DNA of 59,312 nt from Candidatus Falkowbacteria bacterium RIFOXYC2_FULL_36_12. Its GTDB lineage: Bacteria > Patescibacteriota > Patescibacteriia > UBA11705. The notes under the pieces were generated by a model that saw only the letters and a list, made by a program, of their open reading frames with translations, did not search any database and was not told where the DNA came from. The position numbers were made by a program, and so were the translations under genes. The DNA lies in contig MFGJ01000008.1 of NCBI GenBank assembly GCA_001778235.1, forward strand, positions 1 to 59,312, in the 5' to 3' direction. Positions 1-59,312 of the stretch are shown here, piece by piece. Numbering within the stretch: the stretch's first letter is position 1; each line of letters starts with the position of its first letter.

Positions 1-184
1 GTCTTGTCCTTAGCGAAGTCTTGACGCCGACTGCCTGTCTGCCGAAGCTCTTCAACAAGAGCGTAGGCAGAAGCTAAGGACCCATGATAAATTTATAATT
101 GTCTTGTCCTTAGCGAAGTCTTGACGCCGACTGCCTGTCTGCCGCAGCTCTTCAACAAGAGCGTAGGCAGAAGCTAAGGACCCA
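1..184. repeat. Two tandem copies (1-84 and 101-184, 100-nt period) of an 84-nt nested-palindrome element
   Basis: The copies are identical except nt 45 vs 145 (a/c). Complementary arms inside each copy: tccttagc/gctaagga, ctgcct/aggcag, gctctt/aagagc. The window edge may hide further copies. Confidence 0.9.
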
Positions 185-272
185 AAATCTAATATTTACG
201 ATGCTAACATTCTAGCTTATTTTTTCACCTTTGTCAACCCGCAAAATTACCTATAATTTTCAAAAGTTACAC

Positions 273-1355
273 TTAATACCTACCAACCAATTCTTTGACC
301 AATTTTGCATATTCTTCTCGAGCATCCTGTGGCATTGCATTATTAATATTTTCCCCCAATCCTAACAACTGATCTCTTTTCAACAACAAGCTTTCAATCA
401 TTCCTATAACATATTCCGGATCAAAATCCTCTTGTCTGACATAAACAATTGCCTGTTTTTTATAGAAATATTCAGCATTATCTTCTTGTTGATTATCTGG
501 AATAGGCATAATAATTGCTGGTTTTGATAATGCAGACAATTCTGTCAGAGTCGAAAATCCAGCCCGACCAAAAACAATATTTGCTACCACATAAGCATCT
601 GACAACTCTCGACCCAAAAATTCATAAGCATGATACCTATGATTATTTTTCAATTCAATATTGTTCAACCATTTAGATTGCTCACCTTTACCAACAACAT
701 GAATCACTTGGCAAAATTTTGTCAATTCTTTATTTTTATCAATAAATAATCCGTTTATTATTTCCGAGCCTACACCGCCTCCAACAATCAACAATGTCGG
801 AACATTGTTTTCCAATTTAAAATATTGTTTTGCTCTCTCAATATTTCCGGAAAAAACAACTTTTCTTGTCGGATTGCCCGTAACAACTACCTTTTCTCTT
901 GGAAATTTTTCTCTTAATTCTGGCAATGCGACAGTTATTTTTGATGCCACGGGAACCATTAATCTATTTGCCAAACCTATCTTCAAATCTTGCTGATGGA
1001 CCAAAACTCTTTTACCTAATATTCTGGCAGCATAAGCCACGGGGACACAAACAAAACTACCTGCAGTCAAAACTATCTCTGGATTAAATCGTACAATCAG
1101 CCACAAAGACTTTAGAAAACCAACAAAAATCAAAACCAAATCCGTAAAATTTCTCCAATCAAAATATCTTCGAAGCTTGCCACTTGGAATTGATTTGAAA
1201 TTTATTTTATTTTGTTCAACTATTTGTTTTTCTGGACCTCTCTTTGTCCCGATGAATAAAAATTGTACATCAGGCTCAAAACTCAATTCTTCTTTTACCG
1301 CAATTAGAGGGCTGACCGACCCCATTGTCCCACCGCCTGTTAATAATATTTTCAT
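273..1355 (-). CDS. murG: MurG, undecaprenyl-PP-MurNAc-pentapeptide GlcNAc transferase
   Basis: N-terminal MKILLTGGGTMGSVSPLIAV (G-loop). C-terminal GRAGFSTLTELSALSKPAIIMPIP...QQEDNAEYF matches the MurG donor-binding region. Start moved to the ATG at 1355 (MKILL); the track ORF extends to 1415 into comFC. Confidence 0.85.
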   Translation of the reverse strand: MKILLTGGGTMGSVSPLIAVKEELSFEPDVQFLFIGTKRGPEKQIVEQNKINFKSIPSGKLRRYFDWRNFTDLVLIFVGFLKSLWLIVRFNPEIVLTAGSFVCVPVAYAARILGKRVLVHQQDLKIGLANRLMVPVASKITVALPELREKFPREKVVVTGNPTRKVVFSGNIERAKQYFKLENNVPTLLIVGGGVGSEIINGLFIDKNKELTKFCQVIHVVGKGEQSKWLNNIELKNNHRYHAYEFLGRELSDAYVVANIVFGRAGFSTLTELSALSKPAIIMPIPDNQQEDNAEYFYKKQAIVYVRQEDFDPEYVIGMIESLLLKRDQLLGLGENINNAMPQDAREEYAKLVKELVGRY

Positions 1356-1357
1356 AA

Positions 1358-2050
1358 TTATCCGTGCGCAACAGCAGCTACAATTATTTTTCCTGCACCG
1401 GCCATTTTCAGACACTCTGCTGCGGAATCAAATGTAGCACCAGTTGTTATAACATCATCAATTAAAATTATTGTCTTGTTTTTTATTAACTCTGGTTCAT
1501 TACAAACAAATGCTTGTTGCAGATTTTCAATTCTCTCATTTCTAATTAACTTTGCTTGTTGTTTTGTGTTTTTACATCTGATTAATGCCTTTTCACGATA
1601 ATCAACACACAGATTTTCAGCCACATACTTGGCAATCAAGGCACTTTGATTAAAACCTCGTTCAAGCAATCTTTTTTTGTGCAAGGCAATCGGGATGCAA
1701 ACAACATTTTCTACTAACCTATATTTTTCCAATCTTACCACCAACAAATTAGCCAATTCCTTAGCTAATTCTTCTATAAAATCATATTTTAACTTATGAA
1801 TAACCGTCTCAATCATTTGCCCTTTATATCGACAAACAGCCACAGCTGAATTGAAACTACTTGATTTCTGACAAACATCGCACACTCCATCTTCAGCTGT
1901 ATTTTGATTGCAAATTAAACAAATATTTTCATTAATCATTATTACCTTTTTCTGGCAATCATTACACCAAATCTCTCCATCTTTCCCACAAACCAAACAC
2001 TCTCGAGGAAACAAAATATCAGCAAAAAAAGTTTTTAATCTCTGTAACAT
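1358..2050 (-). CDS. comFC: ComF-family phosphoribosyltransferase-fold protein (ComFC-like)
   Basis: N-terminal CxxC pairs (CLVCG...CNDCQ, CLICN...CDVCQ) plus the PRTase motif IILIDDVITTGATF. Alternative start at 2068 would overlap the upstream gene by 17 nt. Confidence 0.8.
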   Translation of the reverse strand: MLQRLKTFFADILFPRECLVCGKDGEIWCNDCQKKVIMINENICLICNQNTAEDGVCDVCQKSSSFNSAVAVCRYKGQMIETVIHKLKYDFIEELAKELANLLVVRLEKYRLVENVVCIPIALHKKRLLERGFNQSALIAKYVAENLCVDYREKALIRCKNTKQQAKLIRNERIENLQQAFVCNEPELIKNKTIILIDDVITTGATFDSAAECLKMAGAGKIIVAAVAHG

Positions 2051-2051
2051 T

Positions 2052-2624
2052 TTATTCCCAATAAACACTTGAGATCAACCATTTATCATTTTCTTTATTA
2101 AATTTCACCCTAACTCCTTGTTCAACCGTCACATCAGTCGCAGTTGGATTGGCCTTTTTATTCCTCTTGGTTTTTACTAATATTTCAGCCGTATTTTCAT
2201 TATAATCCACGAATTCCGCAGAAACCACCGTAGTAACCACCGCATAATAAGCATTATTTTTTGAATATTCCGAATTCAAACTTTGAAGATAATTATTATT
2301 AACCCATGACTCAAACCCATCAGTCATCATCAACCGTATATCTGCAAAAACTTCATTTGAAGACAATAAATCAGCCGAATAAGTACCAAATCTAGCTGTA
2401 AAATCTTTCGCTTGATTTATGAGCGCATTTTGTGTCTTCTCATTTTCAGATAATGCTGGCGCATCATATTCCAAAGTTCGGCTGGTCACAGCTTGCTCTG
2501 AAGATGAGTCATCAATTTTTAATTTGTTTGTTTGATCACGAAAAATTAACAACCATAACATAGAGATGATAACAATCAATCCGACCAACAACAATATTAA
2601 TATTTTATGTCCTCTTGTAAGCAT
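2052..2624 (-). CDS. Membrane-anchored 190-aa protein; candidate VirB8/TcpC-like (NTF2-like) component
   Basis: One N-terminal TM (ILILLLVGLIVIISMLWLLIF) followed by a ~150-aa alpha/beta-looking domain. Lies directly downstream of virB4. The family call rests only on architecture and context. Confidence 0.35.
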   Translation of the reverse strand: MLTRGHKILILLLVGLIVIISMLWLLIFRDQTNKLKIDDSSSEQAVTSRTLEYDAPALSENEKTQNALINQAKDFTARFGTYSADLLSSNEVFADIRLMMTDGFESWVNNNYLQSLNSEYSKNNAYYAVVTTVVSAEFVDYNENTAEILVKTKRNKKANPTATDVTVEQGVRVKFNKENDKWLISSVYWE

Positions 2625-2665
2625 ATTTTTCTATTTATTATTTTCATTACAAAATTAACGCAAGT

Positions 2666-4549
2666 TTATGCCTCACTAGCTTCTTCTGCCTGTTTCTTTT
2701 TTTGTTTCTCCATTTCCAACAATTGTTTTGGATCAGAAGTAATAATCGAATCTTCAAGACCAGAGGCCACAACCTTTATTGCCACATGCTTATCTCCGGC
2801 GAAAAAAATTCCTTCACCAACATTACTTTCAAGCAATAAATACTTCTCGCCTTTAGTCAAATCAAATGTTTTCGATACAATATCAACCGACGACACTGAT
2901 TGTCTCATTAATATTTTCAAAGCTGAATTATTTACAATACCAGGACCATATTTTGAACCAAGAAAATCATTTACATCCTGTGTAATCGTAGTCACACCTA
3001 AATAATATTTTCTACCTCGTTTTACCAGACCGTGAAGAAATCTTGCTGAATCATCGTTCATCATCAGCCACCAAGCTTCATCAACCACCAAAATTCTTTT
3101 CTTCAATTCTGATCTCACAACATTCCAAACATAATTTACAATATTATAAATTGCCATTGCTCGAAGCTCATCTTCAAGGTCTCTGACACTATAAATCACC
3201 AACTGATTACTCATATCAACATTGGTTGGAGCATTAAACAACCCAGAAAATGTTCCAGAAGTAAATTTTTTCAACCGTAGAGCAATATCAGCACCGCCTT
3301 CCATACCATCCAAAACCTGATATAAATCTTCCATCAGTGGTGGTTCAATCTTGGCTAAATCACTTTCTGGAGTAATATCTTTTTTAGCATAAGTTTCAAT
3401 CAAAGCCCGATCAATTACTGTATCTTCCTGAAAGGTCCATTCACCAATCATTAATTTCAACAAGCCCTTGATATTAATTACCGCACTTCGAATAATATCT
3501 TCAACCGAAGTACTGTCACCAACCGCTCTTGGCAGATCAAATGGGTTAATTTTACTCTCGGAATTTAATGAAATATTGACAAAAGTCCCACCAACAGCAT
3601 CAGATAAAAGTTTATATTCTTTTTCCGGATCAATAATAATCACATCCGTTCCCATCATCATTGACCGCAACACTTCCAATTTTATTGTATAACTTTTACC
3701 AGCACCTGAAGTTGCGAAAACCGTACAATTAGCATTTTGCAATGAAAAACGATCAAAAATTATCAAACTATTATTATGCCGATTTATACCATACAAAATA
3801 CCATTATCAGAGGTCAAATCAGATGAAATAAACGGAAAGGAAGAAGCAATTGGCGAAGAATTCAAATTAGCCGTTATCATCAACTCATCATTTCCGATTG
3901 GAACGGTTGAATTAAACCCTTGTTCTGCTTGATAAAAAACTCTTTTCGTATAAACCATTCTTGAGCCAAACACAGATTCAACATCTTCTGTCAGCTTATC
4001 AAGATCTTCTTCTGTCTTGGCATACAAAGTAGTATACAGAGCAAATTGAAAAAATTTTTCCACACCTTGAGTCAAATCATCTCGAAGTTGTTCAATATCT
4101 TGCAAGGCAGTTTGTCTAAGTGGATCTCTTGGTTTACCATCTTCAGCATCACTTGAAAGCTGTGCTTGCAAAACACCCACTTTATTTTTTAACTGTTTTA
4201 ATACCAATTCTGATTCCATTGGATAAAAGAACATCCCAATATCCAAAGATGAATTATAATTAATTATCGGAGCAAACCAGCCAACAGATATATAGCGAGG
4301 ATAAGCCATAACAAACAAGGTCCGAGCGTACAGCCCACCAATTTTTACAAAAGATGGTTTAATATCAAAAGCCGCCGGAGCAATCAAATCCAAAACCGAG
4401 ACTACCCCTTGTCTGTAAACTTTTTCCTGTTCAATAATTTGTGTTGACTGCGCAGTTTCTTGCTCAATCTGCTTCTCTTCTTCAATTTCGGTCAATGTTG
4501 GCTCAACCGGCTTTTCTGGGCCACGAAGAGCTTGATCAGGTTTAAACAT
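2666..4549 (-). CDS. virB4: VirB4/TrbE-type type IV secretion ATPase
   Basis: Walker A FATSGAGKSYTIK, Walker B RILVVDEAWWLM, downstream GVTTITQDVNDF. The N-terminal part LIAPAAFDIKPSFVKIGGLYARTLFVMAYPRYISVGW resembles Gram-positive-type VirB4. Confidence 0.8.
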   Translation of the reverse strand: MFKPDQALRGPEKPVEPTLTEIEEEKQIEQETAQSTQIIEQEKVYRQGVVSVLDLIAPAAFDIKPSFVKIGGLYARTLFVMAYPRYISVGWFAPIINYNSSLDIGMFFYPMESELVLKQLKNKVGVLQAQLSSDAEDGKPRDPLRQTALQDIEQLRDDLTQGVEKFFQFALYTTLYAKTEEDLDKLTEDVESVFGSRMVYTKRVFYQAEQGFNSTVPIGNDELMITANLNSSPIASSFPFISSDLTSDNGILYGINRHNNSLIIFDRFSLQNANCTVFATSGAGKSYTIKLEVLRSMMMGTDVIIIDPEKEYKLLSDAVGGTFVNISLNSESKINPFDLPRAVGDSTSVEDIIRSAVINIKGLLKLMIGEWTFQEDTVIDRALIETYAKKDITPESDLAKIEPPLMEDLYQVLDGMEGGADIALRLKKFTSGTFSGLFNAPTNVDMSNQLVIYSVRDLEDELRAMAIYNIVNYVWNVVRSELKKRILVVDEAWWLMMNDDSARFLHGLVKRGRKYYLGVTTITQDVNDFLGSKYGPGIVNNSALKILMRQSVSSVDIVSKTFDLTKGEKYLLLESNVGEGIFFAGDKHVAIKVVASGLEDSIITSDPKQLLEMEKQKKKQAEEASEA

Positions 4550-4561
4550 ATTTTATTTTTA

Positions 4562-5281
4562 TTATTCTTCTAAACGAAGCTTATCTACTTGTTGAATTTT
4601 TTGTTTTACTGAAACTTCCGGATTATAAACATTATAATACAATTCAATCAAACTCTGGGTATCGAGGCGACCTACCTCGAGCCCCATTTCACCAATATGA
4701 GTCTTCACATGTTCCACTCGCTGATTCAATGAATAAGAATACTTATCAAATTTTTTCTGATTTAATTTTATTACCTGCCCAGGAGTGAAAAGAGAACCAA
4801 GCCTTGACCAAAAACCTCTTGATTTATCTTCAAAGGGTGTATATGGCACCACTACAAAAAAACTCTTATTCATTATATCACCCAAGTCAACCAATTCTTG
4901 TATGTATGCCTGATAATTTACCATCTGTCGTCGAAGTAATTCATTACCGATTTCTGATTCTTGCGTTTTCAGCTTGGCAACATAATTTGATATATCCAAC
5001 TTCCTTGACTGAATTACAATTTGTATTGGGAAATCAAGAAAATTCAAAAACCTAACATAAGTTGACACAACCGCTTCCTGCTCATCTTCTGATTTCAAAG
5101 CAAAATTCAAACTTGAAACCATCATCACAGCACGCAAGGTTCCATCCTTCATTATCACAGTATCATTTTTTATTTCAGCAATATCCAGAAACAATTGTGT
5201 TGATTGAGTTATTTTATTTTTTGCCAGTGTTTTACTCTGCATCTCATTAATTTTCTTTTGTGATTTTGCTTTCTTGGCCAT
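4562..5281 (-). CDS. 239-aa protein resembling the extreme N-terminal module of VirB4/TrbE ATPases
   Basis: Segment LFLDIAEIKNDTVIMKDGTLRAVMMVSSLNFALKSEDEQEAVVSTYVRFLNFLDFPIQIVI recalls, from memory, the start of Tn916 Orf16/TrbE-like VirB4 proteins. Sits 12 nt upstream of virB4. No TM. Confidence 0.35.
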   Translation of the reverse strand: MAKKAKSQKKINEMQSKTLAKNKITQSTQLFLDIAEIKNDTVIMKDGTLRAVMMVSSLNFALKSEDEQEAVVSTYVRFLNFLDFPIQIVIQSRKLDISNYVAKLKTQESEIGNELLRRQMVNYQAYIQELVDLGDIMNKSFFVVVPYTPFEDKSRGFWSRLGSLFTPGQVIKLNQKKFDKYSYSLNQRVEHVKTHIGEMGLEVGRLDTQSLIELYYNVYNPEVSVKQKIQQVDKLRLEE

Positions 5282-5310
5282 ATTGAAAAATTAAATTTCT
5301 GTATTTTTGT

Positions 5311-5339
5311 TTTATATAAATTATATAATTCTCTGTCAA
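5311..5339 (-). promoter_or_regulatory. Sigma70-type promoter for the 4562-5281/virB4 sub-operon
   Basis: Minus strand reads TTGACA (5339-5334), a 17-nt spacer, then TATAAA (5316-5311), inside the only sizeable gap (70 nt) of the gene block. Confidence 0.5.
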
Positions 5340-5351
5340 ATATTTTTGCTA

Positions 5352-5873
5352 CTATACTTTTTTCTGATTTAGATCATCCATTATTCGAGCTTTATCATCT
5401 ATCTTGCCCTTATCTTCCAGGAATAGATCACTATCTTCATAATAATCATCTTCCCCCTTATAAACACCTCCAGTATTAATAATCAAAGCCATATCTTGCA
5501 ATCTTGAACCTGAAACTGATTTTTTCAGAGGCTTTATTTCAACCACACCACCTTTTTCATCCTTAATCTCTTGAACCTTTTTTACATAAGATTCTTTGTT
5601 CCAAATTCTGATTTTTGGTCTTTTGAATGTTTGAAAAAAATTCAACAAGAAAAAATGTACTGGCCTACCATTTATTCGCACAAAAGCCAATGAAGCAGCT
5701 AGACCAAAAGTTACTAGAGCAATCGGTACAAAAAACACGAAGCTTAGCAATTTATATTCAAGCGCCCCAATCAATAATGCTGATATCATAATCACAAACT
5801 GACGCACAGTGATAAAAGCAAAAATCTTATCTTCAACTTCAATAAATTGTGGGACTAGAAATTGAGTTGGCAT
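5352..5873 (-). CDS. PrgI-family / VirB3-like small membrane protein
   Basis: N-terminus MPTQFLVPQFIEVEDKIFAFITVRQFVIM followed by two TM helices and RINGRPVHFFLLNFFQTFKRPKIRIW. This is the PrgI-family layout as I remember it. Sits in a virB4 cluster. Confidence 0.6.
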   Translation of the reverse strand: MPTQFLVPQFIEVEDKIFAFITVRQFVIMISALLIGALEYKLLSFVFFVPIALVTFGLAASLAFVRINGRPVHFFLLNFFQTFKRPKIRIWNKESYVKKVQEIKDEKGGVVEIKPLKKSVSGSRLQDMALIINTGGVYKGEDDYYEDSDLFLEDKGKIDDKARIMDDLNQKKV

Positions 5874-5875
5874 AT

Positions 5876-7063
5876 TTAAATTTCAAAATTTTTATTAAAC
5901 CCCAATACTTCATCAAACTCGCTCAAAGTTAAAACTGGTTGATTTTTTACTTGACGATCAACAATAATTTGATCCAAAGATTTATTAGTCAAAATACTTT
6001 GGAGCCCCATTTCTGTGTACAATTTATGAACTTCAGACTCTCTCCAAGCTTTCAAACCATCAACACCTTTTTTCCAAGAATCTTCCTGCAAAACTGCAAT
6101 TTTTTCTTTTACTTCTTCCATCATCTCATTAGCATCCCGACCCAAGCGACGAAAATCTTCGAGTGTCATTTGCCGTAACTCTTCTAATGGACCTACCAGC
6201 TGTGGCTTATATTTTACCTCTTTTTCTTTTATTTGGGCTGGTTGGATTAACGGTTGCAAACTAGGAATAGCTTCTTTTTTCAAACCAATTTCCTGTTTTT
6301 GTGATTGTTGACTATTTTGTCCATGACTCAAAATCAAATTTTGAGCTGAAACATTGGCCTTTTCACCAGCAATCAAACGATCAAGCATTTCTTTACCTTT
6401 ATTTTCAACTGGTTTTACAACTGGCTTTTCTTCAACTGGTTTTACAACTGTCGTTGGCTTAATCTCTACTGGTTTTGCAACTATTACTTTTTTATTAGGA
6501 ATAAAACTTTTATGGATTGCAAGCAATTCTTCTTTTTTCATTTCTGGAACTTTCTTTTCTTCTTTTTTTACTTCAATTTTTCGAACAGCAACATTTTGCT
6601 TTTTTTCAACTAATTTTTCATTATTTTGTGGCAAAACATTTCTATTTCCATCAGTAAATTTTGACGCATGTTTCTTTATTACCGCTAGCACCACATCAGC
6701 TTTTCTTTCATCCAGTCCCATACCACCATCAGTCTTGTCCGTCATTAACATATACTTTACTTCTTTATCTCCACGAACTTCACGAAATCTGGAACCAACC
6801 ACGCTAAAAAACCTTCTTTTCATTTCTTCCTCTGTAAAACTGATTTTGAGCTCTGACACCACCGCTTCAACCGCTTTATTTACAACCACATCTCTTTCAG
6901 ACAAAACTCTATTAGGAATATTTTGTTTATCTGTTTTTTCAACCTTGTTAGCAGGTTTTTTACCAGCATCAATTTCATCAATATCAAAATATTGGCCATC
7001 TTTATAATATTTAAGATTACCATCCTTATCTTTAACCAAAATGTAATCATCTTTGTTTGACAT
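5876..7063 (-). CDS. Hypothetical 395-aa K/E/P/V-rich protein in the T4SS-like block
   Basis: Long ORF 2 nt from the next gene. Central low-complexity KPVEIKPTTVVKPVEEKPVVKPVENK; no TM; no recognisable motif. Confidence 0.6.
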   Translation of the reverse strand: MSNKDDYILVKDKDGNLKYYKDGQYFDIDEIDAGKKPANKVEKTDKQNIPNRVLSERDVVVNKAVEAVVSELKISFTEEEMKRRFFSVVGSRFREVRGDKEVKYMLMTDKTDGGMGLDERKADVVLAVIKKHASKFTDGNRNVLPQNNEKLVEKKQNVAVRKIEVKKEEKKVPEMKKEELLAIHKSFIPNKKVIVAKPVEIKPTTVVKPVEEKPVVKPVENKGKEMLDRLIAGEKANVSAQNLILSHGQNSQQSQKQEIGLKKEAIPSLQPLIQPAQIKEKEVKYKPQLVGPLEELRQMTLEDFRRLGRDANEMMEEVKEKIAVLQEDSWKKGVDGLKAWRESEVHKLYTEMGLQSILTNKSLDQIIVDRQVKNQPVLTLSEFDEVLGFNKNFEI

Positions 7064-7066
7064 AAT

Positions 7067-8566
7067 TTACAACCACTTAAATACTTTATTTTCTACATCA
7101 AAGTAAGCTAAATGTGACAAATCCATCTTGCCTTGATTGCGGAAAATATTACTGAAATGCACTGCCACTCTGGCAGATTGGCTTTCACCCAATCCCAATC
7201 TTTCTAGCAAAATATATTTTATAAAATATTTCAAAAACTTTGGATCAGATTTATCCATTTCAAACTCCTTTGCTTCTGCTTTCAAGTTATTCCGCTTGAA
7301 ATATGATTGCATCAATTCCTGGAAAGTTTTCTCTCTAATTAAAATATCATCAATTAATCCGGCTTCAATCACCAATTGCAAACAGGCCAAGATCTCAACT
7401 TTATTTCTTTCTAATATACGATCATAAAAATAATTTACCAATTTATCATATTCTTTTCTTGTTTGCTCAACAATTTTTTCAGTTGCCTGTTCCAAAGCTT
7501 GTCTCTCCGATTCATTGCCAAGATACATTTCTTCTAGGTTCTTTGTTTTTTTCACCACTCCACCTTCAGTTGTACCATTTTCATCTTTTGGTTCATATTT
7601 AGCTATAAAATCCTGTTGTTCTTTCTCTGTAAATGGGAATATCTGAATCTCATCCAATTTTAATCTTTTGGAGTTATAATAAAAATTCTTCAAATTTTCA
7701 TACAAATCAAACACTCTATCAATCACAGCTCGTTCATCTTCACCGAGAGCATTTATATTCTTATTATTATTATAATATTCTGCTTTTTGCATTGTTGTTA
7801 TCCGATCACTTTCAGCCACCTTTATTTCTGTTGAAAAATTTTTCAGCCAATTGCCGATAGTTGGTTCAATCATTTCTCCTTTTTGTTCAATTGGTTTTTC
7901 CGTGATTTTTTGTTTATTCGCGAAAAGCGCATTAATCAATTGTGGTTGATAAGCCTGATCGGTGAGTAGCAGTGTGGTAATAATAATATTAAAATCTATT
8001 CTCATCAACAGCTGGTCAGTCGTCAACACCTCCAGAGCTCTTTCCCTCAAAATCTGCACCATTTCTTTTATTTCATCTTCAGGTTTACCGATTTCAAGTT
8101 CCTGGGCTCGATCAGTAATGTCAATATCTACCTTTTTCACACTCTCTTCATCTTCAACATTTTCTGATGTTGCTTTTGCTTCATTAGCTAATTCATCTTC
8201 ATAGCTTCGTATGTTTTTTGAATAAACTGCTGAATCAATTCCCAAAGTTTTCAAGATTTCACTGACCTTACCCTCAAAATAGTCATCAACAATCAGCAAT
8301 CGTAAACCAAGCAAATCAATTAAAAATTCTTTGGCTTCAATCTGATCCATATTCAATCTTTTACTGATTTCTGACTGCAAATTATCCAAAGGAATTTGCT
8401 TCAAAAAAACTTCGGTTAGCACCTTTGTTGCTTCCTGCATTTGCGACAGAGTTAAAAAATATTTATCCGCTATCTCAACCGAAAAATTTACTCCTGTTTG
8501 AGATAAGAAATATTTTTTTACTTCTTCTGGCAACGCATTAATTTTGTCATTGATAGTTTGATCCAT
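7067..8566 (-). CDS. Hypothetical 499-aa soluble protein in the T4SS-like block
   Basis: Long ORF with 3-nt gaps to both neighbours. Acidic and helical-looking; no motif I can name. Confidence 0.6.
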   Translation of the reverse strand: MDQTINDKINALPEEVKKYFLSQTGVNFSVEIADKYFLTLSQMQEATKVLTEVFLKQIPLDNLQSEISKRLNMDQIEAKEFLIDLLGLRLLIVDDYFEGKVSEILKTLGIDSAVYSKNIRSYEDELANEAKATSENVEDEESVKKVDIDITDRAQELEIGKPEDEIKEMVQILRERALEVLTTDQLLMRIDFNIIITTLLLTDQAYQPQLINALFANKQKITEKPIEQKGEMIEPTIGNWLKNFSTEIKVAESDRITTMQKAEYYNNNKNINALGEDERAVIDRVFDLYENLKNFYYNSKRLKLDEIQIFPFTEKEQQDFIAKYEPKDENGTTEGGVVKKTKNLEEMYLGNESERQALEQATEKIVEQTRKEYDKLVNYFYDRILERNKVEILACLQLVIEAGLIDDILIREKTFQELMQSYFKRNNLKAEAKEFEMDKSDPKFLKYFIKYILLERLGLGESQSARVAVHFSNIFRNQGKMDLSHLAYFDVENKVFKWL

Positions 8567-8569
8567 AGA

Positions 8570-11269
8570 TTATTTTACTGAAACTCTATTTTGTTCGTCC
8601 CTTAAATTCTTTTGTTTTTCTCGTTGTCGATCAATTTGGTTATTAAAATCTTGCTGTTCAGCTGGAGTAGCTGCACTATTTCGCTGACCTTCAAGTTTGG
8701 TAATTTTATCTTTAATTTGAGTTTCACGAGCCTTTAAGACTTTATCAGCATAAGCTTTGGCAATATCAGTGAATTCACCACCTTGGAGTCTCGGATTATT
8801 GGCAATAGCCTTGACTTCAATCATATGCTTTTGAACTTCAGGATCTGACAATATCGCAGGATCATCTTCGGGCACACCAAGTGAAGTCGCCGCCGCAGTT
8901 ACAGCTTCTTTGAATGAAGCTGCCAATTCTCCAACTATTTCCTTTGCTCTTCCAGCTTGACCAACCGCTACCATATCCCCAACCTGTCTATCAGTTATAT
9001 TCCTTGCCATTGCTCTTTTATTATCAGGCAATTGAGCTGAAATATCTATTTTTGCCAATTCTTCACCACGCAGACCACGAACATAATCCCCAATTGCTTG
9101 TTTTTTCTGATCAACCGTAGCTGGGATAACCACACCACTACCATCAACACCACGGTTGGCAAATGACGCCTCCATATCTTTGGTAATTTCAGCGTGTGAT
9201 CTTTGAAGTTGAGATACCTGATCTTTATCACCAGCAGTATTGGCAACTCCCATTCTTTTTTGTAAAACCTTTAATCCAGCATCTTTTGCCGTTGGCGAAG
9301 CATCAACCATTTTTACAATTGCCTCACCCATTTGTCGTGGTTTCAAAACTTTTGAAGCAATATCCATCACTCCTTGATCTGACAAAACACTCGGATCCAA
9401 ATTTTCCAATTTTAATTTTTTATCCTTAAAAGCTTTTTCCATGTCGCGTCTGCCAGCAGTAGTCGCAGTATCATATTTCAAATGACCAAATTTTGCCCCC
9501 ATCTTCTTATCCAGATTATCTAACACCCCTGACATTCCACTATATGCACTTCTAATTTGTTGAATTGATTTATGATCCTGTTCACCATCAAGCATGTCTC
9601 CTTCAGCCATTCTCTGCAGAGCAGCAGCTCTCTCTTCTTTTGAAGCACCCTGATTTCCCAATATACCCCGCAATATTTTTTCACCTTTTGGTCCTTCATA
9701 AGTCTTCATTTTTTTCATTTTCTCCTCAATAATCTGGTTTGTTGCTCCAGACTCTATTGCTTCCATTCTACTACCAGCTTTTCTCCAACCACCAACAGTT
9801 CCTTCAGTAAAGGTTGACAAGCCACCTTCGGCCGCACTCCTGATGAACTTGCTTTTTGCCGCCGCCGCCACTCCAGCGCCAATTCCGCCTCCAGTTGCCC
9901 TTGACTGACGAAAAGCTTCAGTCATTGAACTTACAGAAGCTCGGACAGCCCCAATCGGTGCTTTTAGAACTCCGCCAGCCATCCCCAAAGCCCCACCAAT
10001 TGGCCTGGCAATTGTTTTACCAATTAATTCCGAACCTTTCTGTACAACTTTTCTTTTTATAGCTGGAATTGCTTTTTTCTGAACATAGTCTCTTGAGTAA
10101 TTATAACCAGAATATTTTTTACCTTTGTCAGTCGCCCATTTTGCCGTTGCCGCCGCAAACCCAGAACCCAATTGTTTAGTCACTTCATAAGAAGCGTAAA
10201 GCATTGTTAATGAAATAACAAACGGTAAAAATCTTTCAATTGATTCAAGCGGATGTTGTGTTGCTCCACCAGATTCTTGCGCTACCAACCGTGATTCAGT
10301 TGTAATTTGATCTGTCAAAACATTTTCTTGAGTATTGGACATCACCATCAATGATAACCAAAGAAAAAAAGCCAACACCGGACCAATAATCAAATAATTA
10401 CTAAAGGACTTCCACCACATCGCAGTATATTTATCAAGAAATTTAAACCCAATAAATCGCAAAAACCCAAATGGTGATGTAACTACCAGAAGCCAAATCA
10501 TCACAATTCTAAGCGCCAAAACCGAAATTATCATAAAAGTTATAATTCCAGTTGCTCCAAGAAATATAATGGTAAAAACCATGTTAGCAAAAATTTCAAA
10601 CCAATCACTCTGAAACCCATCAGATAGACTTGCCGCTTCAGTCTTGAAAGAAAAATAATCCCTCATACCAATACCTTCAATCAAATTGGCACCAGCGGTA
10701 GCAGCATAACCATTAACAAAAGTCATCATCACTACTTGTGCAATATCAATCATCAAAGCGCAGATAAGTTTACTAAAATTAATCAATATGGCAATCACCA
10801 ACAATTTTACCAGAACTCCCTTGTCTCCGACTTTTGATTCTAGTCGTAATATCATGGCAAAAGCATAAACCAACAGTAATACCACGATCATCATGTTGCA
10901 TAAATCACGAATTATCACCCAGCCTTTATTGACCGCTACACTCCCAACAAAATTATCATAAGTGCTAAGAAGTATCAGCAAAACAAAAATCTGTTTTACG
11001 ATTAATGCCATGACATAAGCAATACCATAGGCAATATAAGCCAAAATCTTTGACACAAAGGCGAGCACACCTCCACCAACCGCAGCAATCACACTACCTT
11101 CTTCAGCCAAAACACTATTGCCCATCAATATTCCAACCAACAATAAAACCAAAAGACAACCAACAAAAAGTTTGGTGTTTCTCGGTCTGAATAAATTTAA
11201 AATTCGTGCAATACTAAAATGATAAAACTGTTTAATTTTAGCTGCAATCATGTATAATTTAAAACGCAT
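8570..11269 (-). CDS. Polytopic membrane protein, VirB6/TrbL-like, with a ~450-aa hydrophilic C-terminal extension
   Basis: Signal/TM at the N-terminus, then about 8-9 hydrophobic helices over the first ~370 aa, a G/A-rich linker (GGALGMAGGVLKAPIGA...ATGGGIGAGVAAAAKSK) and a charged tail. First gene of the block. Family call comes from topology and context. Confidence 0.45.
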   Translation of the reverse strand: MRFKLYMIAAKIKQFYHFSIARILNLFRPRNTKLFVGCLLVLLLVGILMGNSVLAEEGSVIAAVGGGVLAFVSKILAYIAYGIAYVMALIVKQIFVLLILLSTYDNFVGSVAVNKGWVIIRDLCNMMIVVLLLVYAFAMILRLESKVGDKGVLVKLLVIAILINFSKLICALMIDIAQVVMMTFVNGYAATAGANLIEGIGMRDYFSFKTEAASLSDGFQSDWFEIFANMVFTIIFLGATGIITFMIISVLALRIVMIWLLVVTSPFGFLRFIGFKFLDKYTAMWWKSFSNYLIIGPVLAFFLWLSLMVMSNTQENVLTDQITTESRLVAQESGGATQHPLESIERFLPFVISLTMLYASYEVTKQLGSGFAAATAKWATDKGKKYSGYNYSRDYVQKKAIPAIKRKVVQKGSELIGKTIARPIGGALGMAGGVLKAPIGAVRASVSSMTEAFRQSRATGGGIGAGVAAAAKSKFIRSAAEGGLSTFTEGTVGGWRKAGSRMEAIESGATNQIIEEKMKKMKTYEGPKGEKILRGILGNQGASKEERAAALQRMAEGDMLDGEQDHKSIQQIRSAYSGMSGVLDNLDKKMGAKFGHLKYDTATTAGRRDMEKAFKDKKLKLENLDPSVLSDQGVMDIASKVLKPRQMGEAIVKMVDASPTAKDAGLKVLQKRMGVANTAGDKDQVSQLQRSHAEITKDMEASFANRGVDGSGVVIPATVDQKKQAIGDYVRGLRGEELAKIDISAQLPDNKRAMARNITDRQVGDMVAVGQAGRAKEIVGELAASFKEAVTAAATSLGVPEDDPAILSDPEVQKHMIEVKAIANNPRLQGGEFTDIAKAYADKVLKARETQIKDKITKLEGQRNSAATPAEQQDFNNQIDRQREKQKNLRDEQNRVSVK

Positions 11270-11304
11270 GCACCACTATTTAAATGGCTAATTTTTCTAT
11301 CTAA

Positions 11305-11333
11305 ATTATACCACAAATCACCCATTCAAACAA
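11305..11333 (-). promoter_or_regulatory. Extended -10 promoter upstream of the VirB6-like gene
   Basis: Minus strand reads TTGTTT (11333-11328), a 17-nt spacer, then TGgTATAAT (-10 at 11310-11305). About 35 nt upstream of the ATG at 11269. Confidence 0.45.
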
Positions 11334-11438
11334 AACCAACTAAAACAACTTATCAACAAATAAAACAGCTTTAGCAAAACCAATCACTTACTTTAAACCC
11401 CACTAACATGATCAGCATCGAAATTTAAAAATTTTACT

Positions 11439-11885
11439 TTGTCATCCTGAATCCTGTCTGCCGAAAGGCAGGTTGTTTCAGGATATAATTCTTCAACTTA
11501 CACTTGTCATCCTGAACTTGCTTGTCCATCGAAGTTTTAACGAAGATGGATTTCAGGATATAATTCTTCAACTTACACTTGTCATCCTGAACTTGTTTCA
11601 GGGTATGATTCTACGCCCCTCACTTGTCACCCTGAACTTGTTTCAGGATATAATTCTTCAACTTACACTTGTCATCCTGAACTTGCTTGTCCATCGAAGT
11701 TTTAACGAAGATGGATTTCAGGGTATGATTCTACGCCCCTCACTCGTCACCCTAAACCCTATACTCGTCACCCTAAACCCTACACTCGTCACCCTAAACC
11801 CAACACTCGTCATCCTGAACCCTACACTCGTCATCCTGAACTTGTTTCAGGATCTCCGGGTACTGTTTCAGGATCTCCGGGTACT
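11439..11885. repeat. Array of nested palindromic (REP/BIME-like) repeats
   Basis: Ten copies of the core gtca[tc]cct[ga]aac and seven of its complement tttcagg[ag]t form short hairpins. Two units carry an inserted hairpin (tccatcgaag...gaagatgga). Five 21-nt tandem units run from 11742 (four complete, 11742-11825; a fifth starting at 11826 runs into the next repeat). A 21-nt unit tgtttcaggatctccgggtac occurs twice. Confidence 0.9.
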
Positions 11886-11956
11886 ATTTTCATCATCTCT
11901 AGATATTCTTGCGAAGCCTTCAAACTTAATATACAACAACTTCAAAATTTACAAAC

Positions 11957-12036
11957 AAAAACACATCGACATCTATCATCACCCTGAAACTGGCAACCTA
12001 GAAGCTACCAATAATAACAAATGTCGATGTGTTTTT
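11957..12036 (-). terminator. 16-bp perfect inverted repeat with a 48-nt loop, downstream of the lipoprotein gene
   Basis: aaaaacacatcgacat (11957-11972) pairs with atgtcgatgtgttttt (12021-12036). On the minus strand the stem is followed by tttttgtttgt. The loop contains tcaccctgaaac, a fragment of the repeat-family core. Confidence 0.4.
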
Positions 12037-12043
12037 ATTTTAT

Positions 12044-12475
12044 TTATCGAAAATTTAAACCCTCAAAATCAGCTTCTGGACTATCATAAACTTCGCTCGA
12101 AACATTAGAATCATAGGAATCCTCATCCCAATTTAGAGAATCAGGTACTGCCTCTGGGCTATCATAAACCTCTGAATCATTATAATAATTACTATTATCT
12201 AAAATTGGGTTTTGAAAATTCAACGAACTTGGATCTGCCTCCGGAGAATCTAGGACTGGGTTATTATTTTGAGCCGAGGAGCCTGACACCGCAGTTGCAA
12301 CATTATTAACTGGTTCTGTTTCCCGAATAGCAGAATCCTCAACAACTTCTACAGTCGGAACAACCACTTGAGCTTGCTGATTATCTTGACTTACTTGATC
12401 CTCGCACGATGCACCAAGTAGCAAGAAAATAAATACAAACAATATTATAGAAATTTTTCTCATAAACTTATACAA
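12044..12475 (-). CDS. Small secreted or lipoprotein with three DSPEA-x-LN(F/W) motifs
   Basis: Signal peptide ISIILFVFIFLLLGASC (possible lipobox). Repeats: VLDSPEADPSSLNF, VYDSPEAVPDSLNW, VYDSPEADFEGLNF. Alternative start at 12463. Confidence 0.6.
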   Translation of the reverse strand: MYKFMRKISIILFVFIFLLLGASCEDQVSQDNQQAQVVVPTVEVVEDSAIRETEPVNNVATAVSGSSAQNNNPVLDSPEADPSSLNFQNPILDNSNYYNDSEVYDSPEAVPDSLNWDEDSYDSNVSSEVYDSPEADFEGLNFR

Positions 12476-12523
12476 ATTATTAATTTCATCATATCATATT
12501 TATTTTCAAAACTAAATAATATT

Positions 12524-14389
12524 TTATGACGATTTTATTTTTGTTTTAAAGAATTGTACGAGATGTCCGAAGTTCAACCTGATAAAACCCATAATAACAT
12601 TCCTCTTCCAAATAACTACTCCTACAATCAGGAGTAAAAACAAAATCCCCGTCAATAAATACTTTTGCCAATTCTCATTTTCGCCAATAGTCGCAACCAT
12701 ACTTAGCGGGACAGCCAAACCTATCAATTCATCAGCCATTACTTCTTCAACAATCAAATCATTCTCACTTCTTGGTAAAATTTGAAATTCAGTTTCACTT
12801 TTGATCAAGACACCAACCACTGACAACGAATCTCCAACTTCATACATTTTACCAGCCAGACCAGTATTTGGTTTTAACACTACAAAAAACTCCCCAAATT
12901 CATCAGCCAAGGTTAATTTACTTCCTGACTTATCAACCAACTCTCCTGAAATTTTAACTAATTTTGCAACAAAATTTTCGTTAACATTTTCTAATTGTAG
13001 CTGTTCAGGGACAATTTCAGTTTCTTGGTCTAACAAAGAAAAATCATCAAGCAACACTCTTTTTTCGCCTTTGCTTTCAGACACCCGACCCTGAATTTTC
13101 ACCACTTGTCCCTCTGTCAAATCATCGGGCCAAAGAGCCTTTGAACTGTACAACTGTATGCCATCAAGATACATTATTTGCTTCCCGAAAATATTCGGGA
13201 GTACAATTATCTTTCCTTCAAATTCAATTTTTTTTCCTTTTTCAATATTCTTAATTTCAGCAATCTCAACTCGTGAATACTCATTAGTAATTGGTTCATC
13301 ACTTTCTTGTTTTTTATCTTCATCGCGCACCATTGCAACTTCAAAATCATCTTCAGTGTTTAAAATATTCTCTTCATCTGGCGTGATACTATTAGTCCAA
13401 ACCCATTCTTGCCCAAACAAACTAAAAGAATTATTTTCTTCTACCTCCTCATAACTACACTGATCAATTATTATTTCACCGTCCAATAATCTAACTTCAT
13501 CACTGGTATTATTCAAAGTCAACCTTGTAATGTCATTGGAAAAAATATGATACTCACCCGGACCGATAATAACATTGGAAATTAAATATGGCGCACTCCC
13601 GCCATCAATATCATCAAGATACAAACCTGACAAATCAAGCGCTTCTGAACCAAAATTAAACAGCTCAATCCACTCCTTAGCGACATCACTACCAGCCGGA
13701 TCAGGGAAGATTTCATTCAGTTTTATTGTCCAATTTATCTCCTCTATTTTTTCATCAATAATCTCCTGATTTTCCTCCAGCACTTCATCTTGATCCTCAA
13801 TTATTTCTTCAATTATATTTTCCATTCCAGGTGTCACTATTGTTGTCACCACAAAATCTTCAAAATCATTATTTCTTTCTTGGTTAATAGCTTTTCTAAC
13901 AACAGAATATGGATCAACAGCTGACAAAGCATTATCAGTCAAATCGCCATCATCAAAATCACCATAGCTAACTTTATCAATCAATATTTCTTCATACATT
14001 AAATTTATAATATCACCAGAATTATTAAGGCTGGAAACTTCAAACATTTTATAGTCAAATGAATCCAAATGACCAGTCAACATAAATTTCCGTCCAGAGC
14101 CTTCAGTTAGATAAAAATTTTCCAAATTCACACTTCTTTCAGTTGTATTATATACTTCCACCCATTCTGTTCCACCACTGACTGGATCAGATACAAACTC
14201 ACTGATTACAATCATACCTTCAAATATTTTATCCTCTCCACCAAGAGTTAAATTATCTAGATTATACTCACAAGCACAACTGCAACTACACTGAAAATCA
14301 TCACTATTTATAGACATATCTTGAGCCAAAACATTTTTTCCAAAAAATATTACACCCAAAATAATAATTGCTAATACTATTTTTTTCAT
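12524..14389 (-). CDS. Surface protein with two lamin-tail domains (LTD), two OB-fold-like modules and a C-terminal TM anchor
   Basis: LTD-like ISEFVSDPVSGGTEWVEVYNTTERSVNLENFYL and LNEIFPDPAGSDVAKEWIELFNFGSEALDLSGLYLDD. OB-like EIAEIKNIEKGKKIEFEGKIIVLP... and VAKLVKISGELVDKSGSKLTLADEFGEFFVVL. N-terminal signal; C-terminal TM LLTGILFLLLIVGVVIW. AGGAGG sits 6 nt before the ATG. Confidence 0.7.
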   Translation of the reverse strand: MKKIVLAIIILGVIFFGKNVLAQDMSINSDDFQCSCSCACEYNLDNLTLGGEDKIFEGMIVISEFVSDPVSGGTEWVEVYNTTERSVNLENFYLTEGSGRKFMLTGHLDSFDYKMFEVSSLNNSGDIINLMYEEILIDKVSYGDFDDGDLTDNALSAVDPYSVVRKAINQERNNDFEDFVVTTIVTPGMENIIEEIIEDQDEVLEENQEIIDEKIEEINWTIKLNEIFPDPAGSDVAKEWIELFNFGSEALDLSGLYLDDIDGGSAPYLISNVIIGPGEYHIFSNDITRLTLNNTSDEVRLLDGEIIIDQCSYEEVEENNSFSLFGQEWVWTNSITPDEENILNTEDDFEVAMVRDEDKKQESDEPITNEYSRVEIAEIKNIEKGKKIEFEGKIIVLPNIFGKQIMYLDGIQLYSSKALWPDDLTEGQVVKIQGRVSESKGEKRVLLDDFSLLDQETEIVPEQLQLENVNENFVAKLVKISGELVDKSGSKLTLADEFGEFFVVLKPNTGLAGKMYEVGDSLSVVGVLIKSETEFQILPRSENDLIVEEVMADELIGLAVPLSMVATIGENENWQKYLLTGILFLLLIVGVVIWKRNVIMGFIRLNFGHLVQFFKTKIKSS

Positions 14390-14403
14390 ACAACCCTCCT
14401 AGA

Positions 14404-14439
14404 GGGGCTTAGCAGCACAAAAGCTGTCCGCTAAGCCCC
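14404..14439 (-). terminator. GC-rich hairpin downstream of the RAYT-like gene
   Basis: ggggcttagc (14404-14413) pairs with gctaagcccc (14430-14439), with a 16-nt loop. No clear T-tract follows, so terminator function is uncertain. Confidence 0.35.
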
Positions 14440-14456
14440 ATTAATAATTAGATAAA

Positions 14457-15152
14457 CTAAGCTGCTAACTTTTCTAAAATTTCTTCTGACACATACAAAT
14501 ATGGATAATCTTGAGCTTTTTCAACAAATTGCCATCTATCCCTGACAGGTGCATCCAAAACATATTGAATGTTCTTCATCAATTTATCTTCATTATTAAG
14601 CAGGAACAATTTAGATTTTGCCTCCCAAACTTTATACCTTTTTACATTGTCATATTTCTTAGCTTCCTGCTTAAAATCCCAAAGAATTTTTCTTGGTTTT
14701 GATCGACTAACTTTCTCATTATTCTCAAATAAATCTAACAACTTATATTGATAATCATCACCTTTTGACTCTTCAACCAAATTTTTTATAATTTCCAGTG
14801 TTACATTTTTCTTTACTTCGCCATAAACCGAAGCCGGATCATCACTTTTTTCACTAAGCCGAAAAACCCAATAAAAATGATTTGGCATTATGACATAAGC
14901 CAAACTTTTAACATCATGTTTGAGCTCTGCCAATTTAAACCCATTTACCAATAAATCCATGTATTCTGGAGTTACAAATACATTCTTTTTATTAATAATG
15001 GCAGAGGCATACATGTATGTTCCTCCCACCTGACGCAAGGGGACATACCCCTGCTGGTCACTTGATTGACCCGCATTACTGACAGTTGTTTTGTCAGCGT
15101 TGTTGTAATTTGTTTGAGTTACAACGGTTTTTAATTGTTCTTTTGTAGACAT
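14457..15152 (-). CDS. IS200/IS605-type Y1 (HUH) transposase homolog, RAYT-like, with a degenerate HUH motif
   Basis: LAYVIMPNHFYWVF aligns with the MPNHvHll HUH motif (here H-F-Y). C-terminal KVWEAKSKLFLL...NIQYVLDAPVRDRW...DYPYLYV aligns with vWq.rf.d..i...YI..NPv.agl...dYpwSS, which carries the catalytic Tyr. Confidence 0.55.
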   Translation of the reverse strand: MSTKEQLKTVVTQTNYNNADKTTVSNAGQSSDQQGYVPLRQVGGTYMYASAIINKKNVFVTPEYMDLLVNGFKLAELKHDVKSLAYVIMPNHFYWVFRLSEKSDDPASVYGEVKKNVTLEIIKNLVEESKGDDYQYKLLDLFENNEKVSRSKPRKILWDFKQEAKKYDNVKRYKVWEAKSKLFLLNNEDKLMKNIQYVLDAPVRDRWQFVEKAQDYPYLYVSEEILEKLAA

Positions 15153-15361
15153 AGTTTTTAGGCTTTAATTTTTATTAAAGCAATTAATTTTTAAACCTAC
15201 CATGCAACTTAGTTCTAACTATATTATTTCAGCTATTTCTGGCCGAAACAACCCAAGGTTGACGACTCACCCGAACAAAAAAATCTCCATTTTGAAAGAA
15301 GAACTTTATCTCTAACAAAATTTTGTCTGTCTAGGATAACATCATTAAAATAATTTTCTTC

Positions 15362-15390
15362 TTGACAAATATTAAAATTAAGATTATTAT
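15362..15390 (+). promoter_or_regulatory. Near-consensus sigma70 promoter of the lipoprotein gene
   Basis: TTGACA (15362-15367), a 17-nt spacer, then TATTAT (15385-15390). The TTG that opens the track ORF is the -35 element itself. Confidence 0.6.
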
Positions 15391-15421
15391 GAAACTTCCT
15401 CAACCAGAAGGAGACACAACC

Positions 15422-15790
15422 ATGAGGCCTATCAGACTTCTTCTGTCACTGATGATAGCCTTCCTGTTCGGCTGTCAAAGCGATCTTACAAAAATCATAA
15501 CCCAGACTGAAGGATTACAAAAAATCGAACAAACACAAGGAATTATCTTATACGGTTTTTGTTCCTTTCGAACTTTTGATCGGGGAATTTTACTGAACAC
15601 CAACGATTATCCCCTTAAGATTCGCCAAGTGGAACAAACTGCCTATGGTGAAATAACAGCATCAATGAAATTCCTTCCTTCAAAATCGATACTACAATTA
15701 TCAATATCACCACACCAGATCGCCGTTTACATCTACACAATTAATGGCGCTCTGATTAGTTTTATTGCTTGTAAATGTCCTAAAAAATAA
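15422..15790 (+). CDS. Lipoprotein, unknown function
   Basis: MRPIRLLLSLMIAFLFGC has a lipobox (LFGC). AAGGAG sits 9 nt upstream of the ATG at 15422. Confidence 0.65.
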   Translation: MRPIRLLLSLMIAFLFGCQSDLTKIITQTEGLQKIEQTQGIILYGFCSFRTFDRGILLNTNDYPLKIRQVEQTAYGEITASMKFLPSKSILQLSISPHQIAVYIYTINGALISFIACKCPKK

Positions 15791-15792
15791 AA

Positions 15793-15827
15793 AACTCTTG
15801 CTAACATGCAAAAGTTCTTTTTATTTT
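15793..15827. terminator. Bidirectional rho-independent terminator between convergent genes
   Basis: Stem aactcttgc/gcaaaagtt (one mismatch), loop taacat, followed by ctttttatttt and preceded by an A-run. Confidence 0.55.
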
Positions 15828-15840
15828 AAACTAATTTTAT

Positions 15841-17448
15841 TTATCCAACCGGGTAATATTCTCCTTCAGAATAATCTGTAAAAAATGATTCTGGTAGATC
15901 CCTCACTTTACTCGCCCAATCAGCTCCAAAATTGAGTTGTGCACTCATTTCATCCTGGATCCAATGCATCAAACCACTTCCGTCAACAATATACACTTTT
16001 GGTACTGAAGGAATTTTTATTAGAGTTCCACCATTAAAAGGCACATTGCTACCCAACTTATAATTGGCCATTTCAGTTGTATTTATAATTTCCACAAAAG
16101 AAAAATCCAAACCAAAGTAAGATTCCCAAACTTTCTGTGTTGGATATGCGTGTCTTACACTATTATTATCAAGAAAATACACAGCTGAATTATCCGCTAA
16201 TTTTACCCATCGTCCATTTAAATAAGTTGTATTAACTTGAGAGTACATATCCACAGGTACCTGCTCAACAGCCTCAAAGGACACCCCATAAATATAATCG
16301 TATTCTATATCCTCAATATAAAAATAATAGTCTACAAAGCCTGGTTCATCAGACCATGATTTAAACTGAACATGCCCATCTGATCCAGAATAATCAAAAT
16401 ATTTATCTACTTGTACAAAACTTTCATCTGGAGAGATTTCCACCAATTGATCGGCTATTGGCTTATCATATTGATCATGCACATAGACATCAATAATAAG
16501 CGGATCTCCTCCAACCACAGGGTAAAAAGTATTAAAATCTATATAGGTAAAATCAAAATGCACCTCTGGAGTCATGTCAACAAAAACATTTATCGTATCA
16601 GTTTTGACCACATTACTATTAGTATCCTTGGCTGTAAAATAAATCAAATGATAACCTTGGTCAGTCAAATCCCAATCATAATACCACGATGCAAATTCAG
16701 AATCATAACCTGTGGCTTTTTCACATTTATCATCAATACAAACCTCTACATCAATCACACTTAATCCACCCTGATCTTTGGCCAAACCTTCAATTGAATA
16801 ATAAATACCAGCATGAATATAATCACCGTCAAAAATATTGGTAGCAACAACTTTCGGAAGGAAAATATCACCTCCACCATCACGATAATCCAAAATAAAA
16901 ACCGAACTATCCATCAAATCTTCTGCCGGTACACCCAACAAATCATCAAAAAAGAAAACTCCATTGTCACCTTCGTCAAAAAAACCATTTGCATTTTTAT
17001 CATTGAAAGCCGGAACTTTTAATTGAACTGTTAAATCTCGACTAAAATTGTTTGTTTCAATCGTTACAAAAAACCTTGTTGTTCCAGCAATAGCTTCAAA
17101 CAAGTCATCCCAATACCAATAATTAAAACTTTCAGACCAAGTTGCACAACCAAGATCACTATCTACTCCCATACCTTGAAATCCTTCTGACCCGGCATCC
17201 AAATACAAACACAATTTCTCTATTCCTTGATTTTCATAAAAGCCCACATTATCAATAGTCAGAGCAGTCAGAATATTTGAACCTATCAAATTAAAATCAA
17301 AAGCTAACTGATCAAAATGTAAAGGATAAAATCTGCCATCAGTCACATGATTTATACTCGTATCCACAGTCTCTGCCTGGGCATTTGACACTGGGACGAA
17401 TATTATCATCAACAATATTATTATGATTAATTTTATATTTTTTTTCAT
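15841..17448 (-). CDS. Secreted 535-aa protein; its C-terminal ~120 aa are homologous to the N-terminal domain of the 1208-aa surface protein
   Basis: Signal peptide KLIIIILLMIIFVPVSNAQA. C-terminal GTLIKIPSVPKVYIVDGSGLMHWIQDEMSAQLNFGADWASKVRDLPESFFTDYSEG parallels TNLVKITTVPKTYAVGPDGLLYHIASESAAVTLYGANWAKKVIDISDGFWTNYTDTG. Confidence 0.7.
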   Translation of the reverse strand: MKKNIKLIIIILLMIIFVPVSNAQAETVDTSINHVTDGRFYPLHFDQLAFDFNLIGSNILTALTIDNVGFYENQGIEKLCLYLDAGSEGFQGMGVDSDLGCATWSESFNYWYWDDLFEAIAGTTRFFVTIETNNFSRDLTVQLKVPAFNDKNANGFFDEGDNGVFFFDDLLGVPAEDLMDSSVFILDYRDGGGDIFLPKVVATNIFDGDYIHAGIYYSIEGLAKDQGGLSVIDVEVCIDDKCEKATGYDSEFASWYYDWDLTDQGYHLIYFTAKDTNSNVVKTDTINVFVDMTPEVHFDFTYIDFNTFYPVVGGDPLIIDVYVHDQYDKPIADQLVEISPDESFVQVDKYFDYSGSDGHVQFKSWSDEPGFVDYYFYIEDIEYDYIYGVSFEAVEQVPVDMYSQVNTTYLNGRWVKLADNSAVYFLDNNSVRHAYPTQKVWESYFGLDFSFVEIINTTEMANYKLGSNVPFNGGTLIKIPSVPKVYIVDGSGLMHWIQDEMSAQLNFGADWASKVRDLPESFFTDYSEGEYYPVG

Positions 17449-17456
17449 ATAAACTA

Positions 17457-18128
17457 TTAATATTTATCAGGGAAACTTAATTTTAATTCTTGTCTAACTT
17501 CATCCGCCTTTGCGGTTTCACCTATTTTTTCTAAGTACTTCAAATATCTATCCAAAAAAAACTCGCGATTAATAGATACATTCTCTTGAGCAAAATCTAG
17601 CAATTCTTTAACGCTACGATAATTTGCAGGGAGGTTATCTTGGAGGTACAAATTCAATAGTGCAACATATGGTTCAGCATCAGCATTATTTGCTACAATT
17701 GCTTTTTTGAAATATTCTTCTGCCTTAGTATAATCTTTCAAATCAATATATAGATGAGCCATATTCCACTTCACAGTATATGATTCATCATGATATTTAT
17801 CTTCAAATGCTCTGTAAATATCTACTGCCCTTTGGTAAAACTCATCTTTCAATTCTAACCCTCCTAAACTTTCCCACTCAAAGGCTACATTCAGATAAGC
17901 CAATCTTTCTTCGGTTTCATCAGTATATTGCTGATATATTTTTGCTTCCAAATCACAAAGTATTGCTATCTTTTCATTCAAATCTGGAAAATTGATTTTT
18001 ATTTGTTCACAAGAAATATTCTCAAATGAATTATCATTCTTTTTCCAATCACCAACCTTGTCTCCAAATAAAAACCAACCAACAAATACGATAATTACCA
18101 CTACAACAAAAATTACTACTTTCTTCAT
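17457..18128 (-). CDS. Membrane-anchored TPR-repeat protein
   Basis: N-terminal TM VVIFVVVVIIVFVGWFLF. TPR-like helices, e.g. YTKAEEYFKKAIVANNADAEPYVALLNLYLQ. Confidence 0.6.
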   Translation of the reverse strand: MKKVVIFVVVVIIVFVGWFLFGDKVGDWKKNDNSFENISCEQIKINFPDLNEKIAILCDLEAKIYQQYTDETEERLAYLNVAFEWESLGGLELKDEFYQRAVDIYRAFEDKYHDESYTVKWNMAHLYIDLKDYTKAEEYFKKAIVANNADAEPYVALLNLYLQDNLPANYRSVKELLDFAQENVSINREFFLDRYLKYLEKIGETAKADEVRQELKLSFPDKY

Positions 18129-18169
18129 ATAAAGCTATTATTTATTACTAACTTTATTATATCAACACC

Positions 18170-18207
18170 TTTTAAAAAAACAACCCCCCACAGAAAACTG
18201 TGGGGGG
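18170..18207 (-). terminator. Rho-independent terminator of the large surface-protein gene
   Basis: Stem ccccccacag (18184-18193) pairs with ctgtgggggg (18198-18207), 4-nt loop. On the minus strand it is followed by ttgttttttt. Confidence 0.8.
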
Positions 18208-18266
18208 TGTTTTTATATGATTCCGTAACTAATTAATAGAACTTCATCATATCAACGATCTAGCTA

Positions 18267-21200
18267 CTATTTTACTAGAGCTGGACCATTTAGAGGTAGA
18301 CCAATACCTGCGTAATTAGCACCTGACAGGTCAGCAGAAGTTGTACTTCCGTCATTCCAACTCATGTCAGCAGCAGCATTATTGATCTTCAAACGGATTG
18401 AATCACCAGTAGTTTCGTAATCACCTAGATCACCTTCTACATAGTAAATCTTATATGAACCAGCAGCGATTGCTGAATCAGCATCCTCAAACAACATAGA
18501 CAATGTAGCGTTTGTTCCATCATCAGTTTCTTGTCCTGTTAGAGAAGCCAATAGAGTATCAGTACCATATTCATACAAACTCCATTCTTCGTTTGTGTTA
18601 GCATCATCATCAGCAGCTGTAGCAAGAACAGTAAATCTAATATTGTTATTAGCACCATTCAAGAAAGATACTTTGAAAGCTGAATCAGCTGTAACTCTAA
18701 ATCTCATAACTTCAGTCGCTGTAGTAGGAGCTAGAACGCTAGACACACCACTCTCTAGAGAGAATGTTGGTTTTGTCTTTACAAACTTATGAGCGTTTCC
18801 GTCATAGTTTGCAGCTGCAGAACCAATTGCGAATGTATTTGAAGTTTCACCCATGGCTGAAATATCAGTTGACGCTGTATGAGTCACGATATTAGCAACA
18901 CGGAATGTTAGATCAGAACCATCAGTTGAGAATGTAGAATTGTCAGCAGGAGTACCATCAACACGAAGCTCAACATATACTGAATCATTCTTTGGAACAG
19001 TAAATAGACCGTCCGCATCGTAGAACAAAGCTGTATTTGCAGTTGAGTTAATCAAACTACCTACAGTAGCACCAGCTTGAACACCATCAACATAAAGTTT
19101 CAAGTTTCTTACATTACCTGGTAAATCATCTGTACCAGCTTCCTTCATGTTAATTCTCTTAACTACCAATGATTCAACATTGCTTGCTGAAAATTCCCAA
19201 GCAGCGACTGTTTGGTTAGTCTTACCAGCAACAATATAAGTTGAAGTTGGATTTGTTGGAGCAGAAGCTGCAGCAACAGTTAGAGTACCAGCTGTAGCAA
19301 CAGTGATTTGCTGACCAACAGCACCTGTAGAGTCAGTAACAGTCGCATTTGTAGAAACACCACGACCAGTTACAGAACTAATCTTAATCTCATCACCATC
19401 ACTTGTCCATGCAGCATCAGCATTTGAAGTAGCATCAGCATATAGATCAAATGTCTTTGATAGACCAGCACCAATAGATACTGGACTTGATGAGAAATTC
19501 ATTGTAACAGTTCCACCATTTGTTGTTGTTGGATTTGCAGAAGTAGCAATCTCTGTTCCATCCACACGAAGTGAAAGGTTTACAAATGCATTACCAATAC
19601 CGACATCACCATCATCAACAAGAACAAGTGAAGTTACTTCAGAACCTTCAGCTACGCCAGAAGTAATTGCCCATGATCCGACCAATACTTGCTGTGCTCC
19701 TTGTACCACAGTCATGTTTGATACAGAAGAGTTTAGTGTAGTAGTTAGAGAAGCTTCAGCAACAATTAATTCACTTGCAGAAACTGATGTTGAGTTAGCA
19801 GTTGTACCAGTTGACATTCTGAATACATTTGCATTACCTGTTTCTAAGACCAATTGGATAGAATCACTAGCAGCCATAACAGTACCGTCACCCTGAACGA
19901 TATCACCATAGATTTCAACTACATATGTTTGACCCTCTGGAATTATGAAAGTATTTCCAAATGAGAATGTAGTATCATCATCAGTAGCAGCATCGTCATC
20001 AGTAGCATTACCATCTGCAGATGCGTCAGAATCAAGATCCTTTGTAGTTGAAAGCTGTGTTCCATTTACAAGAATCTTACCATTGTTTACATCTTCAGTA
20101 TCCATAGCTCCACCAGCAGTTGTTCGGACAACTAAGTTTGAAACTTTAATGTCCTCACCAATAGCTTTGAAATTCCACTTACCAAGTAATTGGTTAGTTT
20201 GTCCAAGAGCTACATTACCACTTGGTGAATCAGTTGCTAGAGTCACTTGAAGTGAACCAGCACTGATTGTTGTTGTATTTGTAGCAGTAATTAGAGTGAA
20301 AGTATCAGCTTGGTTAATCTTTACAAATCTTTCATAATTTGTATCCCAAGCAGTTACATCATATGGATTTTGTACTTCAAAGTAGAAAGTTCGGTTTGTA
20401 CCAGTTACAACATCACCACGAAGGTACAAAGTCTTAGTTTGTCCAGCAGTAATATTATAATCTAGATTACTAAATGTAACAGTCTTATCAGCTGTCAAAC
20501 CATCAGCTTCACCAAGTACTGTCAATCCATCATACAAATACATATTTTCAAATGTATCTGATTCAAGAGTACCAATAGTTGTGAAAACCATTTCATCAAC
20601 TCGTACTTTTTGATCTGCAGCAGCTAGAGTAAATCTCCATAGCTCTTGGTCAGCCAATCCAGCTTCAATTGTTGTTCCTGGATCAGCAGCGTGAGCAATA
20701 GTCAATTTACCAAAGTCACTTACAGCAGCAGTCTCAAATCTTTGACTTGCCATTGGGAAACTACCACCAACACTTCCAGCTACCAAAGTAACATCAGAAG
20801 ATGCCTCTAAAGTAAAGTCAAAACTCTTATTTGCAGCTGTACCATTTGCAAGGTCAAGCATCAAAGTCAAGTTTCGTGTTGAGCCACTTGAAACAACGAA
20901 ATTTGTTCCAAATGTATAGTAGTTGCTTGAGTATGAAGGAGAATCTGAAATCAATGTATCACCATCATAAAGATATAGAGTATTGATATCACTATTTGAA
21001 GAGATTCCTCCTCGTTTCAAACGGAAAGAGTCAACTTCAACAGCACCTCCATTAGCAGTAAATTTCAATTTCATTACAGGTGATAAGTATTCAGTACCAT
21101 CACCAGATGTTGAATCAGCAATAACAGTTGCAGCAGCAACAGTTGTCATAGAAACAGATAAATTTCCGCTTCCAACAACAGCTCCAGCGCCACCACCTTG

Positions 21201-21893
21201 TGATACATCCCGATAAGTGTCAACAGCTCCAGTGATATTAGCACCTGCAGTAACAGTCATAGTTGAAGGAGCAGTAACGATGTCATCCCATCGGAAATTA
21301 TTTAAGGTGAATGCAGATTCACTAGCAAATTTTGACCAAGATCCATCCATGTTTACACGGTAAACATCAGAAGAATTAGCTTTCTTTACAAGCTGACCTT
21401 CTGGGTAACTTGTTCCTGTCAACGCAATACCTGTATCTGTATAATTTGTCCAGAATCCATCTGATATATCAATAACTTTTTTAGCCCAATTTGCGCCATA
21501 AAGAGTTACAGCAGCAGATTCGCTAGCAATGTGATACAAAAGTCCATCTGGACCAACAGCATAAGTCTTTGGCACAGTTGTAATCTTTACAAGATTTGTA
21601 CCAGGACGAGCTGTAACATTTCCTGCTAAATCAATAGCAGCAAGTTCATTGTCAGTAATTGTTTTTACTGACCCAAAACCATTATACCAAGTCATGTATG
21701 TAGATTGAGTTGGGAATGTATAACGCATTCCATCAGCAGCATAATAATATACAGCTGGACCACTAGCCTTGATCAAGTCACCTGCTTGTAAAGTTACAGC
21801 AGAAGCAACTGGCACAAGTGCAGCAGCACCCATTGTCCATACAATTGTAGTTAATACTACAGAAAAGGTTAATGCCTTTTTAAGTATGTTCAT
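18267..21893 (-). CDS. 1208-aa T/S/A/G/N-rich, Cys-free modular cell-surface (S-layer-like) protein
   Basis: Signal peptide. N-terminal domain shared with 15841-17448. At least five internal modules each containing an LY(L/V)(D/Y)G-type strand (LYLYDGDTLIS, MYLYDGLTVLG, LSLRVDGTEIA, LKLYVDGVQAG, WSLYEYGTDTL). Strong terminator. Confidence 0.7.
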   Translation of the reverse strand: MNILKKALTFSVVLTTIVWTMGAAALVPVASAVTLQAGDLIKASGPAVYYYAADGMRYTFPTQSTYMTWYNGFGSVKTITDNELAAIDLAGNVTARPGTNLVKITTVPKTYAVGPDGLLYHIASESAAVTLYGANWAKKVIDISDGFWTNYTDTGIALTGTSYPEGQLVKKANSSDVYRVNMDGSWSKFASESAFTLNNFRWDDIVTAPSTMTVTAGANITGAVDTYRDVSQGGGAGAVVGSGNLSVSMTTVAAATVIADSTSGDGTEYLSPVMKLKFTANGGAVEVDSFRLKRGGISSNSDINTLYLYDGDTLISDSPSYSSNYYTFGTNFVVSSGSTRNLTLMLDLANGTAANKSFDFTLEASSDVTLVAGSVGGSFPMASQRFETAAVSDFGKLTIAHAADPGTTIEAGLADQELWRFTLAAADQKVRVDEMVFTTIGTLESDTFENMYLYDGLTVLGEADGLTADKTVTFSNLDYNITAGQTKTLYLRGDVVTGTNRTFYFEVQNPYDVTAWDTNYERFVKINQADTFTLITATNTTTISAGSLQVTLATDSPSGNVALGQTNQLLGKWNFKAIGEDIKVSNLVVRTTAGGAMDTEDVNNGKILVNGTQLSTTKDLDSDASADGNATDDDAATDDDTTFSFGNTFIIPEGQTYVVEIYGDIVQGDGTVMAASDSIQLVLETGNANVFRMSTGTTANSTSVSASELIVAEASLTTTLNSSVSNMTVVQGAQQVLVGSWAITSGVAEGSEVTSLVLVDDGDVGIGNAFVNLSLRVDGTEIATSANPTTTNGGTVTMNFSSSPVSIGAGLSKTFDLYADATSNADAAWTSDGDEIKISSVTGRGVSTNATVTDSTGAVGQQITVATAGTLTVAAASAPTNPTSTYIVAGKTNQTVAAWEFSASNVESLVVKRINMKEAGTDDLPGNVRNLKLYVDGVQAGATVGSLINSTANTALFYDADGLFTVPKNDSVYVELRVDGTPADNSTFSTDGSDLTFRVANIVTHTASTDISAMGETSNTFAIGSAAANYDGNAHKFVKTKPTFSLESGVSSVLAPTTATEVMRFRVTADSAFKVSFLNGANNNIRFTVLATAADDDANTNEEWSLYEYGTDTLLASLTGQETDDGTNATLSMLFEDADSAIAAGSYKIYYVEGDLGDYETTGDSIRLKINNAAADMSWNDGSTTSADLSGANYAGIGLPLNGPALVK

Positions 21894-22081
21894 AATTTAA
21901 TTATCCTTTGTTAGGCATTGGATATGATTAATCTTTCGACTAATTATATACTTAAGCCTTAAATTTTTATTATTATGCAGCAACAGCTACAAGAGCTCGA
22001 CCTTTTATATTACTGCAACCTAAATATTTAGGGTTTTATTATTAAATTAATTAATAATTGATACAAATTATATCTAAATTA

Positions 22082-23170
22082 TTATTTATTTTCAAGAGAA
22101 TTATCCTCAACTACATTATCTTCAACAACAGCATTCGCTTCTTCCTCTGTCACAGTAAGATTAACCTTTTCACCAACAATCTGATCTGGCACAACAATTT
22201 CATTTGTCTTTTCAACCAATTCAGAAACTTCTTTCATCTTTTCAATCGCAGACAACACATCTCCTTGATTCAACAATACTGTTGCTTCAGCAATTCCAAG
22301 TTGTGCAGATTCATGGTCAGCAATTGACTTTGCGCCAACTTCATTTTCATTTTGTCCTAAATTTTCCGGTGCGATTTCAGCAATCTTTTGTTCAACTTTT
22401 TTAATTTGATTTTCAATCACCTCAACAACCTTTTCTGATGAAATATCAATCTCACCATTATCATATTTTTCAGCAATAGTTTGGACCGCCTTTAGACTTG
22501 TATCTTCAACAACTTTGGTTACTTGAGAAATATTTTCGGTGACATCATTATCAATAAATACTTCATTACTCTTATCCAATTTTTCAACTATTTGAGTGGC
22601 TCTCTCATCAACCCTTTGGACTATTTCCATTCTCTGACTAAGGTCTTCTTTCTTTGAACTAACATCTTCTATATTCTTATTTATACCATTCATTGTACCA
22701 ATCAAATTCTCGGTTACAACCATTATCTGTTGTTTTTTTGTATCATTATTTTTGTCACTTGCTACAATAGTTTCAAGTTCTCTCATACGATTATCAGCAA
22801 TCGTCATATTTCTTTCGGTTTTTTTCTCGTCAGACACAGTCAAACCAATCATGACTTTTTCTGAAGTAAGCTTGATTGAATACAAAATATCACCAGGTAG
22901 ACTGTTTTTTGAAGCATTCACAGTAAAGGCGCCAGAACCAAATATCATCAACATTATCACAGAAATCACTCCTATTGGCTTAGCAATAAAAGTTATAAAA
23001 CCTTGAGGTAACAACATTTTACCAAAATACCAAAAACTAAAAAAAGAAGATCTGCTTTCAGGAGCTTGAGCTTTTATTTGTGATAACAAAAGTTCTTTAT
23101 TGCTCTTGACCCAATCTTCTCTTGGTTCAATCCTATTCAAATTTTTTAATTGTGTAACTAAGTTTTCCAT
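22082..23170 (-). CDS. Single-pass membrane protein with coiled-coil ectodomain; putative anti-sigma partner
   Basis: Starts 10 nt downstream of the sigma gene stop. Short cytoplasmic N-terminus, TM (IGVISVIMLMIFGSGAF), then a long E/K/V-rich helical region. Recalls the DUF5667 arrangement, from memory. Confidence 0.4.
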   Translation of the reverse strand: MENLVTQLKNLNRIEPREDWVKSNKELLLSQIKAQAPESRSSFFSFWYFGKMLLPQGFITFIAKPIGVISVIMLMIFGSGAFTVNASKNSLPGDILYSIKLTSEKVMIGLTVSDEKKTERNMTIADNRMRELETIVASDKNNDTKKQQIMVVTENLIGTMNGINKNIEDVSSKKEDLSQRMEIVQRVDERATQIVEKLDKSNEVFIDNDVTENISQVTKVVEDTSLKAVQTIAEKYDNGEIDISSEKVVEVIENQIKKVEQKIAEIAPENLGQNENEVGAKSIADHESAQLGIAEATVLLNQGDVLSAIEKMKEVSELVEKTNEIVVPDQIVGEKVNLTVTEEEANAVVEDNVVEDNSLENK

Positions 23171-23180
23171 GGTTGTTTGT

Positions 23181-23732
23181 TTAATTTCCCATTACATCTC
23201 TTAAACTTTTTAACGCCCGATGGACCAATACCCGAACATTGCTCTTTGTTTTCTTCAATATTCCAGCAATCTCATTAACCGAGTATTGTTCAACATATTT
23301 CAGAACTAACACCTCTCTATATTCATCTTTTATTTTCTCGAGATAGAACTCTATATTCTTTGTATCTATTTTTTGATCAAGTTCTTTAATAAGATCTCTG
23401 CTTTCAATTATTTTCTGATATTGTTCTTGATCAGATATTTGTATTTCAGTTCGCTTTTTATTTCTATAGTAATCAATTACCGCGTTCCTGGCAATTTGAT
23501 AAAAAAGTGCATTTAAGTTTTTTATCTTTTTATCAGTAGTCCTGATATACTGCCATACTTTCAGAAAAACTTCTGAAGTGATATCTTCCGCATCTTCAAC
23601 CAGCCTAACTTTAAACATCACAAATCTAAAAATTTTTGCGACATAGTAGTCGTACAACTCTCCGTAGGCATCCTGATCCTTCTCGTGTCTGACTTTGAAT
23701 ATTAAAAGTTTTTCTTTGAATGTATTTTTCAT
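23181..23732 (-). CDS. ECF-type sigma-70 family RNA polymerase sigma factor
   Basis: Region 2 (FRFVMFKVRLVEDAEDITSEVFLKVW, ARNAVIDYYR) and region 4 HTH (YREVLVLKYVEQYSVNEIAGILKKTKSNVRVLVHRALKSLR). Confidence 0.85.
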   Translation of the reverse strand: MKNTFKEKLLIFKVRHEKDQDAYGELYDYYVAKIFRFVMFKVRLVEDAEDITSEVFLKVWQYIRTTDKKIKNLNALFYQIARNAVIDYYRNKKRTEIQISDQEQYQKIIESRDLIKELDQKIDTKNIEFYLEKIKDEYREVLVLKYVEQYSVNEIAGILKKTKSNVRVLVHRALKSLRDVMGN

Positions 23733-23799
23733 TTATGTAGACGAATGAATATGTATAGTATTACACTTAATACTTTTAATGCTTTACTAAGTACCATCT

Positions 23800-23828
23800 A
23801 TTATAGTACATTTTTTATCATTTGTAAA
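23800..23828 (-). promoter_or_regulatory. Sigma70-type promoter of the sigma/anti-sigma operon
   Basis: Minus strand reads TTTACA (23828-23823), a 17-nt spacer, then TATAAT (23805-23800). Confidence 0.55.
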
Positions 23829-23845
23829 TAGTTTTTGCTAAAATT

Positions 23846-23872
23846 AGGCTAATTTTTGACAAAAATCAGCCT
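23846..23872. promoter_or_regulatory. 27-bp imperfect palindrome between divergent promoters (candidate operator)
   Basis: aggctaatttttgacaaaaatcagcct matches its own reverse complement at 24 of 27 positions. It lies 17-18 bp from each flanking -35 element. Confidence 0.4.
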
Positions 23873-23888
23873 ATATGATCTTAATTAA

Positions 23889-23916
23889 TTGACTTTTTTT
23901 AAGAAAACTATAAAAT
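23889..23916 (+). promoter_or_regulatory. Sigma70-type promoter of the HTH gene
   Basis: TTGACT (23889-23894), a 16-nt spacer, then TAAAAT (23911-23916). Confidence 0.45.
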
Positions 23917-23962
23917 TATAGTATATTTGTCTACACTAGTGTATACAAACACCATAATTTCT

Positions 23963-24268
23963 ATGAATGAGCAACCTAATATCATCAGAGTCTCCGTCTC
24001 TGAAGCAGCACGACTATTTGGGGTTGATCCCCACACTATTAGACGAGCATTGAGGAATCAAGAGTTCAGGTATGTTGTTGTGCAAGGAAGATATAAAATA
24101 AACTTTGAAAGCCTTATTCAGTGGTCACAAAACAGAATAACTGTAAAAAACAAACTAGACAAAAAAGGCATCGGACAATTTGTTGATAGATGGAAAATAA
24201 AAAACAAAAAATTCAGTCCAAATCCACAAATTTTAGACAGCAATGAAAAAAATGAGAACAACACTTAA
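23963..24268 (+). CDS. Small helix-turn-helix DNA-binding protein (excisionase/MerR-like HTH)
   Basis: VSVSEAARLFGVDPHTIRRALRNQE is a typical HTH. Start is uncertain: ATG at 23963 has no obvious SD, and the TTG at 23927 would give a near-leaderless transcript. Confidence 0.55.
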   Translation: MNEQPNIIRVSVSEAARLFGVDPHTIRRALRNQEFRYVVVQGRYKINFESLIQWSQNRITVKNKLDKKGIGQFVDRWKIKNKKFSPNPQILDSNEKNENNT

Positions 24269-24272
24269 CTGA

Positions 24273-25472
24273 TTAATTCTTCCCATGATTCAAGGCGGTG
24301 GAACACTGTTTCACAGCTTTTTTATTTATCCGACTATTTAACCACGATGGTTGTTCTTCTTTTTTCAAACACAAGTAAATACTTTCAGTTGCCTTAATAA
24401 TGTCCTTCCAATTATAATTTTCCAGCACATGCTTTTGAGCCTCATCACCAACATGCTTTACTAACTTTGGTTCATGAAGCAGTTTCTCTAGCTGGACCTG
24501 CAAACTATTAGTATTTTTATTTTTGAATTTAAACCCATAACCACCTGAAATAGCTTCCAGGTTTTGAGGAATATCAGAAATCAACGGGCACAAGCCAAAA
24601 CTCATTGCCTCAAGTACAACAATCGGCAACCCCTCCGATTCTGAAGGCAAGACAAACAAATATGCATTGGAATATAATTCATTCCACAAACGACTACCCA
24701 TTTCAACATTTCCAGTCATTATAATCTTACGATTTGATCTTACCTTTTCTTTCAACTTCTCAACATACTTATCTGTAAAAGCCGAGCCACCAGCAATCAC
24801 CAATTTTTTTTCAGTCTCAATTTTATTATAAGCGTCTATTAAATATTGTGCTCCTTTATGTTTCACCAGTCGTGACATAAATAAAATATAATCACCTGAT
24901 TCTAAACCATATCGTTTTTTAATTTCCCTCGCTGGATATCTGACTCTTGAATCAACACCATTTGGGATATAAATAACCTCTGATCGATAATTTTTTCTAC
25001 AATATTTTTGTAAAGTTTTAGAAACAGCTATAGTCTCGTCAGCAAATCTTACAGCTGACCATTCACCAATTCGCAAAAAAAATCTGGCCAACAATCCCCA
25101 TTTCAAATGATGCCGGTCAATGCTATGAAAAGTTGTTACCACCCTAATTGAAGGAGTAAAAAGTCTTGGCATCCAAGATAGTAAGGCTGGACCAACCCCA
25201 TGATAATGAATCACATCAAACCCTTGACGCATCGCGTCAATTGTTGATGTCAAAACATGAGTAATAGTATCAAAATTTTTTGTATGCCAAGATTTTGTAA
25301 ATTTCAAATTTACACCTTTATATCTCTGATTTTTTTTCTTTACATACCACTCTCGACAATATACTGTAACCAAATGTCCACGCTTATGCAGACCCACAGC
25401 CAATTTTTCAACATGTGTTTCTACTCCACCCATAGAAGCAGGAATACCTTTTTGACCAATAAATGCAATTTT
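24273..25472 (-). CDS. Family 4 (GT-B) glycosyltransferase
   Basis: MKIAFIGQKGIPASMGGVETHVEKLA at the N-terminus. E-x7-E region LPSESEGLPIVVLEAMSFGLCPLISD. Confidence 0.8.
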   Translation of the reverse strand, partial: KIAFIGQKGIPASMGGVETHVEKLAVGLHKRGHLVTVYCREWYVKKKNQRYKGVNLKFTKSWHTKNFDTITHVLTSTIDAMRQGFDVIHYHGVGPALLSWMPRLFTPSIRVVTTFHSIDRHHLKWGLLARFFLRIGEWSAVRFADETIAVSKTLQKYCRKNYRSEVIYIPNGVDSRVRYPAREIKKRYGLESGDYILFMSRLVKHKGAQYLIDAYNKIETEKKLVIAGGSAFTDKYVEKLKEKVRSNRKIIMTGNVEMGSRLWNELYSNAYLFVLPSESEGLPIVVLEAMSFGLCPLISDIPQNLEAISGGYGFKFKNKNTNSLQVQLEKLLHEPKLVKHVGDEAQKHVLENYNWKDIIKATESIYLCLKKEEQPSWLNSRINKKAVKQCSTALNHGKN

Positions 25473-25583
25473 CATAAATATCAAATATTGCTAACTTTTG
25501 TAGTCAACTTTATATTTATATTATATCATATTTAACAGCAGATTAAAATCTTGCTATAATAAAATTAAATCAATAAAAAATTT

Positions 25584-26537
25584 ATGCTTATACCAATATT
25601 AATTCTAATTTTCAGCTTTACACTTCTGATAAAAAGCGCAGATATTCTAGTAGACGGAGCAGCTTCATTAGCCAAGAAACTAAAAATCCCACCAATTGCA
25701 ATCGGGCTAACAATTATTGCTTTTGGCACATCAGCTCCGGAATTAATCGTCAACATTTTTTCCAGCTTGAGTGGAGCTAATGAAATAGCACTCGGCAATA
25801 TTCTTGGAAGCAATATTGCTAACATACTTCTAATACTAGGTATTGCTGCCACCCTGAAAACATTGCGTGTCCAGCAAAGCACAACCTGGAAAGAAATACC
25901 TTTTTCATTACTTGCTATCATCGTCTTAGGAGTACTGGTCAACGATACTTTACTCGCCGGAACCACATCAATCCTTTCCCGAGCTGACGGTATTATTCTA
26001 ATGGCGTTTTTTATAATTTTCTTGTATTACACCTATGGCATTGCAAAAAACAGCAAACTGGAAACATCTGAAGTCAAAACTTACTCGAATATTTTATCAA
26101 GCTTAATGATTGTTGGCGGTTTAATCGGACTTACTATTGGCGGAAAATTTGTTGTTGACAGTGCAGTTTCACTAGCTACACTTCTAGGAGTCAGCCAAGC
26201 ATTTATTGGGTTGACAATAGTAGCTCTTGGAACCTCTTTGCCAGAACTAGTTGTGTCTGCCGTTGCCGCCTACAAAAACCATGCGGACATTGCAGTTGGA
26301 AATATTGTTGGTTCAAATATTTTTAATATCTTCTGGATTTTAGGCCTTAGCGCAATAATCAGTCCTATCACTTTCAACACCAACATGAATCTAGATTTAT
26401 TAATCACCATGATCGTTACGATTCTCCTCATCATATTTATCTTTATTGGCGAAAGACACACTCTCAATCGTTGGCACGGGATTAGCTTTATCTTGCTTTA
26501 TGTCGCTTATATAACATTACTAATAATTCGTGGTTAA
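25584..26537 (+). CDS. Ca2+/Na+ antiporter, CaCA family (YrbG-like)
   Basis: Two alpha-repeats: GTSAPELIVNIFS...GNILGSNIANILLILG and GTSLPELVVSAVAA...GNIVGSNIFNIFWILG. About 10 TM helices. Confidence 0.85.
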   Translation: MLIPILILIFSFTLLIKSADILVDGAASLAKKLKIPPIAIGLTIIAFGTSAPELIVNIFSSLSGANEIALGNILGSNIANILLILGIAATLKTLRVQQSTTWKEIPFSLLAIIVLGVLVNDTLLAGTTSILSRADGIILMAFFIIFLYYTYGIAKNSKLETSEVKTYSNILSSLMIVGGLIGLTIGGKFVVDSAVSLATLLGVSQAFIGLTIVALGTSLPELVVSAVAAYKNHADIAVGNIVGSNIFNIFWILGLSAIISPITFNTNMNLDLLITMIVTILLIIFIFIGERHTLNRWHGISFILLYVAYITLLIIRG

Positions 26538-26554
26538 ACTTAAATTCCAGACAG

Positions 26555-26588
26555 AAAAACTACTCAAATTCATTGAGTAGTATTTTTA
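26555..26588. terminator. Bidirectional terminator between convergent genes
   Basis: Stem ctactcaa (26560-26567) pairs with ttgagtag (26573-26580), 5-nt loop. Flanked by an A-run and tattttta. Confidence 0.6.
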
Positions 26589-27509
26589 TACACCAAGTGA
26601 TTTTTTTACATCCAGATAAACTATGTTATCCATAGATTGTCGGATCACATTATCAGCCAATCTTAACTTTCCAGCCAAAAGTTTACACAAATTTACATAA
26701 ATTCTATAACCTATAAACGGGAAATCCTTAGAAAGAGAATTGAATTTGGCAGAAGATATTTTATTCACATGAACATCAGACATGGCTCGAATTGTCGCAG
26801 TCCTTGATGTCCCCAGCAAAAACGAAATCTCTCCAAAAATATCATTATCCTTCAATCCTGCAACTTTCCTTTCATCAATCAGAACATCAGCCTGACCAAG
26901 AACAATCTGAAACAACTCCGAACCAAAATCACCCTCTTGGACAATATTTTCCCCTTGTTGATATTCAGCCGTCGTGAAATATTGCCTTAACCATTCCATC
27001 ATATGATTAGACAAACCAGTAAATAGGGAAGTATCTCGTTTTTGTCCCACATCAAGCATAACTTCAGAAAATTTGGTTTTAAGATCATATCCAGTTTGCT
27101 TCATGATAAAATCATCGACCATAATCAACTTTTTTGACAAAATTTTCGCAAGATTAGCTATCAATTTAATCGCCACCTCTTTTTTTGCTTCTGCAATTAA
27201 ATCAACTTCCCCTGCATTCATTGCTAGAAGTTCAACACTCCCAGAAGCAAAAATTGACGCCGTTCTTGTCCCATTATCAATCAATGAAACTTCACCAAAT
27301 ACATCACCTGGCCCAAGGTCTACCACCCAAATAGTTCCTACATAGACTTTCACTGTACCTGACTTTATTACAAACATCTGATTACCTGGCTCGTCTTCAA
27401 GCAGTACTGGTTCAGCATTTCTATAAGTCACTAAACGCGAATATTTTCCAATGAGCCCAACCTCTTCAGCACTCATGGATTGGAAAATATTAACCACCTG
27501 CATTGTCAT
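26586..27509 (-). CDS. Protein made of two cyclic-nucleotide-binding (CAP_ED) domains with no output domain
   Basis: FGEVSLIDNGTRTASIFA and FGEISFLLGTSRTATIRA phosphate-binding cassettes. Start set at ATG 27509, which has AGGAGG 6 nt upstream; the track ORF begins 37 codons earlier. Confidence 0.8.
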   Translation of the reverse strand: MTMQVVNIFQSMSAEEVGLIGKYSRLVTYRNAEPVLLEDEPGNQMFVIKSGTVKVYVGTIWVVDLGPGDVFGEVSLIDNGTRTASIFASGSVELLAMNAGEVDLIAEAKKEVAIKLIANLAKILSKKLIMVDDFIMKQTGYDLKTKFSEVMLDVGQKRDTSLFTGLSNHMMEWLRQYFTTAEYQQGENIVQEGDFGSELFQIVLGQADVLIDERKVAGLKDNDIFGEISFLLGTSRTATIRAMSDVHVNKISSAKFNSLSKDFPFIGYRIYVNLCKLLAGKLRLADNVIRQSMDNIVYLDVKKSLGV

Positions 27510-27635
27510 GATCGTCCTCCTGCGGGTGAATGAACAAACTACATAAAACCTACCATATTTAATAGAAAAGTCAATCCCTAATCCAAAATCATACAAAACA
27601 AGAAATAAAAAGACTCTCAATTTTGAAAGTCTAAA

Positions 27636-27986
27636 TTAATTTGCTGATGACATTGAAGATGATGATCTGACTTTATATCCGCCACCTCGACCTTTTTTAT
27701 CTGGTTTTTTACCATTACCATTTCTACCGTTTTTACCATTATGACCGCAATTAGCTGCTACTTTGTCAAGGAATTCATCATCATCATGTTTCCTTTTCTG
27801 CGCTTGCACAAATTTTTCATCAGTATCATCTCTCCAAAATGGAGACTTCGTATAATCACCACCATTTTCTGAACAACATTTACAATCACCAGAAACAACT
27901 TTCTTTGAAACAGATACCTGACCATCTTCTTTCTGAAGAGTCTGTACGACCTTGCCACAACCACACTGAACCACTATTTTTTGCAT
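27636..27986 (-). CDS. Small Cys-rich protein with a basic G/K/R tail
   Basis: MQKIVVQCGCGKVV...SGDCKCCSENGG, then NGKNGRNGNGKKPDKKGRGGGYK. GGAGG sits 5 nt upstream of the ATG at 27986. Confidence 0.55.
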   Translation of the reverse strand: MQKIVVQCGCGKVVQTLQKEDGQVSVSKKVVSGDCKCCSENGGDYTKSPFWRDDTDEKFVQAQKRKHDDDEFLDKVAANCGHNGKNGRNGNGKKPDKKGRGGGYKVRSSSSMSSAN

Positions 27987-28076
27987 GATTCCTCCGCTCT
28001 GCAATTTGGGAAATTACTTGGACTGACTTTATCCAGTCCACTTTAAATATTATCATTCTTTTTCTAAATAACCAAA

Positions 28077-28850
28077 TCAATTACTCATCAAATAAAATAA
28101 AATCGCTCCAGCTGTACTGACATTCAATGACTCAATATCTTCGGAAATTTTTATTTTTACCTTGAAATCAGCTTTATCCACAATACCTTGTTCAATGCCT
28201 TTAGATTCAGAACCAAGAACTAAACATATTGGAGATTTCTTCAAACAAACTAAATCTTCTGTACCGCCAAGGCTAGAAACCACGATTAACATCTTTTTCT
28301 TTATCTCATCAAATGTTTTATTATCCCCCATAACTATTTTGAGCTTGAAAATTGCTTCTCTGGCAGCACTGATAGTTTTTGGATTATACAAATCAACACA
28401 GGACTGATCGAGAACAATATAATGAAAACTAAAAGCCAAAGCCGTTCGTAAAATAGTCCCCAAATTTCCTGGATCTGCGATTCCATTCAAATAAATTATT
28501 GACTGATCAAATTTTAAACTTGAAGATAGGGGAGTGTATACTGCGCAAATCCCCTCTGGTGTTTCTAAATCTGATATTTTTTCATACAAATCATCATTCA
28601 ATAAATAAATTTCAATCTTATCCAGTAATTTTTTTTCATCAGAATCTAAAAAAGAAATCTCTTTTTGCCATTTCTCTACTATTTTTTCCGCTAAATACAA
28701 TTCTTCTGGAAACACACCTCCCCTGAAACCATCCACAACCACCTTTAGGCTTTCAACTTTAAACTTATTATAATTTGATCTAAATTTTTTTTGTGATAAT
28801 TTCTTCAAAATTTTTATCTTTGGATTTTCTTTGCTTTCAATTTTTTCCAT
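28077..28850 (-). CDS. TrmH/SpoU-family RNA 2'-O-methyltransferase (RlmB-like)
   Basis: SPOUT motifs GIADPGNLGTILRTALAF, LVLGSESKGI, SLNVSTAGAILFY. Confidence 0.8.
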   Translation of the reverse strand: MEKIESKENPKIKILKKLSQKKFRSNYNKFKVESLKVVVDGFRGGVFPEELYLAEKIVEKWQKEISFLDSDEKKLLDKIEIYLLNDDLYEKISDLETPEGICAVYTPLSSSLKFDQSIIYLNGIADPGNLGTILRTALAFSFHYIVLDQSCVDLYNPKTISAAREAIFKLKIVMGDNKTFDEIKKKMLIVVSSLGGTEDLVCLKKSPICLVLGSESKGIEQGIVDKADFKVKIKISEDIESLNVSTAGAILFYLMSN

Positions 28851-28899
28851 AAATATTATAAATTAAACTCGATTAATCTTGTCAAACATAAATAAACAC

Positions 28900-28955
28900 A
28901 CAACACGCAACACACAACAACTATCAACTATCAACTATCAACTATCAACTAACAC
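28900..28955. repeat. Heptanucleotide tract (ctatcaa x4 perfect, degenerate flanks)
   Basis: Perfect copies span 28921-28948. Flanking caacacg/caacaca/ctaacac units keep the 7-nt phase. Confidence 0.85.
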
Positions 28956-29089
28956 CTCTCAAATATACATCTTATTCAAAATTTTCTCCAGTAGGGAAGT
29001 CACCATTCTTTTGAACTTAACACCAATAGCAGATCAAGATTATTAATCCAATATTTATATTTATAAAATTAATACTTTTCTGCCACGCA

Positions 29090-29743
29090 TCACTTCTTCC
29101 TACCAATTAATCTTATTAAATTTGCATTTCCAACAGCCCTATCCTTGTAAGTTTCTCCTTGGTTATCCAATAATACAACTTCAAAGAATGGCTCTACTAA
29201 AATCTTAATTTCATCAGTAGAAAAATACTTTTTTTTCAAACCTGTTTCTGTTTCATAATAATTATCCTCAATCTTTTTCATTTTCATTTTTCCCAATTCA
29301 ATGTCCTGATTAGTATTTACTAACATTATCAGAGAACCCTGGACTTTTAAAACTCTTTTAATTTCTTTTAATATTTCAATTGTTTTTTTATCTGAAAAAT
29401 AGTGTAACCCTAAATGTGAATAAACCACATCAAATTTTTCATCCTCAAATGGCAGTTTTTCTGCTATATCCAAAGCAATAAATTCAACTTTATGAATATT
29501 TTGCTCACCTATTCTTGATTTTGCTATATCCAGAGCATACTGACTAATATCTACAGCCACCACATTACAACCATTTTTAATCATAAATTTCGTATCTGCA
29601 CCTTGACCAGCAGCCAATTCAAGCACACAGGCGGAAGGAGGAAAATAACTAAAAACAGATTGAATAAATAAACTCGGTTTTGTAATCCAATTTGTTTTTT
29701 CATATTTCTGGTGTTGTTCATTCCAATAATTAGTTAAACCCAT
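29090..29743 (-). CDS. Class I SAM-dependent methyltransferase
   Basis: Motif I VLELAAGQGADT, then VVAVDIS and DVVYSHLGLHYF. Start at ATG 29743; the track ORF starts at a GTG 8 codons upstream. Confidence 0.75.
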   Translation of the reverse strand: MGLTNYWNEQHQKYEKTNWITKPSLFIQSVFSYFPPSACVLELAAGQGADTKFMIKNGCNVVAVDISQYALDIAKSRIGEQNIHKVEFIALDIAEKLPFEDEKFDVVYSHLGLHYFSDKKTIEILKEIKRVLKVQGSLIMLVNTNQDIELGKMKMKKIEDNYYETETGLKKKYFSTDEIKILVEPFFEVVLLDNQGETYKDRAVGNANLIRLIGRKK

Positions 29744-30085
29744 AAAAAAAATATTAATTTTTACCACTACTCCACCCTATTTATTTTACGACACTAAAAA
29801 GTTATCCACAGCCAATCCATACTACACCATTTTATTTATTTTTTGTCAATTTTAAATAACCATAACAAATTTTCATTCAGCTTTTCTAAATTTTCATTAT
29901 CTTTCATATTTTTTACTTTCACCCTCTCCCCCATTTTACCATGTCTCAATCTAAAACAAAAAAATTAGCCTAAACCAACTTTTTACTAACCTTATCTGTT
30001 TTTCAAATTCACAATAAAACCGACACTTAAAACAATCCATATACAACTCTAAACAAAAACATCTCTAAATTATAAAGATGTTTGA

Positions 30086-30481
30086 TTAAAGTGTCGGCCT
30101 TCGCTCATTAATTTTTTTTTCAGGTTTTTCAACCGGGATCTTCTTCAAATTCGGATTAGTAGCATAAGAAGGTTGCCGATCTCCATTGTTACAGTGAAAA
30201 GACATCATGATCGTATCCAATTTACCGTCAACTTTTTTTACCTTATACACCGTGGCACAGTTGTCATCAGCAACCGTCACAATTACCTGATCTTTTTCTT
30301 CCCGATAATTCTTGACCGCAATTCCAGGAGCGTATTTGTTGATTTCACCCAAAACTTCTTGTCTTTCAAAACGGTCCATATATCGCATAATAAACGGTAT
30401 TGCAACTACAACCAAAATTCCCAACATCGCAACCACAATCATCATTTCAATCAAGGTAAAAGCACGCCTGTTTTCCATCAT
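30086..30481 (-). CDS. Type IV pilin / pseudopilin-like protein (prepilin N-terminal methylation motif)
   Basis: MMENRRAFTLIEMMIVVAMLGILVVVAIPF is a class III signal with Glu+5. GGGGAGG RBS upstream. Confidence 0.8.
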   Translation of the reverse strand: MMENRRAFTLIEMMIVVAMLGILVVVAIPFIMRYMDRFERQEVLGEINKYAPGIAVKNYREEKDQVIVTVADDNCATVYKVKKVDGKLDTIMMSFHCNNGDRQPSYATNPNLKKIPVEKPEKKINERRPTL

Positions 30482-30511
30482 CCTCCCCTTTCGTCTTCAA
30501 TGGAATAAACA

Positions 30512-30540
30512 ATCTTACAATAGTTTATTTAATCTGTCAA
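30512..30540 (-). promoter_or_regulatory. Sigma70-type promoter of the pilin gene
   Basis: Minus strand reads TTGACA (30540-30535), a 17-nt spacer, then TAAGAT (30517-30512). The -35 lies 2 nt from the heptamer tract. Confidence 0.5.
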
Positions 30541-30542
30541 GA

Positions 30543-30696
30543 CATGACACATGGAACATGGAACATGGAACATGGAACATGGAACATGGAACATGGAACA
30601 TGGAACATGGAACATGGAACATGGAACATGGAACATGGAACATGGAACATGGAACATGGAACATGAAACATGGAACATGAAACATGTAACAAGGAA
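30543..30696. repeat. Heptanucleotide microsatellite (catggaa)n, 16 perfect copies plus about 6 degenerate ones
   Basis: Perfect 7-nt periodicity from 30550 to 30661 (112 nt). Variants catgaca, catgaaa, catgtaa and caaggaa occur at the edges. Confidence 0.95.
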
Positions 30697-30713
30697 CATC
30701 TAAAAAACACCAA

Positions 30714-30790
30714 CCCGAATCTTTAATCTTTAATCTTTAATCTTTGACCCTCATTCTTCATCCTTCAATCTTCCAACTCACACCACCCCA
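30714..30790. repeat. Second heptad-periodic tract (ctttaat x3, then decaying units)
   Basis: ctttaat at 30721, 30728 and 30735, followed in phase by ctttgac, cctcatt, cttcatc, cttcaat, cttccaa. Overlaps the stop of the Nramp gene. Confidence 0.8.
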
Positions 30791-32175
30791 ATCTGATTTA
30801 AGATTACATACAAACTAAACCCACCAAAAAACAAAAATATAATAGAAATTATAATTTTTCTAATCCAACCAGGTCGAACCTGTCTTGGTAAACTTTTATT
30901 GTTTAACCAAAAAACCAAACCAATATGCACAAACATAGCAAAAGCGTTTATCACTGCACCAAGTACCAACAAAAATTTTGGTTCAGAAATATTAAATAAA
31001 AACAAAACAATACCAAAAACTATTTGAGCCCAAACAAAACCATAATAAATATTAGTCAAATTTATCTTCTCATGTTCTTTCTTTTTTTCTAATTTCTTTA
31101 TAGCGAAATTTTCTGCCATGATCCTAGAAGTTGAATCCATTACTCCGAGTTGGGTTTGAAATAGCAATATTACCACAATTAGTAGAAATAAATTGCCAAA
31201 AATTGGTATAAATCTTTGCCCCAAAATCATGCCTTCATTGATCACAAAATTGATTCCTTCCACATTACCCGATAAACCATGAGTAGTACTAAATGCCAAC
31301 ATCATCAATAAAATAATTGATAAAGCACCAAGAAATAAAAAAACTAACAAATGCTCAAGGCTCACCAGCTTCCACCAAGATTTAAATTGTGTCAGATTTG
31401 ACTTTGTCATTTCACAATCTTTACCCTCTAAATCCACCTGTTCTCTCTTTTTGCTATGGAATAACCCAACCATTCGTTGTGAATATTTCCCCATACCATA
31501 ACCTTTTTCTTTGATATAAATTGATTGAGTAAGATTCAAATTCCCACCAGCGCCAGCATAGGCAAATGCAGCCAAAAATGTTGCTAAATGTACATCATGA
31601 GGGAAAAACCAATAACCATCTCCCCTACCAATCATGCCAGCTAGTAAAGCAAACCAATCATTTTTACTGGTAATAATCAAAGTTAAAATAAATATAAATG
31701 GAACTCCTAACAAAATGGTTACCTTGGTTATCTTTTCCATTAACCCATAAACAGTTCTTCCGACACTCAATATCAAACCAATCAATAATAATAATCCTAT
31801 GGCTATCCATTTAAAAGACTCAACCCCCAATATCACTGAAAAAACTTTGGCTGAAGCCGCAATAATTCCTGGGATACCAAAACCAAGAAAAGTTGAAAAA
31901 ATAAACCAATACACTACTGGTTTAAATAATTTGTGTAACCCGACAAACACACTCTCACCTTTAACCAAAGCATATCTCTCGATTTCCATGTTTATAAAAT
32001 ATTGGAATGTAATCCCCAGTATTGCTCCCCAAGCAATACCAAGGCCATAATTTGAAGCCATATACGGCCAGAGAATTACTTCTCCTGAACCTAGACCTAA
32101 AGCTAAAATAATAAAACTCGGACCAAGCATTTTTCTAAAAGCAATTGTTTTGGGAAAATTAAAAAGTTTTTTCAT
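30778..32175 (-). CDS. Nramp-family divalent metal transporter
   Basis: About 11 TM helices. N-terminal LGPSFIILALGLGSGEVILWPYMASNYGLGIAWGAILG...YALVKGESV resembles Nramp-related transporters. Confidence 0.6.
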   Translation of the reverse strand: MKKLFNFPKTIAFRKMLGPSFIILALGLGSGEVILWPYMASNYGLGIAWGAILGITFQYFINMEIERYALVKGESVFVGLHKLFKPVVYWFIFSTFLGFGIPGIIAASAKVFSVILGVESFKWIAIGLLLLIGLILSVGRTVYGLMEKITKVTILLGVPFIFILTLIITSKNDWFALLAGMIGRGDGYWFFPHDVHLATFLAAFAYAGAGGNLNLTQSIYIKEKGYGMGKYSQRMVGLFHSKKREQVDLEGKDCEMTKSNLTQFKSWWKLVSLEHLLVFLFLGALSIILLMMLAFSTTHGLSGNVEGINFVINEGMILGQRFIPIFGNLFLLIVVILLFQTQLGVMDSTSRIMAENFAIKKLEKKKEHEKINLTNIYYGFVWAQIVFGIVLFLFNISEPKFLLVLGAVINAFAMFVHIGLVFWLNNKSLPRQVRPGWIRKIIISIIFLFFGGFSLYVILNQIGVV

Positions 32176-32180
32176 ATCAA

Positions 32181-32233
32181 ATTTGTCACCCCTGAACTAA
32201 ATTCAGGGCAGGCTCTGAATTTATTTCAGGGTA
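32181..32233. repeat. Solo member of the gtcaccctgaac/ttcaggg palindromic repeat family
   Basis: tttgtcacccctgaactaaattcagggcaggctctgaatttatttcagggtata has the same core and the same 3' tail (tttcagggtat) as units in the 11.4-11.9 kb array. Confidence 0.8.
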
Positions 32234-32434
32234 TAATAAAAATCTTACTTTCATTATACCAAAAAAAAATTATTCTGTATTATACATCATTCTCAAATAC
32301 ACATCCCACCTATTCAATCTTAAAAACGCTACCATACATAACGGTTTTAAACCATCATCTTTCTAAACAAAAACCCCGCCTCTCCCACCTGTCACTCCGG
32401 ATTTAGTCCGGAGTCTCTATATTTCCTTGTAAAC

Positions 32435-32466
32435 AAAACCCCCGCCATAAGGCGGGATTTTTTATT
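32435..32466 (-). terminator. Rho-independent terminator after the zinc-ribbon gene
   Basis: cccgcc (32441-32446), loop ataa, ggcggg (32451-32456). T/A-runs on both sides. Confidence 0.7.
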
Positions 32467-32479
32467 TTACCGAATAATA

Positions 32480-32761
32480 TTATTTATTACGGTTTGCTAC
32501 CAAACATTCACGGCAATAAAGTGGTTTATCACCAGTTGGTTGGAAAGGTAGCTGAGTAATCGCTGTTCCACATCCAGCACATGTTTCGTCAACATCGAAC
32601 ATTTGTCTTTCACCACGATTTGAAGTTCGTGTTTCTCGATATTCACGGTTACATTCTGAACAAAAAACTGGGCGATCACCTGATGGTTGGAATGGAAGCT
32701 GTGAAATGTGTTTACCACACTTACCGCACTCCAAATCAACATCAAACATTTGTCTATCCAT
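32480..32761 (-). CDS. Tandem double zinc-ribbon protein (two CxxC-x18-CxxC modules)
   Basis: MFDVDLECGKCGKHISQLPFQPSGDRPVFCSEC and MFDVDETCAGCGTAITQLPFQPTGDKPLYCREC. Resembles the family named CxxC-x17-CxxC; I count an 18-residue spacer here. Confidence 0.75.
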   Translation of the reverse strand: MDRQMFDVDLECGKCGKHISQLPFQPSGDRPVFCSECNREYRETRTSNRGERQMFDVDETCAGCGTAITQLPFQPTGDKPLYCRECLVANRNK

Positions 32762-32776
32762 AGTATCCTTTTTGAA

Positions 32777-32841
32777 TTTACGTTCCCAAGAAAACTTGAG
32801 AAGAATTTATTAAACTTCGACCTATTCGTTGGAAACGTAAA
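32777..32841 (-). promoter_or_regulatory. Structured 5' leader of the zinc-ribbon gene
   Basis: On the minus-strand RNA, uuuacguuucc pairs with gggaacguaaa (11 bp, one G-U), enclosing about 43 nt and ending 15 nt before the AUG. Confidence 0.4.
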
Positions 32842-32863
32842 AAACTAATTTCCAATTAGCTAC

Positions 32864-32892
32864 ATAATAGCATACTTCTATTATAATTGCAA
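32864..32892 (-). promoter_or_regulatory. Sigma70-type promoter of the zinc-ribbon gene
   Basis: Minus strand reads TTGCAA (32892-32887), a 17-nt spacer, then TATTAT (32869-32864). Confidence 0.55.
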
Positions 32893-33099
32893 TAGTAACA
32901 GTGATATTTAATGCAATTTTAGGTTATTTTTATCATTTACAGTCCAGACTTACTGCATCAAAACTAAGGCGGTCTAATAGCAAATCACCAAAAATCAATC
33001 ACTAAAAAATACAATAACCAACAAGTTAATGCTGAAAAATAAATTAAACTTGAATCTACATCAAAGAAAAATCTCCATTTTACAATGAAGTTTTTTCTT

Positions 33100-33173
33100 T
33101 GGCTCGGAGGTAGGGACTCGAACCCCAATAGCTGGGACCAGAACCCAGAGTCCTACCATTAGACGACCTCCGA
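33100..33173 (-). tRNA. tRNA-Gln (anticodon CUG), CCA encoded
   Basis: Hand-folded 74-nt cloverleaf: acceptor TCGGAGG/CCTCCGA, D arm GTCT-AATGGTA-GGAC, anticodon arm CTGGG-TTCTGGT-CCCAG, T arm TGGGG-TTCGAGT-CCCTA, discriminator G, CCA. U1-A72 is typical of bacterial tRNA-Gln. Confidence 0.85.
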
Positions 33174-33283
33174 ACAATATTGTGCCATTATTATAACTCA
33201 TTTATCCAAATAAATCAACTATTACCCTAATTTATCCAGAATTTTGACTTTACTTTATTTATTAATGTAGTAAAATATATCAC

Positions 33284-34468
33284 ATGAAGCGCATTTTTTT
33301 CAAAATCCTAATTGTAATTCTGGTCATAATCAGTGGAGTTATCTCTTACCTTGTTTTTGATTACATTACTGCTTCTCGTGAGACTAAAGCACTTCGAGCA
33401 GCTGAAAAAGCCCGGGAAGAATTAGTTGACAATCTAATTCAACAACGACGGTTAAATACTGAAACCAGCGAAGCAGACCCTTTTGGCCCGGATGATATTG
33501 TAAATGTTTTACTTATTGGTCTTGATTCACGACTCGGACAAACCAATGGGCACTGTGATGCAATCCAACTTATCTCAATCAACCGAAAAAACAATTCCAT
33601 CTCTATCACAGCTGTTCCTCGTGGCACCTATACCCCACTACCAGGCACTGGCTACAAACCAACAGATTATTATGTCTCAAATTCCTGTGGCCTTATTGGT
33701 TTGGATTATGGTGTAAATCAAATTGAGAGAATAATCGGACAAAAAGCAGATTTTTTAGTCTTGGTAAATTTTTCAACCACCATGGGAATTTTACGAGCAC
33801 TTAATCTACCAACAACTGAAACTCTTCAGTGGCTTCGAAATCGCCAAACATACGCCATTGGCGAGCCACAGCGGGCTCGCAACCATTCAAACTTTCTTAA
33901 AAAAATTCTGACAGATTATACTTCAGATCAATCAAAGACAGATGCAGTTTGGCAATATTTAATATTCAAAATGCTTAAAACTGATTTATCATTTGACCAA
34001 GCATTAATTATTACAAAAACTGTCTCATCAATGGATCTCGCTCACAATTCAAGCAAGATAAAACTTTTCATGAAACCAGAGCACAATGTCGTTGATATTA
34101 CTTATGACCCAGAAAAAATTGCTGACCAACTATCAGCCTTAAATCGCCTAATAAACCGCTTACCCGCAGGTGATTACAGCGGTGAGACAGAAACAAATTA
34201 CCAACTACATTTATTACAAGAAATTGAGGCCAACATGAAAAATTATGATTTTATTGTCTGGGCTTTCCAAAATAACCTCTGGCTTCAAATTGAAGACTCT
34301 GAAACTCGTAATTCCACTCATTTTGAATTATTAAAAGAGTATATTGAACCACTTGATCTAGATACAAAGGAAGCACTTATAGCAGATTTTATTAATGAAA
34401 TGGATGTGCTTGAACATTCTTCATGGTCAAATACTGGGAAAAATTATCTAAAAATCCTCGTAGGATAA
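33284..34468 (+). CDS. LytR-CpsA-Psr (LCP) family protein, divergent
   Basis: N-terminal TM. VNVLLIGLDSRLGQTNGHCDAIQLISINRKNNSISITAVPRGTY matches the LCP core (LLiGlDsR...RsDTi...SIPRDty) with substitutions. Confidence 0.6.
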   Translation: MKRIFFKILIVILVIISGVISYLVFDYITASRETKALRAAEKAREELVDNLIQQRRLNTETSEADPFGPDDIVNVLLIGLDSRLGQTNGHCDAIQLISINRKNNSISITAVPRGTYTPLPGTGYKPTDYYVSNSCGLIGLDYGVNQIERIIGQKADFLVLVNFSTTMGILRALNLPTTETLQWLRNRQTYAIGEPQRARNHSNFLKKILTDYTSDQSKTDAVWQYLIFKMLKTDLSFDQALIITKTVSSMDLAHNSSKIKLFMKPEHNVVDITYDPEKIADQLSALNRLINRLPAGDYSGETETNYQLHLLQEIEANMKNYDFIVWAFQNNLWLQIEDSETRNSTHFELLKEYIEPLDLDTKEALIADFINEMDVLEHSSWSNTGKNYLKILVG

Positions 34469-34483
34469 ACAATCTATTTTATC

Positions 34484-34515
34484 AAAAAAAATCCTTTTAT
34501 CAAGGATTTTTTTTA
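34484..34515. terminator. Bidirectional terminator between the LCP gene and dnaX
   Basis: aaaaaatcctt, loop ttatc, aaggatttttt. Confidence 0.7.
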
Positions 34516-34553
34516 TCTTATACTTTGAAACTTACAAAATTCAGACTAACAGT

Positions 34554-36287
34554 CTACTCCACCACACTTCCACCAAAAGCATTTAGCACCTGATCTACTG
34601 GATCATCAGAAACAATTCGTTCGACTTCTGGAGGAGGAATATTATTTCCCGAACCCCTTCCATTTGTAATATCATCCAATTTTATTTTGTCATCGACCAC
34701 CAGCATCAGTTCAAAATTAATCCCAAATTCTGTCTGAAGCGTATCAACAATTTCCACTAAATTATTTGGGATATCAACTCTTGAGCGTTGGAGTTCAAAC
34801 ATGAAACCAACTATTAGTTTATTGCCTTCTAACTTAAGCGGTTTAGCCACACTAAGAGACATCGCTAAACTATAATTTTTTACTGTTAAACTTTTTATAA
34901 TATATGGCCATCGTGAAATAACTTGTTGAAAAGTGACAGTCAATCCATTTCCAGCTTTTGGCATAGGTTCATTTGAAACATTATCCTCCAACTGCGCATC
35001 AACAACTCCAGACTCAACCTCAACACTCAATTCTTGATTTTCCGTTTTTTGTTCATTATTCTCTGCTTGTTCTGCTTCATTCTCTATACTTTGATCTTCA
35101 TTCTCATTTATATCATCCACAACTGCCGGTGCTGGTTCAACTTTTAATTTCACCACATTGAGTGGTTTTGTTGGAGTGACAACTTGCCTGACCCTCGGCT
35201 CTGATGTCAAGTTGATAATAGCCACTTCAAGTGGTAATTGTAAAATATAACTTTGTTTAAATAATTCTTTGGCTTTTAAAAACTCTTCAATGTAATTAAC
35301 CAATTCTGATGCCTCAATCCCCTCTATCAACTTCAAAATTTGATCAAGCATTTTCTCATCAACTTCATGGAGCAAATCAGCTGTATCTCTGACTACCTTA
35401 TAAACCATAACACGGCGTACAAATTCAATAAAATTATCAAAAAATGTCTTTATATCCACACCATCATCAACCAATTTATTCACCAAATTTATTGCCGAAG
35501 CAGTATCTTTGTCAATTAAATTTTTTAACAATGAAATCAAGGTATCATAATTTGATCGAGGAATAATTAACTCTGCTTGTTCCAAGGTAATACTTTTTTC
35601 ATCTAGACTTAAAACCTGCTCCAGCAAACTTTCAGCATCACGAACACAACCACCAGCATTTTTTGCCACCAGCTCCAGAATTTTTTCCTCAACCTGCATA
35701 CCTTCTTGACTGACAATCCACTTCAACCGATTGATCAATTCAGGTATAATAATTTTCTTAAAATCAAATCTTTGACATCGAGAAATAATTGTTAATGGCA
35801 CTTTATGAATTTCAGTTGTTGCTAAAATGAAGATCACATATTTTGGTGGCTCTTCCAAAACTTTAAGTAAAGCATTAAAAGATGAAATCGAAAGCATGTG
35901 CACTTCATCAATAATAAAAATTTTATATTTTGAACTCGTTGGAGTAAAACGCACATTATTAATTATATTTTCTCTAACATTTTCAACACCTGTATGTGAA
36001 GCCGCATCAATTTCTATAATATCCATTGCCTTATTATCCATAATATCAAGACATGACTTGCACTTATTACAAGGCTCACCATGAGGTTGTAAATCAAGAC
36101 AATTTGCTGATTTTGATATCAATCTTGCTAGAGTTGTTTTGCCAGTTCCTCTTGGCCCACAAAACAGATAAGCATGGGCTAACCTATTTGACTCCAGCTC
36201 ATTTTGCAAAGTTATTTTAATGTGATTTTGACTTGTAACTTCGCTAAAACTTTTTGGTCTATATTTTCTATACAATGCCACACTCAT
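34554..36287 (-). CDS. dnaX: DNA polymerase III subunit gamma/tau
   Basis: LYRKYRPKSFSEV, Walker A GPRGTGKTT, Zn module CLDLQPHGEPCNKCKSC, DEVHMLS, SRCQRFDF. Confidence 0.9.
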   Translation of the reverse strand: MSVALYRKYRPKSFSEVTSQNHIKITLQNELESNRLAHAYLFCGPRGTGKTTLARLISKSANCLDLQPHGEPCNKCKSCLDIMDNKAMDIIEIDAASHTGVENVRENIINNVRFTPTSSKYKIFIIDEVHMLSISSFNALLKVLEEPPKYVIFILATTEIHKVPLTIISRCQRFDFKKIIIPELINRLKWIVSQEGMQVEEKILELVAKNAGGCVRDAESLLEQVLSLDEKSITLEQAELIIPRSNYDTLISLLKNLIDKDTASAINLVNKLVDDGVDIKTFFDNFIEFVRRVMVYKVVRDTADLLHEVDEKMLDQILKLIEGIEASELVNYIEEFLKAKELFKQSYILQLPLEVAIINLTSEPRVRQVVTPTKPLNVVKLKVEPAPAVVDDINENEDQSIENEAEQAENNEQKTENQELSVEVESGVVDAQLEDNVSNEPMPKAGNGLTVTFQQVISRWPYIIKSLTVKNYSLAMSLSVAKPLKLEGNKLIVGFMFELQRSRVDIPNNLVEIVDTLQTEFGINFELMLVVDDKIKLDDITNGRGSGNNIPPPEVERIVSDDPVDQVLNAFGGSVVE

Positions 36288-36511
36288 AATTTAATCTTTT
36301 ATCTTCAATCATTAAACTGTCTCACCTCTGACAGTTATCATTAATTTTCAATCTTTCACCTCCAGTCAATTTCAATTCCCTCTTCTCCCATTCATCTTAT
36401 CAGACTCTCCCTCTCAAATCAATTGTGCACATACTTGACAATTAACAGAAATATTGTCTCTCTCTAAACAAAAAATCAGTAACTGACTGATTTTTCATGT
36501 TTTATCTAATC

Positions 36512-37147
36512 TTATTTTTGAATAATATTTTCTACCGCAGCCCAACGACTCATACCTTCATTAGGAACAAAGAAAACAACCTCATCTCCAGCTTCACCAT
36601 GAAAATATGTCACACTAGCTGTAAGTAATCTCCATCTTTTATTTCCAGACACAGCAAAATACTGCATATTTTGTGAATCTTGCTCTAATGTCCCCACTAA
36701 TCGCATTCTATCTATCGGTTTAATCTGTTTATACAGAAAAGCTCCAATATTATTAATTGTTAATTTCAAAATATCACCTTCAACTAATTTTGATTTTGAA
36801 GCATAATTTGCAGGAACATCATACTGCTGACCATCTGCACCGATCATATTCTGACCATCAAAAACCCCTTCAATCACCTTTTCCTGTGTATTTTTCATCA
36901 CCACGCCATCTTTACCATCAAGTTCTTGCAAGACTTTACTCGATACACTTTCTTCATTGTCTGAAACAAAATTTCTTTGACCTGTGATTGCCAATTTCAA
37001 CCTATCTAATTGTTTTTGGATACCATTAATCGCCTCCATAATATCTTTTGGAGTCAAATCTTGGACTTCATCATGCTCAAATGATGCTTCAGTGTTGTTA
37101 ACAGCATGTTTCAAGGCTTGCTGATTTTTTTTACCAAATCCCAACAT
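36512..37147 (-). CDS. Hypothetical 211-aa protein between the VirD4-like gene and dnaX
   Basis: AGGAGGG sits 5 nt upstream of the ATG. Disordered N-terminal half; C-terminal beta-rich part (KSKLVEGDILKLTINNIGAFLYKQIKPIDRMRLVG...). No family recognised. Confidence 0.6.
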   Translation of the reverse strand: MLGFGKKNQQALKHAVNNTEASFEHDEVQDLTPKDIMEAINGIQKQLDRLKLAITGQRNFVSDNEESVSSKVLQELDGKDGVVMKNTQEKVIEGVFDGQNMIGADGQQYDVPANYASKSKLVEGDILKLTINNIGAFLYKQIKPIDRMRLVGTLEQDSQNMQYFAVSGNKRWRLLTASVTYFHGEAGDEVVFFVPNEGMSRWAAVENIIQK

Positions 37148-37203
37148 GTTTTCCCTCCTGATATTTTTTTGGAATAAACAGGATTTTATTTTTATTTTTA
37201 TAA

Positions 37204-39744
37204 TTAATAATCCACATCTGATCTTTCACGGACTTCTGCCTCGATTATATCACGATCTTTACCGTACTTCAATCTGGATAACTCAATTAAAGATTCTGCA
37301 ATTTCAGGATGAGCAGCCGGTTCTCTTGTAATAGATTTCATACTAAAGGCAGGTGGATTTTGATTGTTGACCAAGAGTTTGACATAAGTCTCGTACCTCG
37401 GAATATTCATAACATCATATTCACTAAATACCGGAGAAAATTGTTTTGCAAACAATTCAGCATCATCTACACCGACTCTATATGCCACAATTGTACCCAC
37501 ATTACCAAAAATTGAATCTCTGATTCTTGTGTCATTATTTTTTACCAACTGTCCAATAAATTGATGGGCAATATTCAGACATAATCGATATTTTCGAGCT
37601 TCAGACAAAATAATCGCAATTCCTTCGGTTAAGTAATTCTGAAACTCATCAATATACAAATAAAAATCATGCCTCTGTTCTTCAGGCGTGTCAACACGAG
37701 ACAATGCTGCTCCTAAAATTTTTCCCACAATAACCATACCGAGCAAATCAGAATTTAAATCACCGATTTTACCTTTAGCCAAATTACACAAAATAATCTT
37801 CTTTTCATCCATAGCTTTACGAAAACTAAAAGCACTTTTTTGCTGGGAAATTATCGGCCTCATATAATCATTGGAAATAAACTGCGTAAGCTTTGAAGTG
37901 ATATAAGGTACCATATTAGCTAAAGATGCCTCCCCTCCCGCCTTCTGCGCTTCCTTTTCCCAGAAGTCTTTGACAGTAGGATTTTTTGTTTTGGACAATT
38001 TATATGCCCGATAATCCTCATCCGCCAAAACTTTCGGCACCTCTAGCAATGTACTACCCGATTCAACATCTTCCATCAAAAGCTGAACAGCATTTCTGAA
38101 ATACTGCTCAAACATCGGACCACCAGTTGCTTTCATATCATACAATTTATCGAAAATATTGATCAATTCATTTATTACAAAAGTTTTTTGCTCCTCTTTC
38201 TCAAATTCAAGTAAATTCAGTCCCATTGGCCTCTCAACATCTGATGGATCAAAATAAATAACATCTTCTGCCCGTTCTTTTGGCACAAATTTCAAGATAT
38301 CATTAGCCAAATCCCCATGTGGATCCATTACACATACACCATCACCATTCATGATGTCTTGAATTATCATATTGGTCATTAGATAAGACTTACCAGAACC
38401 AGATTTACCAATAATATACATATGCCTTTGACGATCAGTCCTGGCTATTCTAATTGTGCGCTTAACACCTCTATAGACATTTTCACCAATAATAACTCCT
38501 TCTTTTGGCAAATCAAGTGGAGCTGCAGACTGCCTAGCCTCTAACCAATTAATTTTTGGGTGAGTTGTTATTGAAGGTAAAGGAAAATGAAACAGACTAG
38601 ACAGTTCCTCGGTATTCAGGACTACCTTTTTCTTTTCATCAATATTTCTATAAATAAAATCATCCATTAAATGTTTCAATTTCTGGTCAGAGTATTCAAA
38701 AGCATTACCATATTGATAAATATTAAATTGGCTGAAAGCATTCCCAATATTACTTATATAGGCTTCTGCTTTTGCTTGGTTTTCACTTGCAGCAATCACA
38801 CGAATTGTTGCTTCAACTCCAGCTTTTGAAGTTTTTTCCTCCAAACCCTTTACAATTTCTTGTTCAGATGGAGTGAGTTGATGAAGTTTCTCTCCTCCAC
38901 CCAATTCATTAGTTTTTGATTCACCTGAAAAAATCGCCCGCCAAAAATTACCCAGCTCATTACCCAATGATCCTAGAAATCCACCTCCACCGCCGACCTC
39001 TTTTACAGCGTCATCAAAACTTTTTCCTTGTTGCATGTTTGAAGCCACCTCTGAACCCCGATCATGCCATGATTTTGGTGCTGAACGAAATACGATTTGA
39101 ATTGCTACACCATCATTATCATCAACTTGCCCGAGAGAATTAATAATTGAATTTATCGGATCAGATTCAGAATGTTTATAAGTTTTTATTGGAAAGAAAA
39201 ATTCTCTTTTAAATTTTAATACCTTACCATTGATAATGGCTTTTGGTGAAAAAATATTATAGTCAACCACCGGTTCAATTACAGCTGATGGGAATTGAGC
39301 CGAAATTTGATCTTCAACTAGATCTTGGTATTTTTTAGGACATGAAACATAAAAAGAAATCTTGCCTTTGTGAGCAACCAATTCAAAACTAAAAATTTCA
39401 CTAAAGCCCCTCATCCAAGTTTTAGTGCCTTTTTCAGCTTTTAATCCAGCCAACGAAGTCAAGAAAGTTTCCATCACAGCAATTTTTTCCTGCAATTGTT
39501 GTACCGTCAAATCACTACCTCCACCAGCTCCAGCTTTTTGTTCAGCTGACATCTGTGGCAATAAAATCAATAGCAAAACAGCCTCAAAAGCTTGTTTCTT
39601 GGCATATCCTTTCCAAACAAAAGATCTGAAAATAAAAAATGCTGCTAATATAAAAACTAAAAGCAACAAAAATAAGCCTATAGTCAACACCGCTGGATTT
39701 TCTAAAAGCTTAATCCAAAAATTAACATTAAAATTTAACTCCAC
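37204..39744 (-). CDS. VirD4/TraD-like type IV coupling-protein-type P-loop ATPase
   Basis: Two N-terminal TM helices. Walker A YIIGKSGSGKSY, Walker B HDFYLYIDEFQNY, LNIAHQFIGQL. Confidence 0.65.
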   Translation of the reverse strand: MELNFNVNFWIKLLENPAVLTIGLFLLLLVFILAAFFIFRSFVWKGYAKKQAFEAVLLLILLPQMSAEQKAGAGGGSDLTVQQLQEKIAVMETFLTSLAGLKAEKGTKTWMRGFSEIFSFELVAHKGKISFYVSCPKKYQDLVEDQISAQFPSAVIEPVVDYNIFSPKAIINGKVLKFKREFFFPIKTYKHSESDPINSIINSLGQVDDNDGVAIQIVFRSAPKSWHDRGSEVASNMQQGKSFDDAVKEVGGGGGFLGSLGNELGNFWRAIFSGESKTNELGGGEKLHQLTPSEQEIVKGLEEKTSKAGVEATIRVIAASENQAKAEAYISNIGNAFSQFNIYQYGNAFEYSDQKLKHLMDDFIYRNIDEKKKVVLNTEELSSLFHFPLPSITTHPKINWLEARQSAAPLDLPKEGVIIGENVYRGVKRTIRIARTDRQRHMYIIGKSGSGKSYLMTNMIIQDIMNGDGVCVMDPHGDLANDILKFVPKERAEDVIYFDPSDVERPMGLNLLEFEKEEQKTFVINELINIFDKLYDMKATGGPMFEQYFRNAVQLLMEDVESGSTLLEVPKVLADEDYRAYKLSKTKNPTVKDFWEKEAQKAGGEASLANMVPYITSKLTQFISNDYMRPIISQQKSAFSFRKAMDEKKIILCNLAKGKIGDLNSDLLGMVIVGKILGAALSRVDTPEEQRHDFYLYIDEFQNYLTEGIAIILSEARKYRLCLNIAHQFIGQLVKNNDTRIRDSIFGNVGTIVAYRVGVDDAELFAKQFSPVFSEYDVMNIPRYETYVKLLVNNQNPPAFSMKSITREPAAHPEIAESLIELSRLKYGKDRDIIEAEVRERSDVDY

Positions 39745-39790
39745 AAATTTTTATTTTTATTTTTTCCTCTAACCTTAACTTTAACTAAGA

Positions 39791-40072
39791 TTAGTTCTTT
39801 TTCTTTTTTTTACTCACTCGATTGGCTTGTTTCCTTTCAAAAAATGATTTTACAATCCATTTAATACCCTCTCCTACAAATCCGAAATTCCCTAAGCCTG
39901 CTTCTATCACCAATTTTATTTTTTCAAAAATATCGCTTACGCCCTTGAACATCCGATTTGTTCTCCGAGCAATCGCAATAAAATAAATCAGCAATATTGC
40001 TAACAAAATTGAAATTACCCCGATCCCAATCGATAATACCAAGTAAAATATGTCCTGTGTTGTTTCTAGCAT
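39791..40072 (-). CDS. Small single-TM protein with a poly-Lys tail
   Basis: GGAGGG RBS. TM FYLVLSIGIGVISILLAILLIYFIAI. Ends in SKKKKKN. Lies 46 nt upstream of the VirD4-like gene. Confidence 0.5.
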   Translation of the reverse strand: MLETTQDIFYLVLSIGIGVISILLAILLIYFIAIARRTNRMFKGVSDIFEKIKLVIEAGLGNFGFVGEGIKWIVKSFFERKQANRVSKKKKKN

Positions 40073-40254
40073 ACCCTCCTCTTAATTATTTAATATTTTA
40101 ATTCACCGCACAACATTTTTCAAACAACTGAATGAGCCTTCTATTGCTTTGCAAAGCATACGCTTCTTTTTCCCAAGGACTTTCAGTATCAACATTATTT
40201 ATTTTTCTCCGCATTTTTGGATATTTTGCTTTCTTTACTTCATCTTGAACCAAG

Positions 40255-42693
40255 CTATCCCTTTCTCACCTTGGCTTTTACACTCTTTTCCAGATTTCCC
40301 ACAACTTTTTCCTGCCATTTTTTCACCTCTTCATAATCCAAAGTTCGATCTTCAGATTGATACAAAATATGAAATGCCAAACTTTTTTTCCCTACTCCAA
40401 TTTTATCACTTTTGTAGATATCAAACAAGGAAATATTTTTTATAAATTTTGGTTCTGTACTTTGAACAATGTTTTTTATTTCTTTCCAACGAATATTTTC
40501 ATCAACTGTTATTGCCAAATCAAGCTCTACACCTGGATATCTGCTTACAGGTTTATAGTTGTATTTTCTTTCATATAATTTCACCAAATTATCAACATTT
40601 ATTTTCCAGAAACCAACTTTTTGTTTAATTTCCATTTTGGACAAAATCTCCGGATGTACCTCACCAACTTCAGCTAAAGTATGTTCATTAAATTTCATTC
40701 GCAGATATCTAAATGGGTGCAAATGTTCCGCCACTTCAGAATCAACAACTTCTTGCCAAACAAAATCCAAACTAGATAAAATCATTTCTACCATTTGTTT
40801 TGACTGTAAAACCGGTTCAATATTTTTCTCGGACGAAATCATACCAGCGATTATTACTGGTTGAGCTGGCAATTTTTCTCCAACACCTGGCCTGACATCT
40901 TCTCCAGCTTGTTCAGACAAGAAGACTTTCCCAACTTCAAAAATATTAATCTGATCTACATATCTCAAATTGTCTGCTACATTTTGCAAAAGACCTAAAA
41001 ATAAATCTCTTCTAAGCAATGTCCGATCTTCAGTTGCCGGATTTAACAAAGTAATATGACTTTTTGTTTGTAAATTCAATTTTTCCAATTGTTCTTCACT
41101 TACAAAAGCATAATTTGAAACCTCTGTTGCTCCAGTTGTAACCGCGATATCAGTTATTTTGGCTGACAATTTTCTAACAAAATTTTCTTCTGGTAAACTA
41201 ATTCCCAAAACTGGCATAGTAGGCTCAATCTTGTCATAACCATAAACTCTGGCTACTTCTTCAACCAAATCTTCTGCAATTGAGATATCTTTTGCTGCTC
41301 GCCAACTTGGTACAGTCACTGTCATTTTATCTCCATGTGATTTTACCTTAAATCCCAATTTTTCTAATATATCCCTTATAACTTTATTCTCAATTTTCAC
41401 GCCTATTTTTGTTCTGAAAACTTCATAATTTGTGTCAATTCTTACTGCTTCAACTTTTTCCTGTTGATTATCAACCACAGCTGAAACCACCTTTGCTTCA
41501 GGACAAACCTGCAAGACCAATTCCACCGCTTTTCTTAAAGCCGTTTCAGTCATAGTTAAATCCAAATTCTTTTCAAACCTAACAGAAGAGTCACTCCTTA
41601 AACCCAGTCTAGCTGATGTTTTTCTAATCCCAATCGGTTCAAAATTTGCCGATTCAATAATAATTTTTGTTGTTTTATCAGTAATTCCCGAATCCAAACC
41701 ACCCATAATCCCAGCCAAAGCTACAACCTCGCTTTTACTAGCAATAATCAAATCATCATTTATCAATTTATATTCTTTTTCATCAAGCGCTTTTAATTTT
41801 TCACCTTCAATTGCTTTTCTAACTACAATTTTAGTATCTTTTATTGAGTTAGCATCAAAAGCATGCAATGGCTGACCAATATCAAACAAAATGTAGTTGG
41901 TAATATCAACAATATTATTTATTGATCGCAGACCAACAGTTTGCAAAGACTTTACTAACCATTCAGGTGATTGTCCAACACTAACATTATCAATCACAAC
42001 CGCCATATACCTCCTACAACAATTTTTTTCTTTTATTTCAACTTTCAAATTAATATCTTTTGAACCCTTTATCATTTTAGTTTCATATTTTTTCAACCCT
42101 TGCTCAAACAACACGGACAATTCTCTTGCCAAACCATAATGTCCCCAAAGATCCGGTCTGTTTGTTATGGATTTATTATCAATGTCAAAAATTACATCAT
42201 CAAGTCCCAAAGCCTTGGCTAGAGGTTGTCCCAGTTTCAATTTTTTTTCAGTCAAATCAAGTATTTCCCCTTCTCTTTCTTCAAACATTCCAACTAAACC
42301 AATTTCAGCTGAAGAACAAATCATGCCAAAACTTTCAACTCCCCTAATTTTTATTTTTTCTAGAGTAACCAAGTCCCCCTCGCCATGCCAACGCACTCTT
42401 GCCCCGATTTTTGCAAAAGCTATAAGCATATTTTCAGTCACATTACTTCCACCACAAACCACCTGAACAGTATCCTTACCATCATTTACCATTACAACTT
42501 TAAGTTTGTCAGCATCAGGATGAGCTCTCACTTCCAAAACTTTGCCAACAATAATATTATCAAGCAATGACGCCTGATTTACCACCCCTTCAACTTCAAC
42601 CGTTGACAAAATTAACCTATCAGCTATTTCCCTAGCTTCAACTTTGTTGCCAAGATCAATATATTTTTTTAACCACTTTAGAGACACTTTCAT
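40255..42693 (-). CDS. pheT: Phenylalanine--tRNA ligase beta subunit
   Basis: MKVSLKWLKKYIDL. tRNA-binding domain IIVGKVLEVRAHPDADKLKVVMVNDG. B3/4 and B5 regions; full length (812 aa). Confidence 0.9.
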   Translation of the reverse strand: MKVSLKWLKKYIDLGNKVEAREIADRLILSTVEVEGVVNQASLLDNIIVGKVLEVRAHPDADKLKVVMVNDGKDTVQVVCGGSNVTENMLIAFAKIGARVRWHGEGDLVTLEKIKIRGVESFGMICSSAEIGLVGMFEEREGEILDLTEKKLKLGQPLAKALGLDDVIFDIDNKSITNRPDLWGHYGLARELSVLFEQGLKKYETKMIKGSKDINLKVEIKEKNCCRRYMAVVIDNVSVGQSPEWLVKSLQTVGLRSINNIVDITNYILFDIGQPLHAFDANSIKDTKIVVRKAIEGEKLKALDEKEYKLINDDLIIASKSEVVALAGIMGGLDSGITDKTTKIIIESANFEPIGIRKTSARLGLRSDSSVRFEKNLDLTMTETALRKAVELVLQVCPEAKVVSAVVDNQQEKVEAVRIDTNYEVFRTKIGVKIENKVIRDILEKLGFKVKSHGDKMTVTVPSWRAAKDISIAEDLVEEVARVYGYDKIEPTMPVLGISLPEENFVRKLSAKITDIAVTTGATEVSNYAFVSEEQLEKLNLQTKSHITLLNPATEDRTLLRRDLFLGLLQNVADNLRYVDQINIFEVGKVFLSEQAGEDVRPGVGEKLPAQPVIIAGMISSEKNIEPVLQSKQMVEMILSSLDFVWQEVVDSEVAEHLHPFRYLRMKFNEHTLAEVGEVHPEILSKMEIKQKVGFWKINVDNLVKLYERKYNYKPVSRYPGVELDLAITVDENIRWKEIKNIVQSTEPKFIKNISLFDIYKSDKIGVGKKSLAFHILYQSEDRTLDYEEVKKWQEKVVGNLEKSVKAKVRKG

Positions 42694-42706
42694 ATTTTAC
42701 CTAAAA

Positions 42707-43603
42707 TTATTTCTTATCACGATCACCGAACATTCTCTCTTTCCACGCTTTTTCATTTTTCTCAAATTCGTGGGCAAAAGCTTTTGCCTGCCCCATTCTA
42801 CCATCATCTTCAAATTCATTCATCAAACCAGCTGTTAATAGATCAACATCTTCGACTGAAAAAGTTGCCTGTTGCAATATCCAGCCTCTTCTCGCATACT
42901 GCGCTTCCCTCTGGTTAAATCTATCGTGTTCAAAAGGTTTTGTTGCTTGAGGAAATATTAATATTTTTTTTAATCTTGGCAAATCTGGTGGCATTATCCC
43001 ATTGTCTGGTAATTTGGTTAATTTGAATTTTTTTTGCAATTCTGTGATTCTTCGATTTATCATCCCAACCGCCACACCAAGATTTTTACCAAAACTATTC
43101 AATTGCGTTTCGCCCCTTTTTCCAAGTCCAACCGTACTAAGACCGCCCAATTTTATCTCATAAACTTCATTTATAAAAATAATCTGATCTCTCTCATCAT
43201 ATGTTACTCGAATATAATCTGGATTTTTTCTAGCAAAATCAACCCCGAAAATTTGCGGATTTTTCAAACAATTTGTAATAAAATCTCCCAAATACTTTTC
43301 TTGCTTATCTCCTTCAATTTCTTGCCTAACTAGATATTCAAAAACAAAACCTCTCAATACTAAAAAATTATCCAAATTAGCAAAACCAAATTCTGGCAAA
43401 AAGTGCAGAAAAAACTCTGGATCAAATTTTGTTAATATTCTTCTTTTTTCATCTCGAGATATATTTTCTCTATCACTTTCAAAAATTCTGGCAATAACAT
43501 CATTTAAATTCTTAGCTCGAAGCTCATTTCTCAATCTTTCTCCTCGCTCCGATGTAACAGTCAAACCAGTTCGTTCTTCAATCGGTGAATCAAATGTTTC
43601 CAT
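42707..43603 (-). CDS. Hypothetical 298-aa protein inserted between pheS and pheT; possible PD-(D/E)xK nuclease fold
   Basis: Start lies 1 nt from the pheS stop; stop lies 13 nt before the pheT start. Ordered residues E (GFVFEYLV), PD (KNPDYIRV), ExK (NEVYEIKLG) and Q (GETQL) fit the restriction-endonuclease-like motif order. Confidence 0.6.
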   Translation of the reverse strand: METFDSPIEERTGLTVTSERGERLRNELRAKNLNDVIARIFESDRENISRDEKRRILTKFDPEFFLHFLPEFGFANLDNFLVLRGFVFEYLVRQEIEGDKQEKYLGDFITNCLKNPQIFGVDFARKNPDYIRVTYDERDQIIFINEVYEIKLGGLSTVGLGKRGETQLNSFGKNLGVAVGMINRRITELQKKFKLTKLPDNGIMPPDLPRLKKILIFPQATKPFEHDRFNQREAQYARRGWILQQATFSVEDVDLLTAGLMNEFEDDGRMGQAKAFAHEFEKNEKAWKERMFGDRDKK

Positions 43604-43604
43604 A

Positions 43605-44645
43605 CTAAAATTGTTTTAGAAATCTTAAATCACCTGAATTTAAATAACGAATATCTTCAATTCCATACCTCATCATCACCAATCTAGTCAATCCAACGCC
43701 AAAAGCAAAACCAGAATACTTTTTCGGATCAACTCCACCAGCTTTTAATACATTGGGATGGATCAGACCACAACCAAGAATTTCAAGCCATCCAACCTGT
43801 TTACAAACACTACAACCGACACCATTACAAATCAGACATCCCATATCCATCTCAAAACCAGGTTCCACGAATGGGAAATACCCTGGTCGGAGTCTGACTC
43901 TCACCTCTTTTTGGAAAATTCCTTTCAAGGCAACTTTCATAACAGCAATCAAATTGGCAATTGAAATATTTTCTCCCACCATCAAACCTTCAAGCTGACG
44001 AAAAGCAATATCATGTGAAGCATCTGTTGCTTCATATCGAAAAACTCTTCCTGGCACAATCAAACGGATTGGAACACCATATTTCTGCATTGCCCGAACC
44101 TGCACATTTGAAGTATGCGTCCGCATTACCAATTTCTCCTTACCAGCTTTATTATCAATATAAAATGTATCCTGCATATCTCTAGCTGGATGATCTGGCG
44201 GAATATTTAATGCTTCAAAATTATAATAATCAGATTCCAATTCTGGCCCATCAGCCACCATAAAGCCTAATGATTTGAAAATCTGCTCAAGCTCTCTCTC
44301 AATAATAGTGTTTGGATGCAAATGCCCTCGTTTTTCTTCAAATCCAGTTGGCAAAGTCACATCCAACCATTCAGTTGATAATTTTTCATTTATTTCAATT
44401 GACCTCAAATCTGCTCTTTTATTATCAATCAAAATCTGAATTTCTGACTTTAATTCATTTGCCACACTACCAATTACTTTTTTTTCTTCTTGTCCCAATT
44501 CTTTTAAACCCTTTAACATCAAATTCAATTTACCCTCTTTTCTACCAAAATAGTTCAATTCTAAATCATCAAGTTTTTTCAAATCTTTTATTTTTTGGAT
44601 TTCCACCACTGCGCTCGCACGCAATTTTTCGAGTTTTTCACGCAT
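43605..44645 (-). CDS. pheS: Phenylalanine--tRNA ligase alpha subunit
   Basis: HPARDMQDTFY, FRQLEG, GFAFGVGLTRL. Start at ATG 44645 (MREKLEKL). Confidence 0.9.
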   Translation of the reverse strand: MREKLEKLRASAVVEIQKIKDLKKLDDLELNYFGRKEGKLNLMLKGLKELGQEEKKVIGSVANELKSEIQILIDNKRADLRSIEINEKLSTEWLDVTLPTGFEEKRGHLHPNTIIERELEQIFKSLGFMVADGPELESDYYNFEALNIPPDHPARDMQDTFYIDNKAGKEKLVMRTHTSNVQVRAMQKYGVPIRLIVPGRVFRYEATDASHDIAFRQLEGLMVGENISIANLIAVMKVALKGIFQKEVRVRLRPGYFPFVEPGFEMDMGCLICNGVGCSVCKQVGWLEILGCGLIHPNVLKAGGVDPKKYSGFAFGVGLTRLVMMRYGIEDIRYLNSGDLRFLKQF

Positions 44646-44692
44646 ATAAATATTAAAAAATATTACCAAATCTGCTATTTTATTACTCTATT

Positions 44693-44721
44693 ATTATAAG
44701 ATATTTTACTAAATTTATCAA
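44693..44721 (-). promoter_or_regulatory. Sigma70-type promoter of the pheS operon
   Basis: Minus strand reads TTGATA (44721-44716), a 17-nt spacer, then TATAAT (44698-44693). Confidence 0.55.
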
Positions 44722-44752
44722 CATTTTCAATCAATATATGCAGTCTCAAATT

Positions 44753-44782
44753 AAAAAAATGGCCCAAAAGCCATCTTTTTTA
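44753..44782 (-). terminator. Terminator after the PSP1/ricT gene
   Basis: atggc (44759-44763) pairs with gccat (44770-44774). Followed on the minus strand by a T-run (plus-strand aaaaaaa at 44753-44759). Confidence 0.5.
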
Positions 44783-45601
44783 TTTCTGTATTTTATGCTT
44801 TTTATTACAATCAATTGGCACTTCAATAATCGAGACACCTTCACCATCATCATCCAGTTTCACTCTCACACTTTTTTTTAATGTATTCCAGCCAATAACC
44901 ACCCCTCGTCCTTGGTCCGTTCTCACTCTAGTTCCAACCGCTGGTAGACAAGCTGCACATTCCTCATACACCTCTTTCTCAAAAGTTAAACAACACTTTA
45001 ACCGACCACAAACACCGCTCAATCTCTCTGAACCGCGATGAGTTATCTGCTGTAAATCCGCCAAATCAGAAGTCACATTGCCTAACTCTTTATAAAAACT
45101 TTGACAACAAAGCTGATGCCCGCAACAACCAAGATCACCATTTATTTTTATTTCATCTCGAATTCCAATCTGTTGCAAACGAATATTCAGTTTAAACTGC
45201 TTAACTAAATCTTTTAATAACACTCTGAAATCAACTCGACCATTAGCAATAAACGCAAAAGTCAGTCTTTTACCATCAATCGAAAAATGCGCGTCAACCA
45301 ATTTCATTGGCAAGTTAACTTTTTTTATCATTGACTTGCAAGTTGCAAGCACGCTAACCTCATTTTTTTTATATTCCAAAGCTTTTTCAATATCCTCTCG
45401 TTCCGCTTTACGAATATATTGTGCAGAGAACTCCTCATCCAGCACTTCATTTCCTCGTTCACAAATATTAACAACCTTGACAATTTCTTCTCCGTTTTCT
45501 GTTTGGACAATGACATAACCACCTAAATCAAAATCAACTTCACTAGTTTCAAAGTAGTAAATCTTGTCCCAAGTTGTTATTTGTACTTCAATTAATTTCA
45601 T
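44780..45601 (-). CDS. ricT: PSP1-domain protein (YaaT/RicT-like)
   Basis: Cys cluster GCCGHQLCCQSF...CGRLKCCLTFE is typical of PSP1/YaaT. Confidence 0.75.
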   Translation of the reverse strand: MKLIEVQITTWDKIYYFETSEVDFDLGGYVIVQTENGEEIVKVVNICERGNEVLDEEFSAQYIRKAEREDIEKALEYKKNEVSVLATCKSMIKKVNLPMKLVDAHFSIDGKRLTFAFIANGRVDFRVLLKDLVKQFKLNIRLQQIGIRDEIKINGDLGCCGHQLCCQSFYKELGNVTSDLADLQQITHRGSERLSGVCGRLKCCLTFEKEVYEECAACLPAVGTRVRTDQGRGVVIGWNTLKKSVRVKLDDDGEGVSIIEVPIDCNKKHKIQK

Positions 45602-45614
45602 TGCTGAAAATTAT

Positions 45615-46397
45615 TTACAATGTGATTACATGAAAAGCTACAATTTTCGCACCATTACCTACATTTTCTAAATATTTTTCTACGCTAATTTTATCATCCT
45701 TGATAAAAGCTTGCTTCAACAAACAATTTTCTTCATAAAACTTATTAATTTTCCCACCAACAATTTTTTCTACCATCTCGGCTGGTTTCCCTTCATTTTT
45801 CATCTGTTCTGCTAGAATCTCTTTCTCTTTTGCCAGAATTTCTGCTGGAACATCCTCCGGGACCAAATACTCTGGGGCCATGGCGACCGCCTGCATTGCA
45901 ATATCAACGGCTACATTTTCACTACCACCATCGAGGATGACCACTGCTGCGACTTTTTTATTTGAATGAAGATAAACACCGATCACTTCACCGGTATAAA
46001 CTCCAAATTCTCCTAATTTAATATTTTCACCAATCTTAACAATTAATTCATTTTTAATTTTTTCTTCTGATTTAGTTTTAAATTCTGCTTCAGATAATTC
46101 AATCAGACTCTGGGCCAAATCCTGACCAGCTTTTATAAAATCTTCATTTCTTGCCACAAAATCAGTCTCGCAATTCAAAGCAACAACAGCCACCTTTCCA
46201 TCAGCTCTCGCCACAGAAACTAACCCCTCATTCGCTGTTCGATCAGCTTTCTTTGCTGCTTTTGCTTCACCCTTTTTTCGTAAAATTTCAATTGCTAAAT
46301 CAAAATTTTCATTTGCTTCATCCAAGGCATTTTTACAATCAACCATTCCTGCGCCAGTCACTCTTCGAAGCTTCTGAATAGTTTGTACATCTACCAT
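45615..46397 (-). CDS. tsf: Translation elongation factor Ts
   Basis: IQKLRRVTGAGMVDCKNALDEA (UBA-like N-terminus). Downstream of rpsB, as in most bacteria. Confidence 0.9.
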   Translation of the reverse strand: MVDVQTIQKLRRVTGAGMVDCKNALDEANENFDLAIEILRKKGEAKAAKKADRTANEGLVSVARADGKVAVVALNCETDFVARNEDFIKAGQDLAQSLIELSEAEFKTKSEEKIKNELIVKIGENIKLGEFGVYTGEVIGVYLHSNKKVAAVVILDGGSENVAVDIAMQAVAMAPEYLVPEDVPAEILAKEKEILAEQMKNEGKPAEMVEKIVGGKINKFYEENCLLKQAFIKDDKISVEKYLENVGNGAKIVAFHVITL

Positions 46398-46447
46398 ATT
46401 TGTATTTTTAACTTAATTTTTATACCTAATTTCAAAAATCAATCTTG

Positions 46448-47155
46448 CTATTTTACACTTTCAACCTTCAAATCCTTTTTTGCTTCAAGCACTTCATCGG
46501 CAACGAGCTCTGTAATTAATCTGATTGATTTTATAGCATCATCATTGGCTGGGATTGGATATTGAACTCTAGTAGGATTAACATTTGTATCACAAATGGC
46601 AACAACCGGAATTCCCATTTTGTTTGCTTCTACAACCGCTGTCTTTTCATTTTTTACATCAATTACAAATATAACACTTGGAACTTTTGTCAAATTTTCA
46701 ATACCACCAATCAAGGGTTCCAACTTTTCAATCTTCCTTTCAATTTTCAATCTTTCGCGTTTTGTATACCGTTCAAGCTTACCTGTATCTCGTTCCATTT
46801 TCATTCGACGAAAATTTTTCGCCATCCCCAGAACTGATTTAGCATTAGTTAAAGTTCCTCCAAGCCATCTTTCTGTAATATATGGCATACCGGCACGAAC
46901 AGCAGCTTCTTTTACCACATTTTTCGCTTGTTTCTTAGTCCCAAGGAACAAAACATTACCACCTTTTTGAATAATTTGCGCCACAAATTTTAATGCTTCC
47001 TGTAATTTCAATTGAGTCTGCTCAAGATTAATTACATGAATCTTGTTTTTGTGTGTAAAAATAAAAGGCGCCATCTTTGGATGCCACTTAGATTTATTGT
47101 GTCCGAAATGGACACCAGCCTTCATCATTTCCTCTAATGTAGGAATTTTTGTCAT
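46448..47155 (-). CDS. rpsB: 30S ribosomal protein S2
   Basis: LEEMMKAGVHFGHNKSKWHPKM, ERWLGGTLTN. Start at ATG 47155 (MTKIPT). Confidence 0.9.
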   Translation of the reverse strand: MTKIPTLEEMMKAGVHFGHNKSKWHPKMAPFIFTHKNKIHVINLEQTQLKLQEALKFVAQIIQKGGNVLFLGTKKQAKNVVKEAAVRAGMPYITERWLGGTLTNAKSVLGMAKNFRRMKMERDTGKLERYTKRERLKIERKIEKLEPLIGGIENLTKVPSVIFVIDVKNEKTAVVEANKMGIPVVAICDTNVNPTRVQYPIPANDDAIKSIRLITELVADEVLEAKKDLKVESVK

Positions 47156-47229
47156 AATATTATCTTTCCTTTTTGATGCAAACTTGGGACTAAAATCTAA
47201 TTCCAAGATCCATCCTTCTACCTTTTATT

Positions 47230-47265
47230 ATTGTTATGACTCGCCAATCGAGCAGGAATAACAAT
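47230..47265 (-). promoter_or_regulatory. Hairpin in the rpsB 5' leader
   Basis: attgttat (47230-47237) pairs with ataacaat (47258-47265), with an inner ctcg/cgag stem. Located 75-110 nt upstream of the rpsB ATG. Confidence 0.3.
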
Positions 47266-47325
47266 TTACAGCTAAAATAAGCTCTAAAAAGGTATGATTT
47301 ATAATAAATTAATTAATCTTTCTCT

Positions 47326-47353
47326 AGAATATCACATTTATCTGCATTTTGCA
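47326..47353 (-). promoter_or_regulatory. Candidate rpsB promoter
   Basis: Minus strand reads TTGCAA (47353-47348), a 16-nt spacer, then TATTCT (47331-47326). Confidence 0.35.
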
Positions 47354-47424
47354 AGACCAAAAAATAGCCAACCAGACTATTTAAAAACATAAATCAACAC
47401 TATCACTCCATTACCTTCTTCCGA

Positions 47425-47616
47425 CTACCAACTCAAATTTTTCAACACATCTTCAGCTGAATAATAAATTCGATCTGACAAATGATCCTTCAGCCATTGT
47501 TTGTCGAGTTCATCAAGTCCATCAATTCTATCACACAGTCCGACTATTTCATCTTTTTCCACCGGATAATCTTGGTGTTCTCTCAAATATTTTTTTAGAA
47601 TATCTATGTGATCCAT
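47425..47616 (-). CDS. 63-aa protein, possibly DUF2795-like
   Basis: YLREHQDYPVEKDEIVGLCDRIDG...LSDRIYYSAEDVLKNL resembles the DUF2795 pattern, from memory. Confidence 0.4.
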   Translation of the reverse strand: MDHIDILKKYLREHQDYPVEKDEIVGLCDRIDGLDELDKQWLKDHLSDRIYYSAEDVLKNLSW

Positions 47617-47711
47617 ATGAATTAATTTTCTTTGTAATCTTTAGTACTAATTTATATTTTAGAATTAACTTTATTATGTACAAAATATTTCGTAATCTTA
47701 TTTCACCGTCA

Positions 47712-49400
47712 TCACCTGGCAATATCATATCGTAAAATCATCTCATCATGCTGTTGCCTTTTCAACTTGTGAAAAGTTGTCTTTGTCCACTTTTCATTCA
47801 ATAATTTGTGACTCATCCATTCACCCCCAAGTAGATGTGGCATCATCACATAATCAGCGCCAGCTCTATACAAATCTTCAAGATTTCTTGCATGATTCAA
47901 TGTACCAACAATATACGCTTTTTTATTTTTCTTTTTGATATGAGATATCGCGGTTATTTGGTCATCAGGATCTGGAACAGTCAAAACAATTATTTTTGCT
48001 TTTTCAAAATTTAATTCATCTAAAAATTCTACATCAGCTACATCACCAAAATAAGAACTAATGCCTCTTTGTTGTAATTTTTTTATATACTCTGGATTAA
48101 AATCAACAACCGCTGTTTTCAATTTTCTTTTTTTAAATGTTTCTACGATTTTCCAACCCATACGATGATAACCAAAGACCCAAGCATCAAAATACTCAAC
48201 TTCTTCTTCTTCATTATAAGCATAATCCTTACCAAGAAGGTTTAACACCGGGCGAACAAATTGAAATAATTTCTTGTTATAAGTTATGACATAAGACGAA
48301 ATAAAAATTGTGACCAAAGCAACAACTGTATATGTCGCAATCTGTCTATCAGTCACTGCGCCTAACTGTCTACCAACAAAAAGTAAAACAAACCCAAACT
48401 CACTAACCTGTGCCGCAGTCACACTGGCCAAAAAACTATTCCTTCTTGTAAAATGCTGTAACCGATAAAGCAAATATAATATCAATGGATTACCAATCAA
48501 TACAAAAATTGAAAGCACCAATCCAGGAATTATTACTTGTCTTAAATCACCTAGATTCATCTGTGAACCAAGAATAATGAAAAATAACATTATAAAAAAA
48601 TCTCGAAGCGGTTTTATTCTACTACTAATTTCAAAATGATATGGAGTTGAACCTAATGATAAACCTGCCATCAATGCACCGACCTCCAAAGAAAACCCTC
48701 CCCAATGAGCTAGTCCAGCAATACAAAAACACCATGCAATTGTAAAAATAAACAAAAATTCTGCTGATTTCGCAACCTTACCAAGAATCCAAGGCAAAAT
48801 AAATTTTGATAAACTATAAATTACCGAAAATAATATTATACCTTTCAATGCCCAGATTCCCAAAGTTACAACAAAAGATTCTTGTCCTGATAACAAAGGT
48901 ATAAATAACAATAGTACAATGGCAATAACATCTTGAACCAACATCAAACCAACAGTATATTGCCCATAAACTGATTCCAATTCTCTTTTATCAGTTAATA
49001 ATTTAATGATTATAATTGTACTTGAAAAGGTTATGGCTATTGCCAAAAACAAAGCTGATACAAAACTAAACTTAAAAAAAATTAAGATTAAAAGACCAAT
49101 CGATGAAGTGAAGAAAACCTGGGCTAAAGCTGTCCGAATCGCTACTTTCCCTATTTTTTTTAAATAAGTGAAATTTAAACTCAACCCGAGCACGAACAAC
49201 AACAGAACAACTCCAAATTCAGAAAAAGCACGGTAAAAATCTTCAGACGAATCAATCAAATTAAAAACAATTGGCCCACTTAATATTCCTGTAATAATAT
49301 AAGCGATAAGCAATGGCTGTCTAAGTAAATGAATTAGAAAAGACACCACGGCCACTATTCCAAGGAGTGCGCTAATCTGAAAAAAAACACTGTCAAGCAT
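47712..49400 (-). CDS. CPA2 (Kef-type) cation:proton antiporter with a C-terminal RCK/TrkA-N domain
   Basis: About 12 TM helices, then AWVFGYHRMGWKIVETF...VVDFNPEYIKKL...YFGDVADVEFL. The dinucleotide loop GxGxxG reads G-Y-H-R-M-G. Confidence 0.75.
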   Translation of the reverse strand: MLDSVFFQISALLGIVAVVSFLIHLLRQPLLIAYIITGILSGPIVFNLIDSSEDFYRAFSEFGVVLLLFVLGLSLNFTYLKKIGKVAIRTALAQVFFTSSIGLLILIFFKFSFVSALFLAIAITFSSTIIIIKLLTDKRELESVYGQYTVGLMLVQDVIAIVLLLFIPLLSGQESFVVTLGIWALKGIILFSVIYSLSKFILPWILGKVAKSAEFLFIFTIAWCFCIAGLAHWGGFSLEVGALMAGLSLGSTPYHFEISSRIKPLRDFFIMLFFIILGSQMNLGDLRQVIIPGLVLSIFVLIGNPLILYLLYRLQHFTRRNSFLASVTAAQVSEFGFVLLFVGRQLGAVTDRQIATYTVVALVTIFISSYVITYNKKLFQFVRPVLNLLGKDYAYNEEEEVEYFDAWVFGYHRMGWKIVETFKKRKLKTAVVDFNPEYIKKLQQRGISSYFGDVADVEFLDELNFEKAKIIVLTVPDPDDQITAISHIKKKNKKAYIVGTLNHARNLEDLYRAGADYVMMPHLLGGEWMSHKLLNEKWTKTTFHKLKRQQHDEMILRYDIAR

Positions 49401-49538
49401 ACTGCTTCTTTTTTATTTTTATTTTTACTTTTTCTTTTAAAATTATAACACACTTTGACAAAAAACATTAATATTTGCGTGGATAATAATATAATTTAAT
49501 CTTCTACAATTCATTTTCCACCGTATCAAGTCCCACGA

Positions 49539-49707
49539 ACACGGTAAGCATCGGGGCTTGCCTGCCGTAATCTTGATGAAGGCAGGTCTGGGGGCTTTCT
49601 TGCCGTGTTTAAAACACATAATAATTTTCATAAGTAGCAATTAAAGCCCCCAATGGTTTTTGCTTCCTTTTTGCCTGCCTACCATGCCTGCCAGCAGGCA
49701 GGTAGGG
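49539..49707. repeat. Pair of GC-rich ctgcc/ggcag-type hairpins in a 495-bp non-coding gap
   Basis: acacggtaag (49539-49548) pairs with cttgccgtgt (49599-49608), enclosing cctgcc (49561-49566)/ggcagg (49581-49586). A second hairpin is cctgcc-agca-ggcagg (49687-49702). Confidence 0.7.
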
Positions 49708-49895
49708 CGGAATCAACAAGTTTCTTTCCAATTCCAACCTATTTCATTATTACAATATTACATTATTACAATATTTCACTATTTCACTATCTCAATATTT
49801 CACTATTTCCAATTTATTTCCACCTATTTTCAACTTTAATCTTCAATCTTTCATCTTCCCAAATAAAAAACCCGTATACATTGACACGGAAAATT

Positions 49896-50222
49896 TTAAT
49901 TCATTACATTTTTAGGCGACTTTGGCTTATGTGGACATTCATCACAAAACGAACTTTCAGACTCTCCAGCACAATCAATACACTCTGCAAATTCAGGTGG
50001 CGGATTTGCCAAGTCGAGAGTAGGATAATACCTTTCCGGTTCTTGCGCACTATTCATCTGATTCATTCTGGCATTAGCCAAACAATAAGGACATTCACCC
50101 TGCTCATTAGGATCATACCACAGATGATGTACCTCACAGAAAAGATTCCTTGACAAGCTTCTCCTTGATAAAAGAACTTCTCTCGGTTCAACAATTCTTC
50201 TTGGTGCATTTTGATTTTTCAT
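49896..50222 (-). CDS. Small Cys-rich (putative zinc-binding) protein
   Basis: AAGGAG sits 5 nt before the ATG at 50222. CEVHH...CPYC and CIDC...CDEC pairs. Confidence 0.55.
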   Translation of the reverse strand: MKNQNAPRRIVEPREVLLSRRSLSRNLFCEVHHLWYDPNEQGECPYCLANARMNQMNSAQEPERYYPTLDLANPPPEFAECIDCAGESESSFCDECPHKPKSPKNVMN

Positions 50223-50277
50223 CAAATCTCCTTTGCCTTCCAGAGGCAATCTCGGCCGTTATTGACCGAATACTATT

Positions 50278-50306
50278 ATTCTAACACTTAAATTATTTAT
50301 TGTCAA
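50278..50306 (-). promoter_or_regulatory. Near-consensus promoter of the Cys-rich gene
   Basis: Minus strand reads TTGACA (50306-50301), a 17-nt spacer, then TAGAAT (50283-50278). Confidence 0.55.
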
Positions 50307-50311
50307 TCACA

Positions 50312-50338
50312 TTGACAAAACAGCTAGATTTTTATAAT
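50312..50338 (+). promoter_or_regulatory. Consensus-hexamer promoter of the 190-aa gene
   Basis: TTGACA (50312-50317), a 15-nt spacer, then TATAAT (50333-50338). Confidence 0.5.
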
Positions 50339-50378
50339 CTTATTCTATCTTTGTACCTTAATAGACAGGAGAACAAAC

Positions 50379-50951
50379 ATGAAACACTGGTATATTTTCG
50401 CTGTCAGAAGAATCTCTCACCATATTTTGTCAACATGTTCTGATAAACAATATTGCGAGCATTACAGTTTAGCCTTTAATTGGACTTGCCACCTAATTGA
50501 CCATCTACATCAAGTCCCTCTATCAGAGTACTCGAGATTAATGTCTTTTTTCCAAAATATCATCATGCAAATTTACAAAGATTCTTCACGGCCACTTGTT
50601 AGCAAACTTGAATACGCCATGCTTATTCTTTCTCGCCACCAAGCTCAAAAAACTCCAGTTAAAACTTTCCCGAGAAAATGGCATCAAGATGCGCTAAGAA
50701 AAACTCTATATTTTGTAACTCAAGCCAAACTGGCACATGATAATAGCATGCATTATGACTTTGGGAAAGCCCTTTATTGGCTTAAGGAAATTGAATTTGC
50801 TTTTGATTCAATTTCAAAAGAAGATTACCCAGAAATAAAACTTGAATTAAGGAACATTGCCACCATCCTTGATCAATTACCAGAATCAATGTTAACAAAT
50901 TCTGTCAGGCAACTTGCGAGACTATTAAAAGACAATCATCACACAAACTAA
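50379..50951 (+). CDS. Hypothetical 190-aa His/Cys-containing helical protein
   Basis: AGGAG RBS upstream of the ATG. No family recognised. Confidence 0.55.
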   Translation: MKHWYIFAVRRISHHILSTCSDKQYCEHYSLAFNWTCHLIDHLHQVPLSEYSRLMSFFQNIIMQIYKDSSRPLVSKLEYAMLILSRHQAQKTPVKTFPRKWHQDALRKTLYFVTQAKLAHDNSMHYDFGKALYWLKEIEFAFDSISKEDYPEIKLELRNIATILDQLPESMLTNSVRQLARLLKDNHHTN

Positions 50952-50982
50952 TTTTACTATGCAATGCATGGTATTTTTTATA

Positions 50983-51009
50983 AGAAAAAAGCCCTTGAAT
51001 CTTTCAAGG
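50983..51009 (-). terminator. Terminator after the protease gene
   Basis: ccttgaa (50993-50999), loop tct, ttcaagg (51003-51009). On the minus strand it is followed by gcttttttctt. Confidence 0.55.
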
Positions 51010-51058
51010 ACTTTGTCGTTACTATAGTGGAATTTTTCTTATTAAATGCAATAATATC

Positions 51059-52606
51059 CTAAATAAAATCAAACGGAATTTTTGCTAAATTTTGATTAGT
51101 TATCCCCAATCCAAGCTCTCTCATAATTCTAAAAGCATCAGCTGGACGACCAAGATAATATGCCCTACCAGTTATTGGATAAATATAATAAGCTTCTCCA
51201 TTCTTCTCAACATCAAGCAATATTTTCCCCCAAACATGTTTTGGATACACCGAATAACTTGAAATAAACTGATGCGTTGCTCCAAGGCCCAACTCTCTCA
51301 TAATCGTAAAAGCATCAGCTGGTCGGTTTAGAAAATATCTTTTATTATTATTTGGATAAACATACCAAGCTTCACCATTTCTTTCAACTTGTAATAATAT
51401 TCTACCACTCAATGTTTGAGCCAAAGCTCCGGGAAGAGTTGCTTGTGGAAAATCCAATTCATAAGGATCATAATTAATAACGACTGGTGAATCAGTAATA
51501 GGTTCTAAAATAATATTATGTGAATTTGCAGATTGATAATTATAAGTCCAATAAATTGTATTAGAAACATTACCAGAATTATCTTTGGCTTGAACTAATA
51601 AATAATATTCACCATCACCTTTATCTGCTTTACCATAATATTTATTGGAAGTTACCAACATTCCTTCTTCAATCGGACGAGCATTAAAATCAAAACCAAA
51701 GTAAACATAATACCCGGCAATACCACTATCGTCAGTAAATCCATCCCAAATAAAATATGGGTTTGAATCAGATTCAGTTTGCTCAAAAGTCAAAGCAGTA
51801 TTCATTGATGAATCAGTATAAACCCAGCCATAAACTGCATCAGTATTTGGAGAAGTAATGTCGCTTTGTTGTTCTATTATGTTTTCATTAATATTAGAAG
51901 TAGCTGACGCACCATACAAATCAGCTTGATAATCTGAACCAAATGTTTGTATCAGCCAATCTTTTACATTATTTATATTCAAAATATAACTAATAGAGTT
52001 AGCTACACCAAGCTGTACAGCTGAAGGGATGCCAACAAAATATCCCTGGGAATTATAAGCTGAACCTCCAGAATTGCCCTGATCAATTGGTGCCGTTGAC
52101 TTGATATAATTACCAGAAAAACCACTTACAACACCATTAACATAAGTCAAAGTACTATTTCCAATTGATGGATAACCAACCACTTCTAGACTATCTCCCA
52201 AATTTAAATTATTTGTATCATATGCAAAAACATCAATTGCTGAAAAAAGCTCATTGGCTTGATTATCAATATACAAAAATGCCACATCCATATCCGCGTC
52301 AGTTGCCCAATATTTTACTTCCGCCACATAATCAAAACTTGGAGCAACAGAAATGCTCTTAGTCACGCCAACATAACAAGAATTAATAATATAACCATTT
52401 GAATCTGTAACCACATGGCGATTTGTCATCACGATTCCACTTGAATCAATCATAGTACCCGAACCACTAAACCAATTACTATCTCCATCAGGACAAAGCA
52501 CTTGAACACTAGCATTAATCTGTTGATTATTAATTGCCTGTGCTGGTTGAATCGAACTGAAACTAACCATCAACATTAAAATCAGCAATAAAACTAACTT
52601 TTTCAT
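51059..52606 (-). CDS. Secreted trypsin-like (S1) serine protease with two C-terminal GEAWYV...RPADAF repeat modules
   Basis: Signal peptide. Catalytic triad contexts TNRHVV, DVAFLYID, GNSGGSAY. C-terminal repeats GRILLQVERNGEAWYVYP...RPADAFTIMRELGLG and GKILLDVEKNGEAYYIYP...RPADAFRIMRELGLGITNQNLAKIP. Confidence 0.8.
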   Translation of the reverse strand: MKKLVLLLILMLMVSFSSIQPAQAINNQQINASVQVLCPDGDSNWFSGSGTMIDSSGIVMTNRHVVTDSNGYIINSCYVGVTKSISVAPSFDYVAEVKYWATDADMDVAFLYIDNQANELFSAIDVFAYDTNNLNLGDSLEVVGYPSIGNSTLTYVNGVVSGFSGNYIKSTAPIDQGNSGGSAYNSQGYFVGIPSAVQLGVANSISYILNINNVKDWLIQTFGSDYQADLYGASATSNINENIIEQQSDITSPNTDAVYGWVYTDSSMNTALTFEQTESDSNPYFIWDGFTDDSGIAGYYVYFGFDFNARPIEEGMLVTSNKYYGKADKGDGEYYLLVQAKDNSGNVSNTIYWTYNYQSANSHNIILEPITDSPVVINYDPYELDFPQATLPGALAQTLSGRILLQVERNGEAWYVYPNNNKRYFLNRPADAFTIMRELGLGATHQFISSYSVYPKHVWGKILLDVEKNGEAYYIYPITGRAYYLGRPADAFRIMRELGLGITNQNLAKIPFDFI

Positions 52607-52808
52607 AAAACGAATATACGAATATCACGAATTTTTACAATAAACTTAAGTATATTTTAAATTTTTGTAACATTTTGTAATTTTTCGTAGTTTTGTAACA
52701 TTACTTAGATAACTATATTAAAGCAAATTTTTTTTATACTGTCTAATTATTTATTCTTGTTTTTTCACAATCATTATTAAATATTTTTGGATATAAAAAA
52801 ACACAGTA

Positions 52809-53240
52809 TTAATGAACACTGCGCATTTTCAAAAAATTTTTATTAAAATTGTCAAAGGCATCACTGACCGCCTCATAAAGAACATATAAACCACCATGCT
52901 GGGCAAATGGTCGACCACTGCAACCACAATTCCAATTGAACCGTTGCATTCTCATATACAACACTCCCTCAAAATCAACTAGGCAAACAGTTTCCGCACT
53001 CCACCTACCTTCAGACACCAATCTTTCCCATTCCTGCCAATATTTCTCAAATGACTCTGCCAAATTTTCAAGTACACGATTAATCAACAATTGTCTCATC
53101 TCTGTTGACAAACATTCAGCTGTCACAAACATTTTTCTACACAGGCTTTCGAGCACAGCAACCTCAACAAAAAATTCTTCTCTATCCACAGTTGGCAAAC
53201 AAGCAAACTCCTTGGCTGAATTACCTTTATTTCTACCCAT
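52809..53240 (-). CDS. Hypothetical 143-aa Cys-containing protein
   Basis: AGGAGG sits 6 nt upstream of the ATG. No TM; no recognisable family. Confidence 0.55.
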   Translation of the reverse strand: MGRNKGNSAKEFACLPTVDREEFFVEVAVLESLCRKMFVTAECLSTEMRQLLINRVLENLAESFEKYWQEWERLVSEGRWSAETVCLVDFEGVLYMRMQRFNWNCGCSGRPFAQHGGLYVLYEAVSDAFDNFNKNFLKMRSVH

Positions 53241-53336
53241 GGGTTTCCTCCTGCGTGGAACAAATTATTCTAACATAACAACCATATTTTGTCAATACAA
53301 TAAATTTAGACAAAAAAGCAGTATATATTAATACCG

Positions 53337-53924
53337 CTAATGAATCCCGATTTCACGAGAATATTCAAAGACTAAATTCTCTTCTCTGATTCGTCCCTGA
53401 TTTCTTAGTTTTTCAATCACCAAATCAATAATTCTCCATTTCATTCTTTTTTCTTCTTGTTCCAAAAAGTCTCTATTCATTGAACCTTGAAAAACCAACA
53501 ATCTACAACCTTTAACCCAATCAATTTCTGCTTTAAATTCAGCAAATGAATTACAGCTATCAACAAAAAAAGCCACGAAAGCTTGAACATATTGATCAAA
53601 GGTTTTGCAATTTAATCTCTTTTGTTTTCCTGTAAAAATTTTCAACTGCTCCGGAGTTGTATCACAAAGAGCTGTCCGCAAGACAAATGATTTCGGAGGT
53701 TGTCCGTTGTCCGCTCCAACATTTCTGAAAAGAACACACTTACCACAGTCACTGTCACAAGATTCAACAAAGTCCGCACCATAAATCAATCTCGCTCCTT
53801 CAAAACCACCAGTATTCCAATCATCAAGCACAACAAAATCCAATTGGACATGTTTTATTAGCCTTTTTAGAAAATCATAAGCTTCATCAACAAAAGGTTC
53901 GACTGATTTTGGGAATTGTATCAT
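53337..53924 (-). CDS. Hypothetical 195-aa Cys-containing protein
   Basis: GGGAGGG sits 6 nt upstream of the ATG at 53924; the track ORF starts 2 codons earlier at a TTG abutting the RBS. CDSDCGKC motif. Confidence 0.55.
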   Translation of the reverse strand: MIQFPKSVEPFVDEAYDFLKRLIKHVQLDFVVLDDWNTGGFEGARLIYGADFVESCDSDCGKCVLFRNVGADNGQPPKSFVLRTALCDTTPEQLKIFTGKQKRLNCKTFDQYVQAFVAFFVDSCNSFAEFKAEIDWVKGCRLLVFQGSMNRDFLEQEEKRMKWRIIDLVIEKLRNQGRIREENLVFEYSREIGIH

Positions 53925-54089
53925 TGTCAACCCTCCCTTTGGTTTTCTTCTCCTCCATTAAAGATGATACTTTCCTGTTAACCATCATATCTTGCATCAG
54001 ATTTCCTGTCAAAATTTTCAAATCAACAAAATTATTGTATAATGTTTATAAGCTTCTATTAACAATATATTTTATGTCAGTTTTTATTT

Positions 54090-55556
54090 ATGAAAAAAAA
54101 TAAATTCAATCGAGGTCGTTTTCATTACTTCAGCCTATTTTTTTTCATTGGCGGATTTATTGCAGTCTTGCTACCGGCACTTTTATTATTTGAAAAATTA
54201 TTAGAAAAAGAAAATAGGAGTTCCCTGTGGCGTAGTGCCGCTGTTTTTATTATCAAAGCTTCATTCAATTTACAATTAATCAAAATCAATCCAAAATATC
54301 TAGAAAACACTCATAAATCAGAATCTGTTATTTATGCCCCAAACCACCCAAGCGAACTTGATGGTTTCATTCTATTAACAATTTTGGGTTCAAAAGCAGT
54401 TTTATTTGTTGCTCCATTTGATCAGTTTCCTACAATCTTGAGATTTTGGTTAAGGAAAATGGACGCTGTTTCAGTCATGCGTGATTCAGTTGACAAAGCA
54501 AGGTACAACGATGCTCTTGATCCCGAGCAAGCCATTAACAAAGCTATCAACTTGATAAAGAAAGGCAATTCATTAATTATTTTTCCCGAAGGACACATAG
54601 AGATGCTCCATGTTCTACATTATTTTCACACTGGTGCTGCTCGAATCAGTCTTGGTAGTCACACACCAATAATCCCTGTCGCCATTTCCAACGCTGACAA
54701 AGTAATCCCCAAACACCACCATTTATATCCTGGCACAGTTACAGTTTCCTTCGGACTACCACTTCAGATACCAAAAACAAACAAGCAATCAAACAATTTA
54801 CCCAAAAAACAAGTAAAATCAATCAATCATCTTCTAGAGAATAAAATAATTGAAATGTTGCCGAATCGCTACATGCCACCTTATTATTTTGAAAAAAAAC
54901 AACAAGCAATTGGCGCCTTTGTTGACATAGACAACACTATTTATAATGGATACTCCCAACAACAACTTGTTAAAGAATTATTCAAAATGCACAAAGTTCA
55001 TGCCAATGATGCATTTAAAATTTTTTATTGGCTTTTCCTGGAAAAAGTTGGACAAATGCCCCACAAAAAACTTATGGAAAAATCATTGTGGGTTTTACAT
55101 GGCTGGGATGTCGCCGAACTCGACCACACAGTTGAAAAAACTTTCAATAAAAACTTAATCAAAAATATTCAATATGGTTTACTACCAACTCTAATAGACC
55201 ATACAAAAACAGGTCATACCGTTGTTTTCGTGTCAGAAGTCATACATCCACTAGCTAACCAATTCAAAACTTTGATTCATGCAAGGGCAACTCTTGATAC
55301 AAAAATCACTACCAAAGCCAACATTTACACCGGTAAAGTCGAGAAACTCTGCTACAAAGAAGAAAAAGCCAACTTAATCCAAAAATTTGCTGACAAACAC
55401 CATATTGATTTATCCCGAAGCTATGCTTACGCTGACAGCTCTTCTGATATTCCTTTTCTCAAATTGATCAAACATGTTACAGCCGTCAACCCAGACGAGA
55501 TGCTCACCCGAACAGCCAGAAGAAATTTATGGACAATCATGGAAGACGCATCATAA
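54090..55556 (+). CDS. Fusion protein: PlsC-type lysophospholipid acyltransferase + HAD-IB phosphatase domain
   Basis: N-terminal TM. Acyltransferase motifs NHPSELDGF (H-x4-D) and IFPEGH. C-terminal HAD motifs FVDIDNTIY (DxDxT) and YADSSSDIPFL. Confidence 0.75.
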   Translation: MKKNKFNRGRFHYFSLFFFIGGFIAVLLPALLLFEKLLEKENRSSLWRSAAVFIIKASFNLQLIKINPKYLENTHKSESVIYAPNHPSELDGFILLTILGSKAVLFVAPFDQFPTILRFWLRKMDAVSVMRDSVDKARYNDALDPEQAINKAINLIKKGNSLIIFPEGHIEMLHVLHYFHTGAARISLGSHTPIIPVAISNADKVIPKHHHLYPGTVTVSFGLPLQIPKTNKQSNNLPKKQVKSINHLLENKIIEMLPNRYMPPYYFEKKQQAIGAFVDIDNTIYNGYSQQQLVKELFKMHKVHANDAFKIFYWLFLEKVGQMPHKKLMEKSLWVLHGWDVAELDHTVEKTFNKNLIKNIQYGLLPTLIDHTKTGHTVVFVSEVIHPLANQFKTLIHARATLDTKITTKANIYTGKVEKLCYKEEKANLIQKFADKHHIDLSRSYAYADSSSDIPFLKLIKHVTAVNPDEMLTRTARRNLWTIMEDAS

Positions 55557-55565
55557 ATATTTTAG

Positions 55566-55630
55566 AAAAAAAAGTCCGCATCCTTGTCTTTTAATATAAT
55601 TATTTGAGGACAAGGATGCGGACTTTTTAT
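55566..55630. terminator. Bidirectional terminator with an unusually long perfect stem
   Basis: agtccgcatccttgtc (55573-55588) pairs with gacaaggatgcggact (55609-55624): 16 bp with a 20-nt loop. A-run before, T-run after. Confidence 0.7.
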
Positions 55631-57262
55631 TTAATCGATTTCTTGATAAATATCTTTTATTCTATGAACATCAATTTCTCCAATTCCTTTTGGTGAAATT
55701 TTTATTACTTCATCAAATTTGAATTTATCTTTTACCAAAGTATAAGTATCACTACAAATTAACACCTCTCCACTTTCAGCGTGTCCTTGAAGTCTGCTAG
55801 CAAGATTTACCACATGGCCTAAACAATCAAAACGCCGAGAATCTTCTGTTCCAAATTCTCCTGTAATAAATTTTCCAGTTGCTACACCGATTCGTTTTCC
55901 CCAAGGATATTTATGCATCACCCTTTGCATTCGTATTGCAGCCTTGATTGCTTGTTCAGGATAATCTTCATTGCCATGTAATCCAAACATAGCCAAAATT
56001 CCATCTCCCAAAAATTTATTCACCCAACCACCATGATCCCCAATAATTTGACTCATCTCTGTAAAATATTTAGTCAATAAATTAGAAACTTCTTCTGGAT
56101 CTTTGTCACGACTAAAATTAGTAAAACCTGCCAAATCAGTAAAAACTATTGTCCCTTTGGTTTTTTCCGCTTTTAATTTCCCGACAATCATTCTTTTTAC
56201 AATGTGTTCTGGCAACATTGCATACAAAAGATTTTCAGCTTTACCTCGCCAAAATTCTGCTTCCTTCTTCGCTTGATTCAGCTGTTCTGTTCTTTCAATC
56301 ACTTTATCTTCTAGCGTTTCAACATAATTTTTGATCGTTGCCAACTGGCTTTCAAAACCTTCTCTAAATGATTTTTTACTAAAATATGATTGGATGAACA
56401 AACGATATAACTTTGACCAAAAACTGATTGACTGCCACTTTACTTTATAAATAAAATACGGTGCATTGAAAATCTGACCTTTCTTCAAAGTTAAAAATTT
56501 ATTTATCGTGTAATCACGACTTATGAGCAGACCAATTTGTTCATTTTTCAAATCATCTTCAGATTGAATTGATCGATATTTACCAAAAAACATTTTTCCC
56601 GCTCTAACATTTTCAGAAATCAGTACTACGGGTCGACCACACTCCTCACCTTTGATAAATAATTTTTTATTTCTTATTACCACTTCTTTTGGATCAATTT
56701 TTCCAATTTCAAACAATAATTTTTTCAAATTATACTCAAGTAATGGTTCCTCAAATTCTGGATGAGGTAAATTCCAAATATGTGGAACACTTGATAATAT
56801 TCCTTGGATAAAATAATCACTATAAAAATCGTCAACCGGATTTACACCCTCTGCAAATTTTACTTTTATGGCGCACGAATTTTTTTCTTCTTTAGCCACT
56901 ACCATTGTCTTTGTTTTATTAAAAAACTGATTATAGCGTCCAACTTGTTTATAGACTTCAATCGGTCCGAGGATAACACTAGCAAATACATTAACAATGT
57001 ATTTAAAAGCTCCCCAGGATTCAAGCTCTCGAGCAGAAAATCCCATTTTATATGGCGCCTTTGGATCCTTTACCATATCGATCGCCTTCTCCATTACCTC
57101 ATTGTATTCAGCCAAGGTTATCCAATTATTTTCATCTTTATAAAATACTTCTTTATATTTTAATCCTTGAAATAAAAGACTATCGCTACCCAACATTTTC
57201 TGTACATAGCGAGCTATTATGGTAATATTTCGACAACAAACATTTTTTACTTCAGATGTCAT
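55631..57262 (-). CDS. Soluble class III adenylate/guanylate cyclase with an N-terminal ~330-aa sensor-like region
   Basis: C-terminal catalytic domain: GTIVFTDLAGFTNFS, KFLGDGILAMFG, RIGVATG, VVNLASRLQ. No TM segment. Confidence 0.8.
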   Translation of the reverse strand: MTSEVKNVCCRNITIIARYVQKMLGSDSLLFQGLKYKEVFYKDENNWITLAEYNEVMEKAIDMVKDPKAPYKMGFSARELESWGAFKYIVNVFASVILGPIEVYKQVGRYNQFFNKTKTMVVAKEEKNSCAIKVKFAEGVNPVDDFYSDYFIQGILSSVPHIWNLPHPEFEEPLLEYNLKKLLFEIGKIDPKEVVIRNKKLFIKGEECGRPVVLISENVRAGKMFFGKYRSIQSEDDLKNEQIGLLISRDYTINKFLTLKKGQIFNAPYFIYKVKWQSISFWSKLYRLFIQSYFSKKSFREGFESQLATIKNYVETLEDKVIERTEQLNQAKKEAEFWRGKAENLLYAMLPEHIVKRMIVGKLKAEKTKGTIVFTDLAGFTNFSRDKDPEEVSNLLTKYFTEMSQIIGDHGGWVNKFLGDGILAMFGLHGNEDYPEQAIKAAIRMQRVMHKYPWGKRIGVATGKFITGEFGTEDSRRFDCLGHVVNLASRLQGHAESGEVLICSDTYTLVKDKFKFDEVIKISPKGIGEIDVHRIKDIYQEID

Positions 57263-57313
57263 ATATTAGAAATCGTACTTAATATAACTTTTTCAGTCAA
57301 AGTTTTACCTAAA

Positions 57314-57342
57314 ATTATATAATATTTTATCATTTTTGTCAA
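57314..57342 (-). promoter_or_regulatory. Consensus sigma70 promoter of the cyclase gene
   Basis: Minus strand reads TTGACA (57342-57337), a 17-nt spacer, then TATAAT (57319-57314). Confidence 0.6.
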
Positions 57343-57414
57343 TAGGGTGAATTTTCTCTATTTTCTTTATTTATGATAAACTAATCTCATACCTTCACGG
57401 GAAAGGAGACAACC

Positions 57415-57723
57415 ATGTACCTTGTTTACAAAATTAGCGGACCACACAAAAATGATATCAGTCTTATTGATCTTTCAACACTACCTATTTTCCTGGGTTT
57501 TCAAGTTATTACTGGTGATCATCAAATAATTCTAATTGATCCAGATCTACCCCAAACACCCATTGTTATCAGACTAAACAAACCATTCACAATCCAACTC
57601 GGAAAAAATAAATTCACCGGTCAACTATTTAATGATTACAAACGAGCAAACAATGTTTTGCGCTTTATCAAACTGATTAATAATTTTGTATTTTGGCGTC
57701 AGTTACAAACTTCTGCATCCTAA
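57415..57723 (+). CDS. Hypothetical 102-aa protein
   Basis: AAAGGAG RBS 7 nt upstream of the ATG. No family recognised. Confidence 0.5.
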   Translation: MYLVYKISGPHKNDISLIDLSTLPIFLGFQVITGDHQIILIDPDLPQTPIVIRLNKPFTIQLGKNKFTGQLFNDYKRANNVLRFIKLINNFVFWRQLQTSAS

Positions 57724-57773
57724 TAATGCAGTTTTTTATTAAAAAATCACAGTTATATTAAACCATGACCTTT

Positions 57774-58211
57774 TTAAATGTAGACATCAAAATAATCAAC
57801 TTGCCTCATAATTTCTCCGACTGTCTCTATTGGCAAATCTTGATCATTATAAACTTCTAAATATTTCAAATTATAATCCGACTCCTCTAAAACGAAAAAT
57901 ATTTGATTAATCACATTAAGCAAGTTTTGCCCTGGAAACCATTTCCAAAAACATCTTCCCTCTGATTCAGCGATTCTTAGAAGCCTACAAATTTCCAACA
58001 TCAATCTTTGTTCTTCTTCATTGAAATAATCAAACGCTACAATCTGCTCATTCAAACCACTTTCAATCAAGGAAAAAACATCTTCTCTCATTTGGTTTAA
58101 ACAAAAATATGCGTTGGACAAATCTCTGCCTTGAAGCAAAGCATGTTGAATACTTTTTATGGTAAGGAACAAATCATATCTTGGTCTTTTTAGAACGGTT
58201 GTCTTCACCAT
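57774..58211 (-). CDS. Hypothetical 145-aa protein
   Basis: GGGAGGAG RBS upstream of the ATG. Helical, acidic; no family recognised. Confidence 0.5.
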   Translation of the reverse strand: MVKTTVLKRPRYDLFLTIKSIQHALLQGRDLSNAYFCLNQMREDVFSLIESGLNEQIVAFDYFNEEEQRLMLEICRLLRIAESEGRCFWKWFPGQNLLNVINQIFFVLEESDYNLKYLEVYNDQDLPIETVGEIMRQVDYFDVYI

Positions 58212-58342
58212 TACCTCTCCTCCCTTGAGTTGAAAAACAGCAAAATTAATTATAAATTAATTTCAAATCTTAGTCAAGACAAATATTTAGACTAAACAAA
58301 AAAACACCACTCATACAAGTGATGTTTTTCTTTCGGAAAAAT

Positions 58343-59312
58343 TTAATTTGTAGTAACACTAGCAACAATCTTGTTAACGATCTCCAGATATTGATTTACA
58401 GTATGTGAAGTACCATAGGATGTTGCCTGGATCTCAATATATCCACTGCCAACCGTTCTTCGTGCTAAAAATCTAAGCGTTGGGTTTACAGTCGAAGACG
58501 AATATGCTCCACTGAAAACATTACTTGAATATTGTGAAACATACGGTTGCATTAAAATACTCTGCAACATAGCATATGAATAATTTTCACCAGCCATATT
58601 TTCGTATGAGGCTGCTATACTATCAGGGACATAACCGACTGAAACAGCTATGCCATCATCAATGTATTGAGTCCCGGCATAAATCTTCTTGCATTGAGTC
58701 AAAGTCACATTCTCACCATAATCTGTAGCATAATTTACTGACCAATCAGGCGGACATTCAAACTGATAATTTATACCCGAAGCAGTTCGGCTAAAACTTT
58801 GCCAGTTTGCTTCAACTGGTATTGAACTATTAGCAATCGGTATTTGAGCCAAGTTAGCATTTGTAATACCCAGACCCAGACTTCTCATGATTTCAAAAGC
58901 ATCTGCTGGTCGCCCCAAATAATGTCGATTATAAGCAATTGTATCAACATACCAAGCTTCACCATGTGCTTCTACTTGAAGAAAAATTTTACCCGCATGT
59001 TGCCGAGCAAAGGCTTCATTAGTCAACCTGACTCTTCTTGGGTCAGTAGGACTATAACCGAAAAATATTTCCTCATAATCATTGTAACCATCACCATCAG
59101 TATCTGCTAATAAATCAGAAGTACCAAATGCAGCTTCAACTTCCAATTTCAAACCATCTCCATCATGATCAATTCCTCCAGCCATATTACTGGCGGCAAC
59201 CGGTATTTTTTGTAAATCCCTATTTGTTATTCCATAACCCAGATTACGCATAAGATCAAAAGCATCAGCTGGTCGTCCAAGATAATATCGGTGAAAATCA
59301 CCAGGATAAACA
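58343..59312 (-). CDS. Secreted-type protein with GEAWYV...RPADAF repeat modules and DxDGDG calcium-binding-like motifs; 5' end lies outside the window
   Basis: The frame stays open to nt 59312 (VYPGDFHRYYLGRPADAFDLMRNLGYGITNRDLQKIP). A second module is GKIFLQVEAHGEAWYVDT...RPADAFEIMRSLGLGITNANLAQIP. Also DHDGDGL and DTDGDGYNDYEE. Confidence 0.7.
   Translation of the reverse strand, partial: VYPGDFHRYYLGRPADAFDLMRNLGYGITNRDLQKIPVAASNMAGGIDHDGDGLKLEVEAAFGTSDLLADTDGDGYNDYEEIFFGYSPTDPRRVRLTNEAFARQHAGKIFLQVEAHGEAWYVDTIAYNRHYLGRPADAFEIMRSLGLGITNANLAQIPIANSSIPVEANWQSFSRTASGINYQFECPPDWSVNYATDYGENVTLTQCKKIYAGTQYIDDGIAVSVGYVPDSIAASYENMAGENYSYAMLQSILMQPYVSQYSSNVFSGAYSSSTVNPTLRFLARRTVGSGYIEIQATSYGTSHTVNQYLEIVNKIVASVTTN

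Follow-up and report, generated by a model that had tools for sequence, protein, structure and literature searches.

With high confidence, the gene cluster at positions 1358-11269 encodes the T4SS typical of ultra-small Patescibacteria in its class-ABY1 (Falkowbacteria) form, a chromosomal system that is inherited vertically, descends from monoderm MPF-FATA conjugation machinery and has lost its relaxase. Taken as a whole, i.e., this identity together with the working proposed below, it is probably the best explanation of the locus. The analysed stretch (the window) comprises 59,312 nt of contig MFGJ01000008.1 from Candidatus Falkowbacteria bacterium RIFOXYC2_FULL_36_12, class ABY1. Both the cluster and its comFC adjacency are real and already known since 2025: Quinonero-Coronel et al. 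(2025; PMC12102498) describe the same Patescibacteria T4SS with the same components, the absence of a relaxase and a distant T4CP. The presence of comF, recG and radA near ABY1 T4SS as well as the idea of DNA import are also in print there.

Eight intact co-directional ORFs are encoded on the minus strand at 1358-11269. Their coordinates, checked in the sequence, agree with the sequence-only reading of this DNA. From the VirB6-like gene to comFC, the intergenic gaps are 3, 3, 2, 70, 12, 41 and 1 nt; that is, gaps of 1-41 nt plus a single 70-nt gap, as had been claimed. The latter (5282-5351, 5' of the TrsD gene) contains the promoter-like TTGACA-17-TATAAA (5311..5339, minus strand) that the same reading had pointed out, with TTGACA at 5339-5334, a 17-nt spacer and TATAAA at 5316-5311. 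It is a candidate promoter, a consensus match only within AT-rich surroundings. An extended -10-like element, TGGTATAAT (11305..11313, minus strand), precedes the VirB6-like ATG by 36 nt and may be a candidate promoter of the whole operon.

The 627-aa protein (2666..4549, minus strand) is a VirB4 ATPase of the monoderm CD1110 type. It spans positions 178-734 of the NCBIfam profile conju_CD1110 (NF045971; 343 bits vs. a cut-off of 325) and also matches Pfam P-loop_TraG, AAA_10 and DUF87. The Walker motifs reported before are found in its translation (Walker A GAGKS, Walker B LVVDEAW). Its identity to Patescibacteria VirB4s is 51-81%, and its closest relatives (61-81%) all belong to this group (Falkow-, Uhr-, Magasanik-, Kuenen- and Komeilibacteria). 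The top plasmid-borne relative, from a monoderm host, is 35.8% identical. With the archaeal CedB model, the 627-aa protein scores only 41 bits vs. a cut-off of 700. The neighbouring gene (4562..5281, minus strand) encodes a TrsD-type protein of 239 aa, i.e., a separately encoded VirB4 N-terminal-like domain. The respective NCBIfam matches are VirB4_plasma (positions 93-232, 2.5e-11), TrsD (5e-5) and CD1110 (positions 19-96, 4.8e-4), and the precomputed annotation is PF26593 (TraC-like). In 63 loci, the TrsD gene adjoins virB4. Three proteins of the cluster had been considered to belong to no nameable family; this holds for those of 499 and 395 aa, while the 239-aa protein has to be removed from that list.

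The 173-aa protein (5352..5873, minus strand) has two predicted TM segments and matches Pfam PrgI with 27.4 bits (cut-off 27); its gene is located just upstream of the TrsD/VirB4 genes in 59 loci. The earlier assignment as a PrgI/VirB3-like two-TM protein is supported, with a Pfam score barely above the cut-off that makes it a borderline case. For the 190-aa protein (2052..2624, minus strand), structure prediction and Foldseek comparison, both of which had been suggested, point to a VirB8-like bitopic protein that combines a membrane anchor with an NTF2 fold. The AF2 model (pLDDT 82.4) consists of an N-terminal TM helix, a variable linker and an NTF2-like domain. It matches PrgL (7aed), an IcmL-like structure (5cnl, TMt 0.69), CagV (6iqt, TMt 0.67) and TcpC (3ub1), with generic NTF2 folds also among the matches. 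A weak full-domain profile match to PrgL is found as well (E 1.4), and the gene directly follows virB4 in 56 loci.

The largest member of the cluster (8570..11269, minus strand; 899 aa) shows eight hydrophobic segments. A TM bundle (~36-311) is followed by a disordered linker (386-498) and a large all-helical hydrophilic C-terminal domain (500-899). The protein itself has no direct Pfam or NCBIfam match. Among its homologues, 5/41 match Pfam TrbL/VirB6 (best 4e-7) and many bear the precomputed annotations PF19590 (TrbL_3) or PF04610. When its AF2 model (pLDDT 78.6) is compared using Foldseek, the sole high-probability matches are to TrwI/VirB6 of R388 (probability 0.97-0.99, TMt 0.39-0.46, E 0.2-0.4). 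The previously proposed polytopic VirB6-like protein is therefore supported indirectly, via homologues and a weak structural match, and would represent an extended VirB6.

The two remaining cluster-specific proteins are soluble and of no known family. The 499-aa protein (7067..8566, minus strand) is a lineage-specific member without any Pfam, NCBIfam or PDB-sequence match. The 395-aa protein (5876..7063, minus strand) starts with a small N-terminal motif; a helical domain and a linker rich in Lys, Pro and Glu follow, and the C-terminal ~115 aa form a conserved helical domain. Its family covers 2190 representative clusters at E<=1e-3 (exhaustive search), and neither the family profile nor its long members match Pfam or PDB sequences. 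In 59 related loci, the gene lies directly upstream of the PrgI gene. Elsewhere, the N-terminal ~110 aa, or ~320 aa, of the 499-aa protein are fused to the 395-aa family (L041, Uhrbacteria-type ABY1 loci), and in one genome the fusion also takes in PrgI. These fusions suggest a location of both proteins on the cytoplasmic face.

At the end of the cluster, comFC (1358..2050, minus strand) encodes 230 aa from ATG 2050 with a double zinc ribbon and a PRTase domain (Pfam DZR_2 and Pribosyltran; TIGR00201 ComF, 5.8e-29). This ATG is positioned 1 nt past the stop of the VirB8-like gene. Only 2 nt separate the comFC stop from the ATG at 1355 of murG (273..1355, minus strand; TIGR01133, 2.2e-66), a co-directional housekeeping neighbour outside the T4SS that had been recognised as such. 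Since the comFC-murG gap is equally small, short spacing alone is no evidence of wiring; dense packing is a property of the genome. About 56-63 species-level ABY1 genomes share the gene order VirB6/[499]/395/PrgI/TrsD/VirB4/VirB8-like; this answers the synteny question raised by the sequence-only reading for about 60 species. Adjacency of comFC is likewise conserved in related genomes: it comes next after the VirB8-like gene in 36/53 informative ABY1 loci, whereas comFC and murG remain adjacent in no more than the 4-5 closest loci (Falkowbacteria). Furthermore, recG lies <=10 kb from the cluster in 16 loci. The other 17/53 loci have no comFC at this position. Five of these were scanned with Pfam and 4/5 have VirB2-like pilin-domain genes downstream; sequence similarity widens this replacement of comFC to 11/17. 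One such pilin-domain protein is fused to a VanY/M15 wall peptidase.

Besides the cluster components, the window encodes a VirD4/TraG-type coupling-protein homologue of 846 aa (37204..39744, minus strand). Residues 422-779 match Pfam T4SS-DNA_transf, TrwB_AAD_bind and TraG-D_C, the NCBIfam model NF045973 (CD1115) matches at 3.5e-13, and Walker A (GSGKS), Walker B (YIDEF) and one N-terminal TM segment are present. Its gene, flanked by dnaX and pheT, lies at a distance of 26 kb from the cluster, and a partnership with the latter is possible but unproven. A homologue of RAYT-type (REP-associated) Y1 transposases, which are HUH-type, is found at 14457-15152, 3 kb upstream of the cluster, with hairpin repeat arrays nearby. 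Both genes had been overlooked before. In addition, a 13-nt motif recurs on either side of the murG-to-VirB6 block. As claimed, a scan of the window's ORFs of >=110 aa brought up no relaxase, no recombinase of the tyrosine or serine type and no Par family. Gene calls for the adjoining 10 kb on the far side of murG likewise include no relaxase, integrase or partition gene; divIC, a SurA-like gene, ftsEX and recG are located there. Neither a VirB2-like pilin array nor a VirB1-like hydrolase was detected in the 59 kb. The window is uniform in GC content and skew and harbours the housekeeping genes rpsB, tsf, pheST, dnaX and murG. Altogether, the view of a chromosomal, relaxase-less, Gram-positive-type T4SS derivative in an episymbiont-type genome is supported.

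It is very unlikely that the block is instead an integrative conjugative element, or a remnant of one, the relaxase of which went unrecognised (e.g., a divergent HUH enzyme plus a distant T4CP). The VirB4 family does originate from conjugative elements, and T4CP, HUH-type RAYT homologue and flanking 13-nt motifs are all at hand. However, the repeat-flanked segment includes murG, the gene order is conserved in many ABY1 species within housekeeping surroundings, composition is uniform, and searches of the window yielded neither a MOB family nor an integrase or Par gene. Moreover, RAYTs are domesticated REP-associated enzymes, here with hairpin arrays close by, and published relaxase finds are limited to about 100 genomes of Patescibacteria. 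Decay of the cluster into a non-functional remnant is, in our view, extremely improbable. The separation of VirB4 from its N-terminal-like domain and the local lack of detected VirB1 and VirB2 could be read this way, but the TrsD/VirB4 split is the usual state in the Patescibacteria clade and in pGO1-type systems. Every ORF is intact with Walker motifs kept, about 60 species retain each of the genes at identity levels that imply purifying selection, and the Saccharibacteria homologue is essential (PMC10633639).

Given their families, the proteins would form a minimal cytoplasmic-membrane translocon of VirB6 (899 aa), PrgI/VirB3 (173 aa), TrsD (239 aa) plus VirB4 (627 aa), the VirB8-like protein (190 aa) and the soluble 499- and 395-aa proteins. 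A VirB4 hexamer would dock onto a VirB3/VirB6/VirB8 platform and may power the passage of macromolecules through the single membrane and the wall, probably where the cell touches its host. If forced to choose a cargo for the ABY1 system, we would tentatively favour DNA taken up from the attached cell, with a single strand passed to ComFC, because two thirds of the ABY1 loci have comFC right after the VirB8-like gene and recG and radA are nearby. Nearly as likely is a com-independent role, i.e., that the T4SS exports proteins (effectors, surface structures) or forms a host-cell contact conduit, while comFC is an unrelated neighbour kept in place by inertia of synteny in a genome that is compact and co-directional. 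In S. epibionticum, the only experimental system, Wang et al. (2023, PMC10633639) showed the T4SS to be essential, in contrast to ComEC, ComF and DprA; the T4CP is also dispensable, and transformation with free DNA requires ComEC. The core role of the T4SS clade can thus not depend on com genes, which weakens DNA import, as does the route of free DNA via ComEC. It is further weakened since comFC adjacency is missing from other Patescibacteria classes with the same T4SS clade and from the 17/53 ABY1 loci, several with pilin-domain genes instead, and since the T4CP gene is unlinked to the cluster. Export or contact also fits the absence of a detected relaxase and a comFC that is just as near to murG, and the two soluble proteins (499 and 395 aa) might serve it as substrates or adaptors. 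Against it, nothing in or near the cluster is recognisable as an effector, adhesin, pilin or wall hydrolase, comFC-cluster adjacency outlives comFC-murG adjacency across deep divergence, and DNA-transaction genes (comF, recG, radA) are enriched near ABY1 T4SS.

Among known systems, the Patescibacteria-clade T4SS (PMC12102498; S. epibionticum SEML1_0006-0019, PMC10633639) resembles the cluster in being chromosomal and relaxase-less, with VirB4, TrsD, PrgI/VirB3 and VirB6 (plus a VirB8-like protein) and the T4CP elsewhere. With the ABY1 T4SS of PMC12102498 it shares comF and recG in the neighbourhood. In contrast to the Saccharimonadia locus, no VirB2-like pilin array or VirB1-like hydrolase is detectable in the 59 kb of the Falkowbacteria-type locus, and its large soluble 499- and 395-aa proteins are unnamed in PMC12102498. 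Compared to MPF-FATA systems (pGO1/pSK41 TrsC-TrsD-TrsE; pCF10 PrgH-PrgI-PrgJ-PrgK-PrgL; CTn2 CD1110), we find a CD1110-type VirB4, a separate TrsD upstream of it as in pGO1, a VirB6...VirB3-VirB4-VirB8-like order that resembles PrgH-I-J-(K)-L of pCF10, and the same absence of outer-membrane core components. Unlike them, the cluster has no relaxase, oriT, adjacent T4CP or PrgK/TrsG-type hydrolase, sits in a chromosomal housekeeping context, and its VirB4 is <=36% identical to plasmid homologues. The T4SS of Helicobacter pylori known as ComB, with ComEC/ComFC, is likewise chromosomal and lacks a relaxase, and a hand-off to ComFC is conceivable for both. However, ComB belongs to the diderm MPF-T systems, has VirB7/9/10 and VirB2, and brings DNA into the periplasm; these parts are absent from the Falkowbacteria cluster, the cell is monoderm, and there is no homology-based membership. 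The archaeal Ced/Ted systems (CedA VirB6-like, CedB VirB4-like) are minimal intercellular DNA importers of VirB4 and VirB6 type without a relaxase. While the cluster lacks Ced pilins and the lineage differs, Ced/Ted serve as a functional precedent for a reduced T4SS that acts as an importer.

The eight open reading frames (ORFs) of the T4SS cluster were all recovered on the minus strand with exactly the coordinates proposed in the sequence-only reading, and the computed intergenic gaps (3, 3, 2, 70, 12, 41 and 1 nt) agree with its description of 1-41 nt plus one 70-nt gap. As it had also stated, the 70-nt gap reads TTGACA (5339-5334), a spacer of 17 nt and TATAAA (5316-5311). A candidate extended -10-like element, TGGTATAAT (11305-11313, minus strand), is located 36 nt upstream of the first cluster gene. 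These promoter-like sites are putative, i.e., they are consensus matches only, in AT-rich DNA, and a scan returned 51 promoter-like sites where 43 are expected. At the other end of the cluster, the comFC start codon (ATG, 2050) lies 1 nt past the stop of the gene for the 190-aa protein, and the murG ATG (1355) lies 2 nt past the comFC stop. Close spacing is not peculiar to the T4SS block: comFC and murG, like a number of housekeeping pairs in other parts of the window, are packed as closely as the cluster genes.

The 627-aa protein (2666-4549) scores 343 bits with NF045971 (CD1110 family; curated cut-off 325), spanning profile positions 178-734 only. Pfam assigns P-loop_TraG, AAA_10 and DUF87, and both Walker A and Walker B motifs are seen in the translation. 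By its sequence, it is a monoderm-type VirB4 ATPase (CD1110/MPF-FATA-like). Its best 80 genome matches are all from Patescibacteria (51-81% identity, which we use as a proxy for phylogeny). The nearest relatives are Candidatus Falkowbacteria (81%), followed by Uhr-, Magasanik-, Kuenen-, Komeili- and Veblenbacteria (61-72%), which together with Falkowbacteria form the class ABY1; the VirB4 proteins of Peregrini-/Gracilibacteria rank thereafter with about 52-55%. Among 2383 plasmid-borne VirB4 matches, the top identity is 35.8%, and the best ones come from monoderm hosts.

The 239-aa ORF (4562-5281), 12 nt upstream of virB4, matches positions 93-232 of the VirB4_plasma/Mbov_0397 model (E 2.5e-11), CD1110 positions 19-96 and the TrsD model (E 5e-5), while the public record tags it as PF26593 TraC-like. 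Since the first two matches concern the N-terminal part of full-length VirB4 models, VirB4 is encoded in two pieces, as is likewise the case in pGO1-type systems. That is, one of the three members said to belong to no nameable family, the 239-aa protein, does have a TrsD / VirB4 N-terminal-like match; for the 499- and 395-aa proteins the claim stands. An unsplit VirB4 in Peregrini-/Gracilibacteria was considered and rejected, because the N-terminal extension found there is not TrsD-like. The proposed PrgI/VirB3-like identity of the 173-aa protein (5352-5873) is borne out by two transmembrane (TM) segments and a Pfam PrgI match that is borderline at 27.4 bits (cut-off 27).

The 899-aa protein (8570-11269) contains eight hydrophobic segments and has itself no direct match to Pfam or NCBIfam HMMs. 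Its homologues, in contrast, show a TrbL/VirB6 match in 5/41 cases (best 4e-7), and others carry TrbL_3. In the AlphaFold model (pLDDT 78.6), the TM bundle and the all-helical C-terminal domain (500-899) are predicted with confidence, and the linker between them (386-498) is disordered. Foldseek returned nothing at E<=0.001 for this model; the sole high-probability matches are to TrwI/VirB6 of R388 (prob 0.97-0.99, TMt 0.39-0.46, E 0.2-0.4). For the C-terminal domain, only generic alpha-solenoids were found (E>0.04). Based on this indirect evidence, we read the protein as a probable extended VirB6.

For the 190-aa protein (2052-2624), the single-sequence homologue search returned only the protein itself, so the family profile was built from synteny-derived orthologues. 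The protein has an N-terminal TM segment (8-26) and a predicted NTF2-like domain (AF2 model, pLDDT 82.4), for which Foldseek reports the VirB8-family proteins PrgL, IcmL-like, CagV and TcpC (E 2e-4 to 7e-4; TM-scores 0.31-0.69, the lowest for TcpC, whose chain is longer). Comparable E-values are reached by generic NTF2 proteins. The 42-member profile aligns to PrgL over the full domain, at a non-significant E of 1.4. Predicted fold, architecture and position taken together, the protein is VirB8-like.

No TM segment or signal peptide was found in the 499-aa (7067-8566) and 395-aa (5876-7063) proteins, which show no match to NCBIfam and, also when represented by profiles of their families, none to Pfam or PDB sequences. 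With 2190 representative clusters at E<=1e-3, the 395-aa family is a large one, and its members share a conserved domain of about 115 residues that is always C-terminal; ten of its long members hold no additional Pfam domain. Using strict profiles, we found single proteins of other ABY1 lineages that unite an N-terminal part of the 499-aa family (110-320 residues) with the main part of the 395-aa family. In one related genome (L053:7167-9221), a 684-aa ORF joins the N-terminal domain of the 499-aa family to the 395-aa family and extends into the usual PrgI-coding position; this could be a genuine fusion or else an assembly/frameshift artefact. From the fusions and this run-on into the PrgI position we infer that the two proteins would cooperate on the cytoplasmic face of the VirB3/VirB4 complex. 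Paralogy of the two was rejected: direct comparison and the 395-aa profile show no similarity to the 499-aa protein, and an apparent resemblance arose because natural fusion proteins had contaminated a profile.

The comFC product (1358-2050) matches DZR_2 (1.4e-10), Pribosyltran (1.1e-7) and TIGR00201 (5.8e-29, under the curated cut-off), and its translation shows four CxxC pairs and ILIDDVITTGAT. It thus has the predicted make-up of the ComF family, i.e., N-terminal zinc ribbon(s) and a PRTase domain with PRPP loop. We assessed gene order by iterated profile searches over 80 species-level loci. TrsD adjoins VirB4 in 63 of them; PrgI, in conserved position, and the 395-aa family are each found in 59, the VirB8-like gene follows VirB4 directly in 56, and a VirB6-like gene is present in 33, many loci being truncated. 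comFC comes immediately after the VirB8-like gene in 36/53 loci with enough downstream sequence, so the adjacency, whose absence from relatives would have spoken against the sequence-only reading, is conserved. murG is next after comFC in only the 4-5 closest genomes. recG lies at most 10 kb away in 16 loci, and a distant relative on an 812-kb contig shows the same gene order with recG 2.4 kb past comF.

Where comFC is lacking from this position, a different gene type is often found. The downstream genes of five of the 17 loci without comFC there were scanned against Pfam, and four of the five loci encode 390-456-aa proteins with an N-terminal T4SS_pilin domain (PF18895, VirB2-like; L030:7482-8852; L050:12877-14055 and 15546-16787; L022:14212-15561; L037:5751-6968). 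One downstream pilin-domain protein also carries a VanY/M15 D-Ala-D-Ala peptidase and may be a fusion of pilin and hydrolase. By sequence similarity, pilin-domain genes occur in thirteen loci, among them 11 of the 17 that lack comFC at this position. Within the window, we found neither homologues of these pilin-domain proteins nor small two-TM ORFs of the VirB2-like pilin type.

Several further proteins of the window, all encoded on the minus strand, are worth recording. The 621-aa product of 12524-14389 combines two lamin-tail domains with an OB-fold as found in the ExeM/NucH extracellular nucleases, whose nuclease domain it lacks. It also has a signal/TM segment and, at the C-terminus, two TM segments, and could bind nucleic acids at the cell surface. 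Here, as in three Falkowbacteria loci (L002, L003, L072), its gene lies upstream of that for the VirB6-like protein. An acidic, lipoprotein-like ORF of 143 aa in which 'YDSPEA' motifs recur (12044-12475), between the lamin-tail gene and a repeat array, matches no family and lacks homologues in the 80 related loci. The 535- and 1208-aa proteins (15841-17448 and 18267-21893) flank a TPR protein, carry an N-terminal signal/TM segment and have no family match; they could be surface proteins or adhesins of an episymbiont. The pheS and pheT genes are separated by a 298-aa ORF without family match (42707-43603), the gaps on its two sides being 1 and 13 nt. A protein with two cyclic-nucleotide-binding domains (26586-27620) and a 543-aa adenylate/guanylate cyclase (55631-57262) point to cNMP signalling in this reduced genome. 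Finally, the protein encoded at 30086-30481 resembles type IV pilins and has an N-terminal methylation motif; just upstream, at about 30560-30680, a tandem 21-nt repeat corresponds to 'MEHGTWN' repeats in a plus-strand ORF.

The chromosomal setting is as the sequence-only reading had described it. Family scans of the window's ORFs of at least 110 aa gave no relaxase (MOB), tyrosine/serine recombinase/integrase or Par family, and called genes with Pfam matches in the 10 kb beyond murG (273-1355) include no relaxase, integrase or Par gene. Past murG, the source contig carries divIC, a SurA-like gene, ftsE/ftsX and recG. The remaining window genes are of housekeeping type and include pheS/pheT, tsf, rpsB, dnaX and those for a sigma factor, Nramp, ion exchangers, glycosyltransferases and methyltransferases. 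The window is uniform in GC content and in skew; Rfam and tRNA scans yield tRNA-Gln only (33100-33173). The window sequence is identical to contigs of MAG GCA_001778155.1 and of a JGI metagenome. The earlier inventory was incomplete, since it had missed two genes. One encodes an 846-aa VirD4/TraG-type coupling protein (37204-39744, minus strand) between dnaX and pheT, 26 kb from the cluster. Its Walker A and Walker B motifs are intact, and it has a single N-terminal TM segment and an N-terminal region of about 400 aa of unknown fold; a 93-aa single-TM ORF (39791-40072) lies just upstream. The other encodes a 231-aa REP-associated tyrosine (Y1/HUH) transposase homologue (14457-15152, minus strand; NCBIfam 73.9 bits, cut-off 80, E 1.2e-20; no Pfam match), which is found 3 kb upstream of the cluster near hairpin repeat arrays.

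GC-rich structured repeat arrays lie on either side of the murG-to-VirB6 block. The upstream array (11453-11890) consists of hairpin units TTCAGGRT...AYCCTGAA (x4), 21-nt units (x5) and a GAAA-loop hairpin; the one downstream of murG (1-184) of a 100-nt unit (x1.8; folding z = -5). Repeat copy number varies among the otherwise identical public contigs L081, L082 and L083. Both arrays share the 13-mer CCTGTCTGCCGAA (34-46, 134-146 and 11453-11465; chance expectation 0.02). We rejected its reading as att sites of an island, since murG is inside the only repeat-flanked segment, whose order is conserved across species; the motif copies also sit in different GC-rich hairpin arrays. In L084, a contig with 2.8x coverage (ERZ4902915 NODE_12414), the comFC/murG segment of window 906-2372 recurs unchanged but is linked to infB, the breakpoint falling in the middle of the VirB8-like gene. 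The reading as a strain without the T4SS was rejected; the contig is most probably an assembly chimera.

Patescibacteria account for a large part of bacterial diversity and live in attachment to host cells. As judged from the protein families, a hexamer of VirB4, its N-domain supplied separately by TrsD, would dock on a VirB3/VirB6/VirB8 membrane platform and energise macromolecule passage. What would pass, and in which direction, is where the readings differ. That the cluster is the remnant of an ICE is very improbable: no relaxase or integrase turned up in the scanned ORFs of at least 110 aa, the only repeat-flanked segment includes murG, composition is uniform, and gene order is conserved across species where a conjugative element would be patchily distributed. 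A cluster in decay, set beside a gene order that recurs in relatives, is more improbable still. The sequence-only reading had proposed a chromosomal, relaxase-less T4SS that either feeds DNA to ComFC or mediates host-cell contact. This interpretation is supported in part: the chromosomal relaxase-less T4SS and a comFC junction conserved in ABY1 stand, the unnamed status of the 239-aa protein does not.

For class ABY1, we tentatively favour DNA import with hand-off to ComFC, giving it somewhat less than an even chance, because the comFC junction outlasts neighbouring junctions, because recG and radA cluster nearby, and because Ced and ComB offer precedents. This arrangement, i.e., the T4SS followed by comFC with recG and radA near, provides the best clue from genome data to a machine acting on DNA. 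A role in export, or in host contact without involvement of the com genes, is a serious possibility too, if one still further from even. It is favoured by Saccharibacteria genetics: in S. epibionticum, the only model in culture, Tn-seq found the T4SS to be essential for epibiotic growth and ComEC, ComF and DprA not, and comEC deletion abolished transformation without affecting viability (Wang et al. 2023, PMC10633639), a conclusion shared by a 2025 review; we found no later functional study among the papers searched. Furthermore, comFC adjacency is absent from other classes and from a third of the ABY1 loci, and dense co-directional packing couples comFC to murG as well. Within the DNA-import reading, a more specific version is possible but less likely than not: the ABY1 T4SS would be a cell-to-cell DNA importer in which VirB4/VirB6/VirB3/VirB8 would draw ssDNA from an attached host or sibling cell and pass it directly to co-transcribed ComFC and then to RecG/RadA, with the 395- and 499-aa proteins serving as cytoplasmic adaptors. 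If true, this would be the first case of a counterpart to the archaeal Ced system in a monoderm bacterium. The DNA-importer idea itself is already in print, such that only its demonstration would be new.

With regard to known systems, the cluster ATPase scores only 41 bits with NF041017 (CedB; cut-off 700), i.e., a Ced system is not recognised. ComB-type T4SS differ by their VirB7/VirB9/VirB10 core and MPF-T VirB2 pilin, none of which is detected in the cluster or window by Pfam or NCBIfam. What we do find, i.e., a CD1110-type VirB4, TrsD, PrgI and a probable VirB6-type protein in a relaxase-less chromosomal context, characterises the T4SS of the Patescibacteria clade. Quinonero-Coronel et al. 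2025 (PMC12102498), whose data set includes Falkowbacteria as ABY1, describe a monophyletic Patescibacteria VirB4 clade that is sister to MPF-FATA, with TrsD as the commonest virB4 neighbour, PrgI/VirB3 and VirB6 homologues, VirB8 homologues nearly confined to ABY1, T4CP genes mostly distant from virB4, and relaxases nearly absent. They state explicitly that ABY1 T4SS loci often contain comF, recG and radA, and propose that hosts serve as a source from which DNA or other macromolecules are imported. Finding and interpretation are therefore already in the literature, and the Falkowbacteria cluster is an ordinary member of a described kind. Our study adds that the gene directly downstream of virB4 is, by predicted fold, VirB8-like in essentially all ABY1 loci; that the uncharacterised family of which the 395-aa protein is a member is very large (>2000 representative clusters); that the 395- and 499-aa families are fused in other lineages; and that comFC and pilin are alternatives downstream, i.e., ABY1 loci lacking comFC at this position mostly carry pilin-domain genes instead (4/5 by Pfam, 11/17 by similarity).

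Follow-up and report, generated by a model that had tools for sequence, protein, structure and literature searches.

A head-to-tail mosaic of CGTC-tagged REP-like hairpins upstream of a T4SS-like operon in a Candidatus Falkowbacteria genome

The repeat array at positions 11441-11886 of the 59,312-nt stretch of DNA analysed here (the window) is probably a mosaic of CGTC-tagged REP hairpins clustered between genes, nearest to the family CGTC-2, which would have grown locally and whose partner would be an Ssn-type nuclease. It belongs to a familiar type of selfish or housekeeping repeat, being neither a RAYT-driven REP/BIME nor a new system; the kind is ordinary, and the architecture is of mild interest. 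Filing it under the CGTC-tagged REPs, that is, the Ssn-related hairpins, corrects the link to RAYT transposases and REP/BIMEs proposed in the initial annotation.

Architecture of the array

Six complete hairpins, four 21-nt units with the left arm only and one orphan right arm make up the array. The 8-bp stem is ATCCTGAA/TTCAGGAT, and the basic hairpin follows the pattern (C/T)GTCAYCCTGAAC-TTG-TTTCAGGRT. A basic unit therein consists of a (C/T)GTC tag, an 8-bp stem A(T/C)CCTGAA, a 5-nt loop CTTGT and the return TTCAGG(A/G)T, followed by C. The parts are the following:

11441..11484, plus strand: hairpin unit 1, with tag tGTCA, left arm ATCCTGAA(T) and right arm TTTCAGGAT (sequence, pattern matches and DNA fold)
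11453-11472, plus strand: nested hairpin I1 in the loop of unit 1, CCTGTCTGCCGAAAGGCAGG, forming an inner stem; the nested unit recurs in L121
11485..11505, plus strand: linker A, first of three copies, ATAATTCTTCAACTTACACTT (repeat search; the others at 11560-11580 and 11650-11670)
11506..11559, plus strand: hairpin unit 2, whose loop carries the 30-nt insert I2 (sequence and DNA fold)
11521-11550, plus strand: insert I2 in unit 2, CTTGTCCATCGAAGTTTTAACGAAGATGGA
11581..11604, plus strand: hairpin unit 3, with the short loop CTTGT; a chimera, GTCAT...GGGT, with the second stem pair mismatched
11605..11625, plus strand: linker B, first of two copies, ATGATTCTACGCCCCTCACTT (repeat search; copy 2 at 11725-11745)
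11626..11649, plus strand: hairpin unit 4, with a short loop; the reciprocal chimera, GTCAC...GGAT
11671..11724, plus strand: hairpin unit 5, with I2 in the loop (11686-11715); GTCAT...GGGT, within the 165-nt duplication
11746..11829, plus strand: four 21-nt units of tag, left arm and 9-nt linker only, cGTCAYCCTRAAC CCWAYACTC, without right arm
11830..11853, plus strand: hairpin unit 6, cGTCATCCTGAACTTGTTTCAGGATC, with matched pairs and 3' C and zero mismatches to the canonical hairpin
11854..11886, plus strand: tail and orphan right arm, CTCCGGGTACTG, TTTCAGGAT (11866-11874) and CTCCGGGTACTA, equal to the duplicated 21-mer

Ten left arms of one pattern had been annotated. Nine of them match GTCAYCCTRAAC (within 11506-11841, against a chance expectation of 0.02), and the tenth, at 11441, is the variant GTCATCCTGAAT; the number of right arms given, seven, was exact (TTTCAGGRT, 11476-11874). 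The tag precedes every left arm (TGTC in five, CGTC in five), and all 10 tags lie on the plus strand, with the hairpins arranged head-to-tail and not back-to-back as first described. Likewise, an extra hairpin in the loop is carried by three units instead of two (11441-11484, 11506-11559 and 11671-11724), with loops of 25-35 nt, while in units 3, 4 and 6 the loop is the 5-nt CTTGT. When I2 is removed from unit 2 the canonical GTCATCCTGAACTTGTTTCAGGAT is restored, and a CTTG duplication adjoins the insert.

Most of the units have departed from the canonical form, and unit 6 is the only fully canonical hairpin in the array. The second stem pair is mismatched in three of the six full hairpins (T/G or C/A chimeras), the base after the right arm is A in five of the seven cases and C in two, and the 3' C is kept only by 11830-11853 and 11866-11886. 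The unpaired tails within the array are ATA, ATG or CTC, and CCA is absent. Folded as single-stranded DNA, the array is more stable than shuffled sequence (z = -4.46).

Each linker recurs (A in three copies, B in two, C, of 9 nt, in four and D in two) and there are no unique spacers, as had been stated of the inter-repeat segments. The run of 21-nt tandem units and the duplicated 21-mer reported previously were both recovered by Tandem Repeats Finder, the former as a 21-nt period of 5.0 copies (11737-11841) and the latter at 11843-11889, together with a 45-nt period at 11551-11685. A repeat search added a 120-nt direct repeat with a spacing of 165 nt, 11473-11592 being similar to 11638-11757.

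Two other identities were rejected, in agreement with the initial annotation. The array is not a CRISPR array, because the segments between its hairpins recur and cas genes are lacking; domain searches covering the ORFs of at least 120 aa in the window detected neither cas nor GIY-YIG domains, nor those of any other transposase. It is not a protein-coding repeat, because the only long ORF, of 211 aa on the plus strand, runs antisense to all the genes and encodes a repeat peptide (VILNLFQD...) without family match.

The hairpin family and its proposed Ssn-type partner

The hairpin is not confined to the array. Its exact 22-mer occurs at more than 120 loci in at least 11 phyla, including nine Patescibacteria loci, while about 0.1-0.5 would be expected by chance (our own estimate). 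This shows the unit to be an almost invariant, pan-bacterial element, and the class reaches Patescibacteria and at least 10 other phyla almost unchanged. In a set of 142 copies taken from other genomes, GTCA is preceded by C in 90 and by T in 42, the palindrome is followed by C in 134, and the second stem pair covaries (T-A in 75, C-G in 64, mismatched in 3). No GC-skew bias of the tagged strand was observed over 120 loci (p = 0.3), and a general preference for the lagging or leading strand was dropped after this result.

The same organism has a second array at another locus (L121), built of the same modules, including the 21-nt arm-only unit type. The L121 flanks have the same depth as the window flanks in two runs, a third junction is seen in L123, and the k-mers of the array reach 5-57x the flank depth. 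The window itself holds two further tagged hairpins:

32185..32232, plus strand: further family copy, GTCACCCCTGAA-CTAAA-TTCAGGG with an additional arm pair; the module is also present in L121
32391..32414, plus strand: another tagged hairpin, alike in build but different in stem, tGTCACTCCGGA-TTTAG-TCCGGAGTCTC

The absence of the motif elsewhere in the genome, which would have refuted the initial annotation, is thus not observed. The only match to the left-arm pattern outside the array, at 19887, has no right arm and was rejected as a family copy, as a half-site arising by chance.

The array hairpin is probably a CGTC-tagged REP, most like the family CGTC-2 (Di Nocera 2013), which belongs to the same superfamily as the Neisseria dRS3/NTS and the Rickettsia RPE-4/-6 elements. 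CGTC REPs carry a CGTC/TGTC (or CCTC) tag, an 8-9 bp stem beginning with AT, a 4-5 nt loop and a short unpaired tail, mostly CCA. They are multi-copy, dispersed and mainly extragenic, mostly form head-to-head dimers, with head-to-tail pairs negligible, and are rarely clustered, clusters being reported for Neisseria and Wolbachia (PMC3733652). The present hairpin shares with CGTC-2 the terminal CGTC/TGTC tag and, in its basic form, the 8-bp stem with A-T followed by T-A or C-G and the 5-nt loop. It probably also shares an intergenic, multi-copy distribution over several phyla, with copies sometimes in frame inside genes (L027). The same hairpin also abounds, ending in CCA, in the Sphingomonadales, where CGTC-2 was described (in Novosphingobium; PMC3733652). 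The array differs from CGTC-2 in that its units are clustered head-to-tail, with inserts nested in the loops, arm-only tandems and ATA, ATG or CTC tails; the dimer arrangement, though, is a tendency of the family and no strict criterion. The Patescibacteria are outside the five phyla given for the CGTC families (PMC3733652).

A likeness is also seen with the Neisseria intergenic mosaic elements (NIMEs; RS units bounded by dRS3), which are intergenic mosaics of a few repeated linkers punctuated by a hairpin of the CGTC-1/2 type, with modules shuffled between loci (here, between the window and L121). The linkers of the array, however, measure 9-21 nt instead of 50-150 bp, and the units of the array all face one way and include nested hairpins and arm-only 21-nt tandems.

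The partner of this class of hairpins is suggested by the NTS, in which the orientation is set by a 5' CGTCA tag and the base after the palindrome is a critical C, key to Ssn binding in N. meningitidis (Chenal et al. 2025, PMC11893778). SRM/NTS elements flank a single-domain GIY-YIG (cd10448) ssn gene, and the NTS is bound and cut as single-stranded DNA, on one strand only, by the cognate Ssn (PMC11893778). The hairpin described herein has the same orienting tag and, in copies from elsewhere, nearly always the C after the palindrome, and its repeats are likewise clustered beside surface-machinery genes. Moreover, using a loose signature and tblastn to find GIY-YIG genes near hairpin loci, we detected an Ssn-type neighbour in 3 of the 120 loci examined (L111, L049 and L098). 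In these three genomes, small, single-domain GIY-YIG genes (PF01541, E 1e-14 to 1e-16) directly abut the identical hairpin and are bracketed by it and a sister hairpin. From this we infer that the partner of the hairpin family is an Ssn-type ssDNA nuclease and not a RAYT, and that this nuclease may also spread or maintain the repeats.

Differences from the NTS/SRM elements were also observed. Most of the array units are without the 3' C, and the published SRM string, HGTCWYN(0-2)YYVSBRHN(0-5)WNVSBRGN(0-2)RNCYNB, has no match on either strand of the window, the T of the CCTGAA stem failing at position V. Counts of Ssn-related repeats are therefore underestimates, because this string misses the CCTGAA-stem class that brackets Ssn-type genes. 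No GIY-YIG gene was found in the 59-kb window by signature, tblastn or domain search of the ORFs of at least 120 aa. Exact-product look-ups of the 143-aa neighbour of the array and of the GIY-YIG protein P0246 from another genome returned no match, and no paper was found for the letters of the hairpin or the peptide LKQVQHD/LKQVQDD.

Probable growth, transcriptional setting and assembly of the array

Because half of the complete hairpins are chimeric and most right arms have no 3' C, growth by local duplication and recombination is indicated. The local start would have been one or two canonical hairpins, and hairpin loops would have taken up small palindromes and permuted modules by insertion or recombination. 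Arms would then have slipped during replication or recombined unequally, at periods of 165, 45 and 21 nt, which would have left chimeric, mismatched hairpins and arm-only units. Most probably, the array is tolerated selfish or neutral DNA and its position a hotspot for recombination and length variation. It is not conserved, since another repeat occupies the orthologous gap in a related Falkowbacteria genome, and when array lengths were compared, the L122 assembly was exactly 165 nt shorter than the window, at the 165-nt duplication. Nested and arm-only tandem arrays also adjoin an Ssn-like gene in L129, with five copies against two in L128.

The array is located between two co-oriented genes, whose flanking signals are:

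11957..12036, minus strand: perfect 16-bp inverted repeat and T-run past the stop of the 143-aa gene, with the repeat fragment TCACCCTGAAAC in its loop
11306..11314, minus strand: extended -10 box, TGGTATAAT, approximately 40 nt before the ATG of the 899-aa VirB6-like gene

The first is probably the terminator of the 143-aa gene, and the second, conserved in the relative L126 (10490-10510), would mark the promoter of the T4SS-like operon, which on this reading has the array on its upstream side. REPs in such positions affect termination and mRNA decay (PMC3733652), and the minus-strand RNA of the array also folds into hairpins (-128 kcal/mol, z = -2.6), the inner one with a GAAA loop, as would suit a functional RNA or transcription element, whether a terminator, an insulator, an mRNA-stabilising block or a structured non-coding RNA. 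Such a role is nevertheless unlikely. The 143-aa gene has a hairpin and T-run of its own, the likely operon promoter (11314-11306) lies downstream of the array, and the folding z-score of the array is less marked as RNA than as DNA. Its units are chimeras in a state of decay, the orthologous gap of the relative is without the array, and gathering and e-value scans of the window against Rfam gave only noise, from a long terminator hairpin. Three metatranscriptome runs of the same study contained nothing from this organism and hence were uninformative on the array.

It is very improbable that, beyond the local growth favoured above, the array records an active, loop-targeted ssDNA process carried out by an Ssn-type nuclease or another hairpin enzyme. 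Such an enzyme would open hairpin loops or flanks, after which small palindromes (I2, for example) and modules in permuted order (right arm, linker, left arm) would be pasted in. If this were so, Ssn/hairpin pairs would be genuinely mobile, with a GIY-YIG enzyme as the driver of the system.

An invention or collapse of the order and number of the units by short-read assembly of a multi-copy repeat was also considered; the order is taken from the assemblies. The Logan graphs split the array into unitigs of 41-75 nt, the L122 assembly is the shorter one mentioned above, L123 jumps from the array to another locus (a third junction) and L125 ends inside the array. Against this, L124 reproduces the array letter for letter and L125, a MEGAHIT contig and thus from a different assembler, does so up to the contig end, both agreeing base for base with the window over at least 547 nt; a 75-nt Logan unitig over 11586-11660 has zero differences from the array. 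In addition, Logan k-mer depths fit the copy numbers, with 3.4x for the three-copy module (linker A, relative to flank depth in run X1), 2.3x for the two-copy module and 0.9-1.3x for unique junctions, and the junction unique to the long form (11534-11580) stands at 1.3x single-copy depth. Since two assemblies match the array and the depths fit, it is not a collapse artefact, and there is very little likelihood that assembly produced its order. Arrays of this kind do, however, break and mis-join metagenome assemblies (L122, L123 and L125), which is relevant to the curation of CPR genomes.

The RAYT-like gene and the T4SS-like cluster

The initial annotation had pointed to a RAYT-like gene 2.6 kb from the array, and this was confirmed:

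14457..15152, minus strand: RAYT-fold gene with motif H-F-Y, 2.6 kb from the array and not part of the element

The pairing of REPs with RAYTs is well established, and the product matches the NCBIfam model NF047646 (REP-associated tyrosine transposase; E 1.2e-20), while its family profile matches the E. coli TnpA-REP, PDB 4ER8. The array further resembles the E. coli REP/BIMEs in its small extragenic palindromes, its repeated linkers and the HUH-fold gene nearby. Thus, a nearby Y1-transposase homologue might cut and paste the hairpins, with the array as a BIME-like product.

The evidence makes this highly unlikely. Its score of 73.9 bits is below the NCBIfam cut-off of 80 bits. The HUH motif is H-F-Y in the RAYT-like protein and Y/F-F-L/F/C/R in its relatives; over the family, the HUH columns vary between H/Y/F and Y/L/F/C/R and the column equivalent to Tyr115 between Y/F/M/S/Q. 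On these alignments the family is catalytically degenerate, having lost the HUH and Tyr residues. No tagged hairpin lies beside the gene in the flanks 14380-14470 and 15140-15400, and across Patescibacteria the gene keeps a fixed, syntenic place next to the T4SS-like genes, also in relatives without the array. By tblastn, with its limited sensitivity, relatives of the protein were found at none of the 120 hairpin loci. The array itself has a CGTC/TGTC tag instead of GTAG and a single orientation, unlike the alternating REPs of BIMEs. Of the earlier REP/BIME-like label, the part that stands is the non-coding, REP-like cluster. Finally, neither a dedicated transposase of CGTC REPs nor a RAYT flanked by them was found in the survey of 2013 (PMC3733652).

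A part of another kind for the RAYT-fold gene is very improbable, in which its catalytically dead product, fixed beside the Patescibacteria T4SS-like genes, would be a binder of hairpin ssDNA that uses such arrays. HUH-fold proteins bind ssDNA hairpins, and RAYT-fold gene, array and T4SS-like operon are neighbours, the first and last syntenic across Patescibacteria; yet it is extremely improbable that the array is an oriT-like DNA-processing site of a relaxase-less T4SS-like machine, recognised as ssDNA by the degenerate protein, as relatives do not conserve the array here, unrelated loci (L121 and L123) contain the same modules, and the hairpin is pan-bacterial and linked elsewhere to Ssn genes.

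As a separate observation, a degenerate RAYT-fold protein is fixed beside a relaxase-less T4SS-like cluster, and this synteny may be worth more than the array itself.

Architecture of the hairpin array

The array at 11441–11886, from a Patescibacteria genome, is a cluster of CGTC-2-type tagged hairpins that belong to the Ssn-related class. It is of a kind already known, and its architecture is unusual: head-to-tail, nested, and partly decayed. The left-arm motif GTCAYCCTRAAC occurs nine times in 11506–11841, with a one-base variant at 11441 (chance expectation, 0.02), and the complementary arm, TTTCAGGRT, is present in seven copies. Tandem Repeats Finder reported a 45-nt period (11551–11685), a 21-nt period (5.0 copies, 11737–11841), and a 21-mer in duplicate (11843–11889), while a 120-nt repeat with a spacing of 165 nt was found by a repeat search. 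The units of the array were parsed by hand from the sequence.

Hand-parsed units of the array, and further copies in the window
11441–11484, 11506–11559, 11581–11604, 11626–11649, 11671–11724, and 11830–11853, plus strand: six complete hairpins
11746–11829, plus strand: four 21-nt units of tag and left arm only
11866–11874: one orphan right arm
Repeated linkers within the array: three copies of A, two each of B and D, and four of the 9-nt C
32185–32232 and 32391–32414: further copies in the window

The tags are on the plus strand in every case. Three of the hairpins carry an extra palindrome in the loop, either I1 (CTGCC-GAAA-GGCAG; one copy) or the 30-nt I2 (two copies), and the canonical hairpin is exactly regained once I2 is deleted. 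Folding the array as ssDNA gives these hairpins (z = -4.46). The initial annotation, which read the region as a REP/BIME-like array with a RAYT-like gene 2.6 kb away, was right about the hairpin repeats, which motif counts, periods, and the hand parse bear out for 11441–11886. Its interpretation is partly supported: the RAYT link is rejected, and the loop-insert units, given as two, number three. The 211-aa plus-strand ORF across the array, with its VILNLFQD-type repeat peptides, had no family match.

Just left of the array, the segment 11368–11430 (CAATCACTTAC...CCCCACTAA...AGCATCG) is similar to modules of L123, another assembly of this locus, and shows loose ends and an elevated k-mer depth; another repeat family may continue the mosaic for ~70 nt in this direction. 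GC-rich hairpins with long stems at 14405–14439 (GGGGCTTAGC...GCTAAGCCCC), 49586–49652 (GGGGGCTTT...AAAGCCCCC), and 55574–55623 (12-bp stem at 55574) appear to be other families, not related to the CGTC tag.

A widespread tagged hairpin and its Ssn nucleases

When 185,579 species genomes were scanned once for the 22-mer GTCAYCCTGAACTTGTTTCAGG, at least 142 copies in at least 120 loci were found, against 0.1–0.5 matches expected by chance according to our estimate. Hosts among the matches listed are Sphingomonadales and other Pseudomonadota, Bacteroidota, Treponema, Patescibacteria (at least nine loci), and Melainabacteria/Gastranaerophilales, as well as Elusimicrobiota, Nitrospirota, Dadabacteria, Caldisericota, Bacillota, and Campylobacterota. 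In the 142 copies among these listed matches, GTCA is preceded by C or T in 132, a C stands directly 3' of the palindrome in 134, and the second pair of the stem shows covariation (75 T-A, 64 C-G, 3 mismatched). Head-to-head pairing with a sister hairpin of compensated stem (e.g., GCTGAA or TCCGAA) is frequent among the matches listed, and in one locus, L064, the hairpin is nested in the loop of another.

A survey of CGTC-tagged REPs (PMC3733652) describes a terminal CGTC or TGTC, a stem of 8–9 bp beginning with AT, and a loop of 4–5 nt. According to the same survey, these elements occur chiefly in Alphaproteobacteria, with other phyla also represented, and no dedicated transposase was found for them; CGTC-1 is the Neisseria dRS3, CGTC-1 and CGTC-4 are the Rickettsia RPE-6 and RPE-4, and Novosphingobium carries CGTC-2. 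The window hairpin is identifiable by its sequence as this published CGTC-tagged REP, and CGTC-2 is the best fit by description, given the 8-bp stem and 5-nt loop. In L027, a locus of another Patescibacteria genome, the identical hairpin lies in frame in a membrane-protein gene (2390–2425; peptide ...WILKQVQDDG...), which is an RPE-like insertion.

SsnA, a 100-aa GIY-YIG nuclease, binds the extended dRS3 (NTS, CGTCATTCCCGCG...CGGGAATCYRG) as ssDNA and cuts a few bases upstream of it; the 5' tag sets the NTS orientation, binding depends above all on the C that follows the palindrome, neither the identity of the loop nor its extension matters, and ssn genes usually lie between copies of their own hairpins (PMC11893778). 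By tblastn and Pfam, GIY-YIG genes were detected in 3 of the 120 hairpin loci among the matches listed: L111 (Flavobacteriaceae), L049 (Pseudomonadota MAG), and L098 (Alteriqipengyuania). Each gene adjoins the identical hairpin, which together with a sister brackets it, tags outward. No GIY-YIG gene was found within the window. The published degenerate SRM string did not match the CCTGAA-stem hairpin class of the window, which is best described as Ssn-associated, yet outside the published SRM pattern. It has probably been overlooked in published counts of SRMs, though it brackets Ssn-type genes in the three loci.

In L129 (6350–6649 and 6650–6900), a contig of a distant relative, an Ssn-like GIY-YIG gene with GTCATTGCGAGG-type hairpins on both sides lies just upstream of the RAYT-like gene. 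After it comes a tandem of 50-nt arm-only units, five copies in this assembly versus two in L128 (6510–6900), a parallel case to the window array.

The RAYT-like gene and the position of the array

The RAYT-fold gene was located as follows.

RAYT-fold genes beside the T4SS-like cluster
14457–15152, minus strand: window
7001–7645: L126, a related Falkowbacteria contig
7001–7717: L128 and L129

The window gene scored 73.9 bits (E 1.2e-20; cut-off 80) with the NCBIfam model for REP-associated tyrosine transposases, and the family profile of its protein matches E. coli TnpA-REP (PDB 4ER8). Its HUH motif reads H-F-Y; the histidine columns hold H/Y/F and Y/L/F/C/R in 15 relatives, and the family column aligned to the catalytic Tyr115 holds Y/F/M/S/Q. 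The tagged hairpin is absent from both flanks of the gene, and tblastn found relatives of the protein in 0 of the 120 hairpin loci among the matches listed. Homologues of the RAYT-like and VirB6-like proteins share contigs, the gene order is the same in the two relatives fetched (giant protein, TPR protein, ~530-aa protein, RAYT-like, LTD/large protein, small protein, VirB6-like), and the family counts 56 Patescibacteria relatives, constantly positioned beside the T4SS-like cluster. The gene is a constant part of its neighborhood and is catalytically degenerate. A REPtron or mobilizing-enzyme role, as initially implied, was rejected on the unconserved HUH and Tyr columns, the hairpin-free flanks, the missing relatives in those hairpin loci, and the synteny with the VirB6-like gene. 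The RAYT-fold protein may have been recruited by a relaxase-less T4SS to bind ssDNA or hairpins. Among the side results of the analysis, this neighbor of the T4SS-like genes and the SRM pattern's blind spot are of greatest use.

On the minus strand, a 16-bp hairpin with a T-run lies at the end of the 143-aa gene (11957–12036). An extended -10 box, TGGTATAAT (11314–11306, minus strand), ~40 nt upstream of the VirB6-like start and conserved in L126 (~10495–10505), is likely the promoter of the T4SS-like operon. With these two elements on either side, the array would lie between terminator and promoter. An RNA role of the array, whose RNA fold gives z = -2.6, is possible but unsupported.

Assembly and history of the array

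Depth was taken from Logan contigs, the sole form of the runs holding the window locus. Long flank contigs end at 11467 and resume at 11839, and the array between them consists of 41–75-nt unitigs. In X1, the run used for k-mer depth, unitig depths were 55 versus 16.3 for the three-copy module (3.4x), 38 for the two-copy module (2.3x), and 14–22 for unique junctions (0.9–1.3x), in agreement with the assembled copy numbers. An identical 899-aa neighbor gene (VirB6-like) was found in four other assemblies (L122–L125). L124 equals the window sequence, and L125, a MEGAHIT contig that breaks off within the 21-nt tandem, is identical to that point. L122, a SPAdes contig, is shorter by exactly 165 nt, the period of the large duplication; it represents either a true allele or an assembly collapse, and k-mers fit both because its junction makes no new word. 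The array is genuine. It poses a hazard for assembly, and its exact length may not be constant. Upstream of the VirB6-like gene (3000–4000), L123 exits the array past the fifth complete hairpin into the smpB-infC-rpmI-rplT locus, itself with a repeat mosaic; the join reflects either chimeric scaffolding or a repeat-mediated rearrangement.

Half of the full hairpins (3/6) are T/G or C/A chimeras, versus 139/142 matched elsewhere among the matches listed, and the base after the right arm is A in 5/7 cases, where the copies listed elsewhere have C in 134/142. Matched arm partners sit across linkers (GGAT-linker A-GTCAT; GGGT-linker B-GTCAC), so the repeating unit is a permuted module joining in the loops. 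Repeated arrival of canonical elements fits poorly with this pattern, with the tandems of arm-only units, and with the length difference of 165 nt. These would fit growth of the array by loop-centered insertion or recombination, plus slippage.

A metagenome scan for the linker-plus-arms pattern found one contig, L121, whose 460-bp array lies at another locus and has the window's modules in a changed order, including the I1 hairpin, linker A, and 21-nt arm-only units. In two runs its flank depth is 15.7–17 versus 15.5–19 for the window, and thus both come from one population. In L126, the gap orthologous to that before the VirB6-like gene is 346 nt long and contains an unlike tandem repeat, of 104 nt, so the window array is a lineage-specific acquisition. 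The gap seems to be a recurrent landing place for repeats; in L126 the tandem duplication of 104 nt occupies 10213–10420, with many inverted repeats.
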